Part shown: positions 1 through 64,000 of the stretch, piece after piece | How the letters are laid out: each line of letters begins with the position of its first letter | Position numbering within the stretch: the first letter of the stretch is position 1 | The notes under the pieces: generated by a model | The model's database searches: none | What the model saw: the letters and a program-made list of their open reading frames with translations, nothing else | Told to the model about the DNA's origin: nothing | Origin: a virus | IMG/VR virus record: IMGVR_UViG_3300027499_000005 | Location: 11,643 to 75,642 of that record | DNA length: 64,000 nucleotides | Strand: one strand, 5' to 3' | Program-made: the position numbers and the translations under genes

Positions 1-144
1 GTCGTTGATAACATGGTTTTCGTCCGTTGGTTGGAGCCACCCGTCAGCGTCCAAAAGAACTGGGAAAAGTTCTTCTTTGACGAGGACATGCGTAACGAGC
101 CTATCGGCTATCCTTCTGCTGCGATTGAGATTCGGGCGATTTGA
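1..144 (+). CDS. 3' end of a small hypothetical protein (runs in from window edge)
   Basis: Frame 1 is open from base 1 to TGA at 142-144 (VVDNMVFVRWLEPP...EIRAI). The next ATG is at 147. Confidence 0.5.
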   Translation, partial: VVDNMVFVRWLEPPVSVQKNWEKFFFDEDMRNEPIGYPSAAIEIRAI

Positions 145-146
145 CA

Positions 147-353
147 ATGGTATCAGAAAAAATCGATCCTTTGGGCGAACAACACCGAAAAGTATTTGCT
201 ATTGGTGATTTGGTTTCTCACTTCATTTATAAAGATCAGTTATACATCGTCAAATCCATCGAAGAGAATGGTGATGTTCGTCTTTATTCTGTAAAGCAAA
301 TGACTTCTGATGAATGGGTGACAGACCCAAAAGTCTTAGACTTTGTGGAATAA
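147..353 (+). CDS. small SH3/KOW-like paralog (GDL family)
   Basis: FAIGDLV...LYIVKSIEENGDVRLY motif; ATG 147 directly follows the upstream stop. Confidence 0.7.
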   Translation: MVSEKIDPLGEQHRKVFAIGDLVSHFIYKDQLYIVKSIEENGDVRLYSVKQMTSDEWVTDPKVLDFVE

Positions 354-355
354 AA

Positions 356-601
356 ATGTATGATCCAAAGGAATACTTGAGAAAACTAAAAACTCTCAAA
401 AGAAAGTGGGATCCAACTTTTGTTTTGTCCTTACAACCTATTGTTGTAGGAGACTTGGTTAGAATAAAAGGCACCGATTCTATCTCTATTGTAAAAGACA
501 TAGTACACCCTTCTCATGCAATAATCATGAGTTTGAGCGAGGAACAGAAAACACAAAAAGTCTACCTTGCTGCCTTGGAGTTGTTAGAGGAGCAAGAATG
601 A
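356..601 (+). CDS. small SH3/KOW-like paralog (GDL family)
   Basis: IVVGDLVRIKGTDSISIVKDI, a KOW-like pattern; ATG 356 follows TAA 351-353. Confidence 0.7.
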   Translation: MYDPKEYLRKLKTLKRKWDPTFVLSLQPIVVGDLVRIKGTDSISIVKDIVHPSHAIIMSLSEEQKTQKVYLAALELLEEQE

Positions 602-807
602 AGTTTGAGCGTGGTGATCTTGTTGTCCTAAAAAAAGGTAGTTGGAAGGAAGATTTTGTTGGAAAAGTCGGAATCGTTCTGAATGCTGTTCGGCATGAAC
701 CTAGATTTATTCTTTATGAAGTTAGAGTTTTTGGCAAGAAAGATACTGTAAGAGCAACTGCTAGATTTTTCGAACACATAATAAAAGGAAACGAAAATGC
801 TATCTGA
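598..807 (+). CDS. small SH3/KOW-like paralog (GDL family)
   Basis: MKFERGDLVVLKKG...GKVGIVL; ATGA overlap with the previous gene. Confidence 0.8.
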   Translation: MKFERGDLVVLKKGSWKEDFVGKVGIVLNAVRHEPRFILYEVRVFGKKDTVRATARFFEHIIKGNENAI

Positions 808-1012
808 TTATCTGAACTCAAAGCCGCCGAAATACAAGGTTGGTGATCTTTACTATGGAGAAAAGAAAATGATTGGCGTTGTCAAAAGCGTCGAAACTTT
901 CTCCTATGTTCATCATTACCGAGTAATGGTTGTTTGTAGGGGTGATTCTGATTATCTCCTCGATCAGATTATTCTGACAAGTAGCCCTTCTCATGAAAAT
1001 GTTGGAGAGTAA
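797..1012 (+). CDS. small SH3/KOW-like paralog (GDL family)
   Basis: KYKVGDLY...IGVVKSV. Confidence 0.7.
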   Translation: MLSDYLNSKPPKYKVGDLYYGEKKMIGVVKSVETFSYVHHYRVMVVCRGDSDYLLDQIILTSSPSHENVGE

Positions 1013-1247
1013 ACATAAAGTTGGCGATGTAGTGTACATTCAGAGTGAAAAATCTTACCACATCGTTACTAAAATCATAATAACAAAAGATAAAGTGTTA
1101 GGCATTTATGAAGATGTTCTGATAGGAACAAGAGTTTTGGCTGTCGAGCAGGATGCTGAACCTCGATTGTTCACGTTGCCCGCCGGTTCTCATGATCTTA
1201 TCAATGAAAAGTGGCTTTTAGAAAATGGCTCGATAATCACTGGTTGA
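993..1247 (+). CDS. small SH3/KOW-like paralog (GDL family)
   Basis: KHKVGDVVYI...HIVTKII; exact start uncertain. Confidence 0.7.
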   Translation: MKMLESKHKVGDVVYIQSEKSYHIVTKIIITKDKVLGIYEDVLIGTRVLAVEQDAEPRLFTLPAGSHDLINEKWLLENGSIITG

Positions 1248-1263
1248 GCCTTATTTTTTATCG

Positions 1264-1340
1264 TTGACGATCCCTTGACAACAAAACGCTTGCGGCTGGC
1301 AACCTCCTAGGCTATAATGATTGGGTCAGCGGGCGATGGG
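1264..1340 (+). promoter_or_regulatory. class I composite sigma70 promoter, copy 1
   Basis: TTGACG 1264, TTGACA 1275, TTGCGG 1290, 17-nt spacer, TATAAT 1313. Confidence 0.85.
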
Positions 1341-1362
1341 GCCACGACAGCGGAGGCAACGA

Positions 1363-1791
1363 ATGTCGCAACCTAAAATGGTACTCGGTTCTGACGGAAC
1401 AAAGCGGTGGTATCTAAATGGCAAACTCCATTGTGAGGATGGACCGGCTGTTGAATGGCCTAACGGAGAAAAGCATTGGTATCTCAACGGCAAACTCCAT
1501 CGTGAAGATGGTCCTGCTATTGAATGTGCTAACGGAAGAAAGTGCTGGTATCTCAACGGTAAAAAGCACCGTGAAGATGGACCTGCTGTTGAGTGGCCTG
1601 ACGGCCAAAAGGAATGGTTCCTCAAAGGAAAACTCCATCGTGAAGATGGACCCGCCGTTGAGCGTTCTAACGGATCAAAGTTTTGGTATCTCAACGGCGA
1701 AGAAGTCACTTGGAAAGAAGTCTTTCAACAAGCAAAAGGTGACTTGGAAAAGGAATGTCGGATTCTAACTTACGCCTTGGCAAATGGATAA
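1363..1791 (+). CDS. HREDGPA (MORN-like, 23-aa) repeat protein A
   Basis: Four 69-bp repeats of WYLNGKLHREDGPAVE; GGAGG RBS at 1352-1356 supports ATG 1363. Confidence 0.85.
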   Translation: MSQPKMVLGSDGTKRWYLNGKLHCEDGPAVEWPNGEKHWYLNGKLHREDGPAIECANGRKCWYLNGKKHREDGPAVEWPDGQKEWFLKGKLHREDGPAVERSNGSKFWYLNGEEVTWKEVFQQAKGDLEKECRILTYALANG

Positions 1792-1794
1792 ACA

Positions 1795-2148
1795 ATGTCG
1801 CAACCTGAAATGAAAGTTGATTCTGACGGAACAAAGCAATGGTTCCTCAACGGCGAAAGGCATCGTGAAGATGGACCTGCTATTGAGTATCCTAGCGGAT
1901 CAAAGTGGTGGTATCTCAACGGCAAATACCATCGCGAAGATGGACCCGCTATTGAATATCCTAACGGAGAAAAGCAATGGTATCTCAACGGCAAACTACA
2001 CCGTGAAGATGGACCTGCTGTTGAATATCCTAACGGAACAAAGTATTGGTATCTCAATAACGAAGAAGTCACTTGGAAAGAAGTCTTTCGCAACGCAAAC
2101 GGCGACTTGGAAAAGGAATGTAGGATTCTAACTTATGCCCTAACATAA
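1795..2148 (+). CDS. HREDGPA (MORN-like, 23-aa) repeat protein B
   Basis: Three repeats; N- and C-caps (MSQP..., EEVTWKEVF...GDLEKECRILTYAL) shared with protein A. Confidence 0.85.
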   Translation: MSQPEMKVDSDGTKQWFLNGERHREDGPAIEYPSGSKWWYLNGKYHREDGPAIEYPNGEKQWYLNGKLHREDGPAVEYPNGTKYWYLNNEEVTWKEVFRNANGDLEKECRILTYALT

Positions 2149-2179
2149 TCTATTTACTCAAAACCTATTTGGAGGCAAA

Positions 2180-2338
2180 ATGTCCAAGAAGCAGAAACAA
2201 CCAAAAGAACGCTCGCTTATTGCGCTTGGAATGATCCTCCGAACGGGAAACCACGCGGGCAAACATCATAACCGCGATTGGGATGTTGAGAAAGGCAAGT
2301 CCCGAAAGCAAAAGCATAGGAAAAACTATGACGGTTGA
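2180..2338 (+). CDS. 52-aa basic peptide with an ArfA-like C-terminal motif (speculative)
   Basis: Read manually, not in the ORF track: MSKKQKQPKERSLIALGMILRTGNHAGKHHNRDWDVEKGKSRKQKHRKNYDG; GGAGG RBS at 2171. Confidence 0.65.
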   Translation: MSKKQKQPKERSLIALGMILRTGNHAGKHHNRDWDVEKGKSRKQKHRKNYDG

Positions 2339-2531
2339 GAAGGGCGATCTGTTTAGGTTCAAAAGCGAAGTTTATCACAACGACTTGTTTATCATTCTTG
2401 GTAAAAAGGAAGATTTACCTTATGTTGACGGAAAGTATGGCGAACCGTTTAGATACCTTGTGTTAGAAACAAGCGAAGAAGGTTGGGATTATTCTAGTTT
2501 TATCTTCGAACAAGCAGAAAAGATAGGATAA
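2328..2531 (+). CDS. small SH3/KOW-like paralog (GDL family)
   Basis: MTVEKGDLFRF...EKIG*. Confidence 0.75.
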   Translation: MTVEKGDLFRFKSEVYHNDLFIILGKKEDLPYVDGKYGEPFRYLVLETSEEGWDYSSFIFEQAEKIG

Positions 2532-2535
2532 ACTA

Positions 2536-2730
2536 ATGAAACCAGAAAAAGGTGATCTTTATTGCTGGAAGCGTAATGGCGATGTTTTCGTTATTCTCGG
2601 TTTGGAAGAAGATTTTTTTCACGGTAAAGAAAATCCAACAATAAAAGTAAACTATTTTTCTTTGCGTTACAATAAAAGGTTTTGGGATAGAGCGGCTTAC
2701 ATCATAAACAATGCCGATAAGTTAGGATAA
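2536..2730 (+). CDS. small SH3/KOW-like paralog (GDL family)
   Basis: MKPEKGDLY...DKLG*. Confidence 0.75.
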   Translation: MKPEKGDLYCWKRNGDVFVILGLEEDFFHGKENPTIKVNYFSLRYNKRFWDRAAYIINNADKLG

Positions 2731-2734
2731 ACCA

Positions 2735-2908
2735 ATGGAATTCCAAAAAGGCGATTTGGTTGCTATTGATGTTTCCGGTTGGTATCAAACAATCGGGATT
2801 GTTTTGGATGATGATCCTACACCTCGTCCTCACGGATTTACTGCCTTTGATCTTAAGAAACAAACAAAGTTATTTGTTCTTGTAAAAAACGCTAAAAAGA
2901 TCGCATAG
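2735..2908 (+). CDS. small SH3/KOW-like paralog (GDL family), 57 aa
   Basis: Read manually: MEFQKGDLVAIDVSGWYQTIGIVL...KKIA*; AGGA RBS. Confidence 0.75.
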   Translation: MEFQKGDLVAIDVSGWYQTIGIVLDDDPTPRPHGFTAFDLKKQTKLFVLVKNAKKIA

Positions 2909-2917
2909 GAAAACAAA

Positions 2918-3094
2918 ATGGAAATCAAACTTTACACCTTCCAAATGGGCGATTTGGTCCAATGCGGAAGCATCACCGGAATCGTCGTCAGGCATTATTT
3001 CGGTTGTAGTTCGTTAATGCCGATTGACTTTCGAAACATTGCAAATGGTTCGCTTTGCATGAGCCACGCCGAAAATCTCCAAAAACTTGGATGA
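2918..3094 (+). CDS. small SH3/KOW-like paralog (GDL family), 58 aa
   Basis: Read manually: MEIKLYTFQMGDLVQCGSITGIVV...QKLG*. Confidence 0.7.
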   Translation: MEIKLYTFQMGDLVQCGSITGIVVRHYFGCSSLMPIDFRNIANGSLCMSHAENLQKLG

Positions 3095-3098
3095 ATGG

Positions 3099-3302
3099 AT
3101 GAAATACCAAAAAGGTGATTTGATTAGATTCCAGTCGCACTACATGAGTGACGAGGAAAAAGGTCTTTTCTTGGTTATTGACTCCCACAAAACACAGGGA
3201 TACTATTGTTATTGTCTAAAAAGTGGACAACCGACAAAACAGTTAGAAGGAACTAGGGGATACCTTCCTTATTCTGTACCTTACGAAACATTCGAAATCT
3301 AA
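3099..3302 (+). CDS. small SH3/KOW-like paralog (GDL family)
   Basis: MKYQKGDLIRF... Confidence 0.8.
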   Translation: MKYQKGDLIRFQSHYMSDEEKGLFLVIDSHKTQGYYCYCLKSGQPTKQLEGTRGYLPYSVPYETFEI

Positions 3303-3318
3303 TAAAAGTAGGTGACTC

Positions 3319-3519
3319 ATGGCAATCTGTTATAAGTGTGGTGATGATTTCTCCGAAAAGAGGCTTTCCCTAGGTTACCGAACTTGCTTGGTTTGTGGCG
3401 ATAAGGAAGCAAATACCGAGGCAAATCGGCGGCGCAAGTGTGTCGCACCAGCCTACAATAAAGGTGCTTACATGTATGTTTCGAATGTATCTGATGCCAT
3501 GTTCGCTGGCAAAAAGTAA
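3319..3519 (+). CDS. C4 zinc-finger protein (DksA/TraR-type finger, no coiled coil)
   Basis: CYKCGDDFSEKRLSLGYRTCLVC matches the CxxC-x-RL-x-CxxC finger. Confidence 0.65.
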   Translation: MAICYKCGDDFSEKRLSLGYRTCLVCGDKEANTEANRRRKCVAPAYNKGAYMYVSNVSDAMFAGKK

Positions 3520-3524
3520 GTAAA

Positions 3525-3722
3525 ATGTTGGAACCTGTTTTCTACGAAATCTACAAAAAAGGAGATTTGGTCGAGATTTCTGCGATTTCTCCAAAAAGCA
3601 CCAAAATGTACGGAATCGTAAAATGCCTCAGTAGACACCACAAAAACTATTATCGAGTGAAAGTATTCGGCATTCATCGTGATGTTTTTGCTGGTGCCGA
3701 CCAAATGAGACGTATAACCTAG
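3525..3722 (+). CDS. small SH3/KOW-like paralog (GDL family)
   Basis: YKKGDLVEI...YGIVKCL. Confidence 0.7.
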   Translation: MLEPVFYEIYKKGDLVEISAISPKSTKMYGIVKCLSRHHKNYYRVKVFGIHRDVFAGADQMRRIT

Positions 3723-3756
3723 TTTTTTCTTTGCTGTCAAAAAAAGGTCAAGGCGT

Positions 3757-3785
3757 TTGACGGTGGCCGCTTGATCGGATAAGAT
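3757..3785 (+). promoter_or_regulatory. sigma70-type promoter
   Basis: TTGACG 3757, 17-nt spacer, TAAGAT 3780; in an intergenic gap upstream of ATG 3812. Confidence 0.7.
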
Positions 3786-3811
3786 GTGTAGGAAAGGGAG
3801 CGAGGACCAAA

Positions 3812-4039
3812 ATGGAAATCGGAACGCTTTGTCGGCTTTCTAACTGCAACATTTACGTTGCGACAGAATATCGAGGTTTGACCTTGGTTGTTCTAGAACA
3901 TCAAAAGTTCCAACCTCTCAAAATCCCCGGTTGTCAGGAAATCCCAAGTAGAACCATGCTTACTTGCTTTGTGGTCGAAAAGAACGAAAAAACCATGTTC
4001 TTTGACTATCAACTGAGCGATGCCGAGGTTCTAGGATGA
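3812..4039 (+). CDS. small hypothetical (GTL variant of SH3-like family), copy 1
   Basis: MEIGTLCRLS...CFVVEKNEKTMFFDYQLSDAEVL. Confidence 0.75.
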   Translation: MEIGTLCRLSNCNIYVATEYRGLTLVVLEHQKFQPLKIPGCQEIPSRTMLTCFVVEKNEKTMFFDYQLSDAEVLG

Positions 4040-4227
4040 AGTTTGGAACGCTTTGTCGGCTTTCTAGCGATAGTATTTACCTTAGTAGGGATCATCATGG
4101 TTTGACGGTCATTGTCATGGAAGAAGGAAATCCTGCTAGCGGATTTTACTGCTTTGTCGTAGAAAAGTCCGAGAAACTTTGGTTTTTCGACTATCAACTC
4201 AAAGATGCCGAGGTTCTAAGCCAATGA
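4036..4227 (+). CDS. small hypothetical (GTL variant), copy 2
   Basis: MKFGTLCRLS...CFVVEKSEKLWFFDYQLKDAEVL; clear tandem paralog. Confidence 0.75.
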   Translation: MKFGTLCRLSSDSIYLSRDHHGLTVIVMEEGNPASGFYCFVVEKSEKLWFFDYQLKDAEVLSQ

Positions 4228-4499
4228 ACGACAAGTTTTGGGAAGAAGGCAAACTTTTCTCCTTTGAGGATACTGGCTCAAAGTTTTGGGCGATTATCAA
4301 GGGTTTTGTTCATTCCGACTATGGTAATAAGGTTCTGTTTACCATTTTCGCCCGAGAAGAATGGCGGCCAGCCGGTGATTTTAACTCGTTCTTTAATAAC
4401 GGATCCGATTACAAAGTCGGGCAAACCTACTCTTCTTCCAAACTCTGGCTTGTAAGCCGAATGTTGGACGGCTCGCCCGACTACGAGGAACAAACTTGA
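4224..4499 (+). CDS. hypothetical protein
   Basis: ATGA overlap start at 4224 (MNDKFWEEGK...). Confidence 0.6.
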   Translation: MNDKFWEEGKLFSFEDTGSKFWAIIKGFVHSDYGNKVLFTIFAREEWRPAGDFNSFFNNGSDYKVGQTYSSSKLWLVSRMLDGSPDYEEQT

Positions 4500-4555
4500 T
4501 TTTTCCTCCTCGTCAGCCAAAGTTTTGCAACTAATCTAAAACAAAGGAATAACCA

Positions 4556-4795
4556 ATGACTTTCGAAGAGTTCATCGATTTCTACGATAAAGAGGCTACG
4601 AACCCCGAGAACTACAATCTTCGGCGTGGCCAGTTGCTTTTCACGATCCTTCGCGAAGTGCGCCCCGATCTTTCCGAAAAGATCCGTTCTACCTCGCTAG
4701 ACCCTTTCTACCTTGATTCTTCGCTTCCGGTCTGCTGGCTCTACCTAAAGAACAACTGGCAAAATCAAGGTTCGCAGTCCCTTTGTTGGCCTTGA
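4556..4795 (+). CDS. hypothetical phage protein
   Basis: AAGGA RBS; RRGQLLFTILREVRPDL...DPFY pattern. Confidence 0.7.
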   Translation: MTFEEFIDFYDKEATNPENYNLRRGQLLFTILREVRPDLSEKIRSTSLDPFYLDSSLPVCWLYLKNNWQNQGSQSLCWP

Positions 4796-4880
4796 CGATC
4801 CCTTGACAAGAAAACGCTTGCGGCTGGCGACGGCCTAGGCTATAATGAATGGGTCAGCGGGTGATGGGCACCCGTCAAAC
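4792..4880 (+). promoter_or_regulatory. class I composite sigma70 promoter, copy 2
   Basis: TTGACG 4792, TTGACA 4803, TTGCGG 4818, 17-nt spacer, TATAAT 4841. Confidence 0.85.
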
Positions 4881-4904
4881 CAACAGCGAAAAAACGAGGA
4901 ATAA

Positions 4905-5705
4905 ATGGCTTACAAGCGTACTATCTACTGTCGGGCTTGCGGTTCTGCCGGTCATAACCGCTCTTCCTGCCCCCGCGAAAAGGCGCGCATCGAAGAACTG
5001 CGGGCAAACCACGGTTCCGACCATTGGCAAGTTTCGTCCTATGATCGTAAGCGTATGCGCTCTAAGGAACGGGCTTGCTCGTACTGTCAGGAACAGGACC
5101 ATAATCGTGTTTCTTGCCCGACTATGAAGGCCGACATGGATAAGATTCGTCCGCACATTTCGGCGTACCGTAGGGCTTTCATCGATGCACTTTGCAAGAT
5201 TGGTATGGTTCCGGGTACCATTGCCGTGCATAATCACGGCCAAGGTATCCGTAACATGTACCTTGTTGAGCGTATCAACTTCGAAGAGATCGACCTGTTT
5301 CTTCCGAGCCGGAATCCCTGCGTTGTTCGCGGCCTTTCGGTGACGGGCTTTGACGATAGCGAAGATTATCGTCGTCGCTGGTACATCAACGATACTGGCC
5401 TTCTCGGCTTTGCCCTTGATTCTACGTCGGCAATCGGCTATGATAACACTCCGCGTTATGATGACGTTGTTGCGGCTGGTTGCGCTGATTCTTTCCGCGC
5501 CTCTGTTCCAAAGGATTGGTTGGAGGCTAAGAATCTTTGTAAGACTCATTTCTCTAACACTCGTCAGTCTCGCGGTCGCAACGCTAAGAACGGACAATGG
5601 CTGATTAACGAGGTGGAAAGTGGAGAGTTTAGCCGAAAGGCCGAAAACCTGCCTTCCAACGTCGATAGGTTCTTGGACTTTAGCGGGCAGAATCCCTATG
5701 CGTGA
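4905..5705 (+). CDS. double CCHC zinc-knuckle protein
   Basis: CRACGSAGHNRSSC and CSYCQEQDHNRVSC (Cx2Cx4Hx4C); GAGGA RBS. Confidence 0.75.
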   Translation: MAYKRTIYCRACGSAGHNRSSCPREKARIEELRANHGSDHWQVSSYDRKRMRSKERACSYCQEQDHNRVSCPTMKADMDKIRPHISAYRRAFIDALCKIGMVPGTIAVHNHGQGIRNMYLVERINFEEIDLFLPSRNPCVVRGLSVTGFDDSEDYRRRWYINDTGLLGFALDSTSAIGYDNTPRYDDVVAAGCADSFRASVPKDWLEAKNLCKTHFSNTRQSRGRNAKNGQWLINEVESGEFSRKAENLPSNVDRFLDFSGQNPYA

Positions 5706-5735
5706 GAAGCCTAGGGTTTTCCTCCCTTCTCGCTC

Positions 5736-5823
5736 TTGACAATCGCTTGACAAGAAAACGCTTGCGGCTGGCGACCGCCTAGGCTATAATGATGGGGTCA
5801 GCGGGCGATAGTGCCCGCTGGCC
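5736..5823 (+). promoter_or_regulatory. class I composite sigma70 promoter, copy 3
   Basis: TTGACA 5736, TTGACA 5747, TTGCGG 5762, 17-nt spacer, TATAAT 5785. Confidence 0.85.
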
Positions 5824-5851
5824 AAAAAAACCAAAAGATAGGAAGAACCTA

Positions 5852-6163
5852 ATGAACACGAATGACTGGCAGATTATCAAGGATGATGCGCGCTTTCTCG
5901 TCGTTGGCGGGCACGATGTTGACTTCGAACTTGATTCCTACGAGGAAGCGGCTTCCTTCCTTGACTTCATGAACGAGGACGAGACTCGTAAGGAAGATCC
6001 TGACTTTTTCTTCGATGAGTGGTGCTACCTGCACTTCGAACTCCGCGCGCCGTCTTTCGATGAAAACGAAACGAACGACGAGCAAAACGAAGGTTCCTCC
6101 GAAATCGATTTCGAAGCGGAACTTGGCGAGGTTCTTTCGTACCTCGGCGTTAGCACGGTCTGA
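5852..6163 (+). CDS. highly acidic small protein
   Basis: D/E-rich (MNTNDWQII...DENETNDEQNEGSSEIDFE); AGGAAG RBS. Confidence 0.7.
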   Translation: MNTNDWQIIKDDARFLVVGGHDVDFELDSYEEAASFLDFMNEDETRKEDPDFFFDEWCYLHFELRAPSFDENETNDEQNEGSSEIDFEAELGEVLSYLGVSTV

Positions 6164-6177
6164 AAAAGGTAGGAACA

Positions 6178-6255
6178 ATGCTCACAATCGCTAAGATTTT
6201 CTTTGCCCTTTGCATTTTCGACGTTGCCTTTAGACTCTGGAGAATGCCAGAATGA
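6178..6255 (+). CDS. 25-aa hydrophobic micropeptide
   Basis: MLTIAKIFFALCIFDVAFRLWRMPE; upstream AAGGTAGGAACA; stop overlaps the next ATG. Confidence 0.55.
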   Translation: MLTIAKIFFALCIFDVAFRLWRMPE

Positions 6256-6590
6256 ACCTAGACAATCCGAATCAAGAAACTCGCTTGGTTGTTTCTTGCC
6301 CTCCGGTTATGCTCGCTCCAAGGGACGGTTTCCGTTTGGCGGGTTGCTACGGTACTTGGATTAGTGTCCCGGCCCACACGAAAATCGAGGATCTTTCTCG
6401 TTACTTCATCGTTCGCCCCTATGGCGCACCCCCGCCGGAAAGCAGGGTAGAACCTAAGACTTTGACCGTCGCTGGTTCTCGCGGAGGAACCTACACCGTT
6501 CGACTGCGTGAAAACGGGCAAACAACCTGCACTTGTCCCGGCTTTGGTTACCGTCGCACTTGCAAGCATCTAACTCTTCTTTCGGCATAA
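6252..6590 (+). CDS. SWIM zinc-finger protein
   Basis: CTCPGFGYRRTCKH (CxC-x-CxH) at the C-terminus. Confidence 0.75.
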   Translation: MNLDNPNQETRLVVSCPPVMLAPRDGFRLAGCYGTWISVPAHTKIEDLSRYFIVRPYGAPPPESRVEPKTLTVAGSRGGTYTVRLRENGQTTCTCPGFGYRRTCKHLTLLSA

Positions 6591-6600
6591 GGTAGGAACA

Positions 6601-6672
6601 ATGGACACTTTCATCCTGTTCGTAGTTTTCGGCTTTTTCTCGTTGATGGCTTTCCTTAGCGTTCCCGAGTAA
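6601..6672 (+). CDS. 23-aa hydrophobic micropeptide
   Basis: MDTFILFVVFGFFSLMAFLSVPE; same upstream AAGGTAGGAACA as at 6178. Confidence 0.55.
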   Translation: MDTFILFVVFGFFSLMAFLSVPE

Positions 6673-6694
6673 GGTACAACCTAATCTTTCAGCC

Positions 6695-6775
6695 TTGACG
6701 AACGCTTGACAAATCGTGACTTGCGGACGCTCGCCGCCTAGGCTATAATGTACGGGTCGCTGGATGAACCAGCAC
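6695..6775 (+). promoter_or_regulatory. class I composite sigma70 promoter, copy 4
   Basis: TTGACG 6695, TTGACA 6706, TTGCGG 6721, 17-nt spacer, TATAAT 6744. Confidence 0.85.
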
Positions 6776-6793
6776 CACTAACGGAGTCAACGA

Positions 6794-7663
6794 ATGAACG
6801 CCAAGAATCGCAAGAACACCGAGAATACCCCGACGACCCGCCGCTTTCAGGCACTCTTCGATAGCGGGCTTTTGACCGACCGTGACCGCTCGTTCCTTGA
6901 TAGTCTGCTTTCTTCCTACAAGCGTTCGGGTTCGCTCACCGCTGGTCGCCGTCAAGCCTTGGAAAAGGTTGAGGCTCGCATCCAAGAAACGAGGAACAAC
7001 CCCGTTTCTGTCGATACCGCTACGGAAACGCGGCTCAATGGCCTTCTTTCGTCGGGTGCGTTGGATTCTTGGGCTACTACCTTTGTTTCCTCGCTCCTGT
7101 CGCAAGTGAAGGTTGGACGTACTCTTTCGGCTGCTCAAACTGCACACCTCGTCAAAATCGAAGGAAAGATCAAGGCTAACGCCGACTTTGCTTCGACCTA
7201 CGACGATGCCGCTCGTACCTTGTTTTCCAAGGCTGTCAACTACTACCGTTCTACCTCGTACTTCAGCGATGTTGTCGCTAAGCACGATTCGGACTCCTCT
7301 TTCGTCCCTCCTGCGATTGTTTTCGAGAAGATGACGAACAACCCCTACTTTCGGAAGGTTCTTGCTGCTATGGAAGAACCGGCAAAGTTCTCCGATGGGG
7401 ACATTGTGCGCCTTGGAACTTTGAGCGGGGAAAACGGGCGTTCGACTTGGGTCAGGATTAGGGAGGCTCGACGCGGCGATCTCGGCCAGTCGATGCACAC
7501 CTACGATAAGGCTGGTGCTACCGTCATTCGTGGCATGGTGCTGAAAAGCGAGGGAAATCCTGTCGTCTCGGCTGTCAAGGGCGGGAAGCAGTATTCGGTT
7601 CTCTTCTTTGGGGCTTCTACGCCGGTTTTGGTTGAGGAGCGTTGGCTTCGGCGTTCTAAGTGA
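6794..7663 (+). CDS. hypothetical protein (289 aa) with an internal repeat and a possible C-terminal SH3-like domain
   Basis: GGAG RBS; the segment FLDSLLSSYKRSGSLTAGRRQAL recurs as FVSSLLSQVKVGRTLSAAQTAHL; C-terminal FSDGDIVRL. Confidence 0.8.
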   Translation: MNAKNRKNTENTPTTRRFQALFDSGLLTDRDRSFLDSLLSSYKRSGSLTAGRRQALEKVEARIQETRNNPVSVDTATETRLNGLLSSGALDSWATTFVSSLLSQVKVGRTLSAAQTAHLVKIEGKIKANADFASTYDDAARTLFSKAVNYYRSTSYFSDVVAKHDSDSSFVPPAIVFEKMTNNPYFRKVLAAMEEPAKFSDGDIVRLGTLSGENGRSTWVRIREARRGDLGQSMHTYDKAGATVIRGMVLKSEGNPVVSAVKGGKQYSVLFFGASTPVLVEERWLRRSK

Positions 7664-7736
7664 ACAATCGCCAAATCGAACATTTTCGAACAAATGCGTT
7701 CGACGGCTTGACCGTCCGGCCCGGATGCGATAAGAT
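7662..7736 (+). promoter_or_regulatory. class II sigma70 promoter with TCGAACA upstream repeats
   Basis: TCGAACA at 7676 and 7686; TTGACC 7708, 17-nt spacer, TAAGAT 7731. Confidence 0.7.
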
Positions 7737-7775
7737 GTAGGGGTCGCTGATGATAGCGGCTAACGCGGGGTTCGC

Positions 7776-7853
7776 ATGGACAAGGCTCTTATGGTAGGTT
7801 CTCTCTCTCTTTCTCTTGTCTCTGGCTTCCTTTGCCTCTTTTGGGGCCTCTGA
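7776..7853 (+). CDS. 25-aa hydrophobic micropeptide
   Basis: MDKALMVGSLSLSLVSGFLCLFWGL; weak GGGG RBS. Confidence 0.45.
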   Translation: MDKALMVGSLSLSLVSGFLCLFWGL

Positions 7854-7887
7854 TTCACAAACCGACTAACTGATGAGGTATAACGTC

Positions 7888-8004
7888 ATGAACTTCACGA
7901 TCATCGCCATTTCCGGCTTTGTTTCTGCTCTTTCGGCTTTGGTGCTTGGCTCCATCGCTTTCGCAACCGTCGCCGAAATCGGCATTGTCCTTACCACCAT
8001 CTGA
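7888..8004 (+). CDS. 38-aa hydrophobic micropeptide
   Basis: MNFTIIAISGFVSALSALVLGSIAFATVAEIGIVLTTI; GAGG RBS. Confidence 0.55.
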   Translation: MNFTIIAISGFVSALSALVLGSIAFATVAEIGIVLTTI

Positions 8005-8017
8005 TAAGAGGGCTACA

Positions 8018-8104
8018 ATGGACCTTTTCGACCGTCTTTTCTTCACCGCTCTCGGCATGGCCGAGGTTGCTACTTTCGTCCTTGGCTTTGGAAGCATCTG
8101 CTGA
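8018..8104 (+). CDS. 28-aa hydrophobic micropeptide
   Basis: MDLFDRLFFTALGMAEVATFVLGFGSIC; GAGGG RBS. Confidence 0.55.
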   Translation: MDLFDRLFFTALGMAEVATFVLGFGSIC

Positions 8105-8134
8105 TAACCAAGGTCTAACCAACGTCAACGCGCC

Positions 8135-8230
8135 TTGACAATCGCTTGACAACTAAACGCTTGCGGACGACAACCGCCTAGGCTATAATGAATGGGTCAG
8201 CGGGTGATGGACACCCTACGGTCTGACTCA
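8135..8230 (+). promoter_or_regulatory. class I composite sigma70 promoter, copy 5
   Basis: TTGACA 8135, TTGACA 8146, TTGCGG 8161, 17-nt spacer, TATAAT 8184. Confidence 0.85.
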
Positions 8231-8290
8231 CGGGACAAACGGCAATGTCGCCGTCCCCATCCAAAACAACGTAGTTTCCGAGGTTCTAAC

Positions 8291-9448
8291 ATGGCTATCG
8301 ACTTCTCCACCGCTTCCAAGGCTCTTCCCTACGTCGCAGCGGCGCGTCATCCTATCCTTTGGCGCGGTCGTCACGGTATCGGCAAGTCTGAGGCTATCAA
8401 GGCTTTTGCCGCTTCTATCGGGCTTCCCATCGTTGAGCGTCGCGCCGCACAGTTGCAGGAAGGCGACCTTTTGGGGCTTCCTTCGCCCACTATGGTTGAG
8501 GTCAACGGCGTTGAGGCTGCACAGTTGCGCCCCTTCGCGTGGCTTATCAAGGCTTGCACCGAGCCTGTCGTTCTCTTTCTTGACGAGGTTGATCGCGGCA
8601 CTTCCGAGGTTCGTCAAGGTATCTTCCAACTTTGCGATTCTCGCACGGTTGGCGATTGGCGGCTTCACCCCGACACTATCATCGTTGCAGCCGTGAACGG
8701 CGGCGAGAATGCCTCCGAGTACCAAGTTGGCGAGATGGATCCTGCGGAGTTGGACCGCTACACGACTTTTGACGTTGCTCCGTCCGTTGACGATTGGCTT
8801 TCGTGGGCCGGTGGCGAGAACGATGCTTCGTCCGTTGCTTCTGCCTTCGCAGCCATTCGCTCGTCGGTTGACAGCCGCGATAAGTCCGGTTCGCCCATCG
8901 ATTCGCTGATTGTGGACTTCATTCGTCAGAATCCGTCGCACTTGGAACACCGCGATACCTTCGAGCCTAACAAGGTTTACCCGTCGCGCCGTTCTTGGAA
9001 GCGTCTGAGCGATACGCTGGTTGCAGGCCGTCTTTTGGACGATGCCAAGGCTAACCGTGGTCTTATCGCTTGCCTTACCACCGCATACGTCGGGTTGGAG
9101 GCTTCTGTCGCATTCTCCGACTTCGCGGCCAACTATGAGCGTCAGGTGACTGCCGAGGAGATTATCAATGCCGGAAAGTTGGCTCGCGTGGCCGACTTTG
9201 GCGTGGTCGAGCATACCGCGCTTGTCGGTAAGATGAAGGATTCGGGTATCTTCAAGAGCGTGCTTTCCCCTGCACAGTTGAAGAACTTGGCGAACTACAT
9301 CACTCTTCTTCCTTCCGAGGTTGCAATGGTGCTTTTCGCTCACATCCCTGTCGCTGGCGATACCGGTCCTGCGAACATCGGCGCACTCTACAAGACTAAG
9401 GCCGACAATGGCAAGACCGTGCGTGAGTTCATCGTGAGCCTCATGTGA
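8291..9448 (+). CDS. MoxR-type AAA+ ATPase
   Basis: Walker A GRHGIGKS, Walker B LFLDEVDR, MDPAELDRY and PSRRSW motifs; GAGG RBS. Confidence 0.9.
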   Translation: MAIDFSTASKALPYVAAARHPILWRGRHGIGKSEAIKAFAASIGLPIVERRAAQLQEGDLLGLPSPTMVEVNGVEAAQLRPFAWLIKACTEPVVLFLDEVDRGTSEVRQGIFQLCDSRTVGDWRLHPDTIIVAAVNGGENASEYQVGEMDPAELDRYTTFDVAPSVDDWLSWAGGENDASSVASAFAAIRSSVDSRDKSGSPIDSLIVDFIRQNPSHLEHRDTFEPNKVYPSRRSWKRLSDTLVAGRLLDDAKANRGLIACLTTAYVGLEASVAFSDFAANYERQVTAEEIINAGKLARVADFGVVEHTALVGKMKDSGIFKSVLSPAQLKNLANYITLLPSEVAMVLFAHIPVAGDTGPANIGALYKTKADNGKTVREFIVSLM

Positions 9449-9470
9449 TAAGCGGCGACCAACGCCCACT

Positions 9471-9501
9471 AAGCCCAGCCTAACCCGCTGGGCTTTCTTT
9501 T
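9471..9501 (+). terminator. intrinsic terminator
   Basis: AAGCCCAGC-N7-GCTGGGCTT followed by TCTTTT. Confidence 0.85.
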
Positions 9502-9550
9502 ATCCACGTTCTTCCTCGATAGTACTACGCTTGTCAGAACCCGAGTTTAG

Positions 9551-9990
9551 CAAGGAGATAGCTGGTCTTTCGGGTACCAACGGAGAGGCATCTAGCAGCC
9601 GTTCTGAGCGAGCCTAGACGCTAGGGCTACCGTGAGCCACCTAGGCCACCCTAACGCGCTCCTAGAGCCGTTCTAGCCCGTCCTGCGGCGGTTCCCGCCC
9701 TAGCCTTGACGCTCGCCGTTCTAGCCGCTGGACGTTGACGCCGCCACCGACGACTGATAACTATTCAGGATCTACCTTGCATAGAACCAAGCCCTCTAGG
9801 ACTGCAAACTGCAAAGGATAAAGCCTGACTTTGGAGTACCAACGGAGAGGCGTCTGACAGACGTTTGGAGCGATCCTCGACGCTAGGGCTATCATGAGTC
9901 ACCCGAGCGTCTAGGGCGTCTGCTAGGGCCGTCTGAGAGCGTTTTATAACGTGTCCTGCGGTTGTTCGGGCTAGCCGTCAACCTCGCCAC
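9551..9990. repeat. imperfect direct repeat (period 262 bp) in a CTAG-rich non-coding spacer
   Basis: 68-nt cores at 9574 and 9836 match at 57/68 positions; 13 CTAG sites in 9592-9974. Confidence 0.85.
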
Positions 9991-10090
9991 CGAGCCAGCA
10001 GCACCAATGGAGCAACGCCGATTTTCAGGGTTCACAAACGCTTGACAACCCCTTTGCTCGTCCACCTAAACCAAAGACAAGGAAGGAAGG

Positions 10091-10166
10091 GAACAATAAC
10101 CAAATCGAACAACTTCGAACAATCGCTCCCGGCTTCCTTGACGCTGCGAGCGTAGCCGGTTACATT
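10091..10166 (+). promoter_or_regulatory. class II sigma70 promoter with TCGAACA upstream repeats
   Basis: TCGAACA at 10105 and 10115; TTGACG 10138, 17-nt spacer, TACATT 10161. Confidence 0.7.
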
Positions 10167-10226
10167 ATGGGGGACGGTAATCCTTCCGTTATTCGCGGCT
10201 CAACCAAACAACCAAGGTACAAACTG

Positions 10227-11528
10227 ATGACCGCAACTTCTCCTGCTCCTATGCCGACTTTCGACATGAACCTGCACATTCACAAACTCATGCTGAAAGA
10301 GCCGTTTTTCGCCGCTATTTCGCGACGCATGAACAAGGTCGCTACTACCTCCATTCCTACCGCTGGCGTCCGTGTCAACCCCGATTCGCTCGCGTTGGAA
10401 ATGGCTTACAACCCTGCTTTCTTCAACCGGCTTGTGGCGGAACACGCTGATTTTGTCGGTTCTATGAAGGTTAAGGAACGCAAGGCTTACGCTTCTGCTC
10501 ACCCCGGCGATAATGGCGAGGTTGATCCTTACGTTTGGGTGCGTGGCGTCCTGTTGCATGAGTTGTATCACATTGTCTTTGGTCACATTACCGAGCGTTT
10601 GCCCGATGGTACCATGACTAAGAAGTGGAACCATGCGACGGACCTTGCTATCAATAGCAACCTTCAAGGTCAACTTCCGTCGTACTGCCTCATGCCCGGT
10701 GTTGGCGAATACGCTGATTTGCCCCTTGGCAAGTCGGCTGAGTTCTATTTCCGTTCCATCGTGGACCCCGAGGAGAAAAGCAAGGATCAAAGCCAACAAG
10801 GTCAAGGTCAGCAGGGTCAAGGTGATGGTCAAAATGAAGGTCAAATCGATGACCATTCCGGTTGGGGCGACCTTCCCGACGACGTAAAGGACGCTGCAAA
10901 GGAAGCAATGCGTCAGATTACGGAGCAAGCGGTCAATGAGGCAAACGGCAACTCGCAAGGTTGGGGGTCGGTTTCTGCTTCTATGCGTGAAAAGATCCTT
11001 GATTCTATCCGTGTCAAGGTTAACTGGCGCGCACACTTGCGTTATTTCGTAAAGACCTCGATGAAGGCCGATAAGCGCACTTCTATCTTCCGTATCAATA
11101 AGCGGTTTCAGTACGTTCATCCGGGAAAGAAGGCTAGCCGTACTGCTAAGATTGCAATCTCTATCGACCAGTCGGGTTCGGTGGATGATGGGCTTCTTAC
11201 TGCCTTTTTCTCGCAACTGGATTCCCTCGCTCAGATTGCGGAGTTCACGGTTGTTCCCTTTGATACTCACGTTGACGATTCCAAGGTTTACGTTTGGAAG
11301 AAGGGCCAACATCGCAAGGTTGAACGTGTGCTTTGCGGTGGCACCGACTTCAATGCGCCCACCAAGTGGGTCAATGAACGCAACTTTGATGGTCACATCA
11401 TTTTGACCGATTTGGAGGCCCCTATTCCGGTGTCCAGTAAGTGTCAGCGTATGTGGATGACGGATAAGTCCTGCTACAACCGTCGTTCCTTCAACATCAA
11501 TGAGCGAATCATCGTTATCGAAGGATAA
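10227..11528 (+). CDS. metallopeptidase-like + vWA domain protein (DUF2201-type MoxR partner)
   Basis: LLHELYH (HExxH), WNHATDLAINS, Q/G-rich linker, MIDAS IDQSGSV, GGTDF, ILTDL. Confidence 0.88.
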   Translation: MTATSPAPMPTFDMNLHIHKLMLKEPFFAAISRRMNKVATTSIPTAGVRVNPDSLALEMAYNPAFFNRLVAEHADFVGSMKVKERKAYASAHPGDNGEVDPYVWVRGVLLHELYHIVFGHITERLPDGTMTKKWNHATDLAINSNLQGQLPSYCLMPGVGEYADLPLGKSAEFYFRSIVDPEEKSKDQSQQGQGQQGQGDGQNEGQIDDHSGWGDLPDDVKDAAKEAMRQITEQAVNEANGNSQGWGSVSASMREKILDSIRVKVNWRAHLRYFVKTSMKADKRTSIFRINKRFQYVHPGKKASRTAKIAISIDQSGSVDDGLLTAFFSQLDSLAQIAEFTVVPFDTHVDDSKVYVWKKGQHRKVERVLCGGTDFNAPTKWVNERNFDGHIILTDLEAPIPVSSKCQRMWMTDKSCYNRRSFNINERIIVIEG

Positions 11529-11582
11529 CGGTGGTTCCCTCGTTTTCGAAGAGGCAACATTGCGACAATCAAGGGCAAAACT

Positions 11583-11798
11583 ATGAGGTATAAGAAAGGC
11601 ACCTTGCTCCGTGGTATCTCAAACGAGTATACTGAAAACTTCGTTTTGATCGAGAGTTACGGAATGCATAAGTCAGACGTTTCCGGTAATGAAGCACCAA
11701 TCTATCATTTTTTTATCTTGGATGAAAACATGAAACGAGATTGGCACTACGCTACCTACGTTGAGTCAGATAACGTCTTTGTTCAGGTTGTACCATGA
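11583..11798 (+). CDS. SH3/KOW-like array gene 1
   Basis: MRYKKGTLL... Confidence 0.75.
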   Translation: MRYKKGTLLRGISNEYTENFVLIESYGMHKSDVSGNEAPIYHFFILDENMKRDWHYATYVESDNVFVQVVP

Positions 11799-12010
11799 CT
11801 TCTCCTAGGTTTGAGCCAAATGATTTGGTAAAACTCCAAGAATGTGTTGCAGATAAGAGATCCGTCGAGAGACTAGGAACAAAGGTGTTTATGGTCATTC
11901 AGCATGGAACGGAACAAAACGAGAATCTATGCCTGCTTCGAACAATCGGAGGACCGTATGATGGAAAGACCAAGATGATTCACTATTCTTTACTAACCCA
12001 CATCGAATAA
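11795..12010 (+). CDS. SH3/KOW-like array gene 2
   Basis: PRFEPNDLVKL; ATGA overlap. Confidence 0.75.
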   Translation: MTSPRFEPNDLVKLQECVADKRSVERLGTKVFMVIQHGTEQNENLCLLRTIGGPYDGKTKMIHYSLLTHIE

Positions 12011-12031
12011 ACGAAAGCCAAGGTTGAAAGC

Positions 12032-12214
12032 ATGAAATACGAAGTTGGCGATTTGGTTGCATGGAACTACAAAGAAGGCAAAGATGATTACTTCATCATT
12101 ACAGGCATTAGCACGGATGAAATGACGTACTGGCTCAGATACATTGATAGTGGAAAGGAAACATTCGAACCAACCTCAACTTTTTTCGAAGAAGCCACAA
12201 GCAAGATAGGATAA
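12032..12214 (+). CDS. SH3/KOW-like array gene 3
   Basis: MKYEVGDLV...YIDSGK...SKIG*. Confidence 0.8.
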   Translation: MKYEVGDLVAWNYKEGKDDYFIITGISTDEMTYWLRYIDSGKETFEPTSTFFEEATSKIG

Positions 12215-12217
12215 GCA

Positions 12218-12430
12218 ATGCGAAGGCAGAACAGCCGAAAGCCCAGGTTCAAGGTCGGTGATTTGCTCTACGGGGAGCCGCACCATGCGCCTGAGGGACG
12301 CTACATCATCATTACCAAGGTTGAATCTAGGTCTACCAACAGCCTTTATCATTTTCGCGAAATAGCCAATAATAAGAGTGTTTATTGGCTTTGTTCGGAC
12401 ATTGAGCGAACCTACGAAATGATAGGATGA
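12218..12430 (+). CDS. SH3/KOW-like array gene 4
   Basis: PRFKVGDLL...EMIG*. Confidence 0.8.
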   Translation: MRRQNSRKPRFKVGDLLYGEPHHAPEGRYIIITKVESRSTNSLYHFREIANNKSVYWLCSDIERTYEMIG

Positions 12431-12434
12431 ACGG

Positions 12435-12647
12435 ATGAAATACCAAAAAGGCGACATTGTAAAGTGGAGCGATTATGCCTTCGATCCCAAAGAAAACATC
12501 ATGATCGTTAACGAGGTTGTACCCATTGATTCTATCAGCCGATCCGGCACGGAACAATACTATTACAGATACACATACCTTGAAACAGGAAGGCAAGATT
12601 CGTACATGGGTACCCTCTACGAAAGCGACACCTTTCTAATGGCATAA
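12435..12647 (+). CDS. SH3/KOW-like array gene 5
   Basis: MKYQKGDIV...YLETGR. Confidence 0.8.
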   Translation: MKYQKGDIVKWSDYAFDPKENIMIVNEVVPIDSISRSGTEQYYYRYTYLETGRQDSYMGTLYESDTFLMA

Positions 12648-12662
12648 ACCAAGGAACAAAGC

Positions 12663-12866
12663 ATGAAATACCAAGTCGGTGATTTGCTTTTTGTAGAAGC
12701 AGGAAGTTGGCTTCCCAAAACTCCCGAAGAATTTTACATTGTCAAGTGCATTGATCACAGCGACGACGAAGAAGAATACTCTTACATTCTTCACAGCATA
12801 ACACACAGCGAAACAGAATACATAAACAAGCATTGGGTTGAGCGTTGGTGTAATAAGGTAGGTTGA
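12663..12866 (+). CDS. SH3/KOW-like array gene 6
   Basis: MKYQVGDLL...NKVG*. Confidence 0.8.
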   Translation: MKYQVGDLLFVEAGSWLPKTPEEFYIVKCIDHSDDEEEYSYILHSITHSETEYINKHWVERWCNKVG

Positions 12867-12869
12867 ACC

Positions 12870-13064
12870 ATGAGTTTTCAGAAGGGCGATCTTCTTTACA
12901 TTCCAGAATTGAGGAAATACCCAGCAGAATACGTTTTGATTATTGAGGCAAATATGCTGGAAGGCACTTTTGCCGGTTCATATTCCGTTTTCAGCCTAAC
13001 AGAAAACAGGAAAGATTATTATAACGCCGAATGGCTGGACAACAAAGCAAAGAAGATAGGATGA
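12870..13064 (+). CDS. SH3/KOW-like array gene 7
   Basis: MSFQKGDLL...KKIG*. Confidence 0.8.
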   Translation: MSFQKGDLLYIPELRKYPAEYVLIIEANMLEGTFAGSYSVFSLTENRKDYYNAEWLDNKAKKIG

Positions 13065-13068
13065 AAGC

Positions 13069-13266
13069 ATGAAATATCAAATTGGCGATTTGGTGAAATA
13101 CAGAGACGACATTCTAATCATAACGGGAGTTGTTTCTTACAAAGGCGACCCTACCTATGCTGAGTTTTATTACACCTACACAAACATTACCACAACCATA
13201 CATCATCTAAAACGAGGCAAGTATACAGAAAATTTCTTGGATCTTATGAGTGAAAAGATAGGATGA
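13069..13266 (+). CDS. SH3/KOW-like array gene 8
   Basis: MKYQIGDLV...EKIG*. Confidence 0.8.
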   Translation: MKYQIGDLVKYRDDILIITGVVSYKGDPTYAEFYYTYTNITTTIHHLKRGKYTENFLDLMSEKIG

Positions 13267-13270
13267 AAGT

Positions 13271-13477
13271 ATGAAATATCAAAAAGGCGATTTGCTAATG
13301 TGGATCGATGATAACGTCATTATCAGAGACAACTACAAAGAAAGATACATGATAATAATCCAGCATGATATAATCAAAAGCGGCGGAGGTTATTATACCT
13401 ATCGCTACATTGATACAGGAAGGAAAGATGGATACATCGATCAACTCTTGGAACAAGCAACGCAAAAGGTAGGATGA
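13271..13477 (+). CDS. SH3/KOW-like array gene 9
   Basis: MKYQKGDLL...YIDTGR...QKVG*. Confidence 0.8.
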   Translation: MKYQKGDLLMWIDDNVIIRDNYKERYMIIIQHDIIKSGGGYYTYRYIDTGRKDGYIDQLLEQATQKVG

Positions 13478-13481
13478 ACGG

Positions 13482-13703
13482 ATGAAATACCAAAAGGGGG
13501 ATTTGATCGAGATTATCGAAAACATTCCCGGATTGTTCCCTTACAAGGGTCTTGCCCTTATTGTGCGAGCAGTAAAGGTTGATACTATGGGCGGAATTTA
13601 CTATTTCCGTCGTTTGAGTAAGATCGCCCAGGATGATTTTGTGGAAGGTAGTTATTGGGGCCAGTTCATCGATGATCCCGAATATGTGAGGATGATCCAA
13701 TGA
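13482..13703 (+). CDS. SH3/KOW-like array gene 10
   Basis: MKYQKGDLIEI...GLALIVRAV. Confidence 0.8.
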   Translation: MKYQKGDLIEIIENIPGLFPYKGLALIVRAVKVDTMGGIYYFRRLSKIAQDDFVEGSYWGQFIDDPEYVRMIQ

Positions 13704-13915
13704 GATACCAAAAGGGCGACTTGGTTATTTGGAAGCATGAAGTTCTCAAACCCGCCAAAGGCAACGAAAGAATCATGATCGTCACAAATGCAAAAAGCAG
13801 CACAACCAAATACGGCTTTGGCATTTATGAATACATGTATTTGGAAACAGGAAGAACAGATCATTATGTTGATCACTCTTACGAATCCGACACAAAACTT
13901 TTGGAAGAACAATGA
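13700..13915 (+). CDS. SH3/KOW-like array gene 11
   Basis: MRYQKGDLV...YLETGR; ATGA overlap. Confidence 0.8.
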   Translation: MRYQKGDLVIWKHEVLKPAKGNERIMIVTNAKSSTTKYGFGIYEYMYLETGRTDHYVDHSYESDTKLLEEQ

Positions 13916-14118
13916 AATACCAAAAGGGCGATCTTGTAAGGTTCAAAGAACCCAGCCGATCTAACTTACCAGAACGCATTATGCTTATTACAAGCATCAT
14001 TGATGAAGTATATACGATTCCCTACGGCGAAGGCTACAAATACAGGTTTCTCGATTCAGGTAGAGAAGAAATGTGTACCAAAGCCACTTTTGAGAAGATA
14101 ACCGAAATGATAGGTTGA
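13912..14118 (+). CDS. SH3/KOW-like array gene 12
   Basis: MKYQKGDLV...FLDSGR...EMIG*. Confidence 0.8.
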   Translation: MKYQKGDLVRFKEPSRSNLPERIMLITSIIDEVYTIPYGEGYKYRFLDSGREEMCTKATFEKITEMIG

Positions 14119-14214
14119 ACGACAAACATTCCCCCATAAAAACCCACATTCCCCCACAATCCCCCATAATGCCCATCCAAACATAACAAGACAAGATACA
14201 GACAAAGAACCCCG

Positions 14215-14257
14215 AATCCTGCCCCGAACGATCCATCCGTTCGCGGCGGGATTTTTT
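14215..14257 (+). terminator. intrinsic terminator closing the early array
   Basis: AATCCTGCC/GGCGGGATT outer stem plus CGAACG/CGTTCG inner stem, then a T-run. Confidence 0.8.
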
Positions 14258-14699
14258 CATTTCACCGACAGCAATAACCAATAATGACCATTCATCCAAA
14301 CCTTTTCGGCATTACAAAATAGAATAATAAACATTGGATAAGCCAGTAAATACCAATGTTCTCTTCTTATACTTCTAATACAACAATAACGACCGCAAAT
14401 AAATAACCATTACACCTACCCTTCGCTTGGCTATTCTAATAACTGTTGTATAACGTCAGCAATAATCCATTATTCTCTGTGAGGGTGGGCCAACCTACTG
14501 TATTGGTGTCTGCTCTTAGTACCACCACAAAGCCCAAATAACAAGCATTTAAAGCCACTCACAGCAAAGCCTGCTAGTTACAGGCTTCTCTGCTATTCGC
14601 TACCACTTCATTGTGAGGTTCTTTGATCCTATGTTATCTACTATCCAGCTCTTGGATGGCTCCTATCGGCTTGTGAGAAAGCTTCTAAGCACTCTTTCA

Positions 14700-15015
14700 G
14701 GTACCGTTTTATCTACCACCTAGAGAAAGTGTAATCAAATGATACTGGTGCTTTATCCTCGCTGTCAACGGAAGAACAGAGAATGCAGTAGCTATCAGCA
14801 TTCTCTGGCTAATGGGCATTGTAAGTCCCTCACAACGGTATGCTTTAGGATACCTGAAAGGAGTGTTTCGACTTGTACTATTCTATCTTCACCTAGAGCA
14901 AAGTGAATAAAACAATAATAGTGCTTGTAAGCCCCTCACAGCGAATACGGCGATAACATAGGCGCTATCAATGTTCTCTCGATAATGGGCTTCTAAAGCG
15001 CCTCACAACGGCCAT
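14700..15015. repeat. imperfect tandem duplication (period about 173 bp) in the non-coding boundary
   Basis: 48-nt copies at 14791-14838 and 14964-15011 (37/48 identical); CACCTAGAG(C)AAAGTG near 14717 and 14890. Confidence 0.8.
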
Positions 15016-15386
15016 CCCCAAATGCCCCCAAAGGTATTCAGTTTTCTCTAGGTGCTAACAGAACTATCACCAATACCTAAATAACAAAGGTCAAAGGATT
15101 CCTTTCAGAAGCCTCCGAAAATGACTGTCTTTTAAAAGTCGATGTTCTTCGAAACTACCTTATCAGGGTACCCCCTCCCCCTCCCCTCCTCTGTGAGCCA
15201 GGTTGTAAGTACCATAGGGGGAAACCGGTTTTTTGCGGGCCTAATACACTCGCACAACCCCAAGAAAAAATGAGAGATTTAAGAAGAGGCTCCAAGCATG
15301 GCTCCCTGTTATTCCCGAAAAAACAAATGACCTTTCAAAAGGCAGGTTGGCAAAAAAATCCCAAGGGAAAAATGTGAGATTTTTTG

Positions 15387-15396
15387 ACTATTTATT
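15387..15396 (+). promoter_or_regulatory. putative phage late promoter motif ACTATTTATT
   Basis: Intergenic, 22 nt upstream of ATG 15419; the motif recurs before many late genes. Confidence 0.7.
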
Positions 15397-15418
15397 GGTG
15401 AACCATAAGGGAAAAAAT

Positions 15419-16930
15419 ATGAGATTTTCAGTAAGCGAATTTCGGGATATCATCAAGGAGGAAATCACAAGGGTATTGGATGAAGCAACAGCCGATCCTT
15501 CAGGACAAGATGAGCAAGGCTCTTTCAGACTTCCACCAATCAAGATTGCAGAAACTTGGGGTCGTCTGGAGAATGGTGACCGCGAGCGTTTATGGCGTTT
15601 TGCCAAGAATCTGCAAGGTGAAACTCTAGAAGCCAAAATTACACAAATTAACAAGTATCTCACAGCCCCGGCCAAAGGTGCAGATGTAAACGAGATTTTG
15701 TCTGTAATGATGATTACAGAAATTCTATCTAACATCCTTACAGACTTTACCGAGTCTGCCGCTGGCTTCATTTTTGAAGCTTTCTTAGCTGGTTTGTTCG
15801 GCAAAGATTCAGTCCAAATCGTAGACGTTGAAGGCGTCGAAGACGAGGACGATTCACAAGGCGAAGGTCAAAAAGGCAAGCCAATTACCGACGTTGTTTT
15901 AGGCGGAAAGCATTACTCCCTAAAGCTACTCAAAGCCAAAGGAATGTTGGATCCAAATACAGGTAAAAGGTCAGCAGGAACTCAAGTTAAAGGTTCTTGG
16001 AGAAACATGTTAAGCCACCTTTTGAGCCAACCAGAGGTAACTTATCTTGATGTTAGAAAAGAGGCTACTGGTCAGCAACTTTCGTTTGGCGAAGTCACTG
16101 TCAAACTAGAAAACTTGTATAAAATCTTTATTGATCCATTCTTGCAACCAGTTGCTAAAGGCAAAGCAGTAACTATTAAAGACGTAGATCAGTTTATCGA
16201 TCTTGTTATCAATCAGGCCAAAAATGATCTATTTATTGGAAGATCTGTGGTTGAATTGAAACCAAACCTTCCAGATGAAACTGAAGAATTCGTGAGACAA
16301 TACGCAAAGAGACGCCCCGGACCATTACAAGAAGATTTGAGTCCAAATGAGAGACAGTTTACATTTGATGATTTTGCAGACATGGCCAATAGCGACCCAG
16401 AGGTTCTAAGAGATAAATTTGAAGATGTAAAATTCCCAACCGATATGAAGTATCGCCCACTAAGTCAAGCTCCAATTCTATTCAGAATGTTTGGAGGTCC
16501 AGATAACATGCGTAAATTCTATGACCTATCCAAGCAATACGAAGAAAATCCAAGTCAGGAAACAAGAGCAGCGTTATTCGACATGATTAAAAAGCTGCCA
16601 GATGTTGTTGGCAAAGTTCAATTCGCATTCAGCCAAAAACAATTTGAAAGCATTTCTGAATTTAGACACATTGGCTCTTTGAACCTCGAAGAAGGCAGTC
16701 TAAAACAACTATGGCTACAGAACGCTCAATTACTAGAACAAACAATCGCACCTGTTTACCGTGCATTTGACGATTTCAGCAATAGCATAGAAAACTACTT
16801 TACATCAGGCCAAGGGGATTTCGGACGCAAAGCATACGGTGACAAAGCCATTACATCCTCCGCAGACTTAAACAAAACCACGACAGCAGCCGTTACAAAG
16901 ATGGAAGCTGCCCGCGACCAAAACAAGTAA
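15419..16930 (+). CDS. putative head-internal protein with PD-(D/E)xK-like nuclease motifs
   Basis: N-terminal EFRDIIKEE motif; GFIFEAFLAGL...KPITDVVLGGKHYSLKLL (E...D...SxK); AAGGG RBS supports ATG 15419. Confidence 0.5.
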   Translation: MRFSVSEFRDIIKEEITRVLDEATADPSGQDEQGSFRLPPIKIAETWGRLENGDRERLWRFAKNLQGETLEAKITQINKYLTAPAKGADVNEILSVMMITEILSNILTDFTESAAGFIFEAFLAGLFGKDSVQIVDVEGVEDEDDSQGEGQKGKPITDVVLGGKHYSLKLLKAKGMLDPNTGKRSAGTQVKGSWRNMLSHLLSQPEVTYLDVRKEATGQQLSFGEVTVKLENLYKIFIDPFLQPVAKGKAVTIKDVDQFIDLVINQAKNDLFIGRSVVELKPNLPDETEEFVRQYAKRRPGPLQEDLSPNERQFTFDDFADMANSDPEVLRDKFEDVKFPTDMKYRPLSQAPILFRMFGGPDNMRKFYDLSKQYEENPSQETRAALFDMIKKLPDVVGKVQFAFSQKQFESISEFRHIGSLNLEEGSLKQLWLQNAQLLEQTIAPVYRAFDDFSNSIENYFTSGQGDFGRKAYGDKAITSSADLNKTTTAAVTKMEAARDQNK

Positions 16931-16939
16931 TCGCCTCTT

Positions 16940-16975
16940 GACGCCCTGTTCTTTTGAGCAGGGCGTCTTTGTTTT
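16940..16975 (+). terminator. intrinsic terminator
   Basis: GACGCCCTGTTC-TTTT-GAGCAGGGCGTC then TTTGTTTT. Confidence 0.85.
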
Positions 16976-16982
16976 CAAAATG

Positions 16983-16992
16983 ACTATTTATT
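16983..16992 (+). promoter_or_regulatory. putative late promoter ACTATTTATT
   Basis: Directly after the terminator, 15 nt before ATG 17008. Confidence 0.75.
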
Positions 16993-17007
16993 GGGCGAGG
17001 TTCAATA

Positions 17008-17994
17008 ATGTATTCGTCGTTTAAGAAGCACCAACTCATAACCGAATCGTGGAGAAGGTTTCTTCTTGAAGCATCCGAAGAAGAGAAGAAGCATTTTGGT
17101 GATTGGATTGATGAAGAATTTCTTGATCAATTTCAAAAATATATATACGAAAAATCCCAAGATTATTACCTCGAAGAAGTTCCAACAGATAAGCTTAAGT
17201 TTATTGGGCAAGGTTCTTTCCGAGGAGTCTATCGTCCAAAGGGCGATAAGGATTATGTTGTTAAGTTTGCTCTTGGTGACGACGGCAGAGAAATGAATAA
17301 AACGGAATTTGAATTCCAAACCAAAAACGATTTATTTGCAAAAGTGTTTAAACATTCAGATGATTTTTCTTGGATTGTTATGGAATCTTTGAGAACAATT
17401 AAAAAGAATTCAGTTTTTAACGACTTCTTTCCGGAAATTGCAAGCATGTTTAACCAACTTGGAATGGAATGGCAGACCCACAGGTTTATAACAGAAACAG
17501 TTTTTGGTCCCTTGAAGGTTAATAATCAAAGCGGTGCTTTGTCCCAAAGCTCCCCAAGCGCATCCGGTTGGGATATTGCTTATAAGGATGTTATTATCGC
17601 TGCGTTCCATAGATCAGCATATCTTGACTCTCCTGAATTTCAGGATAAGATTCTTGTTCCTGGGTTGGAGGAATTGAGGAAAAAAATCGAATCAGAAGGC
17701 GATCCAGAAAAGCTGAATGAGTTTATGGAAATGCAAAAAAGTTTGTTTGATAAAAAACAATCCATTTCAATCAGAAAAGAACAAAGATTTAAATTATTAT
17801 TTTCAACCCTTGAAAAAATCCTTGAACAAAGACTTATTCAGTTTTGCATCAGCTTTCCTCTTGTTCAAAGAATAAGAAGGGTCATCAAAGACTTTGGACT
17901 TCTTCATTCAGAGATAAGAGTGCTTAATACCGGTGTTAACTCAAAAGGAGAATTCAAAATCTTGGATGCTTCGGTTGAAGAACAAATAGGATAA
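17008..17994 (+). CDS. atypical protein-kinase-like protein
   Basis: G-loop GQGSFRGVY, VVKFA lysine, helix-C Glu, hinge IVMESL, catalytic-loop HSEIRVLN, KILDAS. Confidence 0.65.
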   Translation: MYSSFKKHQLITESWRRFLLEASEEEKKHFGDWIDEEFLDQFQKYIYEKSQDYYLEEVPTDKLKFIGQGSFRGVYRPKGDKDYVVKFALGDDGREMNKTEFEFQTKNDLFAKVFKHSDDFSWIVMESLRTIKKNSVFNDFFPEIASMFNQLGMEWQTHRFITETVFGPLKVNNQSGALSQSSPSASGWDIAYKDVIIAAFHRSAYLDSPEFQDKILVPGLEELRKKIESEGDPEKLNEFMEMQKSLFDKKQSISIRKEQRFKLLFSTLEKILEQRLIQFCISFPLVQRIRRVIKDFGLLHSEIRVLNTGVNSKGEFKILDASVEEQIG

Positions 17995-18004
17995 ACTATT
18001 TATT
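17995..18004 (+). promoter_or_regulatory. putative late promoter ACTATTTATT
   Basis: Immediately after the stop, upstream of ATG 18055. Confidence 0.65.
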
Positions 18005-18054
18005 GTTAAAAAGTGTGTCGCGACATTTTATGTTAAAATCAAAAGGAGAATGAG

Positions 18055-18333
18055 ATGAAACTTACAGTGAATCAACTTCGTCGCATTATTAAGGAAGAAG
18101 TTGCAAGAACCCTTGGTGAAGCTCGCGGAGCAATCAACGAAATGACATTACCAGAAATGTATGAGCAATTTATCAGCGCGCTGGAGGCCGAGCTATCGGA
18201 TCCAGATACACAAGAAACCGCATTGGCCGGTCTTCGCAGATTGCTGGGAGTTAAGGTTAGTGATGAACTACTTGCCCGTGAAAAAGCAGCTCGCGAAGAG
18301 AAGAAAGCCAAAGGCGAGAAATTTAATATTTGA
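18055..18333 (+). CDS. small protein with QLRRIIKEE N-terminal motif
   Basis: MKLTVNQLRRIIKEEV; AGGAG RBS. Confidence 0.8.
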   Translation: MKLTVNQLRRIIKEEVARTLGEARGAINEMTLPEMYEQFISALEAELSDPDTQETALAGLRRLLGVKVSDELLAREKAAREEKKAKGEKFNI

Positions 18334-18354
18334 TTCTTAACCTTGTCCAACCCG

Positions 18355-18385
18355 AATGCCCTGTCTTTATGGCAGGGCGTTTTTG
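18355..18385 (+). terminator. intrinsic terminator
   Basis: GCCCTGTC-TTTAT-GGCAGGGC then GTTTTT; resembles the 16940 terminator. Confidence 0.8.
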
Positions 18386-18397
18386 TTTGTTGCTCTC

Positions 18398-18405
18398 CTA
18401 TTTAT
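18398..18405 (+). promoter_or_regulatory. putative late promoter CTATTTAT
   Basis: After the terminator, 17 nt before ATG 18423. Confidence 0.7.
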
Positions 18406-18422
18406 CCTACTAGGGGAACATA

Positions 18423-18773
18423 ATGAAAATCACAATAAACCAACTTCGTCAGATTATCAAGGAAGAAATCTCAAAATCTGCTTTGATGAAAGAAATGAAC
18501 GACTTTGCAGAAGAAGATGCTGCTTGGAAAGCTTTCACAACAGCGGTGAAAAATGCCAAACCTCACGACAATCTATTGAGTGATATTCTGCATGGTAGTC
18601 TTGAAAAGCTTGTTTATGTTATGCCGTATAACCCACAACTGAAGTCTATCCAATCAGACTTGTTGGATCAAATCAAACAGGATCTGTCTGCCGAAGAACA
18701 AATGGAAATAATCGATGGTCTGGAGGATAGAGTAAGGGAAGCTCTTGGATTTGAAGGTGAAGGATACTACTGA
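18423..18773 (+). CDS. small protein with QLRQIIKEE N-terminal motif
   Basis: MKITINQLRQIIKEEI. Confidence 0.8.
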   Translation: MKITINQLRQIIKEEISKSALMKEMNDFAEEDAAWKAFTTAVKNAKPHDNLLSDILHGSLEKLVYVMPYNPQLKSIQSDLLDQIKQDLSAEEQMEIIDGLEDRVREALGFEGEGYY

Positions 18774-18799
18774 TCTGAGCGGGTGCTATTTACCTTATA

Positions 18800-19234
18800 A
18801 TGCTCAAGAAACTTATCTTCGGTTTTGCTATCGCAATCATTCTTCTTGCTTGCGTTGTTGTTGAGACAGCGGAAAAAAGTATTATCGAGGTTGTCCAGTA
18901 TGAATGGTGGAGTCTAAAGCAAGCAAACCTCTTTATCTCGGAGGATGCTTGCTTTTATATTGATCCAAATAACTTGCTGCTTTATATTCATTATGTTGAT
19001 TCAGGAGATTACTGGACTTATAACCTTGAATATGATGTGAATAAAAATGTCTTTTCTGTTGCAGATACTTCATTCTCTTTTTGGTTTCTTGGAGAAGAAG
19101 AAGCCCCAGAGGTTATTGTGAAGATGGGCGGATTGCAAAAGAAAAGCGAAATGGCCTTGTGCTATCCGCCAGATACGGTCGCGACCAGACTTGTCGAAAA
19201 CGTCTCCAAAATGGTAAGGTTTGTTATAAACTAA
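18800..19234 (+). CDS. putative lipoprotein / exported protein
   Basis: MLKKLIFGFAIAIILLAC signal with a lipobox-like LLAC. Confidence 0.6.
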   Translation: MLKKLIFGFAIAIILLACVVVETAEKSIIEVVQYEWWSLKQANLFISEDACFYIDPNNLLLYIHYVDSGDYWTYNLEYDVNKNVFSVADTSFSFWFLGEEEAPEVIVKMGGLQKKSEMALCYPPDTVATRLVENVSKMVRFVIN

Positions 19235-19244
19235 ACTATTTATT
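19235..19244 (+). promoter_or_regulatory. putative late promoter ACTATTTATT
   Basis: 17 nt before ATG 19262. Confidence 0.7.
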
Positions 19245-19261
19245 GACGGAGTGCCCAAAAA

Positions 19262-19567
19262 ATGAAAATGCGTTTGCTTATGGAAAACTGGTCTAACTAT
19301 GTTGCTGAGAATGAGGAGAAGACTCTCGATGAGGGTCTTGCGAACAAAGCGGCTGCTATTCCAGTTTTAGTTGCTGCCTTGTGGGGCGCAGATGCCACGA
19401 AACATGGTGATGTGACAACCCCTGTCAAACATGTACTCGATGTAATGCAGGTCGTTGCTAACGAGATCCCTGAAGGAGAGGAAATCAACGCTGCTAGCTT
19501 TATGGAGGCTCTTGCTACTAAGCTGGCGAATAAAGCAAGCGAAGTTGTATCTGGTGAGGAAGACTGA
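19262..19567 (+). CDS. small hypothetical with MKxLMENW N-terminal motif
   Basis: MKMRLLMENWSNYVAENEEKTLDEG. Confidence 0.75.
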   Translation: MKMRLLMENWSNYVAENEEKTLDEGLANKAAAIPVLVAALWGADATKHGDVTTPVKHVLDVMQVVANEIPEGEEINAASFMEALATKLANKASEVVSGEED

Positions 19568-19896
19568 TGAAAGTATCTCAGGATCGACTTCGCCAAATCA
19601 TCAAGGAAGAAGTCACAAAACAAATCAGCGAAATCGTTGGTGACTTGACTATTCCTTATGATGATGAGACTTTGACAAAGGCCGGTATTCTTGGACCCCA
19701 CGGCAAGCCAAGACCAAGGAAGCCAATCTCTCCTTTCATTCCTTGGGAAGAAGTTAGCGATGAAGCTAAACAAATCGCTAGTGAACTTGAGAATGCCGAA
19801 GACTTCCGTGTTCTTGTTGGCCACAGTGAAACAACTTCTCTTGTACAGAAAGTGCTTGATTTATTGCGCCGCAAAGGTGTAGGATTCGGTGAATGA
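19567..19896 (+). CDS. small protein with RLRQIIKEE N-terminal motif
   Basis: MKVSQDRLRQIIKEEV; TGATG overlap. Confidence 0.8.
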   Translation: MKVSQDRLRQIIKEEVTKQISEIVGDLTIPYDDETLTKAGILGPHGKPRPRKPISPFIPWEEVSDEAKQIASELENAEDFRVLVGHSETTSLVQKVLDLLRRKGVGFGE

Positions 19897-20690
19897 TGAA
19901 ACTATTCGAAGCTAAGTGGAGACAGTTTATCAACGAAGAAGTTTCTCCTTCAAAGACTGCTTACTTTTTTGATTTTGATGAAACCTTGGCATTTGATAAG
20001 AATCCAACATATCTTTATTTTTTCGATAATGAACAAACTGCTGATGATCCAATCGCCAAGCAACTTCAAAGTAAAGAAGAACCAAGTCCTGTTTTTGACG
20101 CCGAAGGCGGCGAGATTATCGATCCATCAACTGGCGAACAAGCTGCTGGTTGGGTATATCAGGTAATCGAAGACCAACATACTCTTGACAAAATGACAAA
20201 GCAGTTTGATAATGATCAAAATCGTCATCGTTTTTTCTTTGATTATTCTCGCTCTAGAATCGTTAACGAACCAACAATCAATGTTCGTGTTATGAATATC
20301 TTCCTTAACAAGCTGCAAGATTCTCAAAATAATACTGTTTGCATCTTGACCGCTCGCGGTTCTGATGTTCAAGACGATTTGATGAATCTTTTCGATGATC
20401 TTCTCCGTCAAAAGAAAAGACAAACCTCTGTTCTCTCTGACCTTCACATTTTTACACTCGGATCAGGAGAATATGGCACAAGATCAAAAGGCGAGTTCAT
20501 GGCTCAGTATTACCGCGAGAATCCTGAAGTTCAGAACGTTGCATTCTATGAGGATTCTGAAACAAACTTGGCCGGTGCAAAGGCAGCATTTGAGAATCCA
20601 GAGTTCAGAATGATGCTTGAAGAGCGCGGCGGAAATGCTGTTATTTACAAGGTTGTCCACGGCGATCCACAAGTTTATTTGACCGTTTGA
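19893..20690 (+). CDS. HAD-superfamily phosphatase
   Basis: Motif I FDFDETL, motif II ILTARG, motif IV FYEDSETNL. Confidence 0.8.
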   Translation: MMKLFEAKWRQFINEEVSPSKTAYFFDFDETLAFDKNPTYLYFFDNEQTADDPIAKQLQSKEEPSPVFDAEGGEIIDPSTGEQAAGWVYQVIEDQHTLDKMTKQFDNDQNRHRFFFDYSRSRIVNEPTINVRVMNIFLNKLQDSQNNTVCILTARGSDVQDDLMNLFDDLLRQKKRQTSVLSDLHIFTLGSGEYGTRSKGEFMAQYYRENPEVQNVAFYEDSETNLAGAKAAFENPEFRMMLEERGGNAVIYKVVHGDPQVYLTV

Positions 20691-20693
20691 TCA

Positions 20694-20735
20694 GATATAA
20701 CACCTCAGAACTATTTATTGTCTGAGGTGTATATC
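20694..20735 (+). promoter_or_regulatory. late promoter motif in the loop of an RBS-occluding hairpin
   Basis: ACACCTCAGA / TCTGAGGTGT 10-bp stem with loop ACTATTTATTG; the right arm contains SD GAGGTG of ATG 20738. Confidence 0.75.
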
Positions 20736-20737
20736 AA

Positions 20738-22237
20738 ATGTCAGGATTCGCCCACAAAACTTACGGTACTGTCCAAATCGGCGGTCCTAATACTTCCTTT
20801 GATGAAATAAGAGTTGCAGAGCTTACACCTGTTGCTCAATGTGATTACGCATACGGCATAAATACCGATGTTGTAAATACAATCACATTTGCTGGCGGGA
20901 CCGTAACGCACGAAAACGGTATGGCTTCTGTCAATACTGGTACAGGTTCAACTGGTATCGCTGATGTTTCTTTGCGCCGTATCTTAAAGTATCGTGCTGG
21001 CGTTGGATCTTTGTCCAGAGCTACTGCTATGTTTGACACGCCTATCGCAAACACGACACAACTTGTTGGTCCCTCTAATGCGGAGTGTGGTTATTTCTTT
21101 GGATACACGGGAACAAACTTTGGCATTTTTCACTTTGAAAGAGGACAGAGAGAGATAAGAAAACTAACAGTCTCTACTGGTGCTGGAACAGGGTTGGTTA
21201 CTGTAACTTTGGATGGTGTATCGGTACAAGTTCCTGTCACTGGTGGTAGCAACGTCAATCGCACTTCCTACGAGTTGGCACGATACGATTATTCAAATGT
21301 TGGCGATGGTTGGTTGGCAGACGCTATTGATGGTACTGTGTTCTTTTTGTCTTCCCGGCCAAGTTCTCACACCGGTTCTTACTCGGTAAGCGATAACTCT
21401 ATTACTGGATCGTTTAGTTCCATTACTGCTGGTAGCGGTAGTTCTGTTGCATTTATTCCGCAAAGCACTTGGAACATAGACAAAATGGATGGTACCGGAC
21501 AAAGCAGAATGGTATTGAATCCCCAGAAAGGCAACGTCTACCAAATAGGGTTTCAATACCTTGGATTCGGAAATGCGTTCTTCTCTATTGAAGATAGCAA
21601 AACAGGTAGACCTGCACCAGTTCATATGATTGAGAACACAAACAACCGTACAACGCCTGTATTGAAGAACCCGCAAGTAACTTCCAGAGTCGTTGCTATT
21701 AACAATGGCAATACTTCAAACTTGTCAATCAAAACTGTTAGTATGGCGAACTTTACAGAAGGTAAAGCAGTAAAACTTGATCCAAGATACTCACATTCTT
21801 TCAACTATTCCGCCGTTAATACTGCTGGTGCTTTTCAGCCAATCGGTGCGTTAAAAGTCAATAGAGTATTCAACAGCCTAACCTGTTTTGGTGAAATGGA
21901 TTTGTTGAGAGTTGGCGCTTCAAATGAAAGTACTTCCAAGAATCTAACCATCGCCTTGTACAAAGGTGTCAGAATAAATGGAAACGTAAACTTTCAATAT
22001 GTAAGTCAAAACAACAGTATTGTATCGTATGCTATCCTTACACCGGGAACAGATACCATCACTACAAACGGGGCTGTTCCATTTTTGATTTTCCAAGTAG
22101 GCTCAAATAACGCTACTTCAATAGACATAATACCGGATGATTTTATTATCGCAGCAGGAGAAGTAGTTGTTGTAGCCGTATCTACTACTGGTCCAGTAAG
22201 CGGTGACTTTACAGTAAACTGGTATGAGCAACAATAA
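20738..22237 (+). CDS. beta-rich putative virion structural protein
   Basis: 499 aa, G/T/S/N-rich, late motif upstream; no catalytic motifs seen. Confidence 0.6.
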   Translation: MSGFAHKTYGTVQIGGPNTSFDEIRVAELTPVAQCDYAYGINTDVVNTITFAGGTVTHENGMASVNTGTGSTGIADVSLRRILKYRAGVGSLSRATAMFDTPIANTTQLVGPSNAECGYFFGYTGTNFGIFHFERGQREIRKLTVSTGAGTGLVTVTLDGVSVQVPVTGGSNVNRTSYELARYDYSNVGDGWLADAIDGTVFFLSSRPSSHTGSYSVSDNSITGSFSSITAGSGSSVAFIPQSTWNIDKMDGTGQSRMVLNPQKGNVYQIGFQYLGFGNAFFSIEDSKTGRPAPVHMIENTNNRTTPVLKNPQVTSRVVAINNGNTSNLSIKTVSMANFTEGKAVKLDPRYSHSFNYSAVNTAGAFQPIGALKVNRVFNSLTCFGEMDLLRVGASNESTSKNLTIALYKGVRINGNVNFQYVSQNNSIVSYAILTPGTDTITTNGAVPFLIFQVGSNNATSIDIIPDDFIIAAGEVVVVAVSTTGPVSGDFTVNWYEQQ

Positions 22238-22248
22238 AGAGGTAACAA

Positions 22249-22647
22249 ATGTCAGCAAACTTCCATTACAACTCTGGCGTCTACGCAGTCGGTCAATACC
22301 AAATGAGCGCAAAGCCTTATGCGACAGGTTCGCTCGCTGTTACTTCTGGAACTCCGTTAGAGGTTAGTTTCCCATTTGTCACAAAGTTTGTCACAATCAA
22401 GAACTCCACAACAGGATCTAACTCTACTATGCGCGTTGGATTTTCGGCAAATGGCGTAAACGGAACAAACTATTACACTTTGGAAAACGGCGAAAGTTAC
22501 ACAGCAGACCTTCGCGTTGTCTCTGTATTCTTACGCGGTGATGTTGCGCCTTGTACTGCGACAGTTATTGCGGGACTCACTGGTATTCAGTCTGAACTTC
22601 GTGATACATCTGGGCCTAACTATTCTGGTTCAGTAGGCGTCGGCTGA
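22249..22647 (+). CDS. small putative virion structural protein
   Basis: 132 aa, T/S/G/V-rich; GAGG RBS. Confidence 0.6.
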   Translation: MSANFHYNSGVYAVGQYQMSAKPYATGSLAVTSGTPLEVSFPFVTKFVTIKNSTTGSNSTMRVGFSANGVNGTNYYTLENGESYTADLRVVSVFLRGDVAPCTATVIAGLTGIQSELRDTSGPNYSGSVGVG

Positions 22648-22699
22648 TTATTGATTATCTGTCTTTCAGAACTACTTATAGTGTTATAAAGGGCAGACA

Positions 22700-24172
22700 A
22701 TGAGAATAATCATCGGAGAAAGATGGACTGGAAAATACAAAAAGTCCATTGACTGCAACAATCCAAAAGGCTTTTCGCAAAAGGCTCATTGTGCCGGTCG
22801 CAAGGCTCGTCAGGCTGGTCGTGACACGAAATCCGAACCGGTTGATGAAGAAATAATGCCTGTTAGTTTCGATGATGATCAATACTACTTTCCCGAAGAG
22901 ATAGAAGATGCTCCTCCGGTTCAAGTCTACGATGAAGAACTTGACCGGTGCGCTCGTATTGCAAAAAGAAAATACAAAGTTTGGCCTTCCGCCTATGCTT
23001 CTGGTGCAGCCGTCAAATGTCGTCAAGGCAAGATTTGGAAGGATGTCAAAGAAGAGATCGAAGAAGAGAAGGAATACAAGCCAAGATTTGATCGCGAGGA
23101 GAAGGAAGGTCTTCACGGTTGGTTCGCTCGCAACCGTGGCAAAGGATGGGTCAACTGCCGCACAGGAGGCCCCTGTGGACGCGAGAGCGCCGATGAGGGG
23201 GGCAAGTACCCTGCCTGTCGTCCGACGCTCGCACAATGCAAATCAGCGGGTCGTGGACCTCTTCGCAAAAAGAAAAGCTCCAAGCCTATTTCTTGGACGC
23301 CAAAAAAGGAATCAGTCGAAATGGACATTCATAACTTGATCTTGGAAGAGTTCCGAAATGTAAAGTTGGAGCTTATGTCGGAAGGAACCAGATACCATGT
23401 CGAAACCAAGACATCACTTTACAACCCAATCTATCGTCCCGGTTCTAAGTGCTTTACACGCCTTATGTCAGAAGCTCGTCAACTAAAGAAGCTCGGACAT
23501 TCATTTACAGCCGAGGAAGAAGAACTATTAGAAACTGATTGTGGAAAATATGGAATGTATGAAGGCGAAAGAGTTCCTTTGGATGTTCCAATGATCGAAG
23601 AAGATCAAATCCCTCCAGAGCTTGCCGATCTTGCTAAGAAAGAAAGCGGTATTGCTGCTAGCCAAATCGAAAAAGCAGCTTCTGCATTAGACGCTTTGAT
23701 TGGTGGGGCAAAAACTCAACAACTTCAGCAGTTAGCAACCGCTATCAAGCAACCCACTAGTTCGGACGCCCAACAGCTTAAGATGGGCGGCGATTTCTCT
23801 CAGGTTGATCCAAAACAGTTTTTGAGTTATTACCTAACATCTAGAAAGATAAAGCCAGAAACTTTAGGTCTAAAACCAGAACAACTTACAGAAGCGGAAT
23901 ACAAAGGCAAACAAGTGCCACTTGGCAAACCACAACGCGGTGGATCCAAGAAGTTTTATGTTTATGTAAAAGACGGCGACAGAGTAAAGAAGATTTCCTT
24001 TGGAGATCCAAACCTTTCGGTCAAAGTTGGTGATCCAAAGCGTCGTGCTTCTTTCGTTGCTCGCCATAACTGCAAGGAGAAAAATGATCGTCTTACTGCT
24101 GGTTATTGGGCTTGTCGTATTGGCAGATACCCTCATCTAACAGGTGCAAAGCAAAGGTATACTTGGTGGTAA
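22700..24172 (+). CDS. modular protein with several basic Cys-containing domains and acidic linkers
   Basis: Modules IDCNNPKGFSQKAHC, KVWPSAYASGAAVKC, LHGWF...GWVNC, RRASFVARHNC...AGYWAC. Confidence 0.7.
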   Translation: MRIIIGERWTGKYKKSIDCNNPKGFSQKAHCAGRKARQAGRDTKSEPVDEEIMPVSFDDDQYYFPEEIEDAPPVQVYDEELDRCARIAKRKYKVWPSAYASGAAVKCRQGKIWKDVKEEIEEEKEYKPRFDREEKEGLHGWFARNRGKGWVNCRTGGPCGRESADEGGKYPACRPTLAQCKSAGRGPLRKKKSSKPISWTPKKESVEMDIHNLILEEFRNVKLELMSEGTRYHVETKTSLYNPIYRPGSKCFTRLMSEARQLKKLGHSFTAEEEELLETDCGKYGMYEGERVPLDVPMIEEDQIPPELADLAKKESGIAASQIEKAASALDALIGGAKTQQLQQLATAIKQPTSSDAQQLKMGGDFSQVDPKQFLSYYLTSRKIKPETLGLKPEQLTEAEYKGKQVPLGKPQRGGSKKFYVYVKDGDRVKKISFGDPNLSVKVGDPKRRASFVARHNCKEKNDRLTAGYWACRIGRYPHLTGAKQRYTWW

Positions 24173-24173
24173 G

Positions 24174-24446
24174 ATGAGATTTCCTTTCTCTGAAAAACAA
24201 CTATCCGAGAATAGATACCGTCGCGTCTTTGATGAAGCTATAGATTCTAATGAACTTATCTGGCATCGTGACAGAGAAGACAGGATCGTAAAGATTATCG
24301 AAGGAAAAGGATGGGGCTTGCAACTAGATAATCAAATGCCATTTATGTTGCAAGAAGGAAAAAACTATGTTATTCCAAAAGAACAATGGCATCGCGTCAT
24401 AAAAGGTGACGGAAAACTTATTATAGAAATACAAAAAGTTTTATAA
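24174..24446 (+). CDS. small cupin-like protein
   Basis: WHRDREDRIVKIIEG...YVIPKEQWHRVIKG cupin-like His motifs. Confidence 0.6.
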   Translation: MRFPFSEKQLSENRYRRVFDEAIDSNELIWHRDREDRIVKIIEGKGWGLQLDNQMPFMLQEGKNYVIPKEQWHRVIKGDGKLIIEIQKVL

Positions 24447-24459
24447 AGGATCATTAGTA

Positions 24460-27216
24460 ATGTCTCTTCGTATCAATATTGGCCGACAAAATCTGAAAGA
24501 AGCTAAACAGCTTATTCTTGAGTTCTCTGAAGCTCAGAAAAAAGAGCTTATGGCTATCGAAAATCAGTTTACAGTTTCATATGAAATCGAACTAGAAAGT
24601 CGTGGTAGCATGTTTTCTGGTGACGGTGGAGGTGGAAACGCCGAAGAGGAATACGAGAGGGCCAAAGAATCTGCCCAAGAACAATACAGAGAAGCAAAAG
24701 AAACAGAAAGACTAGAAGATGCATGGTGGCAATACGATGATGCTGTAAATCGTGGATCACATAGCGGCCCTCACGACGCAGCCAAAAACGTTCTTGAGTA
24801 TCTTTGTAATGAAGGAGATCTCGACGGTGTAAGTGCATCTGTTGATTTATCATCAGATACATTTTTGGCAGAAGTATGTATCTTTCTTATTGGGTGTGAA
24901 GTACAATCTGACGTTGCACAAGCGTTTCATAAAGATCTAATAAAACAACTGGACATTCATGGAACTAACTTGCTTTTGCAACTTGCAAGAAAATACGAAG
25001 ATCTCGGTGAGAAACTTCGTGGTCCTGTAAACCTTGCTGCTGGTATAGCTTTGTCTACAGGCAAAATAAAATCACAAATCACCGATCCTCTTGGAATCGA
25101 GACTTACCAGATTGCTGATTATCTTGTTGCTGGCAAGATTCCATCTGACTTGCTAGATCCCGGTACCCAAGCGAACATAATGGCAGAAGGTATGAAAGAG
25201 TTCATCTCCCGTTATTATTTTGATCTTGGAGGATCCTTCGAAATAAACCTAGGTTATGAGGCCGAAGAAGTAAACTTCGCTGAGCCTACCTTCAGGGAAC
25301 TTTGTTCTGCTCTCAATCTTTCGAATAGCTACGAAGCTTTGTTCGAAAGAGGTGCTAGGTATCTGAACAACACTCTAGCTGATGGAAGCGAAACATTATT
25401 GGAAGTTTGTGAAATACTAGGTAGAAATGCTAGGTTTGCAAAGAATAGTCCTACAAAAGTAAATCTTGTGCGATCAATCAACCAGAATGTAGGACTCCCG
25501 CTTTATAGCTCTATTGATGATTTTGTTGATGAAATGATGAACATGTGGGAAAGAGAGAATAGCCTAGAAGATTTTTATGATCGCTACGGGTACCCTGTTG
25601 ATGACTCGGATGAGCAGTATCTCGCAGAGACATACTCTGATACAGTTAGTCGATACCTACCAAGATTTTACAAGAGATTTGGTAAAGAACTGAAGTTCGA
25701 ATCTGATGGTTCTCTTGACACCCAGCGAGGTTTGGAGTTCTCTTGTGAGACTTACCTAGACGGACTTCAGGAAGCAATGGACTTCTTGGATCTTTTCTTC
25801 ACTGACTACGATGATCAAGATTTCTTGTATCTTTCCGAAAAGACAGGTATGCACATCAACATTGGTCATAAGTCTGTTGGTAACGGCGAAGAGGCAGATT
25901 TTAATCTAATCAAAGGATTCTTGTATCTAAGCGAAGATGTTGATGATGCTTCTAAACGCTTGGGTGCAGGGAAAGTTGCAAGAGCTAGAAAGGGACTTCC
26001 AACTTCTAGAATAAACTCTAGATGGGCAGGTGCGATAGCACCAACAACAAAGCTTGGTGAGGTTGCTCAGGAAGCAAAGGCTAGAGTACTTGCAGACTAC
26101 ATTGCAGATGCCAGCCACTTGTCGGGCAAGATGAGTCCGTTCTACAAAAAAGGAAAAGGATTCGATGTTGCCGAGATTGGTAATGACTTCCTTGATTCTC
26201 TAAAGACCGGCGAAATGTCAATGATCGAAAAGCTATTCAGTGATTCTCTTTATGGTAAAGCTGCTGATCTTGGTTCGAAGAGTGTCGGCTTTAACATCAA
26301 CTATTCACGCGGAAAGTTTGGAGATGACGACATCAAATACGTCGAGTTCAGATTCCCCGGTCACCAGATTGATGTAGAAGCAGCCAAAGATTTGACTTTG
26401 TACTATGCTTTCTTGGTTCGACACATGGTTGACAAATCCTACATGAGAGAAGATTACACCAAGAAGTTGGTTGCTCTTCTCAGTAGATCAGCAGAAGCAA
26501 TGTTACCAACAGGCGACCAGCTAAACATGGTTCTCAAGCCTGGAAATCTAATCTTCGTTGACACACGCCGCCCAGCAGAGGGAATAGACGATTTGGTTGA
26601 GATGGTGGATAACATGACAGCATTAAAAGACTACTTGTTGTTCGCAAATGAACCAGATCCAAACATCAAAAATACGAATGTGTTTCAGATTCCTTTAAAA
26701 AAGCTTCGTCTTTCTGCTAGAATAGATCGTACAACAGTCGGACCATTTATTATGGCTTACTGTAAGCTAAAAGGAGAACCTATTTTTGAGTGGAAAGACT
26801 ACGGACTCAGAATGCCTAGTGTATTTAGTCGTGGTGGTTGGAGTTCGACACCAGCTATAATAACTGAAGTTTCTGGCGAAGGAGCTACTGCCAAAGTAAA
26901 GATTGAGTTGTATACGTTATCAACTGACAGCGGAGAAATACCACCAGAATACACAGGTAATGACTATCTCTTATCAACTCCAGACTATTCTCCCGTCAAA
27001 GTTATTCGCTTGACCGGCACCCTGACTGGTGCTGACATTATAAGCTTACTAACTTCGAAGTCTGGGCTGATGTCGAGCATGTATCCAACTAGAAAAGGTA
27101 ATGTGTCTGCTGACCATTTCACGAAAGTTTCTAAGATCGCTAAAGAACTCAAGCAGTTCTTCGATCAAAACAATGGTGAAGTACCATTGACTCCTAATGC
27201 TGGGGATTTACGATGA
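24460..27216 (+). CDS. putative amidoligase (COOH-NH2 ligase type 2) with a large insertion
   Basis: SYEIELE, ESDGSL, GLEF, TGMHINIG and YVEFRFPG motifs in canonical order. Confidence 0.75.
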   Translation: MSLRINIGRQNLKEAKQLILEFSEAQKKELMAIENQFTVSYEIELESRGSMFSGDGGGGNAEEEYERAKESAQEQYREAKETERLEDAWWQYDDAVNRGSHSGPHDAAKNVLEYLCNEGDLDGVSASVDLSSDTFLAEVCIFLIGCEVQSDVAQAFHKDLIKQLDIHGTNLLLQLARKYEDLGEKLRGPVNLAAGIALSTGKIKSQITDPLGIETYQIADYLVAGKIPSDLLDPGTQANIMAEGMKEFISRYYFDLGGSFEINLGYEAEEVNFAEPTFRELCSALNLSNSYEALFERGARYLNNTLADGSETLLEVCEILGRNARFAKNSPTKVNLVRSINQNVGLPLYSSIDDFVDEMMNMWERENSLEDFYDRYGYPVDDSDEQYLAETYSDTVSRYLPRFYKRFGKELKFESDGSLDTQRGLEFSCETYLDGLQEAMDFLDLFFTDYDDQDFLYLSEKTGMHINIGHKSVGNGEEADFNLIKGFLYLSEDVDDASKRLGAGKVARARKGLPTSRINSRWAGAIAPTTKLGEVAQEAKARVLADYIADASHLSGKMSPFYKKGKGFDVAEIGNDFLDSLKTGEMSMIEKLFSDSLYGKAADLGSKSVGFNINYSRGKFGDDDIKYVEFRFPGHQIDVEAAKDLTLYYAFLVRHMVDKSYMREDYTKKLVALLSRSAEAMLPTGDQLNMVLKPGNLIFVDTRRPAEGIDDLVEMVDNMTALKDYLLFANEPDPNIKNTNVFQIPLKKLRLSARIDRTTVGPFIMAYCKLKGEPIFEWKDYGLRMPSVFSRGGWSSTPAIITEVSGEGATAKVKIELYTLSTDSGEIPPEYTGNDYLLSTPDYSPVKVIRLTGTLTGADIISLLTSKSGLMSSMYPTRKGNVSADHFTKVSKIAKELKQFFDQNNGEVPLTPNAGDLR

Positions 27217-27575
27217 TAAACGCTAAGAACTATAAAGAAATCTTGTTATCTTTCCCCGGTGAAGGACAACAGAGAATCGCAGAGAGTACCGAAAAGCTAA
27301 AAGAAGAGATTTATAAGTCTGGCGAAGTTCCAGCAGCCTACTCATCTACTTCTTATAAACACCAGCCCTATGAAGCTCTAGTCACAGCTATGCACGATAT
27401 GGTGGATAACTTTCTAAAACGTGTCAGAGCCGACATGGATAGCAATAATCTAGCTCCAGAAGATGTTGACTTTCTACTTACTGATGTAATAGAAAGGATG
27501 CAGAGCCAAGTAGATTATGCTAGATCTACCATTTCGGCCATATATGCTAAGAAAACCGATGAAGGCACTCCATAA
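27213..27575 (+). CDS. hypothetical protein
   Basis: 120-aa ORF, ATGA overlap. Confidence 0.7.
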   Translation: MINAKNYKEILLSFPGEGQQRIAESTEKLKEEIYKSGEVPAAYSSTSYKHQPYEALVTAMHDMVDNFLKRVRADMDSNNLAPEDVDFLLTDVIERMQSQVDYARSTISAIYAKKTDEGTP

Positions 27576-27588
27576 AACATTCGGAAAA

Positions 27589-27792
27589 ATGAAGGATTTC
27601 CAGATCGGAGATCTAGTGTGGTGGACTGACCTCAAGAAAATAAAGAAAAGAACGGTTGGAATCATCCACGAAATCAAAAAAGAGCTAAAAGGCGGTCGAG
27701 AAGTCTTGATCGCTAAGGTCTATTGCGTCGAAACTCAAGAATACAAGCAGATTCTTCTCGCAATACTACATAAAGTAGAAGACGAAAACTAG
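27589..27792 (+). CDS. orphan SH3/KOW-like GDL-family protein
   Basis: MKDFQIGDLVWW...VGIIHEI. Confidence 0.7.
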   Translation: MKDFQIGDLVWWTDLKKIKKRTVGIIHEIKKELKGGREVLIAKVYCVETQEYKQILLAILHKVEDEN

Positions 27793-27820
27793 TTATACAG
27801 GTATTTTGGAGATTTTTCGA

Positions 27821-28519
27821 ATGGGTTTTAAGATTTACAACTATTCTCCGAACAAGTTCAGAGGCATGATCAAGCTTTTGAGAATGTTTTTGCCTTTTGC
27901 AAAGGAAGAACTTGGATTCGATAAGGATCCTGTCATAAAACTGCTTGATCGCGAGCTAGATAAGGCAGAAATCCTCGGAAAAACAGCTTTTTACGACCCA
28001 GAAAAGATGATTATTTCGGTTTATACGCACGGAAGGCACCCAAAAGACATTATGAGATCGATTGCACATGAACTAGTGCATCATTTGCAAGCTTGTCGTG
28101 GTGATTTAGGGAATGGTGAAGAAACCGATCCCGGTTATGCACTCAAAAATGATCATTTAGCCGAAATGGAACGTGAAGCATATGAACAAGGCAATATGTG
28201 TTTCAGGAAATGGGAGGATTTGTACAAACAAGATCCAGAATCCATGAAGTCTTACTTAACAAAAGTAGATTTCGAACAACAAGAACTACAGGAGAAGCCT
28301 ATGAAACCATTAAATGAATGGAAAAACGAAGAAATCTTCGGAATGCTTATGGAACGCTTTGTTCCAGAAGGTAAAAAGTACTCTTCTAAGGAAGAACTTG
28401 CTTCTATGATGCCACCAAAAGATAAAGTCACCCAAGCTGACGTATTAAAGGCCCGTGGAGCTATCGAAGAAGAGCAAGAAGATGAAGAACTTCTTGAGAT
28501 TGTAGACGAAGAAGAGTGA
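27821..28519 (+). CDS. HExxH zincin-like metallopeptidase with an acidic C-terminal module
   Basis: RSIAHELVHHLQ...EREAYE; GGAG RBS for ATG 27821. Confidence 0.75.
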   Translation: MGFKIYNYSPNKFRGMIKLLRMFLPFAKEELGFDKDPVIKLLDRELDKAEILGKTAFYDPEKMIISVYTHGRHPKDIMRSIAHELVHHLQACRGDLGNGEETDPGYALKNDHLAEMEREAYEQGNMCFRKWEDLYKQDPESMKSYLTKVDFEQQELQEKPMKPLNEWKNEEIFGMLMERFVPEGKKYSSKEELASMMPPKDKVTQADVLKARGAIEEEQEDEELLEIVDEEE

Positions 28520-28528
28520 TAATCTAAT

Positions 28529-30127
28529 ATGGCTATTTCAGTACCTCCGTTTTACAGACTAACGATATTAAGTTCATCTGATAACTTTTCGAATACAAAT
28601 ACTAGTATTTTTGCTTCGGGTTCATATGCTACTAATGGATTCGGTACTGATGCTTTGTCATCATCTTTCACTTTTAATGCTAGCCAAGGTGCTTTTACGG
28701 CATCACAAGGTGGCTACTACCACGTTATCCTCAACACGATTATGGGACCGGGTGGAGGCGTTTCGGATTCTGACAGAACTATAAGATTCTATAAGAATGA
28801 ATCTACGCAAGTGTATGGAGCAACCATAGCATATGACTATGGTGATTATCCCACCGGTATTGAGAGAACATTTAATGCCGTTGTCAGTATGTCTGCTGGT
28901 GATGGGCTAAAGTTTAGTTCACAAGCCGGTACTACTGCTGCTAACAACTACCTGTCCGGTACGACTGTTATAATCAAGAAGATTGAATCTGATTTTGCTT
29001 GGGCCTCTCGATTAACAAACTCTACCGCAATCACTGGAGATGAAACAGGCTATCTTGTAGGAACTGTCGGAACGTCATTCGAAACGGCTTCTAGTGGCGT
29101 ATCTATCACAACTGGTAGTAATGGATTTTTTACAGTTAGTAGCACGGGCAGCTACTACATGTTCTATACAAATACTATTGATGATGCTACAACCGGCGCT
29201 CAATGGATGACAGAATCAGTGAATGTGGATTTCGGTGGCGGATTCATGACAGTAGCTCAGAGAATCCTCTCTTTGCCTGCTGCTACTTCTGTTGACGAGA
29301 GAACGTTCACGTTTTTTGCCAATCTTGATGGTAATGATGTTCCAGTTCCAGCAAAGATTCAAATCAAAACTGATACGAACGGTGCTTCTGGTTATACTTC
29401 TCGTGTCGGTAACAGTTTTGCAGTTATTAAAACGCCACAGCAAGCTCAGTTTCAGTTAGTTTGTAACGATGTTAGTTCAAGTCTAATATCAACTTCTTCT
29501 ACTCCAACTAACATATTGTCGTCGAACTTTATGTCGGGTTCCGTTGATAACGCTACACCGGGATCTTCTTCAATACCTCTCGGTATGACCTTTTCCACTT
29601 CAAGCGGCATCATTACGGTTGCTAGTGGCGGTTTTTATCACTTAACTTATGTACCAAAGTTTAGTAACAATGGCACAACGGACGCAACTGTCCTGTTTAC
29701 TATTCGCAAAAACAGTACAAACTGTACTGATGGTACTTTGCTACATTCTGTCACTACGACTGTTGGTAACTCCACAGATCCAATCGATTATGTACTCACG
29801 ACTATCGTAAGTGCTTCTGCAAACGATACGCTCTCTATCTGTGCGCGGGATACTTCTGGAACTGCCAAGGTTTTTGCAGAGACACCTAGCTACTTTAATA
29901 TCTATAGGATTGATTCCTATGTTCCAGACCCTATTCCAACGGGCGCTTATATCTATACACAAAGTTTAGGTAGCACACCCTACGGTGCTAACTACAATAT
30001 TAATACATACTCAAAGTCTAACCAATACGATAGAAACGCCGAGCAGGTACCTTTCTTTTTGGGAACTCCCGGTGTTCTAAGTTTGAGAGGAAGGTCAACA
30101 ACCGGTTCGGTAACCTCGACCGGCTGA
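28529..30127 (+). CDS. virion fibre/appendage protein with three C1q/TNF-like jelly-roll repeats
   Basis: FTASQGGYYHVIL, FTVSSTGSYYMFY and ITVASGGFYHLTY repeats; S/T/G-rich. Confidence 0.6.
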   Translation: MAISVPPFYRLTILSSSDNFSNTNTSIFASGSYATNGFGTDALSSSFTFNASQGAFTASQGGYYHVILNTIMGPGGGVSDSDRTIRFYKNESTQVYGATIAYDYGDYPTGIERTFNAVVSMSAGDGLKFSSQAGTTAANNYLSGTTVIIKKIESDFAWASRLTNSTAITGDETGYLVGTVGTSFETASSGVSITTGSNGFFTVSSTGSYYMFYTNTIDDATTGAQWMTESVNVDFGGGFMTVAQRILSLPAATSVDERTFTFFANLDGNDVPVPAKIQIKTDTNGASGYTSRVGNSFAVIKTPQQAQFQLVCNDVSSSLISTSSTPTNILSSNFMSGSVDNATPGSSSIPLGMTFSTSSGIITVASGGFYHLTYVPKFSNNGTTDATVLFTIRKNSTNCTDGTLLHSVTTTVGNSTDPIDYVLTTIVSASANDTLSICARDTSGTAKVFAETPSYFNIYRIDSYVPDPIPTGAYIYTQSLGSTPYGANYNINTYSKSNQYDRNAEQVPFFLGTPGVLSLRGRSTTGSVTSTG

Positions 30128-30129
30128 CC

Positions 30130-30138
30130 ACTATTTAT
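30130..30138 (+). promoter_or_regulatory. putative late promoter ACTATTTAT
   Basis: 15 nt before ATG 30154. Confidence 0.7.
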
Positions 30139-30153
30139 CTAAAGGAGTTTATT

Positions 30154-30357
30154 ATGGGACGAAAGAAGAGAAGGATGTTTTTGGCTGGACTAGCTGCCAG
30201 AAGCGAAGAAGTGGTAGCACCAGTTGCTGCTCCTACTCCAGAGGTTGTTGTAGAACAACCAGTTGTAGCAGCAGAACCAGTTCCTGTTGTCGAAGTAGAA
30301 GAACCAGTTGCTGCTAAACCAGTAGCTAAAGTAACCAAAGCTGTCAAAGCTAAGTGA
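30154..30357 (+). CDS. small low-complexity (E/V/A/P) protein with a basic N-terminus
   Basis: MGRKKRRMF...VVAPVAAPTPEVVVEQPVV; AAGGAG RBS. Confidence 0.7.
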   Translation: MGRKKRRMFLAGLAARSEEVVAPVAAPTPEVVVEQPVVAAEPVPVVEVEEPVAAKPVAKVTKAVKAK

Positions 30358-30365
30358 GGATTCAC

Positions 30366-32420
30366 ATGACTTCTGAGCTTTTATTAGAAGGCGGTGTCGC
30401 TGGACACATGAGCCACCTTTATGATAACTATGGCTTATCATTTTCTCAAATCAAAGATGTCTTTACCAAGGCCGCAAATGGCGAGTTGGAAGGGACCGAG
30501 AAAACTGATGGTCAAAACTTGTTTATTTCTTATGACGTAAAAACCGGCAAAGCCAAAGGTGCGCGTAACAAAGGAAATGTCAAAGATGGTGGTCTTGATG
30601 CCTCTCAACTAGCTCAGAAGTTTGGTGGTCGTGGAGCTTTGGAGTTTACATTCTCTGAGGCTCTATCTGCTTTCGAAGAAGCAGTTAGTATGTTTTCAGA
30701 AGAAGAACAAATAGAGATCTTTGGTCCAGATACCAACATCTATTACAACTGTGAGATTCAGGATCCTCGTACTGCAAATGTTATCAACTATGATATCAAA
30801 ACTTTGTCAATCCACCGCCTTGGCGGTGCAGAGTTCGACCGAGAAACCGGAAACAAAACAGATCGTGATGTTACCGAGAATGCTGTCAAACTAGAGAAAG
30901 CTTTGGAACGTGTGCAAGACGAAAAGAAATCAGAGTACGGAGTCGCATTTGATGCTATAAGGCGTCTAAAGGCTTTGGATGATAAGACTGTTCTCCAATC
31001 AGCTATCGACCGCCTAGAGGCTGTTATGAACGAATACGGCGTTTCTGACAACGAGACTATAGGTGATTATATCGTGGTTCGTCTTGGTCTGACAATCGAT
31101 AAGAGATTGCCAGCTTTGCCGGAAGATAAAAAAGCTGCTTTGATCAAGCGTATCCTAAATGTCAAGGGTGTGTCAATCAAACAAGTGACTGATGGGCTTA
31201 GTAAAGAAGAAGCGCAAACGGTCAAGGAGTTTATTGGGAAAGCACCAGCTATCATGACAGCCTTGATTAGACCAATCGAAGAAGTTGTTCACGACTTCTC
31301 GGTTGAAATGCTAAAAACACTAGAATCAGCATTCGTTCTTGATAACAAGAAGGAAGTTGAGAGACTTCGTGGTGAAGTATCAAAAGCCGTAGATGCTATC
31401 GAGTCATCAGACAACGAAGAAGCAATGGAAATCCTTAAGAAGCAAATGGAGAAACTGAAGTCTGTCGAGAATATCAGTACTGCTGCCGAAGGATTTGTGT
31501 TTGCTTACGATGGACACAGCTACAAGTTCACTGGCAACTTTGCCCCGATGAATCAGCTACTTGGTCTATTCAAGTATGGCCGCGGCAATGTACCACCACT
31601 ACAAAAACTAGATGAGAACGAATCAATCGAAATAATACCAGAGGCCGATGGTTCAACTCAAACTGTTGGTGTATTCGCTGGATCTTTTAAGCCGCCACAT
31701 AAAGGTCACATGGCAGTTGTAGAATATCTAGCAAAGAAGTTTGATAAAGTACTTGTATTTGTTTCGGATCCGAAGAGCGCAGCTTCTGTCAGAATGAACC
31801 TGAATGCTTCAAAAGCTGCTGAGATATTTAATATTTACATTGCTGCTGCTGGTCTAGCTGATAGAGCAATGGCGATTGGATCTGAGCTTCCGAGTCCTTT
31901 AACAGCGGCGTTTACTTACGCTGAAAAGGAACAGTTTAGTCCAAGAGCAAAACTGTATTTTGCAGTATCTTCGAAGGATGCTGATAGATTTGCTAAGTTG
32001 AATGCTGCTCCTTTTTTGGAGAAGAACCCGACTTTAGATTCACTAGAGGCTGTCGTTATTCCTGCTATTACTGGTCCACAAGGCGAGATCTCGGCTAAAC
32101 AACTGAGAGCTATAATAGCAGATACAAATCTGAGTAGAGAAGATAAGGAAGAACAACTAGTAGCTTACTTACCTGACTTCTTAGAAGAAGATGATAGAAG
32201 GATGGTTTATAACATAATGATGCCAAGTGAAATAGTTGAAGTTATGAACCAAATGTTTGAGGATATATTAGCTGAGATATCTAAAGAGTCTAAAGAGGTC
32301 GAAGATATAGAAATATTAGATGAAATGTCAGCTATGGGTCTTGGATCAGTTGGTGGTTTTTCAAGACCATTAATCACTACTAAATCAAAACCTAAAAAAT
32401 CACTACCAAAAAAGAAATAA
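30366..32420 (+). CDS. fusion of a KxDG ligase/nucleotidyltransferase-like domain and an HxGH (cytidylyltransferase-like) domain
   Basis: GHMSHLYD...TEKTDGQN, AEGFVF; C-terminal FAGSFKPPHKGH and ISAKQLR; alternative GTG start at 30354. Confidence 0.65.
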   Translation: MTSELLLEGGVAGHMSHLYDNYGLSFSQIKDVFTKAANGELEGTEKTDGQNLFISYDVKTGKAKGARNKGNVKDGGLDASQLAQKFGGRGALEFTFSEALSAFEEAVSMFSEEEQIEIFGPDTNIYYNCEIQDPRTANVINYDIKTLSIHRLGGAEFDRETGNKTDRDVTENAVKLEKALERVQDEKKSEYGVAFDAIRRLKALDDKTVLQSAIDRLEAVMNEYGVSDNETIGDYIVVRLGLTIDKRLPALPEDKKAALIKRILNVKGVSIKQVTDGLSKEEAQTVKEFIGKAPAIMTALIRPIEEVVHDFSVEMLKTLESAFVLDNKKEVERLRGEVSKAVDAIESSDNEEAMEILKKQMEKLKSVENISTAAEGFVFAYDGHSYKFTGNFAPMNQLLGLFKYGRGNVPPLQKLDENESIEIIPEADGSTQTVGVFAGSFKPPHKGHMAVVEYLAKKFDKVLVFVSDPKSAASVRMNLNASKAAEIFNIYIAAAGLADRAMAIGSELPSPLTAAFTYAEKEQFSPRAKLYFAVSSKDADRFAKLNAAPFLEKNPTLDSLEAVVIPAITGPQGEISAKQLRAIIADTNLSREDKEEQLVAYLPDFLEEDDRRMVYNIMMPSEIVEVMNQMFEDILAEISKESKEVEDIEILDEMSAMGLGSVGGFSRPLITTKSKPKKSLPKKK

Positions 32421-32426
32421 TATAAA

Positions 32427-32435
32427 ACTATTTAT
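32427..32435 (+). promoter_or_regulatory. putative late promoter ACTATTTAT
   Basis: 25 nt before ATG 32461. Confidence 0.7.
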
Positions 32436-32460
32436 ATAGTCAATAATAAGGAATCACTAC

Positions 32461-33276
32461 ATGATCAGCAGACAAGAAATACTAGAAGAACAAATGCTTA
32501 GAAAAGCTATCAGAGGATTTCTAAAGAAGAAGATCACTGAAGGATTACAATCTAATAATAAGGAGATTCATATCCTTGGTCAAGTGATCAAGACAAAATC
32601 TTTACAACTTGAAGCCAAGACAGGCTCGGCTTCACCCGATGCTCCGCTTGATATTACAGCTATGAACTTTCTTCGTGACTTGCTTCGTAATATTGTACCA
32701 GTTGTTCAGTCAGCTTACAAGTCTTTAACGACAGATGTTAAACAAAGAGATTCTTACAAAGCTCACGTTCTTGCTTCCGTGGAAGATATCATGGATACCG
32801 AGTCAGCTAGCCCCGGTGAGCAAAGTGATGGGGCAAGCTCAGAGAGTGAACTAGAGGAAGAGATCAATATCGATCTTGGTGATGACGATCCTACACCTGA
32901 AGGTTTTATTGAAATCGAACCAGAAGAGGAACCCGAAGAGGTAGAACCTGAGCTATCACCAGAAGAAGAGTTTTCACAAAACTTAGGTTTGAATGACAAG
33001 GGATTAGACACCACAGGCCGTCAGCAAGCAATGGAAACAATGAACTCCGTATCGAAGCAGATTGCTGATATGTTCAGAAAGATCGATCCAGACAGTCGTG
33101 TTTCCACTGACAAAGTACCTGAGCTATCACAAGCATATCCAGAACTTGTCAAAGATGGAGGTGTCTCAGAACGCTCTGTGTTCAAAACTTATCTGCTTAA
33201 GAACTTGATGCTCTACTTTGACCGCTTCGAATCAGAACTAAACGCTAACCCACAAGCACCTCAAGTGAAAATCTGA
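32461..33276 (+). CDS. acidic hypothetical (possible head scaffold/core-like protein)
   Basis: ILEEQMLRKAIR N-terminus, long E/D/P-rich tract. Confidence 0.6.
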   Translation: MISRQEILEEQMLRKAIRGFLKKKITEGLQSNNKEIHILGQVIKTKSLQLEAKTGSASPDAPLDITAMNFLRDLLRNIVPVVQSAYKSLTTDVKQRDSYKAHVLASVEDIMDTESASPGEQSDGASSESELEEEINIDLGDDDPTPEGFIEIEPEEEPEEVEPELSPEEEFSQNLGLNDKGLDTTGRQQAMETMNSVSKQIADMFRKIDPDSRVSTDKVPELSQAYPELVKDGGVSERSVFKTYLLKNLMLYFDRFESELNANPQAPQVKI

Positions 33277-33629
33277 TGCATTGGAAGAGAGAGCGAGTTT
33301 ATAAGGGAAAATACAAAAACTATTCTATCTCTTCTAAGCTTCGCAAAGAAGGTAAATCAAACGATGAGTTTGAAGCCATGCTTTCTAATCTGCCTTTAGA
33401 AGACTTGGTAGCTCTAAAGTTAGAGATATCTTCCCGTCCAATAAACAACAGACTCTACGGAGTCCCTATTTGGAATACCATTACCGATATAGTCAGAGAA
33501 GCAGTATTCAAGTTTGCATATTCAGCTTCTAGAACTCAGGGCGAGGCAATGAACTTTTTGGGACTTCCAGAAATAAAGTTTTACGAACTCAAGAATCGAT
33601 TTGGAATAGAAAGATTTTTTGAGAAATAA
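33276..33629 (+). CDS. protein with a Fis-like C-terminal HTH
   Basis: YSASRTQGEAMNFLGLPEIKFYELKNRF resembles the Fis HTH_8 pattern. Confidence 0.45.
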   Translation: MHWKRERVYKGKYKNYSISSKLRKEGKSNDEFEAMLSNLPLEDLVALKLEISSRPINNRLYGVPIWNTITDIVREAVFKFAYSASRTQGEAMNFLGLPEIKFYELKNRFGIERFFEK

Positions 33630-33631
33630 TC

Positions 33632-33689
33632 AAACCTCCTGTTGACGCTACAGTAGCCGTGTCTAAGCTGTAGATAACAGGAGGTTTTT
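33632..33689 (+). promoter_or_regulatory. hsp20 control element: RBS-sequestering hairpin containing a sigma70-like promoter
   Basis: AAACCTCCTGTT (33632) / AACAGGAGGTTT (33676) perfect 12-bp stem; inner CTACAG/CTGTAG; TTGACG 33642, 16-nt spacer, TAAGCT 33664. Confidence 0.75.
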
Positions 33690-34106
33690 ATGTATACAGC
33701 AATCGCAACCCCAACTAGAGTGGGGAACTTTTTTGACTCTGCACCGCTCGATAGGTTGCTTGACAACCTATTTACAGGCGATAGTTTTGGTTTGAGGGAT
33801 AATATGGATAGGATTTATTCTACTGAGCGCAAGAACGAGGATGGGTCGGTTACTCTTACCCTAAGCACTCCCGGCGCTGAAAGGAGTGATATTGACGTTT
33901 CCTACGAGAAGGGGATCCTTGCTATTTCTTATAATAAACCAGAAGGTTCCAATGCGTTTGTGAACTCGTTCACTCGTCGTTGGAGAATCCCATCACATCT
34001 AGACGCGAATAGTATTGCAGCTAGCTATTCAAACGGGATTCTAACAATCGTAGCGCGCCCGCTACAACCAACAGAATCTAGATCACGAAAGATAACCGTG
34101 AACTGA
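33690..34106 (+). CDS. hsp20: small heat-shock protein (alpha-crystallin domain)
   Basis: PGAERSDIDVSYEKGILAI...FTRRWRIP...ASYSNGILTI. Confidence 0.92.
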   Translation: MYTAIATPTRVGNFFDSAPLDRLLDNLFTGDSFGLRDNMDRIYSTERKNEDGSVTLTLSTPGAERSDIDVSYEKGILAISYNKPEGSNAFVNSFTRRWRIPSHLDANSIAASYSNGILTIVARPLQPTESRSRKITVN

Positions 34107-34112
34107 TTTTTT

Positions 34113-34137
34113 GAGGAGGCTTCGGCCTCCTCTTTTT
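34113..34137 (+). terminator. intrinsic terminator with a C(UUCG)G tetraloop
   Basis: GAGGAGGC-TTCG-GCCTCCTC-TTTTT. Confidence 0.92.
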
Positions 34138-34162
34138 ATTTTGGTGGCTAGTTATTACTGAT

Positions 34163-34354
34163 ATGAACAACATAGTCTCAAATATTAGATTCATGGTAAA
34201 ACAATATTTCTCATTTGTTTTGGGAACTATTTTTGGTTCGACTATTGCAACCGTCGTGACATATGTTATACTGTCATTAGGCATAGTTGAGAAGTTGGTT
34301 GTCGAAGAACCGGCTGAACTTGCTATCTGCCTAATGGAAAATATAAATGAGTGA
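34163..34354 (+). CDS. small membrane protein
   Basis: Hydrophobic stretch FSFVLGTIFGSTIATVVTYVILSLGIV. Confidence 0.6.
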   Translation: MNNIVSNIRFMVKQYFSFVLGTIFGSTIATVVTYVILSLGIVEKLVVEEPAELAICLMENINE

Positions 34355-34769
34355 AAAAACAATAATGGTTTCTGGTGGATTCGATCCACTTCACATTGGT
34401 CATCTTCGCATGATCAAAGAAGCTGCCAAATATGGTAAGGTTATTGTTGTAGCAAACTCTGATGCTTGGTTGCTTCGCAAGAAAGGTTATATCTTTATGC
34501 CTTGGACAGAGCGTAAGGAAATAATCGAAGGATACGCAGAAGTCGATAGGGTCGAAGCTGTCGATGATTCTGACGGATCCGTTTGCGAAGCAATCCGGCG
34601 ATTGAGGCCAACATACTTTGCTAACGGTGGCGATAGGACTAATAAGAACACGCCAGAAATGGCGGTTTGTGATGAACTAGGTATTACGATGCTTTGGGAA
34701 GTTGGCGGCGGAAAGATCCAAAGCAGTTCAGAAATGGTCGCCAACGCAAATACCGCTAAAGGAAAGTAA
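34347..34769 (+). CDS. cytidylyltransferase-family protein (TagD/RfaE-like)
   Basis: SGGFDPLHIGH (HxGH), VVANSD, FANGGDR, KIQSSS. Confidence 0.9.
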   Translation: MSEKTIMVSGGFDPLHIGHLRMIKEAAKYGKVIVVANSDAWLLRKKGYIFMPWTERKEIIEGYAEVDRVEAVDDSDGSVCEAIRRLRPTYFANGGDRTNKNTPEMAVCDELGITMLWEVGGGKIQSSSEMVANANTAKGK

Positions 34770-35054
34770 ATGAGTTCAGGATTTCCTACTAGAACTAGCA
34801 TGGTCCGAGGTGGTATTCCCTGCCACCTTTCGGAAATAGGACAGTATAACTATTGGTATCCGGTTAGAAACCGTACCTGTGTTATCACAAAGGATGCTAT
34901 AGTAGATACCTTACCTTGGTTTGATCCTTCGAATAGAAGTTTAACAGCGATTAAGGTTAAAACTACTTATATTGATGGTTGCAGCGATCTTATAAATCGT
35001 AATAAAGAAACAACCGTTGTTTGGGTTGACACAGCCCAAATCCTAAAGTGGTAA
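34770..35054 (+). CDS. hypothetical protein
   Basis: 94-aa ORF starting directly after the previous stop. Confidence 0.6.
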   Translation: MSSGFPTRTSMVRGGIPCHLSEIGQYNYWYPVRNRTCVITKDAIVDTLPWFDPSNRSLTAIKVKTTYIDGCSDLINRNKETTVVWVDTAQILKW

Positions 35055-35066
35055 AGGTGCAAAATA

Positions 35067-36449
35067 ATGGCTAAGAAAACATACGTTCTCGATACAAGTG
35101 CTTGTTTAACAGACTCCGAGAGCATTCAAAAATACGGTAATAACGACATCGTTTTGCCTATCAAAGTTTTGGAAGAGATCGACAAGCATAAGAAGAGACA
35201 GGATAGCGTCGGCATCAATGCTAGATCTATCATTCGCGCCCTCGATGGAATGCGTGAACGAGGAGACTTAGATAAAGGTGTTCGTTTGGGTAAGGGCAAG
35301 GGTATCCTCCAAGTCATTAGCTTAGGTAAGGATGATGCTTTCTGGGATGAAAGCTTCCCAATGGAACTCGATAGAGAAGTTCCTGATCATTTGATCATCG
35401 CTACAGCGGTTCAAATCGCTCGCGAAGATCCAAAGAAGAAAGTTATTCTTGTCTCTAACGATATCAATATGCGAGTTATTGGTAACTCTGTTGGTTTAAC
35501 CACAGAGGATTATACCAATGATAAGATTATCGAGAATCAAAGCGATTTGTATTCTGGCTTAGCAGACGTTCTCGTAGACGATCAGTTCATTGATCAGTTC
35601 TACTCTGGAGAGAAGATGTATTTGGAAGATGAACAACAAGACTTACTTCATCCAAACCAATACTTAATGCTTATCTCATCAGCAAACGACAAGAAGACAG
35701 CAATCGCACGTTTTCGTGGCCGTGATTATCCACTGAAGAGAGTCAACGAACCTAAGAATCCAATCTCTGGTATTAAGGCAAAAAACAAAGAACAGCTATT
35801 TGCTTTGGACCTCCTGATGGATCCTGAAATCAAGGTTGTCTCACTTGTGGGTAAAGCAGGCTCAGGTAAGACCCTGATAGCCATTGCAGCGGGACTTCAA
35901 CAGGTAATCACATCAATGTCCGTCACAGAACTCGCTTCCTCTAGGAAGCCAGTAACGCTAAATAACGGCATTTACAAAAAGCTTGTAGTTTCGCGTCCTG
36001 TTATGCCAATGGGTAAAGATATTGGATTCCTTCCGGGTACAATGCAAGAGAAGATGGCTCCTTGGTTAGCACCTGTCCAAGACAACCTAAAGTTTTTGAC
36101 CGGTGATGACCAAACGACACTTGACCAATATATTGCAAATGGACTTATTGAGATGGAAGCTCTGACTTACATCCGTGGTCGCTCAATCTCCAATGCTTTT
36201 ATCATTATTGATGAAGCCCAGAACTTGACAAGCCATGAGATTAAGACTATATTGACTAGAGTAGGTGAGAACACCAAGATTGTTCTAACTGGTGACGTTG
36301 AACAGATCGATAACATTTACATAAATGAAACATCATCTGGTCTAACCCACGCAGTAGAAAAGCTAAAAGAGTTCTCAATCGCTGGACACGTTACACTTCG
36401 CAAGGGCGAGCGTTCCGATGTTGCAACGATAGCTGCTAAAGTACTATAA
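35067..36449 (+). CDS. phoH: PIN-domain + PhoH ATPase
   Basis: YVLDTS (PIN), GKAGSGKT, LVVSRPV, GFLPG, YIRGRS, IIDEAQNLT, GDVEQID. Confidence 0.93.
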   Translation: MAKKTYVLDTSACLTDSESIQKYGNNDIVLPIKVLEEIDKHKKRQDSVGINARSIIRALDGMRERGDLDKGVRLGKGKGILQVISLGKDDAFWDESFPMELDREVPDHLIIATAVQIAREDPKKKVILVSNDINMRVIGNSVGLTTEDYTNDKIIENQSDLYSGLADVLVDDQFIDQFYSGEKMYLEDEQQDLLHPNQYLMLISSANDKKTAIARFRGRDYPLKRVNEPKNPISGIKAKNKEQLFALDLLMDPEIKVVSLVGKAGSGKTLIAIAAGLQQVITSMSVTELASSRKPVTLNNGIYKKLVVSRPVMPMGKDIGFLPGTMQEKMAPWLAPVQDNLKFLTGDDQTTLDQYIANGLIEMEALTYIRGRSISNAFIIIDEAQNLTSHEIKTILTRVGENTKIVLTGDVEQIDNIYINETSSGLTHAVEKLKEFSIAGHVTLRKGERSDVATIAAKVL

Positions 36450-36458
36450 GGAAGTAAA

Positions 36459-36752
36459 ATGTCAGAAGAGTCCGAAAACCCAGTTCTCAGAACACCTGTA
36501 GCTCCAGAGACACCGCTACAGAAGATGATTGTAGAGTATGTAGGCAATAAGCTAAATCCAGAGAATCGACAAGTAACAGTAGAAATGATTGTGGAAGTTA
36601 TGGCTGAAGAGTTCCCACATTTTGTTTTGGCACTTGCCGAGGAAAACTGGATTCGTGGCTACCGTCAAGCACTAGACGACGTTGAGCGTGAAGTGCAATC
36701 GGCAGAACAAGATTCCGAAGGAACTGCACAAGAACCTTCGGAGGAAACGTGA
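36459..36752 (+). CDS. hypothetical phage protein
   Basis: AAGGA RBS; AEEFPHFVLALAEENWIRGYRQALDD. Confidence 0.75.
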   Translation: MSEESENPVLRTPVAPETPLQKMIVEYVGNKLNPENRQVTVEMIVEVMAEEFPHFVLALAEENWIRGYRQALDDVEREVQSAEQDSEGTAQEPSEET

Positions 36753-37519
36753 AGGGACATATCTCTTTCTCAGAGTTTAAGCTTTGGTCAGAATGTGCCT
36801 TTCATCACAAACTAAAATACATCGATAACTTAGAGGGATTCACTGGATCCCTCTATACTATTTTTGGGACTGCTATTCATAGTGTTTGTGAGAATAGTGT
36901 AGGTCAACCCGAAGGCTTCGATCCTGAGAAGCATTTTCTAGAGATCTTCGAAGACGGAAAGAATAAGCTCCTGTCAGAAGGTATCTCTGTAAACCAGCAA
37001 GAATATGATGCTATGATTCCTCAAGCAAAAGGAATCATTTCGTCTTATCTGCCTGCATTACAGAAGAAGTTTCCCGGATTCGAAGTCGTCGTGACAGAAG
37101 AAGACTTGATGGAGGAGATCGAAGGTTCCGAGATAAAGTTCAAAGGCTTCATCGATTTTATTATCAAGACCCCAGACGGCAAATATCATATTATCGATTG
37201 GAAGACCTGTTCTTGGGGTTGGGATGCTCAAAAGAAGTCAGATAAGATTGTCTCCTATCAGTTGACATTCTATAAACATTTCTGGGCTAAGAAACATAAT
37301 ATCGATCCAAAGAATATTGAGACTTACTTCGGGTTGCTGAAGAGAACAGCTAAGAAGGATAATGTTGAGATTTTCCGAGTTACAAGCGGAGAAAAAAAGA
37401 TCAATAATGCCTTGACAGCATTACGAAATGCGATTATAAACATAGAAAGACAAAAGTTTTATAAGAATAGAACTTCATGTAAGTTCTGTCCATTCTATAA
37501 GACCGAACATTGTAAGTGA
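36749..37519 (+). CDS. PD-(D/E)xK exonuclease, Cas4/AddB-like with an Fe-S Cys pattern
   Basis: HISFSE, EEDL, GFIDFII, IIDWKT; N-terminal Cys plus C-terminal CKFCPF...C; GTG start. Confidence 0.85.
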   Translation: MKGHISFSEFKLWSECAFHHKLKYIDNLEGFTGSLYTIFGTAIHSVCENSVGQPEGFDPEKHFLEIFEDGKNKLLSEGISVNQQEYDAMIPQAKGIISSYLPALQKKFPGFEVVVTEEDLMEEIEGSEIKFKGFIDFIIKTPDGKYHIIDWKTCSWGWDAQKKSDKIVSYQLTFYKHFWAKKHNIDPKNIETYFGLLKRTAKKDNVEIFRVTSGEKKINNALTALRNAIINIERQKFYKNRTSCKFCPFYKTEHCK

Positions 37520-37526
37520 GGAATAA

Positions 37527-38798
37527 ATGACAGAAAGAAAGAAGAAGATCTTTGTGATTGCGGATCATCCTTATGCTCCGTCTGGTGTCGGAACTCAAAC
37601 AAAGTATATTATTGAGACACTTCTAAAAACTGGTAAATACCAGATTGTATGCTTTGGAGGTGCTGTAAAGCATCAAGATTACAAACCACAGAAGACAGAA
37701 CAATGGGGCGATGATCTGATTATCTTCCCTGTCGATGGTTATGGCACACAAGAAATGGTACGTTCTTTACTCTGGACCCATAAGCCGGATATGCTCTGGT
37801 TTATGACAGATCCACGATTTTATGTATGGCTTTGGGACATGGAGAACGAGATTCGCTCACTAGTTCCTATGGTTTATTACCATGTTTGGGATAACTTCCC
37901 ACTCCCGAAGTTCAATCGGAACTTCTATCTTTCTAACGATTACATCGCTACAATCTCAAAAGTTACAGACGAGATCGTTCGTAATGTTGCACCCGAGATT
38001 GAAACTAAGTATGTTCCTCACGCTGTTGACACTGAAATCTTTAAACCGCTTGAAGAGGAAGAAATAAACGCCATTCGTGAACAGCATTTTGGTAAAGACC
38101 ATAAGAAAAAGACAATCTTCTTCTGGAATAATAGAAACGCTCGTCGTAAGATGTCTGGATCTCTACTGTGGTGGTTTAAGACTTTTGCCGATAAAGTCGG
38201 TAGAGAAAATACAAAACTCATTTTACATACCGACAGTAAAGATCCAAATGGACAAGATCTAGATGCAATCATTCAAGAGCTTGGTCTAACAGATGGAACC
38301 GTTCTTCTATCGCGGGAGAAGATAACACCACAAGATCTTTCTAGAATGTACAATATTGTAGATTTCACAATCAACATTTCGGATGCTGAAGGATTTGGTC
38401 TAGCAACTCTAGAATCTCTTTCCTGCGGTACACCGATCATTGTAAATATGACAGGTGGTCTACAGGAACAAGTAAAGGATGAAGATGGGAACTACTTTGG
38501 ATACCCAATAGAACCAGCTTCAAGGGCTGTTATCGGATCACAAGAAGTGCCATACATTTACGAGGATAGAATCTCTGAAGAAGATTTTGTTCATGCTCTT
38601 GTAATGTCCCACACGATGACAAGAGAAGGACGTAAGCAACTAGGGCTTGAGGGGCGTAATCACGTTCTAAAGAACTATAGTTTCGAAAACTTCCAAAAAC
38701 AGTGGCTTGAAATATTTGAACATGTTATAGACAAGCATGGTTCTTGGGATACAAGACAAAACTATCAAGCTTGGGAAATGAGAGAGGTAACACCATGA
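37527..38798 (+). CDS. GT-B (GT4-like) glycosyltransferase
   Basis: SDAEGFGLATLESLSCGTPII. Confidence 0.88.
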   Translation: MTERKKKIFVIADHPYAPSGVGTQTKYIIETLLKTGKYQIVCFGGAVKHQDYKPQKTEQWGDDLIIFPVDGYGTQEMVRSLLWTHKPDMLWFMTDPRFYVWLWDMENEIRSLVPMVYYHVWDNFPLPKFNRNFYLSNDYIATISKVTDEIVRNVAPEIETKYVPHAVDTEIFKPLEEEEINAIREQHFGKDHKKKTIFFWNNRNARRKMSGSLLWWFKTFADKVGRENTKLILHTDSKDPNGQDLDAIIQELGLTDGTVLLSREKITPQDLSRMYNIVDFTINISDAEGFGLATLESLSCGTPIIVNMTGGLQEQVKDEDGNYFGYPIEPASRAVIGSQEVPYIYEDRISEEDFVHALVMSHTMTREGRKQLGLEGRNHVLKNYSFENFQKQWLEIFEHVIDKHGSWDTRQNYQAWEMREVTP

Positions 38799-40807
38799 AG
38801 AAAAGAGTAATAGTTCGCGGACCAGCCTTGTCACAAAGTGGATATGGCGAACATGCGCGTATGATATTGCGTGGTCTAAAAGAACGGCAAGATCTGTTTG
38901 AAACATTTATCATTCCTACTGGATGGGGTCATACTGGATGGATCTCTGACAATAGTGAACTACGAACTTGGATAGATTCGCGAGTTCAAGTAACACAGCC
39001 ATTGCTACAACAAAATCCTTCCTTTGATATCTCGATTCAGGTCTCTATTCCTAACGAGTTTGAGAGACTAGCTCCAATCAATATCGGTGTTACTGCGGGT
39101 GTTGAAACCACCAAGGTATCTCCACAATGGATACAGAAGTGCAATGAAATGACTAAAATCATTGTACCTTCTAACTTTGCTAAGTGGGGATTTGAAACCA
39201 CAACATATCAAGGGCAAGACAAGCTTGGAAATCCAGCTACATTAGAGGTACAGGTTCCAATCGAAGTCATCTCATATCCGGTTCGTGATGATGTGGAAGA
39301 AGCCACAGATTTCGTAGATAAACTTGGTCTTTGGGAAGACGACTTCGCTTACCTCATGGTCGGCCAGTGGGGTCCAAGAAAGAATATGGACAATGCGATT
39401 CGCTGGTGGCTAGAGGAAAACTGGGAGGAAGATGTTGTACTAGTTGTAAAGACTAGCCATCGCCGCAATAATGTTATGGACAGGGAGTTCACACAGAATC
39501 GTCTAACCGCTCTACTACGCTCAATCGGAGCAGATCCTACTAAACGTAAATGCTCTCTAAAGCTTCTACACGGCGATATGAGCGAGGCAGAAATGAAGAG
39601 TCTCTACGCCCATCCTGCTATCAAATGTATGGTTACAGCCACCCACGGCGAGGGATTTGGACTACCTTTATTTGAGTTCGCACAAACAGGTAAGCCAATC
39701 GTGGCACCCGGCTGGTCAGGAGAACTAGACTTTCTAACTTACCAAAATGAAAAGGGAGAATCAATCAAAGGTTTTCTAACAGTTGATTATACGATTGGTC
39801 CAGTCCAACAAGAAGCAGTTTGGGACGGAGTAGTGCAGGCTGATTCATCTTGGTGTTTTCCTGTTGAAGCCTCTTATAAACAGAGGGTCAGACAAGTCAG
39901 AACTAAGTGGCGCAAATGGAAGCCAAGAGCAGAAGAGCTAGCAGCTAATATCAAGGAAAGATTCTCTATGAGTCGGATCAACCATTTAGTTGCCGAGAGT
40001 GTACTTGGTTCTCCAATCAAGCCTCCCGTAGTCGTTTCTAGAGAGCAGATTCCTAAGATTTCGTTGATTACATCTGTGTTTAAGGCAAAACAGTTTATCG
40101 ATCAACTTATGGAAGATGTGACAAGACAAACTATTTTTGAAGATAAGTGTGAATGGGTTATCTTGAATGCCAATAAAGCAGGAGATGATTACGAAGAGCG
40201 AGTCATACAAAAGTATGTACAAAAGTATCCAAATAATATTATCTATAAGCGTCTTAAGGAAGATGCTGGTATTTATGACACTTGGAACAAAGCTATTGAA
40301 ATGTCAACTGGCGACTTTATCACGAATATAAACTGCGACGACCGGCGCGCCCCTTGGGCACTCGAAAGACAAGCTTCTATACTAGTCTCGGACGCAGAGG
40401 TGGATTTGGCTTATAATGATTCTTATGCCGTTCAAGTACCAAATCTATCTTGGGAAGATATAAGTCCTGAAATGCAACGATATAACTTCGAACCGTTTTC
40501 TAAAGAAGCATTACTGAGATGTAATCTACCACACAACAATCCAATGTGGCGACGAACTTTACACGATACTAATGGGTATTTTGAAACCAAATACCGTTCT
40601 GCCGCTGATTGGGATTTCTGGTTAAGGTGTGCATTCTCTGGTTCTAAGTTTGCAAAAGCTGATGAAGTCCTTGGAATATATTATGTAAATCCTCTCGGAA
40701 TGTCAACCAATCCTGAAAACGATTCTTGGAAGAAGCAGGAAGAGAAAGAGATCTTTAAGAAATACTTCATGAAACTTAAAGAACAACAGCAGGTAGGATC
40801 AGCTTGA
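38795..40807 (+). CDS. fused GT4-like + GT2-like glycosyltransferase
   Basis: HGEGFGLPLFE...GKPIV; C-terminal ISLITSVF...GIYDTWNKAI...NINCDD. Confidence 0.85.
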   Translation: MKKRVIVRGPALSQSGYGEHARMILRGLKERQDLFETFIIPTGWGHTGWISDNSELRTWIDSRVQVTQPLLQQNPSFDISIQVSIPNEFERLAPINIGVTAGVETTKVSPQWIQKCNEMTKIIVPSNFAKWGFETTTYQGQDKLGNPATLEVQVPIEVISYPVRDDVEEATDFVDKLGLWEDDFAYLMVGQWGPRKNMDNAIRWWLEENWEEDVVLVVKTSHRRNNVMDREFTQNRLTALLRSIGADPTKRKCSLKLLHGDMSEAEMKSLYAHPAIKCMVTATHGEGFGLPLFEFAQTGKPIVAPGWSGELDFLTYQNEKGESIKGFLTVDYTIGPVQQEAVWDGVVQADSSWCFPVEASYKQRVRQVRTKWRKWKPRAEELAANIKERFSMSRINHLVAESVLGSPIKPPVVVSREQIPKISLITSVFKAKQFIDQLMEDVTRQTIFEDKCEWVILNANKAGDDYEERVIQKYVQKYPNNIIYKRLKEDAGIYDTWNKAIEMSTGDFITNINCDDRRAPWALERQASILVSDAEVDLAYNDSYAVQVPNLSWEDISPEMQRYNFEPFSKEALLRCNLPHNNPMWRRTLHDTNGYFETKYRSAADWDFWLRCAFSGSKFAKADEVLGIYYVNPLGMSTNPENDSWKKQEEKEIFKKYFMKLKEQQQVGSA

Positions 40808-41469
40808 AAAAAGTGATCTCCTTTTCATTATGGGGGGACAATCCCAAGTATACCGTAGGTGCATTGAGAAACATCGATTTGCTTCCTATGGTATACCCAG
40901 ATTGGGATGCGTACTTCTATGTTGGAAAAACAGTCCCGGATAAGATACTTTATCATATGGAAATATATGATAATGTTAAGATTATCCATAAAGAAGAGAA
41001 TAACGATTGGACTTCAATGTTTTGGAGATTTGAAGCGGTAAGTGAGAAAGATTCATATATTATATTTCGGGACACAGATTCAAGGCTTAATATTAGAGAG
41101 AAGTTGGCCGTAGATCAGTGGATAGAAAGCGGCAAAACATTTCACATTATGAGAGATCATCCTTTCCATCGTGTACCTATTCTGGGAGGGATGTGGGGAT
41201 ATCATAACAACGGCAAGTACGCAGTAGAACAGATGCTTAATAAGTTTAAGACCTCCGAAGCCACTAATGAATATGGTACAGATTACGCATTCCTTCAGAA
41301 GTATATCTACCCTCTAACATTACAGGACTCGGTTGTACATGACGAGTTCTTCGATCAAAAGCCATTCCCTAGTAGCAGAGAAGGATTGCAGTTTGTTGGA
41401 CAAGTTTTCGATGAAAACGAGAATACCGTCGAAGAGCATTTGAAAGCACTCGCGGAACATATAAGATGA
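40804..41469 (+). CDS. putative glycosyltransferase (ISFSLWG family)
   Basis: VISFSLWGDNPKY, MFWRF, FRDTDSR, IMRDHP; TTG start. Confidence 0.6.
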   Translation: MKKVISFSLWGDNPKYTVGALRNIDLLPMVYPDWDAYFYVGKTVPDKILYHMEIYDNVKIIHKEENNDWTSMFWRFEAVSEKDSYIIFRDTDSRLNIREKLAVDQWIESGKTFHIMRDHPFHRVPILGGMWGYHNNGKYAVEQMLNKFKTSEATNEYGTDYAFLQKYIYPLTLQDSVVHDEFFDQKPFPSSREGLQFVGQVFDENENTVEEHLKALAEHIR

Positions 41470-42494
41470 GATTCTTCAACATAGATGTTCATGTATCGGT
41501 CATAAAAGATATAGAAACTATTTTTAGATCATTTGGTCATAAAATAGATAGTTTATCTCTATCATCGCATAGCTGGGTTTTTGGCGAAGAAGCAAAAAGA
41601 CCAGAAATAATAACTTCTGATAACTGGAAGATGATCGATGATGACATGGTAGACAGGTTTTATGATTTCTATAAAGGAAAGTTGGACGACTATGATGGTT
41701 TTGTCGTAACGTATCCACCTGTTTTTTCGAAACTATACGAAAGGTTTAATAAACCAATAATAGTTGTGTGTGCTACGAGGTACGAGTTTCCATACACAAA
41801 CGATGTAGATAAATGGAAAGACTTTAATGCATATTTAGAGAACAACAAAAACATCATCCTTGTTTCCAATAACTTATTCGATAAGAAATACACTGAGTTA
41901 TTTGTGAATCGAGAAGTTAAGCTGATAGAGAGCTTATGTTCTTATACAAACTTCAACTACGCTCCGACTAAGAAAGAATCTGTTCTATATTCTAAAGTCC
42001 ATACTCCACCGGTCGAGGGACTAGTCAACAAAAGCATGTTAGGCAGAGTTTCGTGGCAAGAGTTGTTCTCTTATAAATCTATAGTTCACATACCCTATAA
42101 TGCTTCCACTATGTCTATATTCGAACAATATTATGCTAATGTACCAATCATATTCCCATCAATAGATCTAGCGTCTAAACTATTGAGACAAAACGTACCA
42201 ATATTTTCTGAAATATCATTTAGACAGATACTTTCGTTAAGACCCGATAGTTTATTTAACAACGAAAAAGATATTAATGATTACAAGAATATGGATAATG
42301 TGATAGAATGGATAAAACTATCAGATTTTTATAGATTTCCTCACATCACTTATTTCGATTCTTTCGAAGAACTAAAATATAGAATAAATGAAGATTACTC
42401 ATTTTTGTCTTTAGAGATGAAAGATTACAACCTCTCTAGGCAAAGCCAAATATATCAAGATTGGCGAGAGATATTAGATGGACTAAAATCATAG
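41466..42494 (+). CDS. putative GT-B-like glycosyltransferase
   Basis: IVHIPYNASTMSIFEQYYANVPIIFP; lies within the glycan cluster. Confidence 0.5.
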   Translation: MRFFNIDVHVSVIKDIETIFRSFGHKIDSLSLSSHSWVFGEEAKRPEIITSDNWKMIDDDMVDRFYDFYKGKLDDYDGFVVTYPPVFSKLYERFNKPIIVVCATRYEFPYTNDVDKWKDFNAYLENNKNIILVSNNLFDKKYTELFVNREVKLIESLCSYTNFNYAPTKKESVLYSKVHTPPVEGLVNKSMLGRVSWQELFSYKSIVHIPYNASTMSIFEQYYANVPIIFPSIDLASKLLRQNVPIFSEISFRQILSLRPDSLFNNEKDINDYKNMDNVIEWIKLSDFYRFPHITYFDSFEELKYRINEDYSFLSLEMKDYNLSRQSQIYQDWREILDGLKS

Positions 42495-42502
42495 GGTTTT
42501 AA

Positions 42503-43504
42503 ATGAGCGATAAAAGAGCATTCATAACGGGGATAAACGGACAAGATGGGTCTTATCTGGCTGAGTTGCTGCTAGAGAAGGGGTATACTGTTATTGGATT
42601 AGAAAGAAGGACAGCCCTGAACAGTTCTGAAAAGAACAAAAACTTATTGAAGATTCTTGATCATAATAAGTTTATCGTCGAACAGGGCGACGTTTCTGAT
42701 TTTGCTTCGATATACTCTCTAATAAGCAAATATAGACCAAATGAAGTTTACAATCTATCAGCGCAGTCGCATGTAGGTACTTCATACAAATCACCAGTTT
42801 CTACAATAGAAATAAACTTTACAGGATGCCTAAACCTTTTGGAGTCCATCAGAATGATCGATTCCAACATAAAGTTTTATCAAGCCTCAACTTCTGAAAT
42901 GTTCGGAGATAGTACCAAATCACCACAAAACGAAAATAGTAGTTTTTCACCTGTATCACCATATGCCTGCTCAAAGGTAGCAGCACATCATTTAGTTTCT
43001 ACATATAGAAAGTCTTATAATCTTTTTGCGTGTTGTGGCATTTTGTTTAATCATGAATCTCCAAGAAGAGGAGAAGACTTTGTAACGAGGAAAATAACCA
43101 AAGCAGCAGCCAGAATCAAACTTGGGAAACAATCCGAGCTAAGACTTGGTAACTTGGACGCTTATAGAGATTGGGGATTTGCAGGAGATTATGTTAAGGC
43201 AATGTGGATGATGCTACAACACCCCACTCCAGATGACTATGTTATCGCAACTGGCGAAAGCAATACAGTCCGTGAGTTCTTACAACATGTTTTTGATCGG
43301 GCCGGATTAAAAGTCGAAGATCATTTAAAGATCGATCCTAACTTATCCAGACCCTATGAAGTGTCTAAGATGTGGGGAGATTTCTCTAAAGCAAAAACGA
43401 TTCTTGGGTGGCAACCTGATATTGGATTTCGTGAACTGGCAAATCTGATGTTTGATGAGGATTACGCCGAAGAGAAAAGAAATATATTTCTTGATTTACA
43501 ATAA
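42503..43504 (+). CDS. gmd: GDP-mannose 4,6-dehydratase, copy 1
   Basis: [47 protein letters not shown]. Confidence 0.93.
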   Translation: MSDKRAFITGINGQDGSYLAELLLEKGYTVIGLERRTALNSSEKNKNLLKILDHNKFIVEQGDVSDFASIYSLISKYRPNEVYNLSAQSHVGTSYKSPVSTIEINFTGCLNLLESIRMIDSNIKFYQASTSEMFGDSTKSPQNENSSFSPVSPYACSKVAAHHLVSTYRKSYNLFACCGILFNHESPRRGEDFVTRKITKAAARIKLGKQSELRLGNLDAYRDWGFAGDYVKAMWMMLQHPTPDDYVIATGESNTVREFLQHVFDRAGLKVEDHLKIDPNLSRPYEVSKMWGDFSKAKTILGWQPDIGFRELANLMFDEDYAEEKRNIFLDLQ

Positions 43505-43518
43505 GCACATGAGGGAAA

Positions 43519-44301
43519 ATGAGAAACGTCTTACAACTGAACAAGTTCGCTTTCTTGCACGACGGTCAAACAATCTTTTTTTGTAAAACGGATTATTTAG
43601 GCAGTTTATTTGAAAGTCTAAAATCTAGAACCGAAGAATGTACTATCATCACCGGAAATAGTGATTATGAGATAACAGACGAGATAGTTGGTCATGTTCC
43701 TCGGTGTGTAACCAAATGGTATGCACAAAACGCTAGCGCAACTTCCGAAATCATACAAGGTATTCCGATAGGTTTAGAGAATACTGCAAACTGCATTATA
43801 CAAGGACACGGTATAGGTTGGGAACACGCCAAAAAGAAAGTAGAAATACTTAGTAAGCCACCGATAAACATCAAACCTACAAGAAAAATGTATGCTAACT
43901 TTAGTTTAGATACGCATTCAAGTAGAGTAGAAGTAGCAAGGATATGTTCGAATGTCCATGATGTAACCTTGGAACTATCTGATAATCACTCGCAGATAAA
44001 TAACAAATCCTATTCCGATTATACTAGTAACATACTCGACCATCAAATGATCGTATGTCCTAGAGGTAACGGTATAGACTGTCATAGAATATGGGAAGTT
44101 CTTTATTTGAATAGAGTACCAATCGTAAAGAAAGAAAAAGCTCTGAGATTCTTTGAAGAGCTACCGATATTATTCTTGGATAGCTGGGATCAACTACAAG
44201 ACAGGGATTACATCGAAACACAATATAACTTAGTTAAAAACAATGCTTCTGATATGTTGGATATGGGATACTGGAATGAAAAGGTAGTTTTCGGTGAGTG
44301 A
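43519..44301 (+). CDS. exostosin/GT47-like glycosyltransferase
   Basis: VCPRGNGIDCHRIWEVLYLNRVPIV. Confidence 0.65.
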   Translation: MRNVLQLNKFAFLHDGQTIFFCKTDYLGSLFESLKSRTEECTIITGNSDYEITDEIVGHVPRCVTKWYAQNASATSEIIQGIPIGLENTANCIIQGHGIGWEHAKKKVEILSKPPINIKPTRKMYANFSLDTHSSRVEVARICSNVHDVTLELSDNHSQINNKSYSDYTSNILDHQMIVCPRGNGIDCHRIWEVLYLNRVPIVKKEKALRFFEELPILFLDSWDQLQDRDYIETQYNLVKNNASDMLDMGYWNEKVVFGE

Positions 44302-45124
44302 AAGAGAACACAATATACTCGTAATAGGTAATGGTTTTGTAGGAACTAATCTGTTCAACTACTACAATCGTATTACGAACGTCTGCATGACCGACAGGAA
44401 TATACTAGACCTGTCAGACAAGTCCAGTATTGAGCAGTATTTCCTCATAAACAATGACTTTACCCATGTTATATATGCAGCAGGATGTAAAGATGTTAGA
44501 TATTGTGAAAATAATGAGAATGAAGCATTCTACATAAATGCCGAAGTCGTTAACTTGCTAATATCATGCCTGAAAGGAGAAAAGTTTATATATATCTCAA
44601 CTGATTATGTTTTTGATGGTATGGAAGGTAACTATTCTGAGAATCATCCTCCAAATCCAAAAACAGTTTATGGACTTTCAAAACTACAGGGCGAAGAAAA
44701 TACATTAAAATACAAGAATGGTATTGTAGTGAGGACTTCTGGAGTTTATGGCTTAGGAAGTGGTTGGATGGAATGGATCACCGAACAAAGCAAGCATAAT
44801 AAAGAGACTGTCTGTTATACTGATGTTCGAAATAGTCCGACTTACGCTGAAAACTTGGCCGAAATGATTCTAGATGTGATCAATGAAGATTTTAGTGGTG
44901 TAATAAATCTGAGCGGTCCTGACAGAATAAACAGATTTGAACTTTACAAATATGTTTTATCGTGTTACAATATGAACGATAATATTCTAACACAAGGTAC
45001 TTGTAACGGTACTTTGCCGTATGATATTTCGCTGGATACAAGCAAGTATACTTCCTTGACCGGGAAAAGACCAGACTCATTGGAGTTTGGGTTAGATAGA
45101 CTTATGACTGAGAGCAAAAGATGA
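44294..45124 (+). CDS. RmlD-like NDP-4-keto-6-deoxysugar reductase
   Basis: GNGFVG, YISTDYVFDG, YGLSKLQGE, RTSGVYG, SPTYA; GTG start. Confidence 0.85.
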   Translation: MSEREHNILVIGNGFVGTNLFNYYNRITNVCMTDRNILDLSDKSSIEQYFLINNDFTHVIYAAGCKDVRYCENNENEAFYINAEVVNLLISCLKGEKFIYISTDYVFDGMEGNYSENHPPNPKTVYGLSKLQGEENTLKYKNGIVVRTSGVYGLGSGWMEWITEQSKHNKETVCYTDVRNSPTYAENLAEMILDVINEDFSGVINLSGPDRINRFELYKYVLSCYNMNDNILTQGTCNGTLPYDISLDTSKYTSLTGKRPDSLEFGLDRLMTESKR

Positions 45125-46017
45125 AAATAAATATTCTAGTTCCATCTGTAAACTCGCTGAATACCAATAATGACGGTAATAATGTGCAGGGTGATGAACT
45201 CGTTGCAAGATTATGGGCAAAAAACTTATTGGATGATGATAGAGTTGGAATAGTAGACTTAAACGGAAGACGTAGAGACTATGATGTCTCTATATCTTTT
45301 ACACCACTTTTGGAAAGTACCGGAGGGTTTAAGGCTCTTTATATGCAGAACTGCTTCCCAAAACCAGCGTGGCCCGGCACCATCGAAATGTTTCAACAAG
45401 TAAAAAACAGATATGATGGGTTTATTTTTCCATCGGAAGGACTTAAAAATGCTTGCGGGGAGGACGGGCTAGTGTGCCAGTTCGCAACAGATTTAGATTT
45501 ATTTAATAAGAAGACATACTCAGAAGCCTTCGATCATAATCTATGTTTTGTTGGGAACAAAATCAGAAACGAAGGTACAAACCAAAGATATCTTTTCGCA
45601 GCCAAAAACAAGGGCCTAGCAATATATGGAAATCCACTCGCTTGGAACTCGGAATACTGTAAGGGGAAAATATCCATTCCAGATGAGGCAGTATTGTATT
45701 CTTCTTCAAAGATATGTCTTAATGCACATCTTGAAGAGCATCTACGATATGGATCGTACAACTTCAGGATTTTTAATATACTTGCATGTAGCGGGTTTGT
45801 GATTTCTGATTGGTCTCCGCAACTTGAAAAGGAGTTCGGAGAAAGTATTATTTTCACTGATGGATTTGATGATCTTAACAAAAAGATTGATTTTTATCTT
45901 GCAAATCCAACAGAAACGGTTAAGTTTAGAGAAGCAGGTTTTGAGCTTATTAAAAATAAACATACATTCAAGCATCGTATGAACGACTTGCTTGATTGGT
46001 TAGGGAGAAAACTATGA
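45121..46017 (+). CDS. CgeB-like (Glyco_trans_1_2) glycosyltransferase
   Basis: YSSSKICLNAH...NFRIFNILACSGFVISD. Confidence 0.75.
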   Translation: MKINILVPSVNSLNTNNDGNNVQGDELVARLWAKNLLDDDRVGIVDLNGRRRDYDVSISFTPLLESTGGFKALYMQNCFPKPAWPGTIEMFQQVKNRYDGFIFPSEGLKNACGEDGLVCQFATDLDLFNKKTYSEAFDHNLCFVGNKIRNEGTNQRYLFAAKNKGLAIYGNPLAWNSEYCKGKISIPDEAVLYSSSKICLNAHLEEHLRYGSYNFRIFNILACSGFVISDWSPQLEKEFGESIIFTDGFDDLNKKIDFYLANPTETVKFREAGFELIKNKHTFKHRMNDLLDWLGRKL

Positions 46018-47405
46018 AGATTTTATTTGCTAATATTCCAAATATTAAGATCGTTGATGGGGAAATACACACTGGTCCAAATGCTGGTTCTCGTTGGCCT
46101 TGGACGATCAAAGGAAATCACTTTCACGGATATGCACCATTTCCTTTTTGGTTAGGTTGGGCTGCTAAGTATGTTCAATCGCATGGTTTCGAAGTCGAAC
46201 TGTATGATGGTGTAGCTTTGAGACACAGTAGCTTGAACGAAGTGAAACAGAGAATATTTGATTTTAAACCAGACATCATTTTCTATGATGTTTCGACTCC
46301 TACATATAATATTAATAATAGTATAGCTTTATGGGCTAAGAGGACAATAGATTGCAGAAATGTTTTCTGCGGTCCACACATGAAGGTTTATGCCGAGACA
46401 TGTATACAAGAAGAACACATTGATAACTGTGTTATAGGCGAATATGACATTCCGGCATTAGACATCTGCCAGAAACTAGAAAACTCAAAGGAAATATACA
46501 GATTCGAACATCTTACTAATATAGATACTCTTCCGAACGGCGAAAACTTTGTTCCGTTAAGACCACTAGAGTATATTGGCAACTACTACGAACCAACTAT
46601 GATAACTCCCAGAGTACAGCTAACAGTTCAGACTTCTAGAGGATGTCCGTTTAAGTGTACTTATTGTCAATGGCCGAAAGTAATCAATAATGGACAATAT
46701 AGGGCTAGAAAACCGGAGTTCATTTTGGACGAAATAAGACAAGTTAAAAGACAGTTAAATGGAAATCTTGGTAGTATTTTGTTTGATGACGACACTTGGA
46801 ATCTAGGAAAATCTAGAATCGAAAGCCTTTGTGATGGTCTGAAAGACATCGGGGTTCCTTGGACAATGATGGGTAGGATTGATACAAGCACACCAGATAT
46901 CTATAAAAAAATGGTTGATAGTGGATGTGTCGGAATGCGATTCGGTATAGAATCATTTAACCAAGAACTCTCCAATAACGTTAAAAAGAAACTCGATACA
47001 ACAAAGGCATATAATAATCTTAAATACATTGTGACTAACTTCTCTAATATGGAGTTTCATTTTACAACAATGAAGAACCTTCCCGGTGAAAAGGCGGGAA
47101 GTTGGGAAAGAGATCAGGAGATCTTAAAAGAACTAGAAGCTTTGGGCAGGAAGAACAATAATAGAGTTCATTGGCAAATAAGTGATTGCGTTCCCTTTCC
47201 CGGTACTGAGTTATGGGAAGAGTTGGTTGAACTCGGTCATGGCGATAAGCTAAAAGACTTCTCACTCTATGACGGGTCGCCAAGTAACAGTAGAACCTTG
47301 GCAGAAACTGTTGGCTGGCTTGGAGAAGACTATAGGCCAAAATATTCTGAATATTCTGGTATAGATGGGAAGTTATCAAACTACAATAAAGAAGAGGATA
47401 GATGA
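46014..47405 (+). CDS. B12-binding radical SAM enzyme
   Basis: N-terminal cobalamin-binding-like domain; TSRGCPFKCTYC (CxxxCxxC), FDDDT, FGIES. Confidence 0.88.
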   Translation: MKILFANIPNIKIVDGEIHTGPNAGSRWPWTIKGNHFHGYAPFPFWLGWAAKYVQSHGFEVELYDGVALRHSSLNEVKQRIFDFKPDIIFYDVSTPTYNINNSIALWAKRTIDCRNVFCGPHMKVYAETCIQEEHIDNCVIGEYDIPALDICQKLENSKEIYRFEHLTNIDTLPNGENFVPLRPLEYIGNYYEPTMITPRVQLTVQTSRGCPFKCTYCQWPKVINNGQYRARKPEFILDEIRQVKRQLNGNLGSILFDDDTWNLGKSRIESLCDGLKDIGVPWTMMGRIDTSTPDIYKKMVDSGCVGMRFGIESFNQELSNNVKKKLDTTKAYNNLKYIVTNFSNMEFHFTTMKNLPGEKAGSWERDQEILKELEALGRKNNNRVHWQISDCVPFPGTELWEELVELGHGDKLKDFSLYDGSPSNSRTLAETVGWLGEDYRPKYSEYSGIDGKLSNYNKEEDR

Positions 47406-47984
47406 ATGATAACAAGCTATGAAGATATACACGGATGGTTTGATTATAAAGATCTATATTCTGAGTTTTCTAGCTTATTAACCGATAGCAAAACTTTTGT
47501 TGAAGTTGGTGTATGGAAAGGTAAATCAATATCCTTTTTAGCAACCGACTTAAAACAAAGCAATAAAAAACCAACTTTATTTGCAATCGATACCTTTAAG
47601 GGTACCGCTGGCGACCCAGGGCATAGAGGTATGATAGACTCCCTTCAGGTCAGCTTGCTGGACCATTTCAAAGAAAATTTGAAACATCTTGAGATTGATG
47701 ATTATGTAAATATAATAAAGAAAGATTCGGTTGAAGCGTCGGAAATGTTTCAAAACGAAACAATCGATATAATCTTTATAGATGCTGATCATTCATACGA
47801 AGCTGTAAAGAAAGATTTAGAGGCTTGGTATCCAAAAGTAAAGAGAAATGGAATAATAGCTGGTCATGATTACCTTGGTGATGACTGGCCGGGGGTTAAG
47901 AAGGCAGTAGATGAGTTTTTCGTTGATAAAAACACAACTGTTACAGAATGCCCACCTTCTTCGTGGAAAGCGATAAAGAAATGA
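47406..47984 (+). CDS. class I SAM-dependent methyltransferase (Methyltransf_24-like)
   Basis: VEVGVWKGKS, IDTF, FIDADHSYEAV, GHDY. Confidence 0.88.
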   Translation: MITSYEDIHGWFDYKDLYSEFSSLLTDSKTFVEVGVWKGKSISFLATDLKQSNKKPTLFAIDTFKGTAGDPGHRGMIDSLQVSLLDHFKENLKHLEIDDYVNIIKKDSVEASEMFQNETIDIIFIDADHSYEAVKKDLEAWYPKVKRNGIIAGHDYLGDDWPGVKKAVDEFFVDKNTTVTECPPSSWKAIKK

Positions 47985-48904
47985 AAAAAGTTCTTCTGAC
48001 AGGTGCCACAGGATTTGTTGGCAAAAATATAGTTGAAAGATTATCGGACAAGTATGAAGTAACATCTATTGGTTCGAAACAACACAACCTTATACAACAA
48101 CATGAATGCGAAGATATGTTGAGGCATATAAGACCGGATTTGGTTATTCATGCCGCAGGAGCAGTCGGCGGTATAGGTGCCAATAAGCTGAATCCCGGTA
48201 AGTTTATGTACGAGAACTTAGCTATGGGTATCAACATGATACACAGTTCTATGATACATAACGTTGAAAAGTTTGTGCTTCTTGGTACTGTATGTTCGTA
48301 TCCTAAGCACACACAGGTGCCGTTTAGAGAAGAGGATTTGTGGCTCGGCTACCCAGAAGAAACCAATGCTCCATATGGAATAGCTAAAAAGACTCTTATG
48401 AGTTTGCTAGAAAACTACCATTATCAATACGGATTCAACGGAGTAAACCTAATACCTGTTAATATGTATGGGCCATATGATCATTTTAATCTCACAACAA
48501 GCCATGTGATACCAGCACTTATATTAAAAATACAAAAAGCTCTTGAATCTAAACAAAAAGAGGTTATATTATGGGGAACAGGAAAAGCTTCTCGCGAGTT
48601 CCTGTATGCACCAGATTGTGCCGAAGCTGTAGAACTAGCTTTGGAAAAGCAGATCCCTCCAGATCCTATAAATATTGGAACTGGTAAAGAAATAACCATC
48701 TCTGAGCTTATGTCTTGCATTTGCGATATAATGAAATATTCTGGAGAGATTGTCTATGACACTACGAAACCAGATGGGCAGCCAAGAAGAAGTCTAGATC
48801 TTACAAAATCTCGCGAACTTCTCGGATTTGAAGCAAAAACGGATTTGAGAGCTGGATTGGAACAAACTATAAAATGGTTTTTGAATAATAGGAATATCGA
48901 ATAA
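47981..48904 (+). CDS. fcl: GDP-L-fucose synthase
   Basis: [58 protein letters not shown]. Confidence 0.93.
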
Positions 48905-48905
48905 T

Positions 48906-49877
48906 ATGAAAACAGCATTTATAACCGGTGTAACTGGACAAGACGGCTCTTATTTAACAGAGTTGCTATTATCTAAGGGTTATCGAGTCGTTGGCCTAAA
49001 GAGAAGGACTTCTTTGATAGCAACTGAGAGAATCGATTCTGTGTTTGAAAATAGAAACTTCAAGCTAGAATACTTTGAGTTGGATGATCCCATGTCATTC
49101 TACAGGCTGCTTCAAAAGTACAAACCAGATGAAGTGTACAATCTAGCTGCTCAATCGCACGTTAGAGTTTCTTTCGATGTCCCAGCCTCTACAATCAACA
49201 CTATAGTAAACGGCACTTTAGGGATTGTTGAAGCTATAAGAAACTTTAGGGATGTAAAAGAAGTAAAGCTTTATCAAGCATCATCCTCAGAAATGTACGG
49301 TGATAACCCAAACTATCCATTCAACGAAGATAGCGTCTTAATGCCTGCCTCACCTTATGCTAACGCAAAAGTATTTGCCCATAGTCTTATGAGGAACTAT
49401 CGCAAGTCCTACGGTATGTTTTGTACATCTGGGATTCTTTTTAATCACGAATCTCCTAGACGCGGCGAAACTTTTGTAACCAGAAAGATCACGCTAGCAG
49501 CAGCGAGAATCAAAGCTGGATTACAAGATAAACTTTTCCTAGGAAACTTAGACGCCAAACGTGATTGGGGATTTGCTGGTGATTATGTCGAAGCAATGTG
49601 GCTAATGCTACAACAAGACAAGCCGGATGATTATGTCATAGCTACTGGTGAGACTCATACAGTTCGCGAGTTTTTGCATGAAGTATTTGAACATGCTGAA
49701 CTGGATGTCGATAAATATGTCGAAGTAGATGCCAGATTATATCGTCCGCACGAAGTGCCATATTTGCTCGGGGATTATTCAAAAGCTAGAAAAGAACTTG
49801 GATGGGAACCTAAAGTAAAGTTTAAAGAACTCGCTAGAATGATGTATGATGAGGATCTTAGAGGACTAAAGCAATGA
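48906..49877 (+). CDS. gmd: GDP-mannose 4,6-dehydratase, copy 2
   Basis: [58 protein letters not shown]. Confidence 0.95.
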
Positions 49878-50779
49878 GTAGAGTATTGGTAACAGGCGCG
49901 GCAGGATTTATTGGTTCAAACTTAGTAGATAGACTAATAAAAGACGGGCATAGCGTAGTAGCTGTGGATAACGAGTCATCTGAGGCTCATGAAACGTTTT
50001 ACTGGAACGAGCTAGCAGAGAATCATAAACTGGATATTTGTGATTATGACAATATTCTACCATTATTTGAAGGTGTAAATGTTGTTTTCCATTTAGCTGC
50101 GGAATCGAGGATACAGCCAGCAATAAATAATCCGCTATTCGCCGTAAGGGTGAATACTCTTGGAACTTGTAACGTCTTACAAGCCGCCCGAGAGCAGAGG
50201 GTAAAGAGAGTTGTCTATTCTTCCACATCTGCTGCTTACGGGCTTAGTAACAATATTCCTTATCGTGAAGATATGCCAAAAGATTGTTTGAATCCTTATT
50301 CCGTATCTAAAACAGCGGGCGAAGAGTTGTGTAAAATGTATTATACGCTATTCGGACTAGAGACTGTATCCTTCAGATACTTCAACGTTTATGGGAATAG
50401 GCAACCGACGAAAGGACAATACGCTCCAGTAATCGGATTATTCTTGAAACAAGTTGCAGAAGGAAAGAGCATGACAATAGTTGGAGATGGACTTCAAAGA
50501 AGAGATTTTACACATGTAGACGATGTAGTAGAAGCTAATATTAAGGCAGCGTTCTTACAGAATAAGGCAATACTAGGCAACCTGTTTAATATCGGTACTG
50601 GTAAGAACTATTCAATCGTTGAAATAGCTAAAATGATTGGTGGCGAAGTTGAATATATCCCTCCTAGACTCGGGGAGGCTAGAAATAGTCTATGCGACAA
50701 TACAAAAGCAAAAGATTTACTTGGATGGAATCCAACAGTGACTCTAGATACATGGATCGAGGCAAACAAGAATGCATAG
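49874..50779 (+). CDS. NAD-dependent nucleotide-sugar epimerase/dehydratase (extended SDR)
   Basis: [41 protein letters not shown]. Confidence 0.9.
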
Positions 50780-51629
50780 AGTAGGAATAGTCGGTAACGG
50801 GTTTGTGGGAAATGCGGTGTATCAGAACTTCAAAGATTCTTTCGAAACAAGTGTCTACGATGCATCGCCCGCAAGAACATACAACTCTCTTGGACAAGTA
50901 TTACAAAGCGATTTCGTTTTTGTTTGCTTGCCAACTCCAATGGTAAGTCCACAAGGTGGTGGCTGTGATCTAACAATACTAATGGATTTCTTTAATAATC
51001 TTCCAAATAATCTAAAGTGCTTATTTATTATAAAGTCTACTGTTCCAATCGGAACAACGAAATCGATATCCGCCAACAGGCCAGATCTGAAGATCGTCCA
51101 CAGTCCAGAGTTTTTAACTGCAAAAAATGCTGTTAATGATTTTGCAAATCCTAGCAGGAATGTAGTGGGTGGTCCCATCGAGCTTGCCACGACGGTGAAA
51201 GAGCTATACCAGCAAAAGTACGGGGTCCAGATCCCTATCTTGTTGACTTCTTCTGACGAATCTGAAGCGATAAAGTATTTCTCAAATAGCTTTTTAGCTC
51301 TCAAAGTCAGTTACTTCAACGTTTTATTCCAGCTAGCTGATAAGATGGGATTTGATTATCGTACTGTAGTCTCTGGGATAATCTCCGATCCAAGGATCGG
51401 TTCATCCCATACAAGTGTCCCCGGTCCAGATGGTTTTCTGGGCTATGGAGGAACTTGCTTCCCTAAAGATATCAACTCTTTGATATCTACTTTAAACAGT
51501 CACAATGTTAACTGTTCTATTTTAGAACAATCGTGGGAATACAATAAAGAAATAAGAGAAATGTGGGATTGGGCTTCCAATCCTTCGGCTGTGTCACAAA
51601 CACTTAGTGTTCAAAATACAAAGGAGTAA
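50772..51629 (+). CDS. UDP-glucose/GDP-mannose dehydrogenase-like, lacking the C-terminal domain
   Basis: GNGFVG, CLPTP, IKSTVP, SPEFL, KYFSNSFLALK, GYGGTCFPKD; only 285 aa. Confidence 0.85.
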   Translation: MHRVGIVGNGFVGNAVYQNFKDSFETSVYDASPARTYNSLGQVLQSDFVFVCLPTPMVSPQGGGCDLTILMDFFNNLPNNLKCLFIIKSTVPIGTTKSISANRPDLKIVHSPEFLTAKNAVNDFANPSRNVVGGPIELATTVKELYQQKYGVQIPILLTSSDESEAIKYFSNSFLALKVSYFNVLFQLADKMGFDYRTVVSGIISDPRIGSSHTSVPGPDGFLGYGGTCFPKDINSLISTLNSHNVNCSILEQSWEYNKEIREMWDWASNPSAVSQTLSVQNTKE

Positions 51630-51633
51630 TAAA

Positions 51634-51831
51634 ATGAGTGAGATGAGTCTAACCGATCAAGCAATCGGTGCATTAATGATGGCATTGCAAAAATCATTAC
51701 TTGAACAAAGCGACATCGTTCCAGTTCTTAAAGGGTTTCGATTCAAGATGTCCGAAGACGGATTGATAGTTATGAATCCGCCAATCGTAAAGTTTGATGA
51801 AGACTCTTTTGGCGAAGAACTAGAAGACTGA
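51634..51831 (+). CDS. small hypothetical protein
   Basis: AAGGAG RBS; MSEMSLTDQAIGALMMALQK. Confidence 0.75.
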   Translation: MSEMSLTDQAIGALMMALQKSLLEQSDIVPVLKGFRFKMSEDGLIVMNPPIVKFDEDSFGEELED

Positions 51832-51833
51832 TC

Positions 51834-52097
51834 ATGCCGAGGTATGATTATCTCTGCCAAAAATGCGATAAGTCGCTGACTCTGGTACATGGTATATCAG
51901 AGTCAGTTGACTGTTGCGATTGTGGCCAGAACGGTAAGCTAGAAAGGCAACTATCAGATTTATTTTGCAAAAGTTCTAAATCTTCCTTGTCAAAACCAGG
52001 CCAGCTTGTTATAGAGTATATAGAACAAACCAAGAGAGACCTCATAGAAGAAAAGAGGTCTTTGGCCAAGGAGTACAAAGATGATAGTCGAGATTAA
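51834..52097 (+). CDS. FmdB-like zinc-ribbon protein
   Basis: MPRYDYLCQKC...CDCG. Confidence 0.75.
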   Translation: MPRYDYLCQKCDKSLTLVHGISESVDCCDCGQNGKLERQLSDLFCKSSKSSLSKPGQLVIEYIEQTKRDLIEEKRSLAKEYKDDSRD

Positions 52098-52482
52098 TGG
52101 TTGGACAATAGCTTTTCTGCTATCACTAGCCATTATGGTTGGGCTTGTCGCTTACATCCGTTTCTTACTAAAGAACATCAACTTTGTATCAAAAAACATT
52201 ACTGAACTAAACAATGAAGCAGTAAGTTTCACTTCGCACTTAAAGAGTCTTTATGAACTAGAGAGTTTTTATGGCGACGAAACACTTGGTGGTTTGTTAG
52301 AGCATGGTATGTATTTTACATCGAAGATCGAGCAGTTCTCAGAAATCATGGATTTGACAAACGAGCCGTTGCAAGATCTTCCCGACGAACAAGAGGAAGA
52401 CGATGAAGAAACAGAGAATGAGCCGCAGTTCAAAGCCAACCAAGAAGTATTTTACGCAGGATCACGAAGACGCGATTCTTAA
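52081..52482 (+). CDS. membrane-anchored hypothetical protein
   Basis: N-terminal TM helix followed by a coiled/acidic region. Confidence 0.65.
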   Translation: MIVEINGWTIAFLLSLAIMVGLVAYIRFLLKNINFVSKNITELNNEAVSFTSHLKSLYELESFYGDETLGGLLEHGMYFTSKIEQFSEIMDLTNEPLQDLPDEQEEDDEETENEPQFKANQEVFYAGSRRRDS

Positions 52483-53101
52483 GTATGTCGCGACAAACGA
52501 CAAAAGAATAAGAACGGAACTATACAGTAAGTTGATCGGCCCCGCGTTCGATGAAATGGTCGATAAGATTGTTTTCACTTACAAGTTCACTACACTTCCA
52601 AATATTGATTATTTGCGTGATGAATGCAAGATCTGGCTCATTACCATCCTTGATAAATATGATGTAAGCCAAGGTTCAAAAGCCTTCTCGTATTTTTCAG
52701 TCATCACTAAGAACTGGTTTATCCACAAGGTCAAGAGAAAGTCTAAGAAGAATCAGACTGAACTTGACATTCAAGAAATGCCAAAAGATTTAGAGCTTCG
52801 GTATCTATCAGAGGATAACCCATACGAAAATATTAGAGAGCATAACGAGCTTATTGATAATCTTCGTGCCAACATGATTGATTGGATGGAAGAGTCTGAT
52901 AAGCCGAACGATGAAAAGGTAATAAAGGCTATTCAAGTACTTTTCGAATCAGCCCATGAAATCGAGATTTTTAATAAGAAAGCTATTTACTTATATCTAA
53001 GAGAGATTACCGGTCTTAATACAAAACAGATCGTATCTTGTCTTAAGAGATTGAAAGTAAACTATCAAGAGTTTCGAAAGGATTGGGACCAAGAACTATG
53101 A
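52403..53101 (+). CDS. phage sigma factor (gp55-like late sigma)
   Basis: LDKYDVSQGSKAFSYFSVITKNWF resembles sigma region 2.3-2.4; C-terminal AIYLYLREITGL; start could be 52418. Confidence 0.65.
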   Translation: MKKQRMSRSSKPTKKYFTQDHEDAILKYVATNDKRIRTELYSKLIGPAFDEMVDKIVFTYKFTTLPNIDYLRDECKIWLITILDKYDVSQGSKAFSYFSVITKNWFIHKVKRKSKKNQTELDIQEMPKDLELRYLSEDNPYENIREHNELIDNLRANMIDWMEESDKPNDEKVIKAIQVLFESAHEIEIFNKKAIYLYLREITGLNTKQIVSCLKRLKVNYQEFRKDWDQEL

Positions 53102-53391
53102 GTAATGAAGTAGACAAACACATAGCTAGTGCCATTAAGAACATCGAAGATGATAGAGAAGTTACGAGAGAGCTTCTAGACGATGTAATGCGTCTTTTGG
53201 CGAAAGATGAAGAGAACCACAAGTTTGCCGGTTCCGTTGCAGCAAAGTATGTTGAAACACTACAACGTTCGAACGAGCAGCTTGTGAAGATCGCTATGAT
53301 ACTCCAGAAACGCGAAACAGCCGCTGCTGATATTACTGAGTTAGACAAGGACAAGATTTTCGACCTCTTGCAGAATGACGGAGGAAACTGA
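53098..53391 (+). CDS. hypothetical coiled-coil protein
   Basis: Coupled to the sigma gene by an ATGA-type overlap. Confidence 0.7.
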   Translation: MSNEVDKHIASAIKNIEDDREVTRELLDDVMRLLAKDEENHKFAGSVAAKYVETLQRSNEQLVKIAMILQKRETAAADITELDKDKIFDLLQNDGGN

Positions 53392-53393
53392 TA

Positions 53394-54731
53394 TTGGCCC
53401 AACCAGTACAACCGTCTGGATCTGCTAAGCTCCCAAACGATGTATTCGTAGTCGCTAATCAGAAAGAAAATAACGTTATTCACGATTATGCTGCTCAATC
53501 GATCAATCCAATGTCATCGATTAAGCAAGCATATCGTGATTCTTTATTTTCAAGCACAAAAACAGAAGTAAACGAGAGATTGGCAGAAGTAATGGCCGTA
53601 GATATGACAGTGAAGGTGCCGAGTGATTTGAACTATTTCGGCAACTCCTCTATCGCAACTGAATACGGTAACAGAGATTGGATTTCTGTTGTTTGTAGAG
53701 TAATGGATCTTCATAGTGGCATACCAGATCCAGAACAAATAGTAATCGATGGAACAACTACTCAAACTTTTGGTGATATCACAAAGCTGAGATCTAGCAT
53801 AGGCAAGTTCTACGCCCCAGCAGATGATATCCGAGCAAAGGGAGCTACTAATATTGAAGTTGGAGATTGGCTTATAGTTGAGTTTCAAGATAAAACAACA
53901 ATGTCAAATGGCATTATAAAAGACGTTTATTTCAAGAAAGATAAGTCAACTTGGGGTTCATCTGGCGGAGGTTTTTCTGCTGGTAGCTCATTTGACGGTG
54001 CTTATCCTAATCTTCCGGCGGAATCAGCAAATCTTGATAATCCTCCATTAAATCAAGAGTTTTGGACTCTATTAACCATTTGTTTTGCTGAAGGTGGCGC
54101 TAGCGACCAAGGAATGGCAGATGTAGCACAATCAATATACAATCGATATTATATAGCAAATACCTATAATGGTTATTATTCTAAGAGTATTACTAAGAAT
54201 GTCGCAGGCGGCAAAAACTACGAGCCAACTTATAAAAACCAAGCTGATTGGCAAAGAATAACAGATGAAGCTTCCGCTATAAGAGCATTCAGAGGATATA
54301 AACCGTCTTATTCGCAACAGCAGATACAGAATGGACTAAAACGAGCTTTAGCTGCTATTAGGGATCCTGTTTTACAAGAAAACGCGGCTCTGCATGTTCA
54401 GATTAGACCAGACTTTTTGGCTGGCAAACCCGATCAGGATGTTGGTGGTGTATATCAAGTGGAGAGGGCATCACCATTATATAAGGATCATAATAACTTC
54501 CATATTCGAAAAGACAACCAAGCTATGGGAAAACTTCTTCTGAATGGTTCGCTACGGCCAGCAGCGTCGATTCCAGAACATATACGTCCTTTTATCGAAG
54601 GGAACGAACTACCTACGAGCCAGCCGCTGGAAACGGCACCCACAGAACTTCCAACCTCACCAGTATCTCCTCTGCAAAGTCCGGTAGCAACTTCAGAAGC
54701 ACCAACAGATTTTGGTACATCGGAGATTTAA
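53394..54731 (+). CDS. baseplate protein: gp5-OB-like N-domain + SleB-like cell wall hydrolase
   Basis: IEVGDWLIVEFQD; TICFAEGG...GMADVAQSIYNR (Hydrolase_2 pattern with the catalytic Glu); TTG start, GGAGG RBS. Confidence 0.7.
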   Translation: MAQPVQPSGSAKLPNDVFVVANQKENNVIHDYAAQSINPMSSIKQAYRDSLFSSTKTEVNERLAEVMAVDMTVKVPSDLNYFGNSSIATEYGNRDWISVVCRVMDLHSGIPDPEQIVIDGTTTQTFGDITKLRSSIGKFYAPADDIRAKGATNIEVGDWLIVEFQDKTTMSNGIIKDVYFKKDKSTWGSSGGGFSAGSSFDGAYPNLPAESANLDNPPLNQEFWTLLTICFAEGGASDQGMADVAQSIYNRYYIANTYNGYYSKSITKNVAGGKNYEPTYKNQADWQRITDEASAIRAFRGYKPSYSQQQIQNGLKRALAAIRDPVLQENAALHVQIRPDFLAGKPDQDVGGVYQVERASPLYKDHNNFHIRKDNQAMGKLLLNGSLRPAASIPEHIRPFIEGNELPTSQPLETAPTELPTSPVSPLQSPVATSEAPTDFGTSEI

Positions 54732-54732
54732 A

Positions 54733-55914
54733 GTGGCATCTCCGAATAATAAGTTACCAAATGATACGTTTGTTCCGGTAAGTCAGAAAGAGAATATATC
54801 GTTACCGAACTATGAAGCCCAAGTTATCGACCCGTTCAGTACTATGAACGAAGCGGTAAGACATAGATTATTTGGTTCGAAGGGTACGGAAATAAAAGAA
54901 AGATTCGTGGAAGTCTTATCGGTGGATAATGACGTAAAGCTTCCCGCGCAGTTAAGCTATTTCTCAAGCGCAAATATCTTAACAGAATATGGAAATAGAA
55001 CTTTTGTTTGTGTTATAGCTAGAATCAACGACGCCGATGCCGGTGTCCCAGATCCAGAACTTCTGATAGACGATACAAGCGGTGCTACTTCTTTAGGCTT
55101 TAGAGATATCACTAGACTTAGAGGACATATTGGTAAGTTTTATGCTCCAAAGGAAGACTTAGACGGTAAATCAGTTGGGAATATAGAAGTTGGAGACTGG
55201 CTTGTAGTAGAGTTTCAAGACAAAACCAACTTTCAAAGTGGAATAATAAAAGAAGTATATATCAAGAAAGATGTAAGCACTTATGTTAGAAGAAGTTACG
55301 GAGGAAATAGAGCTACTGGGACTTTCGCAAATGGAGGGGTAGTTCCTACCGGTCCATTAAATACGACAGGTGATATTATCTTTGTTGGTGGTTCTATGAG
55401 TCCTTTGGTAGCTTCTAAGATTGGCGCGCCGACAACAGCGTATAGACATCAGTTGTATAAGGATGGCAGCGGATTAGCAAGATTAAACGAAGTACTTCCT
55501 CGGGCTACACCATCTGAAACGATTAGCAAGGTCATAATAAACGTCGGTGGTAACGATGGATTTGCAGTTAACCACGATGGAATAAAACTACTACATGAGA
55601 ACCTTAGAAGAGCATTCCCAGCGGCCCCACAGTTTTATGTTATGAGATCTCCTTTACACTTGGGAAACCTAAAGTATAGAACAAATCAAGAGGTACCGAA
55701 CGGATATTACACCAATAGTGGACAGTTTTCTGGATTTAGCCCGCCTTTTTATATTCTCTCGCCGGTCATAATACCACCAGAAGGCACCGGTCCTAATGCA
55801 CACGCTGGTCACGCTAACACATGGTCTTGGCCGGGATCTGATCAGCTTTTGGCTGTGTGTAAAAAGATACTGGATGGAACGACACTAGCCCCAGAAGACT
55901 ACTCAATACCATAA
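54733..55914 (+). CDS. baseplate protein: paralogous N-domain + SGNH-like hydrolase
   Basis: The N-terminal ~180 aa align with the previous gene; IIFVGGSM, VIINVGGNDG, distal His; GTG start. Confidence 0.65.
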   Translation: MASPNNKLPNDTFVPVSQKENISLPNYEAQVIDPFSTMNEAVRHRLFGSKGTEIKERFVEVLSVDNDVKLPAQLSYFSSANILTEYGNRTFVCVIARINDADAGVPDPELLIDDTSGATSLGFRDITRLRGHIGKFYAPKEDLDGKSVGNIEVGDWLVVEFQDKTNFQSGIIKEVYIKKDVSTYVRRSYGGNRATGTFANGGVVPTGPLNTTGDIIFVGGSMSPLVASKIGAPTTAYRHQLYKDGSGLARLNEVLPRATPSETISKVIINVGGNDGFAVNHDGIKLLHENLRRAFPAAPQFYVMRSPLHLGNLKYRTNQEVPNGYYTNSGQFSGFSPPFYILSPVIIPPEGTGPNAHAGHANTWSWPGSDQLLAVCKKILDGTTLAPEDYSIP

Positions 55915-55930
55915 CAAACTTTTGTTATTT

Positions 55931-55938
55931 CTATTTAT
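55931..55938 (+). promoter_or_regulatory. putative late promoter CTATTTAT
   Basis: 17 nt before ATG 55956. Confidence 0.65.
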
Positions 55939-55955
55939 AATGAGAAGGAACATAC

Positions 55956-56981
55956 ATGTTCGAAAATGATTCATTTAAGTCTGCCCGCGCCGACGACAAT
56001 CCTTTAGATTACATACCAAAATCTAAAGGCGGTATTCGATTACTCGACGCATCCAGAAAACTGTCAGATCCCAACTATAGACCAGAACAGAGTCAGTTGT
56101 TCATTGGCAATCAGTTGCAATCTGATAGAATATTTAAAGGTGGTCTTAATGGTGACTCACTTCCAGAGAATGTGCCAGAACATAATGCTGCTGATTACGA
56201 GAAAGTATTAGCTAGTAAGAACAACTCTGCTATCATTATTGGTCGTGATAGACCTAGCAGCAAATCAAGCGGATATGGTAATATTGGCGCAACCGGAGCC
56301 GGTTCGATTTACCTCAAGGCCGGTATGGCATTCCCTCCAAAGAGTCGCGGTAAAGAGCAGATATATGCTGATAACAACCTTAAGACAGATGCAGCAGGTA
56401 TCTATATCTCTCAACTAACAGATATCGATAATAACTATGAACTAGCCAGAGGTTCAATGAGTCTCCGTGCTAGATCTGGTATTGGTCTGAAAGCTGACGG
56501 AATCAGAATCATTGGTCGTGAAAACATAAAGCTTGTAACTGGCCCATTTGTTAAAGAACAAAACACTTTGGGAGGTAAGAATATCTCTTATTACGGTATT
56601 GATATTATTGCGGGTAATGATGATTCAGAACTGCAACCTATGGCATTGGGGGATAATGTCGCAGATTGTATTGGAGAGTTGGTTACGATTATAACAAATC
56701 TATCTGCCATGATTGATCAGATGATAATCGCTCAAGATGCATTTGAAAAGTCTCTATCTAGTCACGAACATCCACTATCAGTCACCGCCGATGGAGTACC
56801 ATTAAAGATACAACAAGATCCAGTCGTAAAAACAGCAAAAGCCACAAAAGCTGCTAGAATGACAGAAAAAGTCAATACGAAACTCTTAGAATGGAGATCT
56901 GATATCGCTGATTTTAGAAGTAGATATCTATTTGATAAGGGCGAAAAATCCATAAGAAGTCGCCACAACAGGGTAAACTAA
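55956..56981 (+). CDS. gp5/VgrG-like baseplate spike (beta-helix) protein
   Basis: Short beta-strand repeats (AIIIGRD, SIYLKAG, GIYISQ, GIGLKADGIRIIGRENIKL) and a distal SHEHP (HxH). Confidence 0.6.
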   Translation: MFENDSFKSARADDNPLDYIPKSKGGIRLLDASRKLSDPNYRPEQSQLFIGNQLQSDRIFKGGLNGDSLPENVPEHNAADYEKVLASKNNSAIIIGRDRPSSKSSGYGNIGATGAGSIYLKAGMAFPPKSRGKEQIYADNNLKTDAAGIYISQLTDIDNNYELARGSMSLRARSGIGLKADGIRIIGRENIKLVTGPFVKEQNTLGGKNISYYGIDIIAGNDDSELQPMALGDNVADCIGELVTIITNLSAMIDQMIIAQDAFEKSLSSHEHPLSVTADGVPLKIQQDPVVKTAKATKAARMTEKVNTKLLEWRSDIADFRSRYLFDKGEKSIRSRHNRVN

Positions 56982-59407
56982 TGGCATACATACCTCCAGA
57001 CATTTCGCTAATCCAACGTAACACTCCCGAATCTGTTACTTATGTCCCTAATGACGGAACTTACAATGACAACTACGATCCCAAAGTGGCACAGCAAGGC
57101 GAAAGCCCATTTGGCGTTGAGCTAGTCGTTGGTACTCCAAATAGTAACTGTTATGGACTTTATGCCGAACCATTTAACGAATGTGCAAACTTTTTATCGA
57201 TTCTCCAAAAGGATGAAAGAATCGTTGCTTACTATAATCTTATTGTTGGAAATCTAACTGGTCAAAACATTTCGTTGCCGTTTGTAGAAGGTGTTAATCG
57301 CTCAATATTCAATGAAGCAGCTAGTCTGAAACCGGTTGGAAATAAGTTTATAGACTCGATCATGGGGCATGTTTCGCCTAATCCATATTGGATTGATTTA
57401 GAAGGTAACACGATAGGTCCGACTGAAGATGCATTTTTTGACCCATCAGTCGATAGGACCGGATGGACTTATTCTGGTGATGCTCCTAGTTCTATTGATT
57501 CTTTGATTCAAAATACTTACAAAGAAACTTTAGATATCATTGCACAAGCGATAAATCCATATAGAATCTTTGATATAACAGGCCAGATATATGAAGGTGG
57601 ATGTCGCGAAATCAACGGTCTTCCTTTTACACTACAGCTAAGCAATGGATTCGCTTCTAGTATTGGATGGGTACTTGCTGTTGCTGAATACGGACCAGAT
57701 GCTATTCGAAGAAACGAATATCGTGGCGATTACGTCAGATATCAGGGGCAAGATGTACCAACTAGCTTGATAGAAGAAGCTACCTTTTACAATATGTGCT
57801 TACAAGCAAAAGAGTGTATTAAAGAATATCGTCAAAGCTACCCAGATTCCTACGAAGCCGATGTGGCTGCTTTAACAGACGATCAACTAGCTAGCTTGCA
57901 GGGAGTTCAGGAGTTCGATGCAGTAACTACAAAAGCAACTCTGAATCAAGCACTAGAGAGAATAAATCTTTGTTATTCATATGTGACTGATCGTAACTAC
58001 TATAATCAGCCAGTAGTTGGAGACAACGGGAAGTTAAATCAAGAAGTGCTATATAGAACTGCTATCTCCGTAGCGGCAATAAGAAATATTATTGTTGTAT
58101 TACTTGAATCTATAACTGGTGTTTCAACAGCCACAACTGTTGCAGAATACAATGATTATGTAAATCAGATACAACAAGATCTACAAGAAGAGTATGAAAG
58201 AAACTTAGCTGAAGCAGAAGCTAAAAGGCTAGCAAAAGCCGAAGCTATGGCGGAAAGATTGCTTGTTTGTAGAGAAGCAGACGCTGCTGTTGGAGACAAG
58301 TGCCGTGATGTACCTAATCCAACAAAAACATTCTTACAAGATTGGACGGTCAGAGACAGAACAAGTCCTTACTATGCACCTGAACTAAAGAAATATTTTA
58401 TTGTTTATGATGTGGTAACAAATAACTTTACTGATTTCCAAAAAAAGATAGATACCTATAAGTTACAAGCTTTTAATATACTGGATTCAACTTTTAAGTT
58501 CAATATTTTTAACTCTAATACTACTCAACAAGCAAAAGAAGAGAAAGCTATGCAAATCGTAAGGTTAGAGGAGAATGGACTCTATTTTGAGCCAAGATCA
58601 TTCAAACCTTCGAAGATACTTTTCAGCGTCAGCGAAAATGATTTAAGTTTAGAGCCTAAGAGCATTGAAGTTATACCACGTTTTACTGAGCAACCACCAA
58701 GTTCAGAGTATATTCGCTCTTATAGCATGACAATCAGAGACTTTTTCAGTTCTCTAGAAGCGTTCGAAAACATATTAAAGAAATATGTGTTTGACCATGC
58801 ACTTTGGAAAGTCACTTTTGGCAATGAAAATCCTTCAGTAACAAATCTGGCAATATCATCAAGTAAGATCTTCAATAAACTCAAGTTTGATATTCTGAAG
58901 CAAGACTCTAGAAACTTCCAGAAGTTTAGGCCCATATTCACAAAGCTACTTTCCAAGAATGGAATCTCGTTAGCAGATGATATTAGACTTAGCAAAAGCG
59001 GACAATATATGCTGGATGATAGGATAATGCTTGTATTTGCATTTGAGAATCCATCAGATGTTCAGGCTCCTACGACAGTAGAGGGGACTTCCGTTGTCGC
59101 ACCACAAGGCAGCAAACAAGTCGATCCAAAACAAATCAATACACAGACCAAACCGCCCACAAATAACTCTGGATCAGGTTTGGCAGATGGGTTGACAGCC
59201 GGTACAAAGATTAAAATGTACAGAGTCCAAGTAATGAACGGCTCTAGACCTCCATTAGATTTAATCTGGAAAAATCTAGATGGTTCTGGCTCAAATCTAG
59301 AAGGTTTAAACTCCCAAGATGTATTTATGCAAGAAGTGGTCATGAACTACTTGATGAACTTGGATGTTCTACTAGCACTTCTAAGACCAAACAAAAATGA
59401 TAGGTAA
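56981..59407 (+). CDS. large hypothetical (putative structural) protein, 808 aa
   Basis: Long ORF coupled to the spike-like gene; no recognised motif. Confidence 0.75.
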   Translation: MAYIPPDISLIQRNTPESVTYVPNDGTYNDNYDPKVAQQGESPFGVELVVGTPNSNCYGLYAEPFNECANFLSILQKDERIVAYYNLIVGNLTGQNISLPFVEGVNRSIFNEAASLKPVGNKFIDSIMGHVSPNPYWIDLEGNTIGPTEDAFFDPSVDRTGWTYSGDAPSSIDSLIQNTYKETLDIIAQAINPYRIFDITGQIYEGGCREINGLPFTLQLSNGFASSIGWVLAVAEYGPDAIRRNEYRGDYVRYQGQDVPTSLIEEATFYNMCLQAKECIKEYRQSYPDSYEADVAALTDDQLASLQGVQEFDAVTTKATLNQALERINLCYSYVTDRNYYNQPVVGDNGKLNQEVLYRTAISVAAIRNIIVVLLESITGVSTATTVAEYNDYVNQIQQDLQEEYERNLAEAEAKRLAKAEAMAERLLVCREADAAVGDKCRDVPNPTKTFLQDWTVRDRTSPYYAPELKKYFIVYDVVTNNFTDFQKKIDTYKLQAFNILDSTFKFNIFNSNTTQQAKEEKAMQIVRLEENGLYFEPRSFKPSKILFSVSENDLSLEPKSIEVIPRFTEQPPSSEYIRSYSMTIRDFFSSLEAFENILKKYVFDHALWKVTFGNENPSVTNLAISSSKIFNKLKFDILKQDSRNFQKFRPIFTKLLSKNGISLADDIRLSKSGQYMLDDRIMLVFAFENPSDVQAPTTVEGTSVVAPQGSKQVDPKQINTQTKPPTNNSGSGLADGLTAGTKIKMYRVQVMNGSRPPLDLIWKNLDGSGSNLEGLNSQDVFMQEVVMNYLMNLDVLLALLRPNKNDR

Positions 59408-59434
59408 CAGCTATCTATAGTATAAGGAAATAAA

Positions 59435-62400
59435 ATGGCTACTTCTAGAAAAGGTACAAACTTCAAAGAGTTTGCAGCTACTCTGCGTTATCCCCCATTA
59501 AGGTTTGAAGACGGAACCACTACAGATCCGCTACAAACTCCAAGAGCGCAGTTTCTAAAAGATTTTGCAACCAATGTCCTGAATGATATACTCCGTGATA
59601 TCAAGGAAGACGGGCTTGAATATTATGCAAATCAATACAACGAACAGCCATTTAAGAACTATGCTCAAAAGGTAAAAGAAGACGAGTTATTAAAAAACCC
59701 CATTAATAAGGCTGCTAAAGCGGCTTTGGTAGATCAGCAACAACTACATGCTGGTGATCCATACGCATTAGTACTAAATGATGTAATCGATAGTTTCACA
59801 GATAACGTCACATTCGATACAAGTGGAGTTTTTGCCAAGGGCGATACTGGCGCACTAGCTAGAAAACAACTTTTAGATGCTATGGGCGTGAACTCCCTTA
59901 AGTTATTAGGGTTTATATCACTCACTTCGTTAGCTAGATCTATACCAATCGAAACCATAACACAGTTTAACGTACAAGAATATTTGAAGTATTTAGATCC
60001 TGTATTCTTGTTAAATAAGCTTATTGCTGGCATAAAAGATAAAAGCATCTCTGAGGCTATAAACGATTTTAAGTTAGTCGGAAGATTCGTTAATGGTGTT
60101 CTAACTTCTAGTCAGTTTGAGCCAAAGCTACAACAAGCTTATCTGGATTATCTCTCGACTAGAGAGGATGTTCCTGCATCCTTGCAAAACATCGCCAAGT
60201 TTGATGAAATAATAGCAATCGTAAATCCAGACAATATCGATGAACAATCTGACGAAGAGGCTTTTAAGGCTGTATCAACTGCCTCTATCGATTTCTTGCA
60301 AAATGGAAAACTCGGTATTGATCTTAAGATTGTATCTAGAGATCTGAACGGGTCAGTATTGGGGGAGATATCACTTAACGATCTCTCGGAAGATATGACC
60401 GGTTTGATTACTGGCGCACAAGACGACCTACAAAAAATCTTCGATGGTCTTGAGAATAGATGCGATCTGCCAGATGCGAATATGTTTAACAAATATCGTA
60501 ATCTAGGTTTGGCAATAAAACAGTTCTTTCAAGGTTTCAAGCCAATCCGTCTTAAGAAGACAAAGCTAGGTAAGATCAAGATAGCTGACAGGCACGAACT
60601 TATTGAATCGGCATTAGCTAGCGTATTGATTTCCAGTTTCTACGTTGCGACTACAACTCTGTTTAAGCTTGTATTGTCATACCTCCAGAAACTTGTACCG
60701 GATCTATCATGTGCCGAAATCGCAGCTATGATTGTCCCCGAAGAAGAACTAGGCCCAGCAACTCAGAATAGAGCAGTAAGCTCCGATGCAATGGCCAGAA
60801 AGATAGCTGCTAGTATAAAAGCTAATAATCCAAATAATACTTCAAACATAAACATAGCCGATATCTCTGCGTTGTTAGCAGAGATAGCCTCTTCTATTGG
60901 TATGTTCAACGGCATGGATATCAACTCATTAAACGAGTTTTTGTCTTTGGCTACAAGTGTATTAACAGAGAGGGAATACTGTGAACTCCTCGGCGGTAAT
61001 CCAACGCAAGATACGATCCTAATAATCCAGAACATAATCGATTTCAGATATCCACAGGCAGGTATCAGCAAAGATCCCCAAGATATAACAGCATTTTTTA
61101 AGTCATTATCAAGTCTGTCTAACGCAGGGTGTGATCAAATAAGTAGAACTGTAGATATGCCGGTAAATACACTACTATGTGCAACACCGGAATACTACAG
61201 GGTCTATAACGATTTGAGAATCGCTTTATTAAAAGAGAAGGGCCTTGCAGATTCGGAAGTAGAGTTACAAATCAATAAGATTTGTGATCTCAACTCTTTA
61301 CAAGCACAACAGTTTTTGGATCTTTTGAATAACGACGATCCACTTGATAGCATGATTCCGTTGATTCAAACTGGTAATCCGAACTGCGGTATTGAATCTT
61401 CGATTGAGCCTATTAACGAACTAGTCAAAACTGAGTTGGTACGTTCGTACACAAACATTTTTGAGCCTTTGAAGGAATCTCTTGATTTATCGATGGTCGG
61501 TGACAGAGGATTCATAACCAAAGTACTTAGTGGCAAAAATGGTCTACCATATCCTCTTTTCTTGCAGATCGCGCAAGGTTTAACAAATGCTCTAACAGCA
61601 GAATCATACGTTGCTAAAGTCACTAATACATTTGATCCCACTAGCGATACCTCAATCGTGCAAAGTCCTACCTTAAACACTTTTGAGCCTTCTCTAGTAG
61701 CTAGCTGGATGAGACTTAACCAAGAAGAGTTCTGTAGCCTTGACAGGGCTAATCGACTAGCTATCACACCCTTCACAACCAACCCCCAGCTATTTGATAA
61801 TCTAGTCGATCCATTCAATGCTCGTATCGGGTTTACTGATGAAGATAAGGAAAGACTAAGATACTTTGCCTCCCTAACTAACGAAGATCTACAGATGCAA
61901 TCGATGACTTTTGAACAACTTCTAACATATGAAGACTTGTTCAAGAGACTTGGAAACATTTTCTTTTCCGTCAGAGGTCTAAGTTTTACTGGTATATATG
62001 ACCTAAGCCAGAGCAGTATTGAAAACCTAAGCGTCGATGGTATAAGACAAGCCAACCTTGAGGCTGGAGCTTTCGTGGAAGTTTTGGTTCCAAACAAGAA
62101 TCTAATAAACACGATATTATTGAGTATGGTACATCCTGTTTATGGACTAAAGAATGCTATTACTGCTATTTTTAATCCAAGAACAATGTATATTCCTGCA
62201 ACTCAAGAGCAACTTTCTAATAAAAATCCTCCTGCTCTTCCCGGTGTGAACAAGAAGATCTCTTCAAAGCAGCCATTGTACAGAGTCAAGAGTTACAACT
62301 TCTTTATCATGCCACTCACACCAGCAGGAGCAGAGGACGGTTTAATAAGGACTAAGATTATTGACTATTATCCTTCTTCAATCCGTGGCTTGGATAATCT

Positions 62401-64000
62401 AGGACCGAACAGTTTTAATGAAAATCCTGTCATCGGATCCTTCCAAACAGTAGAAAACCTACAGATAATCAATAACAATAAGTTTGTATTTGATCAGTTA
62501 AACAAACGGATTGAGCTAAAAGATATCGTTAAGAAATCAAGTGATTACTTTATCAATGTGAAGGATCCAAGTATTGCTAATCCGTCAATAATGGATATTC
62601 TTCCTCCGAATCAGTTAGAAGGTGCTTCCAAACAATCACTGGTATTTGCTGATTTGGTTTTGAAAGCTATACAAGATAACGTTGGTATTAACTTCGAGGA
62701 AATGCCAGACGGTAAGAAGTACGCCGAATATATCCAAAAAGAACTTTACAACTATGTGTACAATAGCTTTATGGATGGTATGAACAAGATTCCAGCCTTG
62801 AACGGAAAAAACCTTAACTTTGGTGTCACGGATCAAAGGATTAATCCACTAAACAGTTTCCACACGAATACTATTACTGGATATCCAGATCCGGTAAATC
62901 CAGAAGATTTCGGTGGTACTGAAACCGATCCTGCTTATTATATCTACAACAAACTTTCGGATGATTGGAAGAATCTTTATAATCTATATGTCCGTGATAG
63001 GAACGAAGAAGCAAGACCAGCTAGAACTCCCATTCCAGATTTTGCTGGGTTTTCAGAGCAAGCGGCAGATCTATATCTTAGGCTCAGTGAAGAAACTAGA
63101 GAAGCCAATGATTATAGCAATCAAGCTCCGTTTGACTTGATTGTTAGTAAAGCCTCCCTTGTAACGATGGACAGTTTAGTCGATATGATGATTAAAGTGT
63201 TTTCATTTGAGCATTATTATAAAGGTTTTGCTTTCCTAAACACAGTCGAAATAACTGATAACGTTTTTGATAATGTATTCTTTACCTTCTTGGCGAATAG
63301 GTTTAAGGACTATGCCGTTCAAGCTGGTCCTACAGTTGGCAGAGACAGAAGAAAAACATCAAAGTTCTACCATATGCTTATGGAGATGTATGTTTCCTTG
63401 ATGTTCAAGAAGAGAGAAGCTAGGATTTTGTCTGTTACCCCAAGAGAAGATGAACTCTTGAGATTGATCGGTAGAAAGACGAATATCTGGCGTTTTGGTA
63501 TACCAAAGACCGGTCTAACAGATAAAGAAAGTCAATATCTAGAGGCTTCCTCTATAATCTCACAGTACGAACAACCCAGTTATCCGCTAGGAACAATCAG
63601 TAATGCTGTGGCATCTTCCCAGAACTCTCTAGGACCAATGAACAAGATCTTTGCTGAAGCCAAGAAGCAAAGACAAGAACAGATTAGGATTCGCAATAAC
63701 TATTGGAATCTGATAATGGAAGATTGCGAGCCACTATTCGAAGAACTTCTTAGTATAAGATTACGTTCTGAGCTAAATACTATTTCGAATCAGCTAGCAA
63801 TCCTAAACCCAGATTTGATCAAAGAAAATAGCATTCTAAATATGCCCATAAACGGCGGCCCTATTGTACAGAATGGCGAGAAGATCCCAGATCCAGACGG
63901 TACAGCTTATATGAGGAATATTTACAGTCATCACCCAGCGATGCTATACTCCGCTGGAAACGTGTTGATTTCTGATTATGCCTATAGAGCGTTCTATGGA
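59435..64000 (+). CDS. very large hypothetical (putative structural) protein, at least 1522 aa, 3'-truncated by the window
   Basis: AAGGA RBS, ATG 59435 (MATSRKGTNF...). The frame was open wherever I spot-checked it, including the last line. It is absent from the ORF track, consistent with having no stop in the window. Confidence 0.85.
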   Translation, partial: MATSRKGTNFKEFAATLRYPPLRFEDGTTTDPLQTPRAQFLKDFATNVLNDILRDIKEDGLEYYANQYNEQPFKNYAQKVKEDELLKNPINKAAKAALVDQQQLHAGDPYALVLNDVIDSFTDNVTFDTSGVFAKGDTGALARKQLLDAMGVNSLKLLGFISLTSLARSIPIETITQFNVQEYLKYLDPVFLLNKLIAGIKDKSISEAINDFKLVGRFVNGVLTSSQFEPKLQQAYLDYLSTREDVPASLQNIAKFDEIIAIVNPDNIDEQSDEEAFKAVSTASIDFLQNGKLGIDLKIVSRDLNGSVLGEISLNDLSEDMTGLITGAQDDLQKIFDGLENRCDLPDANMFNKYRNLGLAIKQFFQGFKPIRLKKTKLGKIKIADRHELIESALASVLISSFYVATTTLFKLVLSYLQKLVPDLSCAEIAAMIVPEEELGPATQNRAVSSDAMARKIAASIKANNPNNTSNINIADISALLAEIASSIGMFNGMDINSLNEFLSLATSVLTEREYCELLGGNPTQDTILIIQNIIDFRYPQAGISKDPQDITAFFKSLSSLSNAGCDQISRTVDMPVNTLLCATPEYYRVYNDLRIALLKEKGLADSEVELQINKICDLNSLQAQQFLDLLNNDDPLDSMIPLIQTGNPNCGIESSIEPINELVKTELVRSYTNIFEPLKESLDLSMVGDRGFITKVLSGKNGLPYPLFLQIAQGLTNALTAESYVAKVTNTFDPTSDTSIVQSPTLNTFEPSLVASWMRLNQEEFCSLDRANRLAITPFTTNPQLFDNLVDPFNARIGFTDEDKERLRYFASLTNEDLQMQSMTFEQLLTYEDLFKRLGNIFFSVRGLSFTGIYDLSQSSIENLSVDGIRQANLEAGAFVEVLVPNKNLINTILLSMVHPVYGLKNAITAIFNPRTMYIPATQEQLSNKNPPALPGVNKKISSKQPLYRVKSYNFFIMPLTPAGAEDGLIRTKIIDYYPSSIRGLDNLGPNSFNENPVIGSFQTVENLQIINNNKFVFDQLNKRIELKDIVKKSSDYFINVKDPSIANPSIMDILPPNQLEGASKQSLVFADLVLKAIQDNVGINFEEMPDGKKYAEYIQKELYNYVYNSFMDGMNKIPALNGKNLNFGVTDQRINPLNSFHTNTITGYPDPVNPEDFGGTETDPAYYIYNKLSDDWKNLYNLYVRDRNEEARPARTPIPDFAGFSEQAADLYLRLSEETREANDYSNQAPFDLIVSKASLVTMDSLVDMMIKVFSFEHYYKGFAFLNTVEITDNVFDNVFFTFLANRFKDYAVQAGPTVGRDRRKTSKFYHMLMEMYVSLMFKKREARILSVTPREDELLRLIGRKTNIWRFGIPKTGLTDKESQYLEASSIISQYEQPSYPLGTISNAVASSQNSLGPMNKIFAEAKKQRQEQIRIRNNYWNLIMEDCEPLFEELLSIRLRSELNTISNQLAILNPDLIKENSILNMPINGGPIVQNGEKIPDPDGTAYMRNIYSHHPAMLYSAGNVLISDYAYRAFYG

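Follow-up and report, generated by a model that had tools for sequence, protein, structure and literature searches.

Putative early promoters of an uncultured T4-type phage clade carry a two-box site that may be read by a host OmpR/PhoB-type activator

Introduction

Tandem sites of OmpR/PhoB-family regulators have the form hexamer-N5-hexamer, and their function depends on the helix face; described sites include B. subtilis PhoP (TT(A/T/C)ACA-N5), the E. coli Pho box and the cre tag (TTCAC-N6-TTCAC). CenR, which is essential in alphaproteobacteria and regulates the cell envelope, has sites that are direct repeats of the form TGA-N8-TGA; 28 of 31 point in the direction of the activated operon and immediately precede its -35 (Lakey et al., 2022, PMC9275681), and at S. 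meliloti PsrlA the left CenR half-site occupies -50..-45 (PMC11328730).

The early transcription of lytic phages can be wired to a host regulator. Cyanophage promoters embed Pho boxes, and the phi29 protein p4 holds or blocks RNA polymerase. Sites for the alpha C-terminal domains of RNA polymerase are reportedly A/T-rich, read in the minor groove and modest in information (Estrem et al., 1998, 1999). The phi29 and Nf promoters embed host Spo0A boxes (PMC2731898), and in PeSL elements a stem-loop and an AT-rich region precede the -35, without a TTGACA pair (Comeau et al., 2014, PMC4122927).

Results

We analyzed a 64,000-nt stretch of viral DNA (IMG/VR record IMGVR_UViG_3300027499_000005, positions 11,643 to 75,642; hereafter the window). 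A sequence-only reading had described five copies of a composite promoter with exact spacing, and a pattern scan with TTGAC(A/G)-N5-TTGACA-N9-TTGCGG-N17-TATAAT recovers all five on the plus strand with 0 mismatches (Table 1). As that reading had stated, 5/5 copies share CCTAGGC-TATAAT as their 3' end. Chance would yield 0 copies: across 100 dinucleotide-preserving shuffles the pattern was never matched, even with up to 3 mismatches. The genome also has a sixth, diverged copy at genome positions 9311-9365 (window -2331, 2.3 kb upstream of the window), with TTGCAA as its -35 and GCTAGGC ahead of TATAAT, and about ten further promoters, termed class A, in which the same box pair lies 10 bp nearer a perfect -35; the five copies are termed class B. 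Cassette conservation runs about 30 nt beyond TATAAT, into the predicted transcribed leader. The leader hairpins are constant in position and variable in stem sequence, and the one at 5797-5822 is the only one significantly more stable than shuffles (z = -5.1); the leader of cassette 1 has a weak hairpin only. A terminator-like hairpin with a T-run lies immediately upstream of cassette 1 (1227-1250), the only one of the five cassettes with a clear hairpin of this kind.

Table 1. Coordinates of the promoter cassettes, leader hairpins and downstream genes in the window
Feature	Position	Strand	Details	Downstream	Basis
Class-B cassette 1	1264..1318	+	box 1 1264-1269, box 2 1275-1280, -35 TTGCGG 1290-1295, -10 TATAAT 1313-1318		exact match
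Class-B cassette 2	4792..4846	+	box 1 4792-4797, box 2 4803-4808, -35 4818-4823, -10 4841-4846	zinc-knuckle gene	exact match
Class-B cassette 3	5736..5790	+	box 1 5736-5741, box 2 5747-5752, -35 5762-5767, -10 5785-5790	small ORF and SWIM gene	exact match
Class-B cassette 4	6695..6749	+	box 1 6695-6700, box 2 6706-6711, -35 6721-6726, -10 6744-6749	p289	exact match
Class-B cassette 5	8135..8189	+	box 1 8135-8140, box 2 8146-8151, -35 8161-8166, -10 8184-8189	AAA ATPase gene	exact match
Leader hairpin, cassette 2	4857..4875	+	7-bp stem, 5'-proximal		
Counterpart leader hairpins, cassettes 3, 4, 5	5797-5822, 6759-6773, 8196-8227				
First gene past cassette 1	1363..1791	+	ATG 1363 behind GGAGG		ORF frame
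266-aa protein, two CCHC zinc knuckles	4905..5705	+	conserved early core		weak Pfam zinc-knuckle matches
SWIM zinc-finger protein, 112 aa	6252..6590	+			Pfam SWIM match
p289	6794..7663	+	helical repeats and small SH3/KOW-like barrel		AlphaFold2 model
AAA ATPase (AAA/AAA_5)	8291..9448	+	start probable		Pfam
DUF2201 protein	10167..11528	+	metallopeptidase-like and VWA-like domains; last gene of conserved early core		Pfam

The source phage belongs to an uncultured clade of T4-type phages from marine and fresh water, in which gp23 is 65-71% identical and the complete genomes measure 168-204 kb. The three-box geometry recurs at 25 sites in four contigs of relatives (0 with a reversed-pattern control) and in more than 120 IMG/VR stretches. 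Five complete genomes carry 6-13 copies each, co-oriented in one block at the genome end (control 0). In 596 Gb of cellular genomes, the full architecture has 2 matches, which is the chance level. The architecture is not private to the source phage but marks a clade-wide class of putative promoters. The boxes are fixed across genomes in which the spacers are fully diverged and the downstream proteins are 30-50% identical. The sequence-only reading had drawn on cyanophages, a premise that gained no support: the motif was not found in the nearest isolate, Microcystis phage Mel-JY01 (gp23 38% identical), and none of the cultured relatives examined carries it. Nor does the weak -35 define the class, as had been supposed; TTGCGG is restricted to the source genome, and in most relatives the pair accompanies TTGAC(T/A/G/C) together with a TG-extended -10.

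Box 3 is, by its sequence setting, the true -35, as the assignment of TTGCGG had implied: relatives have a good -35 at this box, with a -10 downstream of it at N17. Among 185 sites picked by the boxes alone, 166 have a TAnnnT -10 at N16-18 and 91 have TG at -15/-14; conversely, 201 of 242 promoters (~83%) picked by an extended -10 and a -35 only carry both boxes in register. Boxes 1 and 2 hold 10.3 and 11.0 bits, respectively, compared with 7.9 bits for box 3. T2, A4, C5 and A6 are near 2 bits in boxes 1 and 2, which accept C, A or G at position 1 and T or A at position 3, while in box 3 TTG dominates and positions 4-6 are relaxed. The boxes strongly favor G as their third base and A as their sixth and conserve a flanking C and A/T, giving the consensus cTTGACAw. 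Because this profile stresses T2 and ACA, not TTG, sigma region 4 is an unlikely reader of boxes 1 and 2.

The geometry of the pair is constrained as well. Spacing between the boxes is N5 at 360 sites, N4 at 0 and N6 at 12, which makes the period strictly 11 bp, and the boxes start at -26/-15 or -16/-5 relative to the -35 start, two registers only, 10 bp apart. Counted from the inferred transcription start, the pair lies at -51/-40 in class A, abutting the -35, and at -61/-50 in the five class-B copies. No -10-like hexamer lies 17 nt downstream of box 1 or box 2 in the five cassettes. The strict period and the two registers support the earlier view that the upstream boxes form a separate functional element. 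Where clade promoters lack the pair, A-tracts lie in its stead at about -46..-38, suggesting that the pair takes the role of an upstream activating element.

The cassettes appear to drive the conserved early genes of the clade, encoding the zinc-knuckle protein, p289, the AAA ATPase and the DUF2201 protein (the last with homologues in 61 loci). A pair-bearing promoter lies upstream of zinc-knuckle orthologues in 12/12 loci (homologues in 22 loci and in 5/6 complete genomes), of p289 orthologues in 29/42 loci (47 loci, 6/6 complete genomes) and of the AAA ATPase in 53/53 loci (56 loci). Homologues of the SWIM protein occur in 31 loci, yet in only 2/6 complete genomes. The p289 model (pLDDT 83) contains two internal helical repeats, and fold comparison gave no match above noise, including no DNA-binding similarity. 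The AAA ATPase probably starts at ATG 8291, because ATG 8192 precedes the expected transcription start; alignment with relatives begins only at residue 20-36. Class-A promoters directly precede tRNA genes. The stretch containing the first gene past cassette 1 is hypervariable in metagenomes, where positions 1380-2400 show excess depth and numerous joints.

The strict 11-bp period and the two registers fit an activator of the OmpR/PhoB type that binds in tandem, with identical half-sites in direct repeat, one helical turn apart, abutting or just upstream of the -35. The idea that the pair is an activator site stood in this general form, while PhoB itself, which had been named as a candidate, gained no support because the TGTCA cores are reversed, the pair lies upstream of the -35 instead of standing in its place like the E. 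coli Pho box, and the flanks differ. B. subtilis PhoP excludes only G at position 3, the base that the phage boxes have, and the cre tag has C there. The closest published motif is that of CenR (TGAC-N7-TGAC), which shares the co-directional direct repeat, the 11-bp start-to-start distance, the half-site TGAC(G/A) and the position directly upstream of an activated -35; the left half-site of PsrlA (-50..-45) nearly coincides with that of phage class A (-51..-46). When the published CenR matrix is applied, all 16 pair sites of the source genome reach 8.8-10.5, compared with 7.1-10.0 for validated sites. The host may not be an alphaproteobacterium; the matrix is low in information, and shuffled DNA also reaches 7-8. 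The phage boxes are under far tighter constraint, with TTGACA and its flanks conserved and 10-11 bits in each box; class B lies 10 bp further upstream, and the matrix leaves unexplained the G at 3, the A at 6 and the flanking C and A/T. Host tests gave CenR no support: the pair has 0 copies in phiM12, Cr30, phiM9 and HTVC008M, T4-type phages of alphaproteobacteria, and no enrichment in Atu_ph07, and five clade genomes contain no GcrA-like gene.

Discussion

We propose that the five copies are sigma70-type early promoters with a TTGCGG -35 and a TATAAT -10, starting transcription about 7 nt past TATAAT. The direct repeats, set off from each other by exactly 11 bp (about -61..-56 and -50..-45), would form a bipartite, high-information candidate site recognized by a sequence-specific protein and not by sigma region 4. 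On balance, we lean towards a host-supplied winged-helix response regulator of the OmpR/PhoB type as the reader, bound as a head-to-tail dimer. This dimer would recruit or stabilize RNA polymerase; its contact would be the alpha C-terminal domain in class B, and in class A either alpha or sigma region 4. With their degenerate -35 and their lack of a TG extension, the class-B copies of the source genome probably rely more heavily on the upstream element than the copies of relatives do.

A phage protein could read the pair instead: an early protein, either a feedback activator or a shut-off factor acting on RNA polymerase in the manner of phi29 p4, or a protein that enters from the virion along with the DNA. 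The architecture is phage-specific, being essentially absent from the cellular genomes, and its conservation extends over a clade from both marine and fresh water, whose hosts may therefore differ; p289 is early, is present in all six complete genomes and contains two internal helical repeats. However, most of the promoters have a near-consensus -35 and an extended -10 and should fire without a phage factor, and positions of -45 to -61 typify activators, not repressors. No OmpR-type winged helix was found in the source genome, p289 has a fold without DNA-binding similarity above noise, the SWIM protein is missing from most complete genomes, and the zinc-knuckle protein is absent from genome G001, which nonetheless uses the pair. 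The box consensus is also constant between sub-lineages, whereas co-evolving phage factors and their sites often drift. We regard a phage reader as doubtful. It is less probable still that RNA polymerase contacts the pair directly, as a UP-element analogue for the alpha C-terminal domains or as a signal for bending or wrapping, without a further factor. Like UP elements and the upstream regions of T4 early promoters, which strengthen early phage promoters from -40 to -60 through two subsites about 11 bp apart, the pair occupies that zone with two subsites 11 bp apart and tolerates a shift of one helical turn, and the A-tracts of pair-less promoters lie at the proximal UP position. UP elements consist of A/T-rich DNA recognized through the minor groove, whereas each phage box has 10-11 bits with G and C fixed, as is typical of major-groove reading by a helix-turn-helix; host promoters should moreover show the pair, yet the architecture is at chance level in cellular genomes. 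The earlier suggestion of extra sigma70 region-4 sites, acting as a loading, reservoir or decoy array, had the textbook -35 hexamer TTGACA in both box consensuses in its favor, but the base-by-base constraint and the conserved flanks are unlike the -35 of the same promoters, no -10 lies 16-18 nt from either box, and a reservoir needs neither a strict 11-bp period nor two fixed registers. We therefore consider it very improbable.

The cassettes also invite comparison with PeSL elements, the repeated sigma70-type early promoters in the plastic early region of T4-type phages, which are homogenized per genome, flank ORFans and are candidate substrates of modular shuffling (Arbiol et al., 2010, PMC2839356; Comeau et al., 2014, PMC4122927). 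The phage cassettes share these traits and are likewise homogenized within the genome: spacer and leader identity is 0.49 within a locus versus 0.415 between loci, and 0.66 versus 0.35 in the source genome. The class-B copies have been duplicated or homogenized along with their 5' hairpin leader. A variant in the metagenomes has a junction between window position 1767 and a class-A promoter, and assemblies break at cassettes. These observations partly bear out the proposed recombination cassette, yet we give almost no weight to a purely recombinational conservation of mobile junctions on which the boxes hitch-hike without a role in transcription. The boxes stay constant where spacers and proteins have diverged, and within-genome gene conversion cannot cause constancy across genomes; published PeSL elements lack the TTGACA pair, and a clear upstream hairpin accompanies a single cassette. 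The upstream module is conserved clade-wide, not per genome.

The pair-bearing promoters would thus be the main early-promoter class of this clade, with a two-box site read most likely by a host OmpR/PhoB-type activator. In concept, this resembles the Spo0A boxes of phi29 and Nf and the Pho boxes of cyanophages, in which the early transcription of a lytic phage is wired to a host regulator; here the motif is another one, the lineage is distinct and uncultured, and about 83% of the strong early promoters of the clade carry the site.

A repeated composite promoter in a T4-type phage genome

A pattern search of the window for TTGAC(A/G)-N5-TTGACA-N9-TTGCGG-N17-TATAAT returned five copies (cassettes 1 to 5 in window order), all on the + strand with 0 mismatches and all with CCTAGGC-TATAAT at the 3' end, exactly as the sequence-only reading had described them. 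The pattern is absent from 100 of 100 dinucleotide-preserving shuffles, even with 3 mismatches permitted. We refer to these copies as class B, and to their two upstream TTGACA-type hexamers (boxes 1 and 2, with an 11-bp period) as the pair. Alignment of the copies with their flanks shows that the similarity starts at box 1 and runs ~30 nt beyond TATAAT, and a search of the 147,374-bp genome found a sixth, diverged copy 2.3 kb 5' of the window. The earlier description, correct for the five copies, had left out two things, the transcribed leader and the further members of the family. Rfam and tRNA scans of the window gave no match at the cassettes. Near-identical early-region fragments are present as contigs in two true metatranscriptomes, and one RNA contig spans a cassette.

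The record is one 147-kb contig of 41.7% GC, and nearly all of its genes share a strand. Its gene products include a T4-type portal (gp20), major capsid protein (gp23), sheath and large terminase, together with an Mre11/Rad50-like fusion, a DnaB-type helicase and PhoH. A fragment of a B12-dependent ribonucleotide reductase followed by an intein splicing domain lies at genome 144600-145841 (11701-12942 of the fetched locus L019). The closest isolates by gp23 are distant (Microcystis phage Mel-JY01, 38%; Rhodothermus phage RM378, 32%), and the Flavobacterium 'immuto' phages reach 49% over part of the protein only. The premise that the promoters belong to a cyanophage finds no support here, with gp23 only 38% identical to that of Mel-JY01, a phage that does not carry the pair. 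Near-identical DNA occurs in ~15 metagenome studies, from fresh water and estuaries to rivers, wetlands, soil and the subsurface, and its depth is high at freshwater and estuary sites.

Positions of the promoter copies and of the conserved early genes
Feature	Position	Homologues in fetched loci
Class-B copies (cassettes 1 to 5)	window 1264, 4792, 5736, 6695, 8135	
Sixth, diverged class-B copy	genome 9311-9365	
Class-A promoters (~ten, plus one)	genome 108-11,562; 137,291	
Twelve tRNA genes (locus L015)	genome 2592-10427	
GCCTAGGC palindrome sites	window 4833, 5777, 6736, 8176	
Conserved early gene module (two-CCHC zinc-knuckle protein, in some genomes SWIM, p289, AAA/AAA_5 ATPase, DUF2201 protein)	window 4905-11528; L002 1340-5746	
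Zinc-knuckle protein, 266 aa, two CCHC zinc knuckles		22
SWIM zinc-finger protein		31
p289, early protein	window 6794-7663	47
AAA ATPase		56
DUF2201 metallopeptidase/VWA-like protein		61

The third box is placed as the -35 and the pair is a separate element

All five copies show a sigma70-type arrangement (TTGnnn and TAnnnT 16-18 bp apart, on the coding strand and before genes), with N17 in each, and all sites are co-oriented with the genes. Among 185 unique sites from relatives, chosen on the three boxes alone, 166 have TAnnnT 16-18 nt after box 3 (N17 in 138; TG at -15/-14 in 91), which bears out the proposal that TTGCGG is placed as the -35 and that the two boxes upstream are separate from it. 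Anchoring in the reverse direction gave the same picture: when 242 promoters were picked by nothing but an extended -10 and a plausible -35, both boxes were present in exact register, with no more than one mismatch each, in 201 (83%). Several of the remaining promoters have the pair displaced by 1 nt, and the rest carry A-tracts at about -46..-38. Pair-less promoters with a perfect TTGACA -35 after an A-tract (e.g. AAAAAACAC), resembling a proximal UP subsite, were seen in L001, L111, L047, L077 and other fetched loci.

Profiles were made by tabulating each box only where the other two are present. The -35 profile is of the classical sigma70 type (T1 2.0, T2 1.7, G3 1.9, A4 1.2, C5 0.9 and A6 0.25 bits; total 7.9), while box 1 holds 10.3 bits and box 2 11.0 bits, with the weight on T2 and A4-C5-A6. 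At position 1 these two boxes accept C, and at position 3 they accept T or A (G in 87-94%, T in 1-10%). Their flanks are also conserved: C precedes each box, T/T follows box 1 and A follows box 2. Judged by these profiles, boxes 1 and 2 are more constrained than the -35 and in a different manner, which argues against sigma region 4 as the protein that reads them, and for a separate sequence-specific protein. The suggested loading or decoy array for sigma region 4 is at odds with this base-by-base difference.

Two other promoter types were considered. T4 middle promoters, which depend on MotA, have a TGCTT box centred at -30, 11-13 bp from the -10, and no -35; here GCTTGCGG lies at -37..-30, so that its GCTT motif is at least 19 nt from the -10, and a hexamer occupies the canonical N17 position. 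A sigma54 reading of CTGGCA/CTGGCG in the spacer fails because only three of the five copies have the motif and there is no -12 element. Sequence, conservation and context together give good support to the reading as promoters, to the assignment of the -35 and to a separate, phase-locked pair that is predicted to bind protein; we infer the transcription starts, activation, and the identity and origin of the reader.

The pair occupies two registers one helical turn apart

The geometry of the pair is strict. The inter-box spacer is N5 in 360 unique sites, N4 in none and N6 in 12, and TTGAC starts lie at -26 (263 sites) and -15 (275 sites) relative to the -35 start, with minor positions at -25/-14 (21 and 16 sites) and -16/-5 (11 and 13 sites) and almost none elsewhere. 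The -16/-5 register defines class A, in which TTGACA-N5-TTGAC runs directly into TTGACA-N17-TATAAT, so that the same pair sits 10 bp nearer to the -35. With the -10 set at -12..-7, the class-A pair lies at -51..-46 and -40..-35, and the class-B pair at -61..-56 and -50..-45. The two registers, exactly 10 bp apart, together with the fixed 11-bp period and fixed orientation, suggest that the pair would behave as a one-sided protein-binding site facing RNA polymerase from one side of the helix.

Several class-A promoters of this genome lie directly 5' of tRNA genes in the early region 5' of the window, 14-45 nt separating the -10 from the tRNA (e.g. -10 end at genome 2569 and tRNA-Leu start at 2592; -10 end at 10341 and tRNA-Lys start at 10355). 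This adjacency is independent context evidence for the promoter role of the class-A sites.

The architecture marks an uncultured clade

A scan of IMG/VR for the geometry matched three other contigs; in their full records and this genome together we counted 25 sites, all sharing a strand, against 0 for the reversed-pattern control. A boxes-only scan of IMG/VR (TTGACA-N5-TTGACAA-N8-TTGAC) returned at least 120 stretches, many with 3-7 copies in ~10 kb. Six complete motif-bearing genomes of 168-204 kb encode a gp23 65-71% identical to that of this phage. Five of them, scanned in full, have 6-13 co-oriented copies each (control 0), restricted to one 10-13-kb block at a genome end, and in the sixth, G001, three copies lie close to one end. 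In one complete relative, G006, the gp23 homologue (contig 119272-121131) contains one in-frame TAG.

Across 596 Gb of bacterial and archaeal genome sequence, the pattern with a minimal -10 gave 2 matches, no more than chance predicts. Mel-JY01, the closest isolate by gp23, has no pair, a nucleotide search of the early region against cultured phages gave no match, and neither the promoter nor the early gene module was found in any cultured phage searched. A triple TTGACA promoter was likewise not found described in the literature searched. Because the sites lie on one strand with an empty control, recur in six gp23-related genomes, are at chance level in cellular genomes and are missing from Mel-JY01, the architecture marks one uncultured T4-type clade, marine and freshwater.

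Conserved early genes lie behind the promoters

A GC-rich stretch, window 4-11.5 kb, makes up the clade's conserved early core. Recent horizontal import is not the simplest reading of this 'island', since clade-conserved core genes lie among AT-richer ORFans. The module is found in dozens of related contigs and is absent from cultured phages (best tblastn match 25% identity). The core genes gave no PADLOC match of note, and the remaining early ORFs have no homologues in the fetched loci, save isolated single-locus matches.

In relatives, a pair-bearing promoter precedes the AAA gene by no more than 330 nt in 53 of 53 loci, and likewise the zinc-knuckle gene in 12 of 12. The downstream proteins are only 30-50% identical across relatives, which indicates that the position and architecture of the promoter are old. 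The longest-ORF ATGs at 8192, 5789 and 1321 fall inside or just after the -10, 5' of the transcription start expected for a sigma70-type promoter, 5-9 nt past the -10, and the true starts are likely 8291, 5852 and 1363.

Cassettes are homogenised within genomes

Cassette similarity was measured at 56 non-box positions. Promoters of the same locus are more alike than those of different loci (identity 0.492 vs 0.415), a difference reached in 0 of 1000 permutations, and the class-B copies of this genome share 0.655 (maximum 0.875) with each other vs 0.354 with all other promoters. Metagenome assemblies break at the cassettes, and one variant runs from window 1767 directly into class-A promoter sequence; the gene-content variation near the cassettes is seen only as contig joints and one loose end. 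These results agree with cassettes having been duplicated or gene-converted, as reported for PeSL elements. A PeSL cassette has its stem-loop directly before the early promoter and occupies places where gene content differs, and the clade shares with PeSLs the repetition and within-genome similarity of early-promoter cassettes. Published PeSLs consist of a stem-loop and an AT-rich region without a TTGACA pair (PMC4122927), whereas here an upstream terminator-like hairpin is clear at cassette 1 only. The suggestion of a recombination cassette is partly supported, by the within-genome likeness and the variant junction. Homogenisation cannot account for identical boxes across genomes whose spacers are wholly unlike.

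Just after cassette 1, window 1380-2400 shows contig depth 3-8 times that of its flanks and many joints at which contigs skip or go back, a hypervariable or multi-variant stretch. Skips of ~1.2 kb occur at window 2901-4141 (sequencing runs X2 and X3) and 9334-10569 (X2), and these contigs may be natural variants in which the segments are absent or replaced.

The class-B copies also have features of their own. Relatives mostly have the pair followed by TTGAC(T/A/C/G) and TGnTATA(A/T)T, while the class-B copies of this genome lack the TG and have a long leader, a spacer rich in G+C, a perfect TATAAT and, as the -35, TTGCGG or, in the sixth copy, TTGCAA; TTGCAA, TTGTAA and TTGCGA are minority -35s elsewhere. 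The weak -35 that had been taken as part of the architecture is present in these copies and is a local variant, and the copies are plausibly more dependent on the upstream element. In four of the five, the leader folds into a hairpin within a few nt of the predicted 5' end; the stem sequences differ, and at one cassette only is the hairpin significantly more stable than shuffles. The 8-bp palindrome GCCTAGGC is found four times in the whole 147 kb, always at -20..-13 of a class-B copy, and CTAG is not avoided genome-wide (524 seen vs 544 expected). The palindrome may be an operator, or merely part of the duplicated cassette.

Candidate readers of the pair

Two identical hexamers in direct repeat at 11 bp, immediately 5' of the -35, usually point to a response regulator of the OmpR/PhoB family. 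In the E. coli Pho box, CTGTCAT repeats on the coding strand take the place of the -35 and lie 10 bp before the -10; the present sites carry their TGTCA cores on the other strand, have a -35 of their own, place the pair at -45..-61 or -35..-51, and are flanked differently, TGACA being preceded by T where the Pho box has A and followed by A/T where it has G. Orientation, position and flanks alike thus exclude the E. coli Pho box, and PhoB, a candidate named in the sequence-only reading, is not supported. The cyanobacterial HLR1 site of RpaB is made of (G/T)TTACA(T/A)(T/A) repeats with a 10-bp period, but the period here is strictly 11 bp (N5 360 vs N4 0) and position 3 is mainly G, with T in 1-10%, and on both counts HLR1 is excluded. 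UP elements, read by alpha-CTD, are A/T-rich subsites at about -42 and -52; their position agrees with that of the pair and their composition does not, as G3 and C5 of the boxes are nearly invariant.

The closest published match to the pair is the site of CenR, an alphaproteobacterial OmpR/PhoB-type response regulator. CenR ChIP-seq in Rhodobacter sphaeroides gave TGA-N8-TGA, with 28 of 31 sites co-directional and directly 5' of the -35 of activated operons, and CenR is essential, retains basal activity without phosphorylation and is found conserved among alphaproteobacteria (PMC9275681). At the S. meliloti PsrlA promoter, the left CenR half-site lies at -50..-45 (PMC11328730). The pair resembles these sites in being co-directional with transcription, and class A abuts the -35, whereas class B sits 10 bp further upstream. 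We re-implemented the published matrix, T-G-A-C-(G/A)-N5-(G/T)-T-G-A-(C/A/T), and reproduced the published scores to ~0.3. In this genome the scores of all 16 pair sites lie at 8.8-10.5, vs 7.1-10.0 for validated sites, on a matrix of low specificity, many shuffled-DNA scores being 7-8. The clade core consensus cTTGAC-N17-cTATAt, and only this core, also resembles the sigma70 consensus of S. meliloti, CTTGAC-N17-CTATAT (PMC2873474). The pair is absent from four T4-type alphaproteobacterial phages (phiM12, Cr30, phiM9 and HTVC008M) and is not enriched in Atu_ph07, no GcrA-like gene was found in the clade genomes searched, and Hsp20 gives no host signal, its closest clusters being viral. Because of these results and the weak matrix, we hold CenR as a motif-level lead, not a finding, and as an unlikely reader. 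It is equally improbable that this abundant, globally distributed clade has hard-wired ~80% of its early promoters to a single essential CenR-type host response regulator.

The reader may instead be encoded by the phage. No OmpR-type winged helix (Trans_reg_C domain) was found in the genome. Only two of the six complete genomes encode the SWIM protein, and G001, which still uses the pair, lacks the zinc-knuckle protein. p289 is present in all six, and its confident model (pLDDT 83) gave only generic helical-bundle and SH3/KOW-like similarities within noise, with no DNA-binding fold match above it.

Implications for early transcription in the clade

To our knowledge, the modules described so far upstream of phage early promoters are for the most part A/T-rich UP elements or, in single model phages, an occasional site for a host factor. 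The five copies are the local face of a clade-wide early-promoter class that is undescribed in the literature and cultured phages searched, and the known kinds behind it are activator-dependent sigma70 promoters and PeSL-like cassettes. Its worth lies in its information content, its strict geometry, its breadth over an abundant uncultured phage clade and the handle it gives on the host. A 17-18-bp direct-repeat module, under tighter constraint than the -35 and confined to two helical registers, is common to hundreds of promoters across a large-phage clade in many marine and freshwater metagenomes, and it implies a specific DNA-binding protein active in the first minutes of infection. As a variant of the PeSL-like cassette, it has a functional core conserved between genomes and a remainder homogenised inside each. 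The motif is also a simple signature for locating early regions and genome ends of the clade, and any bacterium with a regulator that binds TTGACA-N5-TTGACA becomes a host candidate. If the CenR reading were true, the motif would name the host lineage, the alphaproteobacteria, and early transcription of the phage would be obligately tied to the cell-envelope signalling state of the host.

Follow-up and report, generated by a model that had tools for sequence, protein, structure and literature searches.

Among T4-type phages, RB49/phi1, PST/T4 and nt-1/KVP40 are known to carry promoter-early stem-loops (PeSLs; Arbiol et al., 2010, PMC2839356; Comeau et al., 2014, PMC4122927). They combine repeated sigma-70 early promoters with stem-loops of a G-run and a C-run, for which five placements are described, including one past the −10 element (PMC2839356, PMC4122927), and one RB49/phi1 PeSL stem-loop lowered the expression of lacZ to the same extent as rrnB T1 (PMC2839356).

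With respect to stem-loops at the very 5' end of a transcript, a review (PMC3997798, citing Emory et al., 1992; Bouvet and Belasco, 1992) describes E. coli mRNAs that are shielded by them, a precedent from a species whose set of RNases may differ from that of the host of the present phage. According to the same review, RppH requires at least two unpaired 5' nucleotides (PMC3997798). In the case of T4, the host RNase E is a main route of early mRNA decay (PMC3014915).

A repeated early promoter cassette

The window, that is the whole 64,000-nt stretch of viral DNA that was analysed, belongs to a T4-type phage, as the same 147-kb record encodes a Gp23 capsid protein (PF07068, E 6e-59) and a gp20 portal protein (PF07230, E 7e-80). 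A direct repeat of ~96 nt (family D3) is present in five copies, each ahead of a different, unrelated early gene, and CCTAGGCTATAATG occurs exactly five times (starts 1306, 4834, 5778, 6737 and 8177). The ~96-bp cassette is a host-type, sigma-70-like promoter in which TTGAC-N6-TTGACAA is followed by TTGCGG-N17-TATAAT, three to four variable nucleotides and GGGTC(A)GC, and the leader of all five copies opens with GGGTC. A sixth hairpin (7742–7761) sits behind a non-cassette promoter with its −10 element at 7731. The features are, in order:

1254–1349, + strand: copy D, with TTGAC at 1264–1268, TTGACAA at 1275–1281, −35 TTGCGG at 1290–1295 and −10 TATAAT at 1313–1318
From 1323, + strand: leader of copy D, GGGTCAGCGGGCGATGG, with a degenerate hairpin of 3 bp (z +0.14/+0.48)
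1363–1791: MORN-repeat gene, driven by copy D
4782–4877, + strand: copy A, −10 at 4841–4846
4857–4875: hairpin of copy A, GCGGGUG-AUGGG-CACCCGU, 6–7 bp, −14.4 kcal/mol, z −1.45
4905–5705: gene with two CX2CX4HX4C zinc knuckles (Pfam match under the curated cut-off), driven by copy A
5726–5823, + strand: copy C, −10 at 5785–5790
5796–5823: hairpin of copy C, GGUCAGCGGGC-GAUAGU-GCCCGCUGGCC, 11–12 bp, then A7
5852–6163: gene driven by copy C
6685–6780, + strand: copy E, the most divergent cassette copy, −10 at 6744–6749
6755–6776: hairpin of copy E, GGU-C-GCUGG-AUGAA-CCAGC-ACC, 5+3 bp with a bulge, −11.5 kcal/mol, z −1.47
6794–7663: gene driven by copy E
7708–7761, + strand: copy F, of another promoter class (TTGACC 7708–7713, N17, TAAGAT 7731–7736), with a leader of the same kind as the cassette copies, GGGUCGCUGAUGAU
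7742–7761: hairpin of copy F, 8 bp including three G·U pairs, −12.9 kcal/mol, z −1.33
Start at 7776: hydrophobic ORF of 25 codons, downstream of copy F
8125–8229, + strand: copy B, −10 at 8184–8189
8194–8229: hairpin of copy B, 5+7 bp with an internal loop, −16.4 kcal/mol, z −1.92
8291–9448: AAA ATPase gene (MoxR-type), behind the 101-nt leader of copy B

Across the repeat, identity is 0.90 for +1 to +17 and drops in the next 17 nt to 0.39, which is background; the 3' arms still pair although they lie in this background region. GAU(G/A) is found in or at the loop in all six copies, despite the variable stems. Footprints of shuffling are the occurrence of the same cassette before unrelated genes and the 3' leader part of copies D and E, which is homologous to the ribosome-binding segment of class-A MORN paralogs; such MORN paralogs are found behind differing cassettes in the phage genome.

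The original prediction had assigned a conserved 5' hairpin to every early transcript, which is wrong, because the genome has ~17 further early promoters with short, unstructured leaders, and related phages have 32 promoters built in the same way whose short leaders also lack a hairpin. The first 22 kb of the genome contain ~23 candidate early promoters, of which the five GGGTC-starting ones of the GC-rich island alone have a 5' hairpin, and a sixth promoter of the same class (G000:C1:9311) again has a short, unstructured leader.

Folding of the leaders

Folding located the predicted stems at 4858, 5796, 6755, 7743 and 8196, so that five of the six leaders are foldable and the first ~30 transcribed bases can form a GC hairpin in most copies, with the core CGGGYG...CRCCCG in the folding leaders. 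At ~1325, where a weaker hairpin had been expected, copy D does not fold into one (z +0.1 to +0.5). Copy C is the most stable (−24.8 kcal/mol, z about −5 to −7.5, 0/200 shuffles as good), while copy B shares the inner stem GGGUG/CACCC with copy A and adds, beyond a 1x6 internal loop, the outer stem GGGUCAG/CUGACUC.

For a test of the stems, the conserved 5' half was kept and the 3' flank was swapped for random pieces of the same GC-rich island, which alone already give a mean MFE of about −10 kcal/mol. The resulting p values for an equally good or better stem are 0.82 (1323, copy D), 0.045 (4851, copy A), 0.0004 (5795, copy C), 0.14 (6754, copy E), 0.044 (7741, copy F) and 0.19 (8194, copy B). 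Individually significant is only the hairpin of copy C; the stems at 4857, 6755, 7742 and 8194 comprise 5–8 bp and range from p 0.04 to 0.19. Combined by Fisher's method, the stems exceed random flanks (p = 3e-4 for the six copies, 0.03 without the 5795 copy). In addition, G·U pairs give the sense strand of copies C, F and B an advantage in folding of 2–5.5 kcal/mol over the antisense strand, the antisense fold of copy C having −19.7 and that of copy F only −7.4 kcal/mol.

A structure common to the copies was not recovered, as RNAalifold on the six copies yielded 0 consensus pairs and the covariance model built from the 5795 hairpin retrieved only this best copy (self E 1e-11), with 4851 at E 1.2, 8194 at E 7.9 in a misaligned form and the other three copies unmatched. 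Pair-keeping double changes seen by hand are few, namely two, U-A (4851/8194) versus C-G (5795) and G-C (5795) versus U-A (6754), and the hairpins of the external homologs, which are 94–99% identical, are identical to those of this phage. The postulated compensatory changes are therefore unsupported; what stands of the conserved leader hairpin is the repeat and the folding of five of its six leaders, and what falls is a shared structure, with one copy significant singly.

When the transcription start is assumed 5–8 nt past the −10 element, 0–4 unpaired 5' nucleotides precede the predicted hairpin; in whole-leader folds the hairpin persists and the ribosome site is single-stranded. A U-tract is absent behind all six hairpins, whereas the evident terminators of the phage all have T-runs. 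This observation indicates that the hairpins are not intrinsic terminators, and they do not appear among the hits of the consensus terminator scan.

Relationship to PeSLs

That promoter-plus-stem-loop repeats had been described for T4-type phages as PeSLs (PMC2839356) escaped the earlier reading. In the present T4-type phage, a repeated, near-consensus sigma-70 early promoter adjoins a GC stem-loop with a GGG...CCC core, as in PeSLs. Small ORFans of a variable early region follow the cassettes, the same cassette fronts unrelated genes, the stem-loop lies downstream of the −10 element as in one described subclass, and the homology of the repeat stops in the loop, the site of the mapped RB49 mini-circle crossovers. 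The cassettes are therefore probably a local version of the already known PeSL kind, mobile early-expression cassettes of a T4-type phage.

On the other hand, several features differ. The stem-loop is here always on the transcribed side and without a U-tract, so that it is unlikely to terminate transcription as one PeSL of RB49 was shown to do. Two TTGAC boxes upstream of the −35 element replace an AT-rich tract, the −35 element itself (TTGCGG) is weak, and the hairpin-bearing copies are only five or six, all confined to the GC-rich island. Between this phage and its near-identical relatives no cassette-bounded indel is found; the available relatives, only 94–99% identical ones, differ by recombination between paralogous genes and not at the cassettes.

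Possible functions of the leader hairpin

The best guess, with a probability of roughly 0.4, is that the leader hairpin is a 5'-end mRNA stabiliser, a reading which plausibly fits the anatomy of the leader. Since the −10 element is followed closely by the stem-loop, the latter would be transcribed as the first ~20–36 nt of the mRNA. Transcription would start at one of the Gs of GGGUC, 5–7 nt past the −10 element, and the nascent 5' end would consequently be base-paired, with 0–4 free nucleotides. Such an end may hinder pyrophosphate removal of the RppH type and 5'-end-dependent attack by RNase E/G (or RNase J), so that mRNAs from the GC-rich island, which encode the zinc-knuckle protein, ORFans and the MoxR-type ATPase, would live longer, while the A-rich linker and the ribosome site would stay open. 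The conserved cassette may also offer homology for gene shuffling.

With the ompA and papA 5' hairpins as they are presented in the review (Emory, Bouvet and Belasco, 1992, in PMC3997798), the leaders share a hairpin 0–4 nt from the 5' end, predicted in the present case. Likeness to 5' stabiliser stem-loops extends to a single-stranded A-rich linker before a free ribosome site and to a GGG transcript start. The leader of phage T7 gene 10, which has a 5'-terminal stabiliser stem-loop, also starts at +1 with GGG. Different from such elements, the stems are here mostly shorter and one copy is broken. For stabilisation speak the combined excess of the stems over random flanks and copy F, which has a like leader behind another promoter class; against it speak the missing consensus structure, the many early promoters that do without a hairpin, and the lost hairpin of copy D and lost outer stem of copy A, a pattern that suggests decay more than maintenance.

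Alternatively, +1 to +17 could be conserved as DNA, for contacts with RNA polymerase or for promoter escape. The hairpin would then have no RNA function, +1 to +17 would be an initial transcribed region that contributes to open-complex stability and escape, and the inverted repeat would be a decaying ancestral PeSL stem-loop whose G-rich arm pairs readily in GC-rich DNA. This explanation, doubtful on balance, draws on the conserved 5' half next to a 3' arm region at background, on the defects of copies D and A, on the four of six stems with p 0.04–0.19 against random island flanks, on the failure of RNAalifold and the covariance model to find a consensus and on the same-type promoters elsewhere that do without a hairpin. 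It does not readily account for the combined stem statistics, which beat chance even without copy C, for the strand asymmetry of folding, or for the divergent copies E and F, which match altered 5' arms with their own 3' arms, in the case of F via three G·U-preserving transitions.

As another possibility, the stem-loop might act on RNA that reads through from the upstream cassette, as an attenuator or pause site as proposed by the PeSL authors, or as a barrier that shields the 3' end of the upstream message once it is cleaved. With no terminator predicted between the cassettes from 4800 to 9450, transcripts that read through will carry the hairpins, and the stability of copy C and the rrnB T1-like effect on lacZ of the RB49/phi1 stem-loop (PMC2839356) are in line with such an activity. 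The 0/6 hairpins with a U-tract, the A7 after copy C and the remaining stems of 5–8 bp, which are weak barriers, render it unlikely.

Less probable again, in fact quite improbable, is a protein-binding or antitermination signal comparable to lambda nut/boxB or HK022 put, or a target of a phage RNA-binding protein that reads the GAUR loop. What lambda nut (boxA plus boxB) and put share with the present case is an RNA hairpin near the start of early phage transcripts. However, boxA is absent beside any hairpin (one-mismatch matches are coding sequence or the upstream TTGAC box), hence the nut arrangement, in which a CGCUCUUA-like boxA precedes by a few nucleotides a 5-bp hairpin capped by a GNRA-like pentaloop, is not seen. 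The loops AUGGG, AUGGA, GAUAGU, AUGAA and AUGA differ from boxB in size and sequence, one short hairpin stands against the two-stem put of ~70 nt, and terminators downstream within the units, as in nut and put, are missing. Antitermination by N or put is not known from T4-type phages. Rfam 15 gave no gathering-score match in the window, nor, with the limit relaxed to E 5, any in 1200–10300. The antitermination that had been proposed for these hairpins thus finds no support. As regards a loop-reading protein, GAU(G/A) persists in 6/6 copies with varying stems and the gene immediately downstream of copy A encodes a protein with two CCHC zinc knuckles, but GAUR lies inside the homologous repeat unit and is therefore explained by shared ancestry, and the zinc-knuckle Pfam match is below its curated cut-off.

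A related and still more speculative idea is that GGGUC(A)GC...GAUR on a variable stem would be the address of a small post-transcriptional regulon, in which a phage RNA-binding protein, the double CCHC zinc-knuckle protein behind copy A being the candidate, would read the G-rich loop and co-ordinately stabilise, silence or process the GC-rich island messages (ORFans, MoxR-type ATPase). A double-stranded DNA operator at which a phage repressor shuts off these promoters would suit the inverted repeat overlapping the start site, the classical operator position, but is highly improbable given arms, bulges and loop sizes that vary in sequence and length among the copies, several G·T pairs that are mismatched on the other strand and a left half that alone is conserved.

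Implications

Should the hairpins protect 5' ends, the copies would constitute a natural series with the same promoter and 5' arm and with strong, medium, weak and broken stems, which could show gene-by-gene tuning of early mRNA lifetime in T4-type phages and would test whether the stem-loop of a PeSL acts on the transcript of its own cassette rather than as a terminator. Otherwise, the locus adds one more case to the modular promoter cassettes of hyperplastic regions in phages, mainly of use for annotating the transcription units of uncultured freshwater T4-type phages. Separately, the −35 and −10 elements of a promoter nearby (L001:71-135) flank the stem-loop GCGGG-UGGCC-CCCGC.

The promoter cassette

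The window spans G000:C1:11643-75642 of a phage record that is 147 kb long and linear in IMG/VR. The record encodes two structural proteins of the T4 type, a portal (PF07230, E 7e-80) and a major capsid protein (PF07068, E 6e-59), and the phage is therefore T4-type. The window contains the 14-mer CCTAGGCTATAATG at exactly five places, always on the + strand, each time as part of a direct repeat of about 96 nt present in five copies (family D3), the alignment of which resolves into a promoter cassette that extends into the transcribed leader.

Elements of the cassette in the five-copy alignment, + strand
Upstream boxes: TTGAC-N6-TTGACAA, then a 7-nt linker
-35: CTTGCGG, weak
Spacer: 17 nt, with CCTAGGC at its end
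-10: TATAAT, then 3-4 variable nt
Leader start: GGGTC(A)GC(G/T)GG..GAT(G/A)

A Shine-Dalgarno sequence and an ATG follow 44-101 nt after each copy, and the genes behind the five cassettes are mutually unrelated.

Cassette copies (14-mer start, + strand; leader start in brackets) and the genes behind them
1306 (1323): gene at 1363, MORN-repeat protein
4834 (4851): gene at 4905-5705, 266 aa, two CX2CX4HX4C knuckles
5778 (5795): gene at 5852, ORFan
6737 (6754): gene at 6794, ORFan
8177 (8194): gene at 8291, AAA ATPase

Behind a different promoter, TTGACC-N17-TAAGAT, a sixth leader with a hairpin, GGGTCGCTGATGAT, starts at 7741. Repeat identity, with the divergent copy 6737 left out, is 0.90 over +1..+17 and drops to 0.39, the background level, over the next 17 nt, so that the homologous unit ends in the loop; most 3' arms nevertheless still pair.

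T4-type phages are known for promoter-early stem-loop cassettes (PeSLs), in which repeated early promoters of the sigma-70 kind are each joined to a GC stem-loop, often of the form G-run/loop/C-run. PeSLs sit in hyperplastic regions before ORFans and double as recombination sites, the crossovers having been mapped to the loop (PMC2839356, PMC4122927). In likeness to PeSLs, one cassette of this phage serves unrelated genes, its MORN paralogs do not all stand behind the same cassette, the RBS segment of class-A MORN genes recurs in copies 1306 and 6737, and the spacer of a neighbouring promoter contains a GCGGG...CCCGC hairpin. These likenesses suggest, with a probability of roughly three in four, that the window cassettes are of the PeSL type with the stem-loop on the transcribed side.

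Immediately to the left of the window, the spacer-hairpin promoter (L001:71-135; positions 11518-11582 of the whole phage record, G000:C1) carries GCGGG-UGGCC-CCCGC between -35 and -10, followed by TATAATGAATGGG; its hairpin is the same motif as in the leaders, in another PeSL position.

Folding of the leaders

The six leaders were folded as 40-nt RNAs from GGG, with minimum free energies (MFE) scored against shuffles. As the 5' arm is G-rich and the surrounding DNA has 50-57 % GC, a second test retained the conserved 5' half and drew the 3' flank randomly from the same GC-rich island; with such flanks the mean MFE is already about -10 kcal/mol.

Folding of the six leaders (p, contiguous stem as good as the real one with random flanks)
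5795: MFE -24.8 kcal/mol, z -5.0 (0/200 shuffles as good), p 0.0004
8194: MFE -16.4 kcal/mol, z -1.9, p 0.19
4851: MFE -14.4 kcal/mol, z -1.45, p 0.045
7741: MFE -12.9 kcal/mol, z -1.3, p 0.044
6754: MFE -11.5 kcal/mol, z -1.5, p 0.14
1323: MFE -9.0 kcal/mol, z +0.1, no hairpin, p 0.82

Fisher's combined p, from which 8194 was left out because it shares both arms with 4851, is 3e-4, and 0.03 when 5795 is also removed. The tendency of the leaders to pair beyond chance is thus real, with one outstanding hairpin (5795) and one dead copy (1323). In three copies the sense strand is more stable than the antisense by 2-5.5 kcal/mol, owing to G.U pairs. In whole-leader folds the hairpin persists while the A-rich linker and the RBS stay open, and if a sigma-70 start is placed 5-8 nt beyond the -10, 0-4 nucleotides at the 5' end are predicted to be unpaired (0-1 for 5795, 7741 and 8194).

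Conservation and distribution of the hairpin

The original prediction saw in these leaders one conserved hairpin with compensatory changes, present on every early transcript. The repeats and five foldable leaders stand; copy 1323 is without a hairpin, and neither the conserved structure nor its generality was borne out. RNAalifold on a MAFFT alignment of the six leaders returned zero consensus pairs, and the proposed covariance-model search, run with a model (R2) of the 5795 hairpin, recovered none of the other copies at E < 1: the model recovers its own sequence at E 1e-11, plus the reverse complement of that sequence, reaches 4851 at no better than E 1.2, misaligns 8194 (E 7.9), and misses 6754, 7741 and 1323. 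Compared by eye, the stems have U-A in 4851 and 8194 where 5795 has C-G, and U-A in 6754 where 5795 has G-C; in 7741 three transitions separate the 3' arm from perfect complementarity, and each yields a G.U pair. These correspondences would relate the stems to one another but are far too few to test. As for the 3' arms that pair beyond the homologous unit, either the pairing may be selected, or an ancestral full hairpin may be decaying with its 5' half held by something else.

In the whole-genome layout, the first 22 kb of the genome contain about 23 candidate early promoters, most of which read TTGAC-N6-TTGACTTGAC-N17-TATAAT and have unstructured leaders of 20-30 nt; z <= -1.5 is found only in the five leaders that start with GGGTC, which lie in the GC-rich island. 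Another promoter that matches the predicted class exactly, the sixth of its kind (G000:C1:9311; L006), has a short, unstructured leader. The three-box promoter architecture, detected by pattern scan at 35 IMG/VR loci, is widespread in large uncultured phages, with short leaders (TATATTATATGTATAGAAAGGAG); across 32 distinct three-box promoters the mean z of +1..+36 is 0.01, and in a minority of these a hairpin spans the -35 or the spacer. With unstructured leaders elsewhere, 'every early transcript' is therefore wrong, and the leader hairpin is a local peculiarity of a single cassette subfamily.

The three-box promoter TTGACA-N5-TTGACAA-N7-CTTGC-N17-TATATT is common to many uncultured phages of up to ~200 kb (L018-L052, e.g. 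L030:4784-4890); leaders are very short there, and the distances between box starts are 11 and 15 nt.

Possible functions

Escherichia coli mRNAs are protected by 5' stem-loops, RppH requiring unpaired 5' nucleotides (PMC3997798), and RNase E provides one of the main routes by which early T4 mRNAs decay (PMC3014915). The leader anatomy predicted by folding is that of a 5'-terminal stabiliser, with 0-4 free 5' nt and an open A-rich linker and RBS. A hairpin so placed at the transcript 5' end may act as a 5'-terminal mRNA stabiliser, a mechanism that we favour tentatively and at somewhat below even odds.

The main rival, rather unlikely in our estimate, sees the hairpin as a by-product, either decaying or due to chance, and takes the conserved +1..+17 for promoter DNA; the dead copy 1323 fits with it, the pairing beyond chance among the other leaders speaks against it. 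Attenuation or 3'-end protection of read-through RNA is quite improbable. A U-tract follows none of the six hairpins (5795 has A7 there instead) and the phage's obvious terminators all carry T-runs, so that, unlike in PeSLs, where a terminator role has been shown for one RB49 cassette, such a role is unlikely here and an intrinsic terminator was rejected. Antitermination, the other function originally proposed besides stabilisation, was not supported: there is no boxA (a nut/boxA reading was rejected), no Rfam match and no internal terminators. A signal for antitermination or for a specific protein is very unlikely. A DNA operator is hardly credible. A leader peptide from the loop AUG was rejected, the AUG lying within ~15 nt of the start with no ribosome site.

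Relatives

Pattern scans of IMG/VR and JGI metagenomes retrieved only near-identical copies (L074-L077) or unrelated chance matches. External hairpin-bearing cassettes occur only on metagenome contigs 94-99 % identical to the window, with identical hairpins, and consequently give no covariation information. Protein-guided searches of IMG/VR and genomes with the 289-aa and 266-aa genes as queries gave no loci; relatives of the 289-aa protein in a metagenome protein collection are 51-60 % identical. When window 4700-9500 was compared with 50,697 phage records by megablast, no match emerged; tblastn identities are < 40 %.

The cassette is absent from phages with a 45-50 % identical ATPase. Some ATPase-sharing phages have their own promoter-proximal hairpin before the ATPase gene, GGGUGUCYUGA-GCGGU-UCRRG.CAC(CC), a family without Rfam match that retains 91 % of its pair cells and shows a single double change besides several G.U switches.

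Relatives' hairpin, upstream of ATPase homologs and other genes
L014:7930-7958
L015:7931-7959
L083:1167-1195
L079:778-806
L095:116-144, - strand

Since R1, the covariance model of this family, finds nothing in the window with E values allowed up to 10, membership of the window hairpins was rejected, and the relatives' hairpin is an analogue, not a homologue.

The GC-rich island and neighbouring genes

Window 4000-11500 is a GC-rich island (49-57 % GC versus about 40 % elsewhere) that houses all foldable cassettes. Alongside ORFans, it encodes a SWIM protein, the zinc-knuckle protein, a DUF2201 metallopeptidase/VWA protein and an AAA/MoxR-type ATPase. By its appearance, the block differs from the rest of the genome in origin or in constraint. 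The 266-aa protein has its two knuckles, of the retroviral type, within the first 71 residues and a Pfam zf-CCHC_2 match below cut-off; no PHROG and, by peptide scan, no IMG/VR relative was found. The ATPase and DUF2201 genes are separated by ~750 nt free of genes, in which there are two 90-nt direct repeats (9552-9641 and 9814-9903, 80 % identical) with no Rfam match.

MORN-repeat paralogs starting MSQP(K/E)M are encoded at window 1363-2148 and at G000:C1:147, 8134 and 8478, behind two promoter cassette classes; near-identical metagenome relatives (L074-L076) miss one of two tandem MORN copies. No tRNA genes were found inside the window. To its left, early promoters at G000:C1:2767-2900, 6712-6850 and 10300-10430 appear to drive tRNA-like sequences directly, with T-arm-like GGTTCGAATCC motifs within ~100 nt of these promoters.

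Follow-up and report, generated by a model that had tools for sequence, protein, structure and literature searches.

A phage array of twelve small genes with predicted SH3/Tudor-like barrel products that varies by whole units among close relatives

The window, i.e. the whole 64,000-nucleotide stretch of viral DNA that was analyzed, contains an array of 12 back-to-back genes on the plus strand (positions 11583–14118), each encoding a protein of 60–73 aa. The genome, about 175 kb in size, belongs to an uncultured myovirus from freshwater. Its T4 type is shown by marker genes in the same 147-kb record, namely Gp23 (PF07068, 195 bits), Portal_T4 (PF07230, 264 bits) and a RecA/UvsX homolog (PF00154, 115 bits), all of them over the cut-offs. 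The start-to-start spacing of the units is 186–237 nt with a mean of 211.7 nt, and a typical unit protein has about 68 residues. The intergenic gaps are very short: three of -4 nt (an ATGA overlap), six of 3–4 nt, one of 15 nt and one of 21 nt. A sequence-only reading of this DNA had reported twelve consecutive ORFs of this size and spaced in this way (mean about 212), all of which were found where it placed them, and the spacing, mostly -4 to +4 nt, fits the translational coupling that it proposed. Read-through or fusion of units was considered and rejected: neighbouring units lie in different frames and the start-to-start spacings are not divisible by three.

The array is located downstream of a MoxR-type ATPase gene and a DUF2201/VWA gene. 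The latter (10167–11528, plus strand) lies directly upstream of unit 1, encodes DUF2201_N and DUF2201 domains (metallopeptidase-like and VWA-like; Pfam 3.9e-14 and 2.1e-11) and is probably the first gene of the array operon. In all four backbone lineages the array is anchored on its left by this conserved gene, which is syntenic in the related contigs L008–L027. A promoter-like site was found at 10138–10166, and a strong intrinsic terminator on the plus strand (14214–14260), with a folding energy of -24.6 kcal/mol (z -4.9) and a U run behind it, closes the operon. Promoter-like and terminator-like sites in the region 9400–15600 did not exceed what shuffled sequence would give, and the array itself contains no terminator-like site; neither tRNA genes nor Rfam families were found in or near it. 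The whole array would form a single operon that is co-transcribed and translationally coupled. Short contigs from two metatranscriptome runs cover the DUF2201 gene and several units at a depth of 2–5, with no silent-stretch control. No support was found for a functional link between the array and the MoxR/DUF2201 gene pair, and the link was rejected, since distant phages with this pair lack the array. Eighty relatives from IMG/VR, whose DUF2201 proteins are 44–52% identical, gave only 0–3 weak family hits each.

From unit 3 onwards, every unit boundary carries an equivalent junction of ~40 nt, which consists of the K-I/V-G codons of the preceding gene, its stop codon, a Shine-Dalgarno sequence and the MKYQKGDL codons of the following gene. 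In the junction at 13255–13297 (plus strand), for instance, K-I-G codons are followed by TGA, the AGGA Shine-Dalgarno sequence and the MKYQKGDL codons. The AGGA is located 7 nt 5' of the ATG, within the last two sense codons of the preceding gene. The four junction strings quoted in the sequence-only reading were found at 13255, 13053, 13466 and 12419, and its terminal stub, GATAGGTTGAACG, at 14109–14121. Comparison of 38 cassette types supported its contrast of conserved junctions with divergent cores: the per-position pairwise nucleotide identity is about 0.5–0.9 from about -16 to +27 of the ATG and 0.28 in the cores. Third codon positions within the junction drift, which indicates that it is conserved as coding sequence and ribosome-binding site and not as a dedicated DNA site. 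At the sequence level, its conservation looks like that of protein ends and a ribosome-binding site and not like that of a dedicated recombination signal. DNA-level homogenisation of the junction was rejected on account of the same variable third positions.

To assess the relationship of the units, each was scored against a profile built without its own type (leave-one-type-out test). Eleven of the twelve were recognised (E from 6e-8 to 6e-19 at Z=1000) and, by this profile evidence, demonstrably form one family. Unit 1 (11583–11798, 71 aa, E 1.9e-9) is a divergent member which shares an ATGA overlap with unit 2. Unit 2 (11795–12010, 71 aa) is kept in relatives and is the one unit without a profile match. 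It is followed by unit 3 (12032–12214, 60 aa, C-terminal KIG, E 1.3e-11), unit 4 (12218–12430, 70 aa, E 4.9e-9), which has an N-terminal extension, a pI of 9.5 and a C-terminal MIG, and unit 5 (12435–12647, 70 aa, E 2.4e-18). Unit 6 (12663–12866, 67 aa) and unit 7 (12870–13064, 64 aa) precede unit 8 (13069–13266, 65 aa, E 1.4e-9), unit 9 (13271–13477, 68 aa, E 7.9e-18) and unit 10 (13482–13703, 73 aa). Unit 11 (13700–13915, 71 aa) is the one modelled below, and unit 12 (13912–14118, 68 aa, E 2e-16) is the last; it retains the junction stub without a following gene. All units are on the plus strand. The core motif Y-x-Y-L/I-D/E-T/S-G-R/K, said earlier to recur in several cores, is present in units 3, 5, 9, 11 and 12.

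Searches of databases did not connect the units with named families. None of the 12 reached any Pfam family threshold, including those of KOW (PF00467) and SH3_15; SH3_15 and KOW matches occur only in a small number of distant multi-repeat proteins picked up with the family profile. No match was obtained in PHROGs or by sequence in the PDB, and neither a tblastn search of the units against 50,697 deposited phages nor a single-protein scan of IMG/VR with a unit yielded anything useful. An exhaustive profile search revealed only 74 representative clusters, all of them small hypothetical proteins plus a few multi-repeat proteins.

Modeling of unit 11 using AlphaFold 2 (52 sequences) led to a confident model (pLDDT 88.3, pTM 0.76) with strands at residues 8–11, 25–32, 42–47, 53–57 and 65–67 and a short C-terminal helix, i.e. 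a five-stranded SH3/Tudor-like barrel; the prediction for unit 2 was uninformative (pLDDT 47). Every structural neighbour of the unit 11 model was a barrel of the SH3, Tudor, chromo, KOW or CarD type, in agreement with the SH3-like barrel proposed from sequence. The matches (VIA Z 5.4–7.3; Foldseek TM 0.5–0.74, E 0.004–0.1) are weak, the best Z being 7.3, as is normal for any small barrel. Look-alikes in the Atlas were R67 DHFR, SH3-C_UBE2O and DUF4314. The units model as members of the SH3/Tudor-like small-barrel fold class, which is a statement about class only and implies no shared descent with a named superfamily. The conserved scaffold comprises strand 1 (KGDLV), a hydrophobic strand 2, Tyr43 and the C-terminal helix ending in K-I/V-G. 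Variation and indels are concentrated in model residues 12–24 and 33–41, two loops that vary strongly in sequence and length and correspond in position to the RT and n-Src loops of an SH3 domain.

The structural neighbours could be taken to mean that the units act on host transcription as Tudor-like RNA polymerase binders tuned to RNAP variants or promoter classes. The three best of them bind RNAP beta, namely the CarD N-domain (the closest, Z 7.3), the UvrD C-domain (RNAP lobe complex, Z 7.1) and the PcrA Tudor domain (Z 6.8), and the RNAP-interacting domain of Mfd is also among the neighbours. However, Z values below 8 also occur between unrelated small barrels, the sequence identity is 8–14%, and it would be difficult to explain why a single, highly conserved target should have 12–20 different binders. 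We consider this function improbable.

The units could also be packaged internal proteins (IPs) like those of the T-even phages, their N-terminus being a capsid-targeting leader, and be injected against host restriction. The T-even IPs are unrelated beyond the leader, are packaged and injected, and have a promoter element each; at least one of them has an adaptive or defensive role. Their leaders in T4 end in Glu, after which the prohead protease cuts. Our phage is likewise T4-type and its units share a conserved N-terminal motif starting MKYQ. The T-even IP loci (Repoila et al., 1994) also resemble the array as small polymorphic loci: close relatives differ in which small genes they carry, how many and in what order, and the products have an N-terminal motif in common. 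In PMC2839356 the IP loci are described as highly variable, with over 30 variants and with repeated elements on their flanks that are proposed to drive the shuffling. Against this, the N-terminal motif of the units is predicted to be barrel strand 1 (pLDDT 95), a structural strand of the common fold and not a detachable leader, packaging is not indicated, and a Glu cleavage motif is not apparent after the conserved start. In addition, sigma-70-like promoter matches are present in the array operon, and the head genes are far away, near 111–120 kb of the record. A packaged role is thus unlikely.

A comparison with near-identical phages (flanks 93–99.7% identical), all of them metagenome contigs, revealed that the relatives do not carry the same twelve genes in the same order. 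The stretch itself was traced in sixteen studies. Arrays of 3, 12, 13, 14 or 15 units were found, and all differences between them concern whole units, which were lost, gained or relocated. With the window's units labelled A to L in their order, contig L011 has T and Q inserted and lacks J (unit 10), and L010 has Q and V inserted and L replaced by Y. In L008 and L009, J has moved to a place behind unit 6, the types Q, V and W are added, F is present as a different variant and L is replaced by U. L023 to L026 contain three units only. Between units 6 and 7, relatives have one or two additional cassettes; the left block, of which unit 5 is the last unit, does not vary within the lineage of the window itself. 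Indels in blastn alignments match start-to-start unit lengths, namely 394 nt (two units), 218 nt (one unit) and 406 nt (two units). The mapped crossovers lie inside the conserved junction, from -20 to +25 relative to the ATG, and their points vary by event: between the Shine-Dalgarno sequence and the ATG, within codons 1–8 or within the C-terminal codons. One in L023 created the chimeric start MKYEVGD|IVKW, and an intact reading frame is kept at every recombinant boundary.

As these arrays come from metagenomes, the unit-level variation might be an artefact of short-read assembly, with the real phages sharing one fixed array, an ordinary old tandem family. Logan contigs fragment exactly in the variable half of the array, into pieces of 135–500 nt with uneven depth from about 12690 on and many alternative joins at junctions, and L014 and L013 are from one sample. 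Some individual architectures could therefore contain assembly joins, in particular that of L014, one extra cassette of which was obtained from a sample in which a window-like phage is also present. Nevertheless, the same architectures were obtained from independent samples and assemblers: L008 (Logan) equals L009 (ENA), the 3-unit array is present on four contigs (L023 to L026), and L017 to L019 mutually agree. Junctions share at most 26 exact bases, which is below the assemblers' final k-mers; frames are intact at all recombinant boundaries, whose crossover points are not uniform; and fragmentation together with some cassettes at about twice the backbone depth is what co-existing variants would be expected to produce. 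An artefact as the general explanation is thus very unlikely.

Exchange was also found over larger distances. Five cassette types are 95–99.5% identical in nucleotides between lineages W and Z, despite DUF2201 genes that are only 60% (nt) and proteins that are only 54% (aa) identical, which indicates that cassettes move between lineages. The unit 6 type is 97.5% identical to its counterpart in a lineage whose DUF2201 protein is only 54% identical. One type, that of unit 10, is 95% identical between lineages W and X, in which DUF2201 is 77% identical (aa). The W, X and Z loci in this comparison are syntenic on both sides. Whole-unit recombination has happened repeatedly at this locus, as follows from arrays of 3–15 units and from cassettes common to lineages with distant flanking genes.

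No array contains two copies of one type, and the amino acid identity within arrays has a median of 20–24% and a maximum of 59%, from which it follows that arrays grew by acquiring old cassettes, including cassettes from diverged lineages. The earlier proposal that the array expands and contracts via the junction therefore stands in part: gain and loss of units are exact and the crossovers lie inside the junction, but recent in-situ expansion is not evident, duplicate types being absent. A gene accordion, i.e. recent tandem amplification, does not describe the locus either, as near-identical tandem copies are absent. Orthologous cassettes have dN/dS values of mostly 0.13–0.74 and, by this sequence measure, appear to be under purifying selection; hypermutation and strong diversifying selection were rejected overall on the same values. 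The description of the cores as hypervariable is misleading, since the paralogs are old (median 24% aa identity) and each type is conserved between genomes. For loop 2 and the C-terminal part, pooled counts hint at pN/pS ratios that exceed 1, but they include only 11–12 synonymous changes and come from non-independent pairs. The locus is a case of shuffling of old paralogs, not of hypermutation or recent amplification.

These results suggest the following mechanism. Recombination within the ~40 nt that neighbouring genes have in common at their boundary deletes, inserts or moves exactly one or several whole genes, and the genes left behind are always intact and correctly expressed. The exchanges may be carried out by the phage's own RecA/UvsX-type recombination during co-infection; T4-type recombination is reported to require only small homology patches (PMC2839356). 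Exact identity between junctions is mostly 8–17 nt (maximum 26 nt), and because it is so short, recombination there must be rare per infection. The junction would be kept by protein and translation constraints, with recombination merely exploiting it. It is highly improbable that the junction is instead a dedicated site for a site-specific enzyme, either integron-like (attC-like site plus integrase) or a homing-type nuclease target: the cassette-like architecture, uniform boundary design, stub kept after the last unit and travel of cassettes between diverged genomes would agree with this, but the -4 to +21 nt spacers are too small for an attC-like structured site, the third codon positions drift and the crossover points are not fixed, the annotated neighbourhood revealed no gene resembling an integrase (an AAA ATPase and DUF2201 adjoin), and the phage has a general recombinase, RecA/UvsX.

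Among known systems, integron arrays are similar in their ordered promoterless single-gene cassettes, one upstream promoter, whole-cassette differences and a pool common to replicons; in contrast, our array has neither attC nor a neighbouring integrase, its short homology lies within coding sequence, and all its cassettes are paralogs. In large DNA viruses of eukaryotes, the asfarvirus multigene families (MGFs) and the poxvirus K3L amplification are tandem paralogs whose copy number varies between isolates and is linked to host range and counter-defence. They resemble the array as tandem paralog arrays with differing copy number, but accordions arise by recent amplification of one gene, whereas our array has no two similar copies. 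The known process that comes closest is the modular shuffling by linkers in T4-type hyperplastic regions, described for PeSLs (Arbiol et al., 2010, PMC2839356). There too, a plastic region of a T4-type phage is full of small ORFs that are non-essential, and near-identical phages have whole ORFs inserted, deleted or replaced. The crossovers are located at gene boundaries in short conserved sequences, some between the Shine-Dalgarno sequence and the start codon, and general phage recombination is invoked without a known dedicated recombinase; mini-circle intermediates have been demonstrated (PMC2839356). The array follows the pattern of PeSL-type shuffling: its close relatives vary by entire ORFs, and the crossovers map to the conserved boundary sequence. 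However, PeSLs are non-coding, contain a strong early promoter together with a stem-loop terminator, and flank and transcriptionally insulate unrelated ORFans (PMC2839356). In the array, the linker is formed by the coding ends of paralogs and a ribosome-binding site, the units would share one transcript and belong to a single protein family, and the PeSL combination of a sigma-70-like promoter and a stem-loop between ORFs was not found, the gaps being -4 to +21 nt with no terminator-like site inside the array.

Taken as a whole, cassette shuffling at coding junctions together with a role of the units as small binders is the best explanation of the locus, and we consider it probable. The array lies in a plastic region of the phage genome and is a lineage-specific family of small accessory genes, whose products may be dispensable early accessory proteins; the early timing is suggested by sigma-70-like promoter matches only. 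That each unit is a small binder of a different host factor, serving counter-defence or host takeover, with the array content tracking the hosts met, seems to us evenly balanced between right and wrong. A more speculative version, possible but doubtful, is an integrase-free library of some 40–75 SH3-like binder cassettes pooled among diverged T4-type freshwater phages. Exchange at a junction that serves as protein end, ribosome-binding site and protein start would give intact, expressed genes every time, the set carried would decide which host strains or defences are overcome, and the variable RT-like and n-Src-like loops would be the recognition surfaces. If this were true, the array would be nature's equivalent of the SH3 or Sso7d scaffolds engineered as binders.

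Shuffling in the plastic regions of T4 is already known, and tandem small-barrel families are common in phages. The locus is an unusually clean natural record of phage accessory gene shuffling, with one family, one boundary design, a dozen architectures and mapped crossovers, and the exchange spans phages with only about 50% identity in their core genes. In terms of the classical modular theory, it shows that coding sequence itself can act as the 'linker', in which case the genes are always intact and translationally coupled after recombination. Should the proteins turn out to bind host factors, the array could serve as a compact, readable marker of phage–host matching in lakes and as a source of small binding scaffolds.

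By profile matches, the family itself is larger than was first reported, as at least eight more distant members were found upstream in the window (147–3722). They are located at 147–1247, at 3525–3722 and in a second, looser mini-array of about five distant members on the plus strand (2283–3302), which was recognised by profile matches and sequence. The KIG or KLG end, the Shine-Dalgarno sequence and the M..KGDL start in this mini-array form the same junction design as in the main array.

Twelve plus-strand ORFs of 60–73 aa were found by ORF calling at 11583–14118 of the window, with a start-to-start spacing of 186–237 nt (mean 211.7 nt). All twelve lay exactly where the sequence-only reading had placed them, from 11583 to 14118, and the junction strings and terminal stub that it quoted were present in the sequence at the positions it named. 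The genes, here called units 1–12 or A–L, meet at junctions of ~40 nt that comprise K-I/V-G codons, a stop codon, a Shine–Dalgarno sequence and the MKYQKGDL codons of the next gene. The intergenic gap is −4 nt at three junctions (ATGA overlaps at 11795, 13700 and 13912), 3–4 nt at six, 15 nt at one and 21 nt at one. In the common design, AGGA is located 7 nt before the next ATG, within the stretch formed by the TGA stop and the two codons ahead of it (ATA or GTA, then GGA or GGT). This boundary design links each gene's end to the start of its successor. Junction conservation was analyzed using one representative of each cassette type, that is, of each group of units defined by identity across the window and its relatives (38 types). 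The pairwise nucleotide identity per position was ~0.5–0.9 over approximately −16 to +27 relative to the ATG versus 0.28 in the cores. In the first eight codons, conservation was clearly lower at third positions than at the other two, which argues that the junction is kept as protein ends and a ribosome-binding site; it does not appear to be conserved as an independent DNA element.

Alignment of the twelve proteins revealed a conserved MKYQKGDL/V start, a hydrophobic strand, an invariant-like Tyr and the K-I/V-G end. Each unit was scored against a profile built from all other cassette types (Z=1000), and 11 of 12 were recognised (E 6e-8 to 6e-19). Unit 2 (11795–12010) was not recognised by the profile of the other types, and its own model was unreliable (pLDDT 47). 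Most units are acidic to neutral (pI 4.3–6.8), and one has a pI of 9.5. A profile search of 5.8 billion proteins returned 38 small hypothetical proteins, and an exhaustive search of 1.84 billion representatives gave only 74 clusters; this is a small family confined to its lineage. Besides the twelve units, the window contains at least eight members of greater divergence at 147–3722, including a second, looser mini-array of five consecutive units (2283–3302) with the same boundary (KIG/KLG stop, SD, M..KGDL) and further distant small-barrel members at 147–1247 and 3525–3722. This second cluster and the main array together give at least 20 small-barrel genes in the early region. Two adjacent paralogous genes (1364–1791 and 1795–2148) contain W-Y-L-N-G-K-L-H-R-E-D-G-P-A-type repeats, MORN-like by eye. 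In addition, protein P0064 from the representative library (174 aa) consists of two units naturally fused into one protein, with an MKYQKGDLV start, a second start-like K-K-A-D-I-V motif mid-way and an EMIG end; thus, units are also able to fuse.

Modeling of unit 11 with 52 family sequences led to a confident model (pLDDT 88.3, pTM 0.76) with five strands and a short C-terminal helix. All its structural neighbours were SH3/Tudor/chromo/KOW-type barrels, and the SH3-like barrel expected from the sequence alone was thereby recovered. Foldseek against PDB gave E ~0.1 and TM ~0.57, the AlphaFold clusters gave E from 0.013, and BFVD gave TM up to 0.74 to small uncharacterised phage proteins. VIA-align scored the CarD N-domain (Z 7.3), the Tudor domains of UvrD (7.1) and PcrA (6.8) and the VapX antitoxin (6.6). 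Such scores settle the fold class but nothing beyond it, and the several RNA-polymerase-binding Tudor-like domains among the best neighbours may offer no more than a lead to function. Mapping of the alignment on the model showed a conserved scaffold, with sequence and length variation mostly in residues 12–24 and 33–41, the equivalents of the SH3-domain RT and n-Src loops. The array is thus a compact run of small paralogs with an SH3/Tudor-like fold.

Contigs encoding relatives were fetched and their units were typed by identity. The window order is A B C D E F G H I J K L. Four relatives (L008 to L011) have flanks 97.5–99.7% identical to the window and contain types absent from it (Q, T, U, V, W, Y): L011 reads A B C D E F T Q G H I K L; L010 reads A B C D E F Q V G H I J K Y; L008 and L009 read A B C D E F' J Q V G H I W K U, F' being a different variant of F. 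Four further contigs (L023 to L026, flanks ~93% identical) contain only three units followed directly by the post-array sequence; because these natural forms exist, most of the array is dispensable. In BLASTN alignments, indel sizes were those of whole units measured start to start: 394 and 406 nt (two units each) and 218 nt (one unit). The precise gain and loss of whole units at junctions, proposed as a check, was therefore seen both in the unit orders and in the indels.

Three-way comparisons located every crossover within about −20 to +25 relative to a start codon. The surviving unit of L023 consists of the first seven codons of unit C followed by unit E, the parents switch between the Shine–Dalgarno sequence and the ATG at the I|K boundary of L011, and the F|G boundary of the window arose in C-terminal codons common to F and V. 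Exact identity between junctions is mostly 8–17 nt and at most 26 nt; for T4-type recombination, homology patches of <50 bp were reported to be enough (PMC2839356). Two other backbone lineages, X and Z, carry arrays at the same locus with synteny on both sides. Their DUF2201 proteins are 77% (X) and 54% (Z; 60% nt) identical to that of the window, yet the window lineage shares five cassette types with Z at 95–99.5% nucleotide identity and one with X at 95%. The order in lineage Z was the same in several independent assemblies (L015 to L019), so the sharing does not come from one chimeric contig. Whole-cassette loss, gain, relocation and inter-lineage exchange have thus occurred repeatedly, with crossovers in the boundary, and the evolutionary part of the sequence-only reading is well supported.

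Its proposal of expansion and contraction via junction homology held for whole-unit changes and crossovers in the junction, but fresh local duplication was not observed. No cassette type occurs twice in any array, and within-array amino acid identity has a median of 20–24% and a maximum of 59%. Since all units of an array are of different types, growth therefore proceeds by intake of old cassettes and shrinkage by junction deletion. Nor were the cores "hypervariable" by mutation: the dN/dS of orthologous cassettes was mostly 0.13–0.74. Pooled counts, with few synonymous changes, gave a hint that loop 2 and the C-terminal part have undergone relaxed or diversifying change. Logan contigs from two DNA runs were unbroken over the DUF2201 gene and units A–E; past unit E they were shattered, their depth was uneven and junction positions showed several alternative joins, which agrees with co-existing variants, although such contigs cannot prove them. 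Two metatranscriptome runs yielded short contigs of low depth on several units and the DUF2201 gene, a hint of transcription of the region.

In the hyperplastic regions of T4-type phages, near-identical genomes differ by whole ORFans, with crossovers in conserved PeSL elements at gene boundaries; the T-even IP loci are given as an analogous case (PMC2839356). In the array, the process corresponds to the modular shuffling described there. However, the PeSL system itself was rejected, because the array contains neither promoter nor stem-loop between units and its linker is coding sequence plus a ribosome-binding site. Linker-mediated cassette shuffling in a T4-type plastic region is thus already known, and the coding junction and the single protein family are new here. 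A gene accordion was rejected since the array contains no similar copies. An integron was dismissed as the spacers cannot accommodate attC sites and the annotated neighbourhood showed no integrase.

In the IMG/VR record of the window (147 kb, estimated 81% complete; a relative's contig reaches 175 kb), a Gp23-type capsid protein scored 195 bits, a T4-type portal 264 bits and a RecA/UvsX-type recombinase 115 bits; the phage, seen in metagenomes only, is therefore a T4-type myovirus. The stretch was present in sixteen studies, mostly freshwater. The array is preceded by a MoxR-type AAA gene (8192–9448) and a DUF2201_N + DUF2201 gene (10167–11528). No array, and at most scattered weak matches, was found in 80 IMG/VR relatives (L030–L109) with DUF2201 proteins 44–52% identical, nor was an array found in cultured phages that have both the MoxR and the DUF2201 gene; the array is specific to the sub-clade of the window phage. 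The clade of the 80 relatives is large, with many members of ~185–190 kb and many from marine samples.

A strong intrinsic terminator lies ~95 nt past the array end (−24.6 kcal/mol, z −4.9); within the array no terminator-like site was found, and the promoter-like matches of this region did not exceed chance. The units could be co-transcribed from a putative promoter before the DUF2201 gene, with translational coupling, and would be expressed early. Cassettes may be exchanged by the general recombination system of the phage during co-infection. The proteins may act as small host-factor binders, in counter-defence or host takeover, and the two variable loops would then form the recognition surface.

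Three copies of C-rich short direct repeats similar to ACATTCCCCCA lie between the last unit and the terminator (14126–14175) and are also kept in 3-unit relatives (L025). The G+C content is 51–57% in the large genes at 5000–11000, between the two small-gene clusters, and 39–45% in both clusters (1–4000 and 11600–14100) and the rest of the window. A post-array stretch of 904 bp (14337–15240) is inverted in L009, a 175-kb ENA contig (8783–9686), right at the contig end, and is colinear in Logan contig L008; this may be either a contig-end assembly artefact or an invertible/terminal segment. L008 (6567–7847), otherwise 98–100% identical, is without two genes of the window (15347–17994; 527 aa and 328 aa), namely those after the gene-free boundary, which makes another whole-gene indel adjoining the array.
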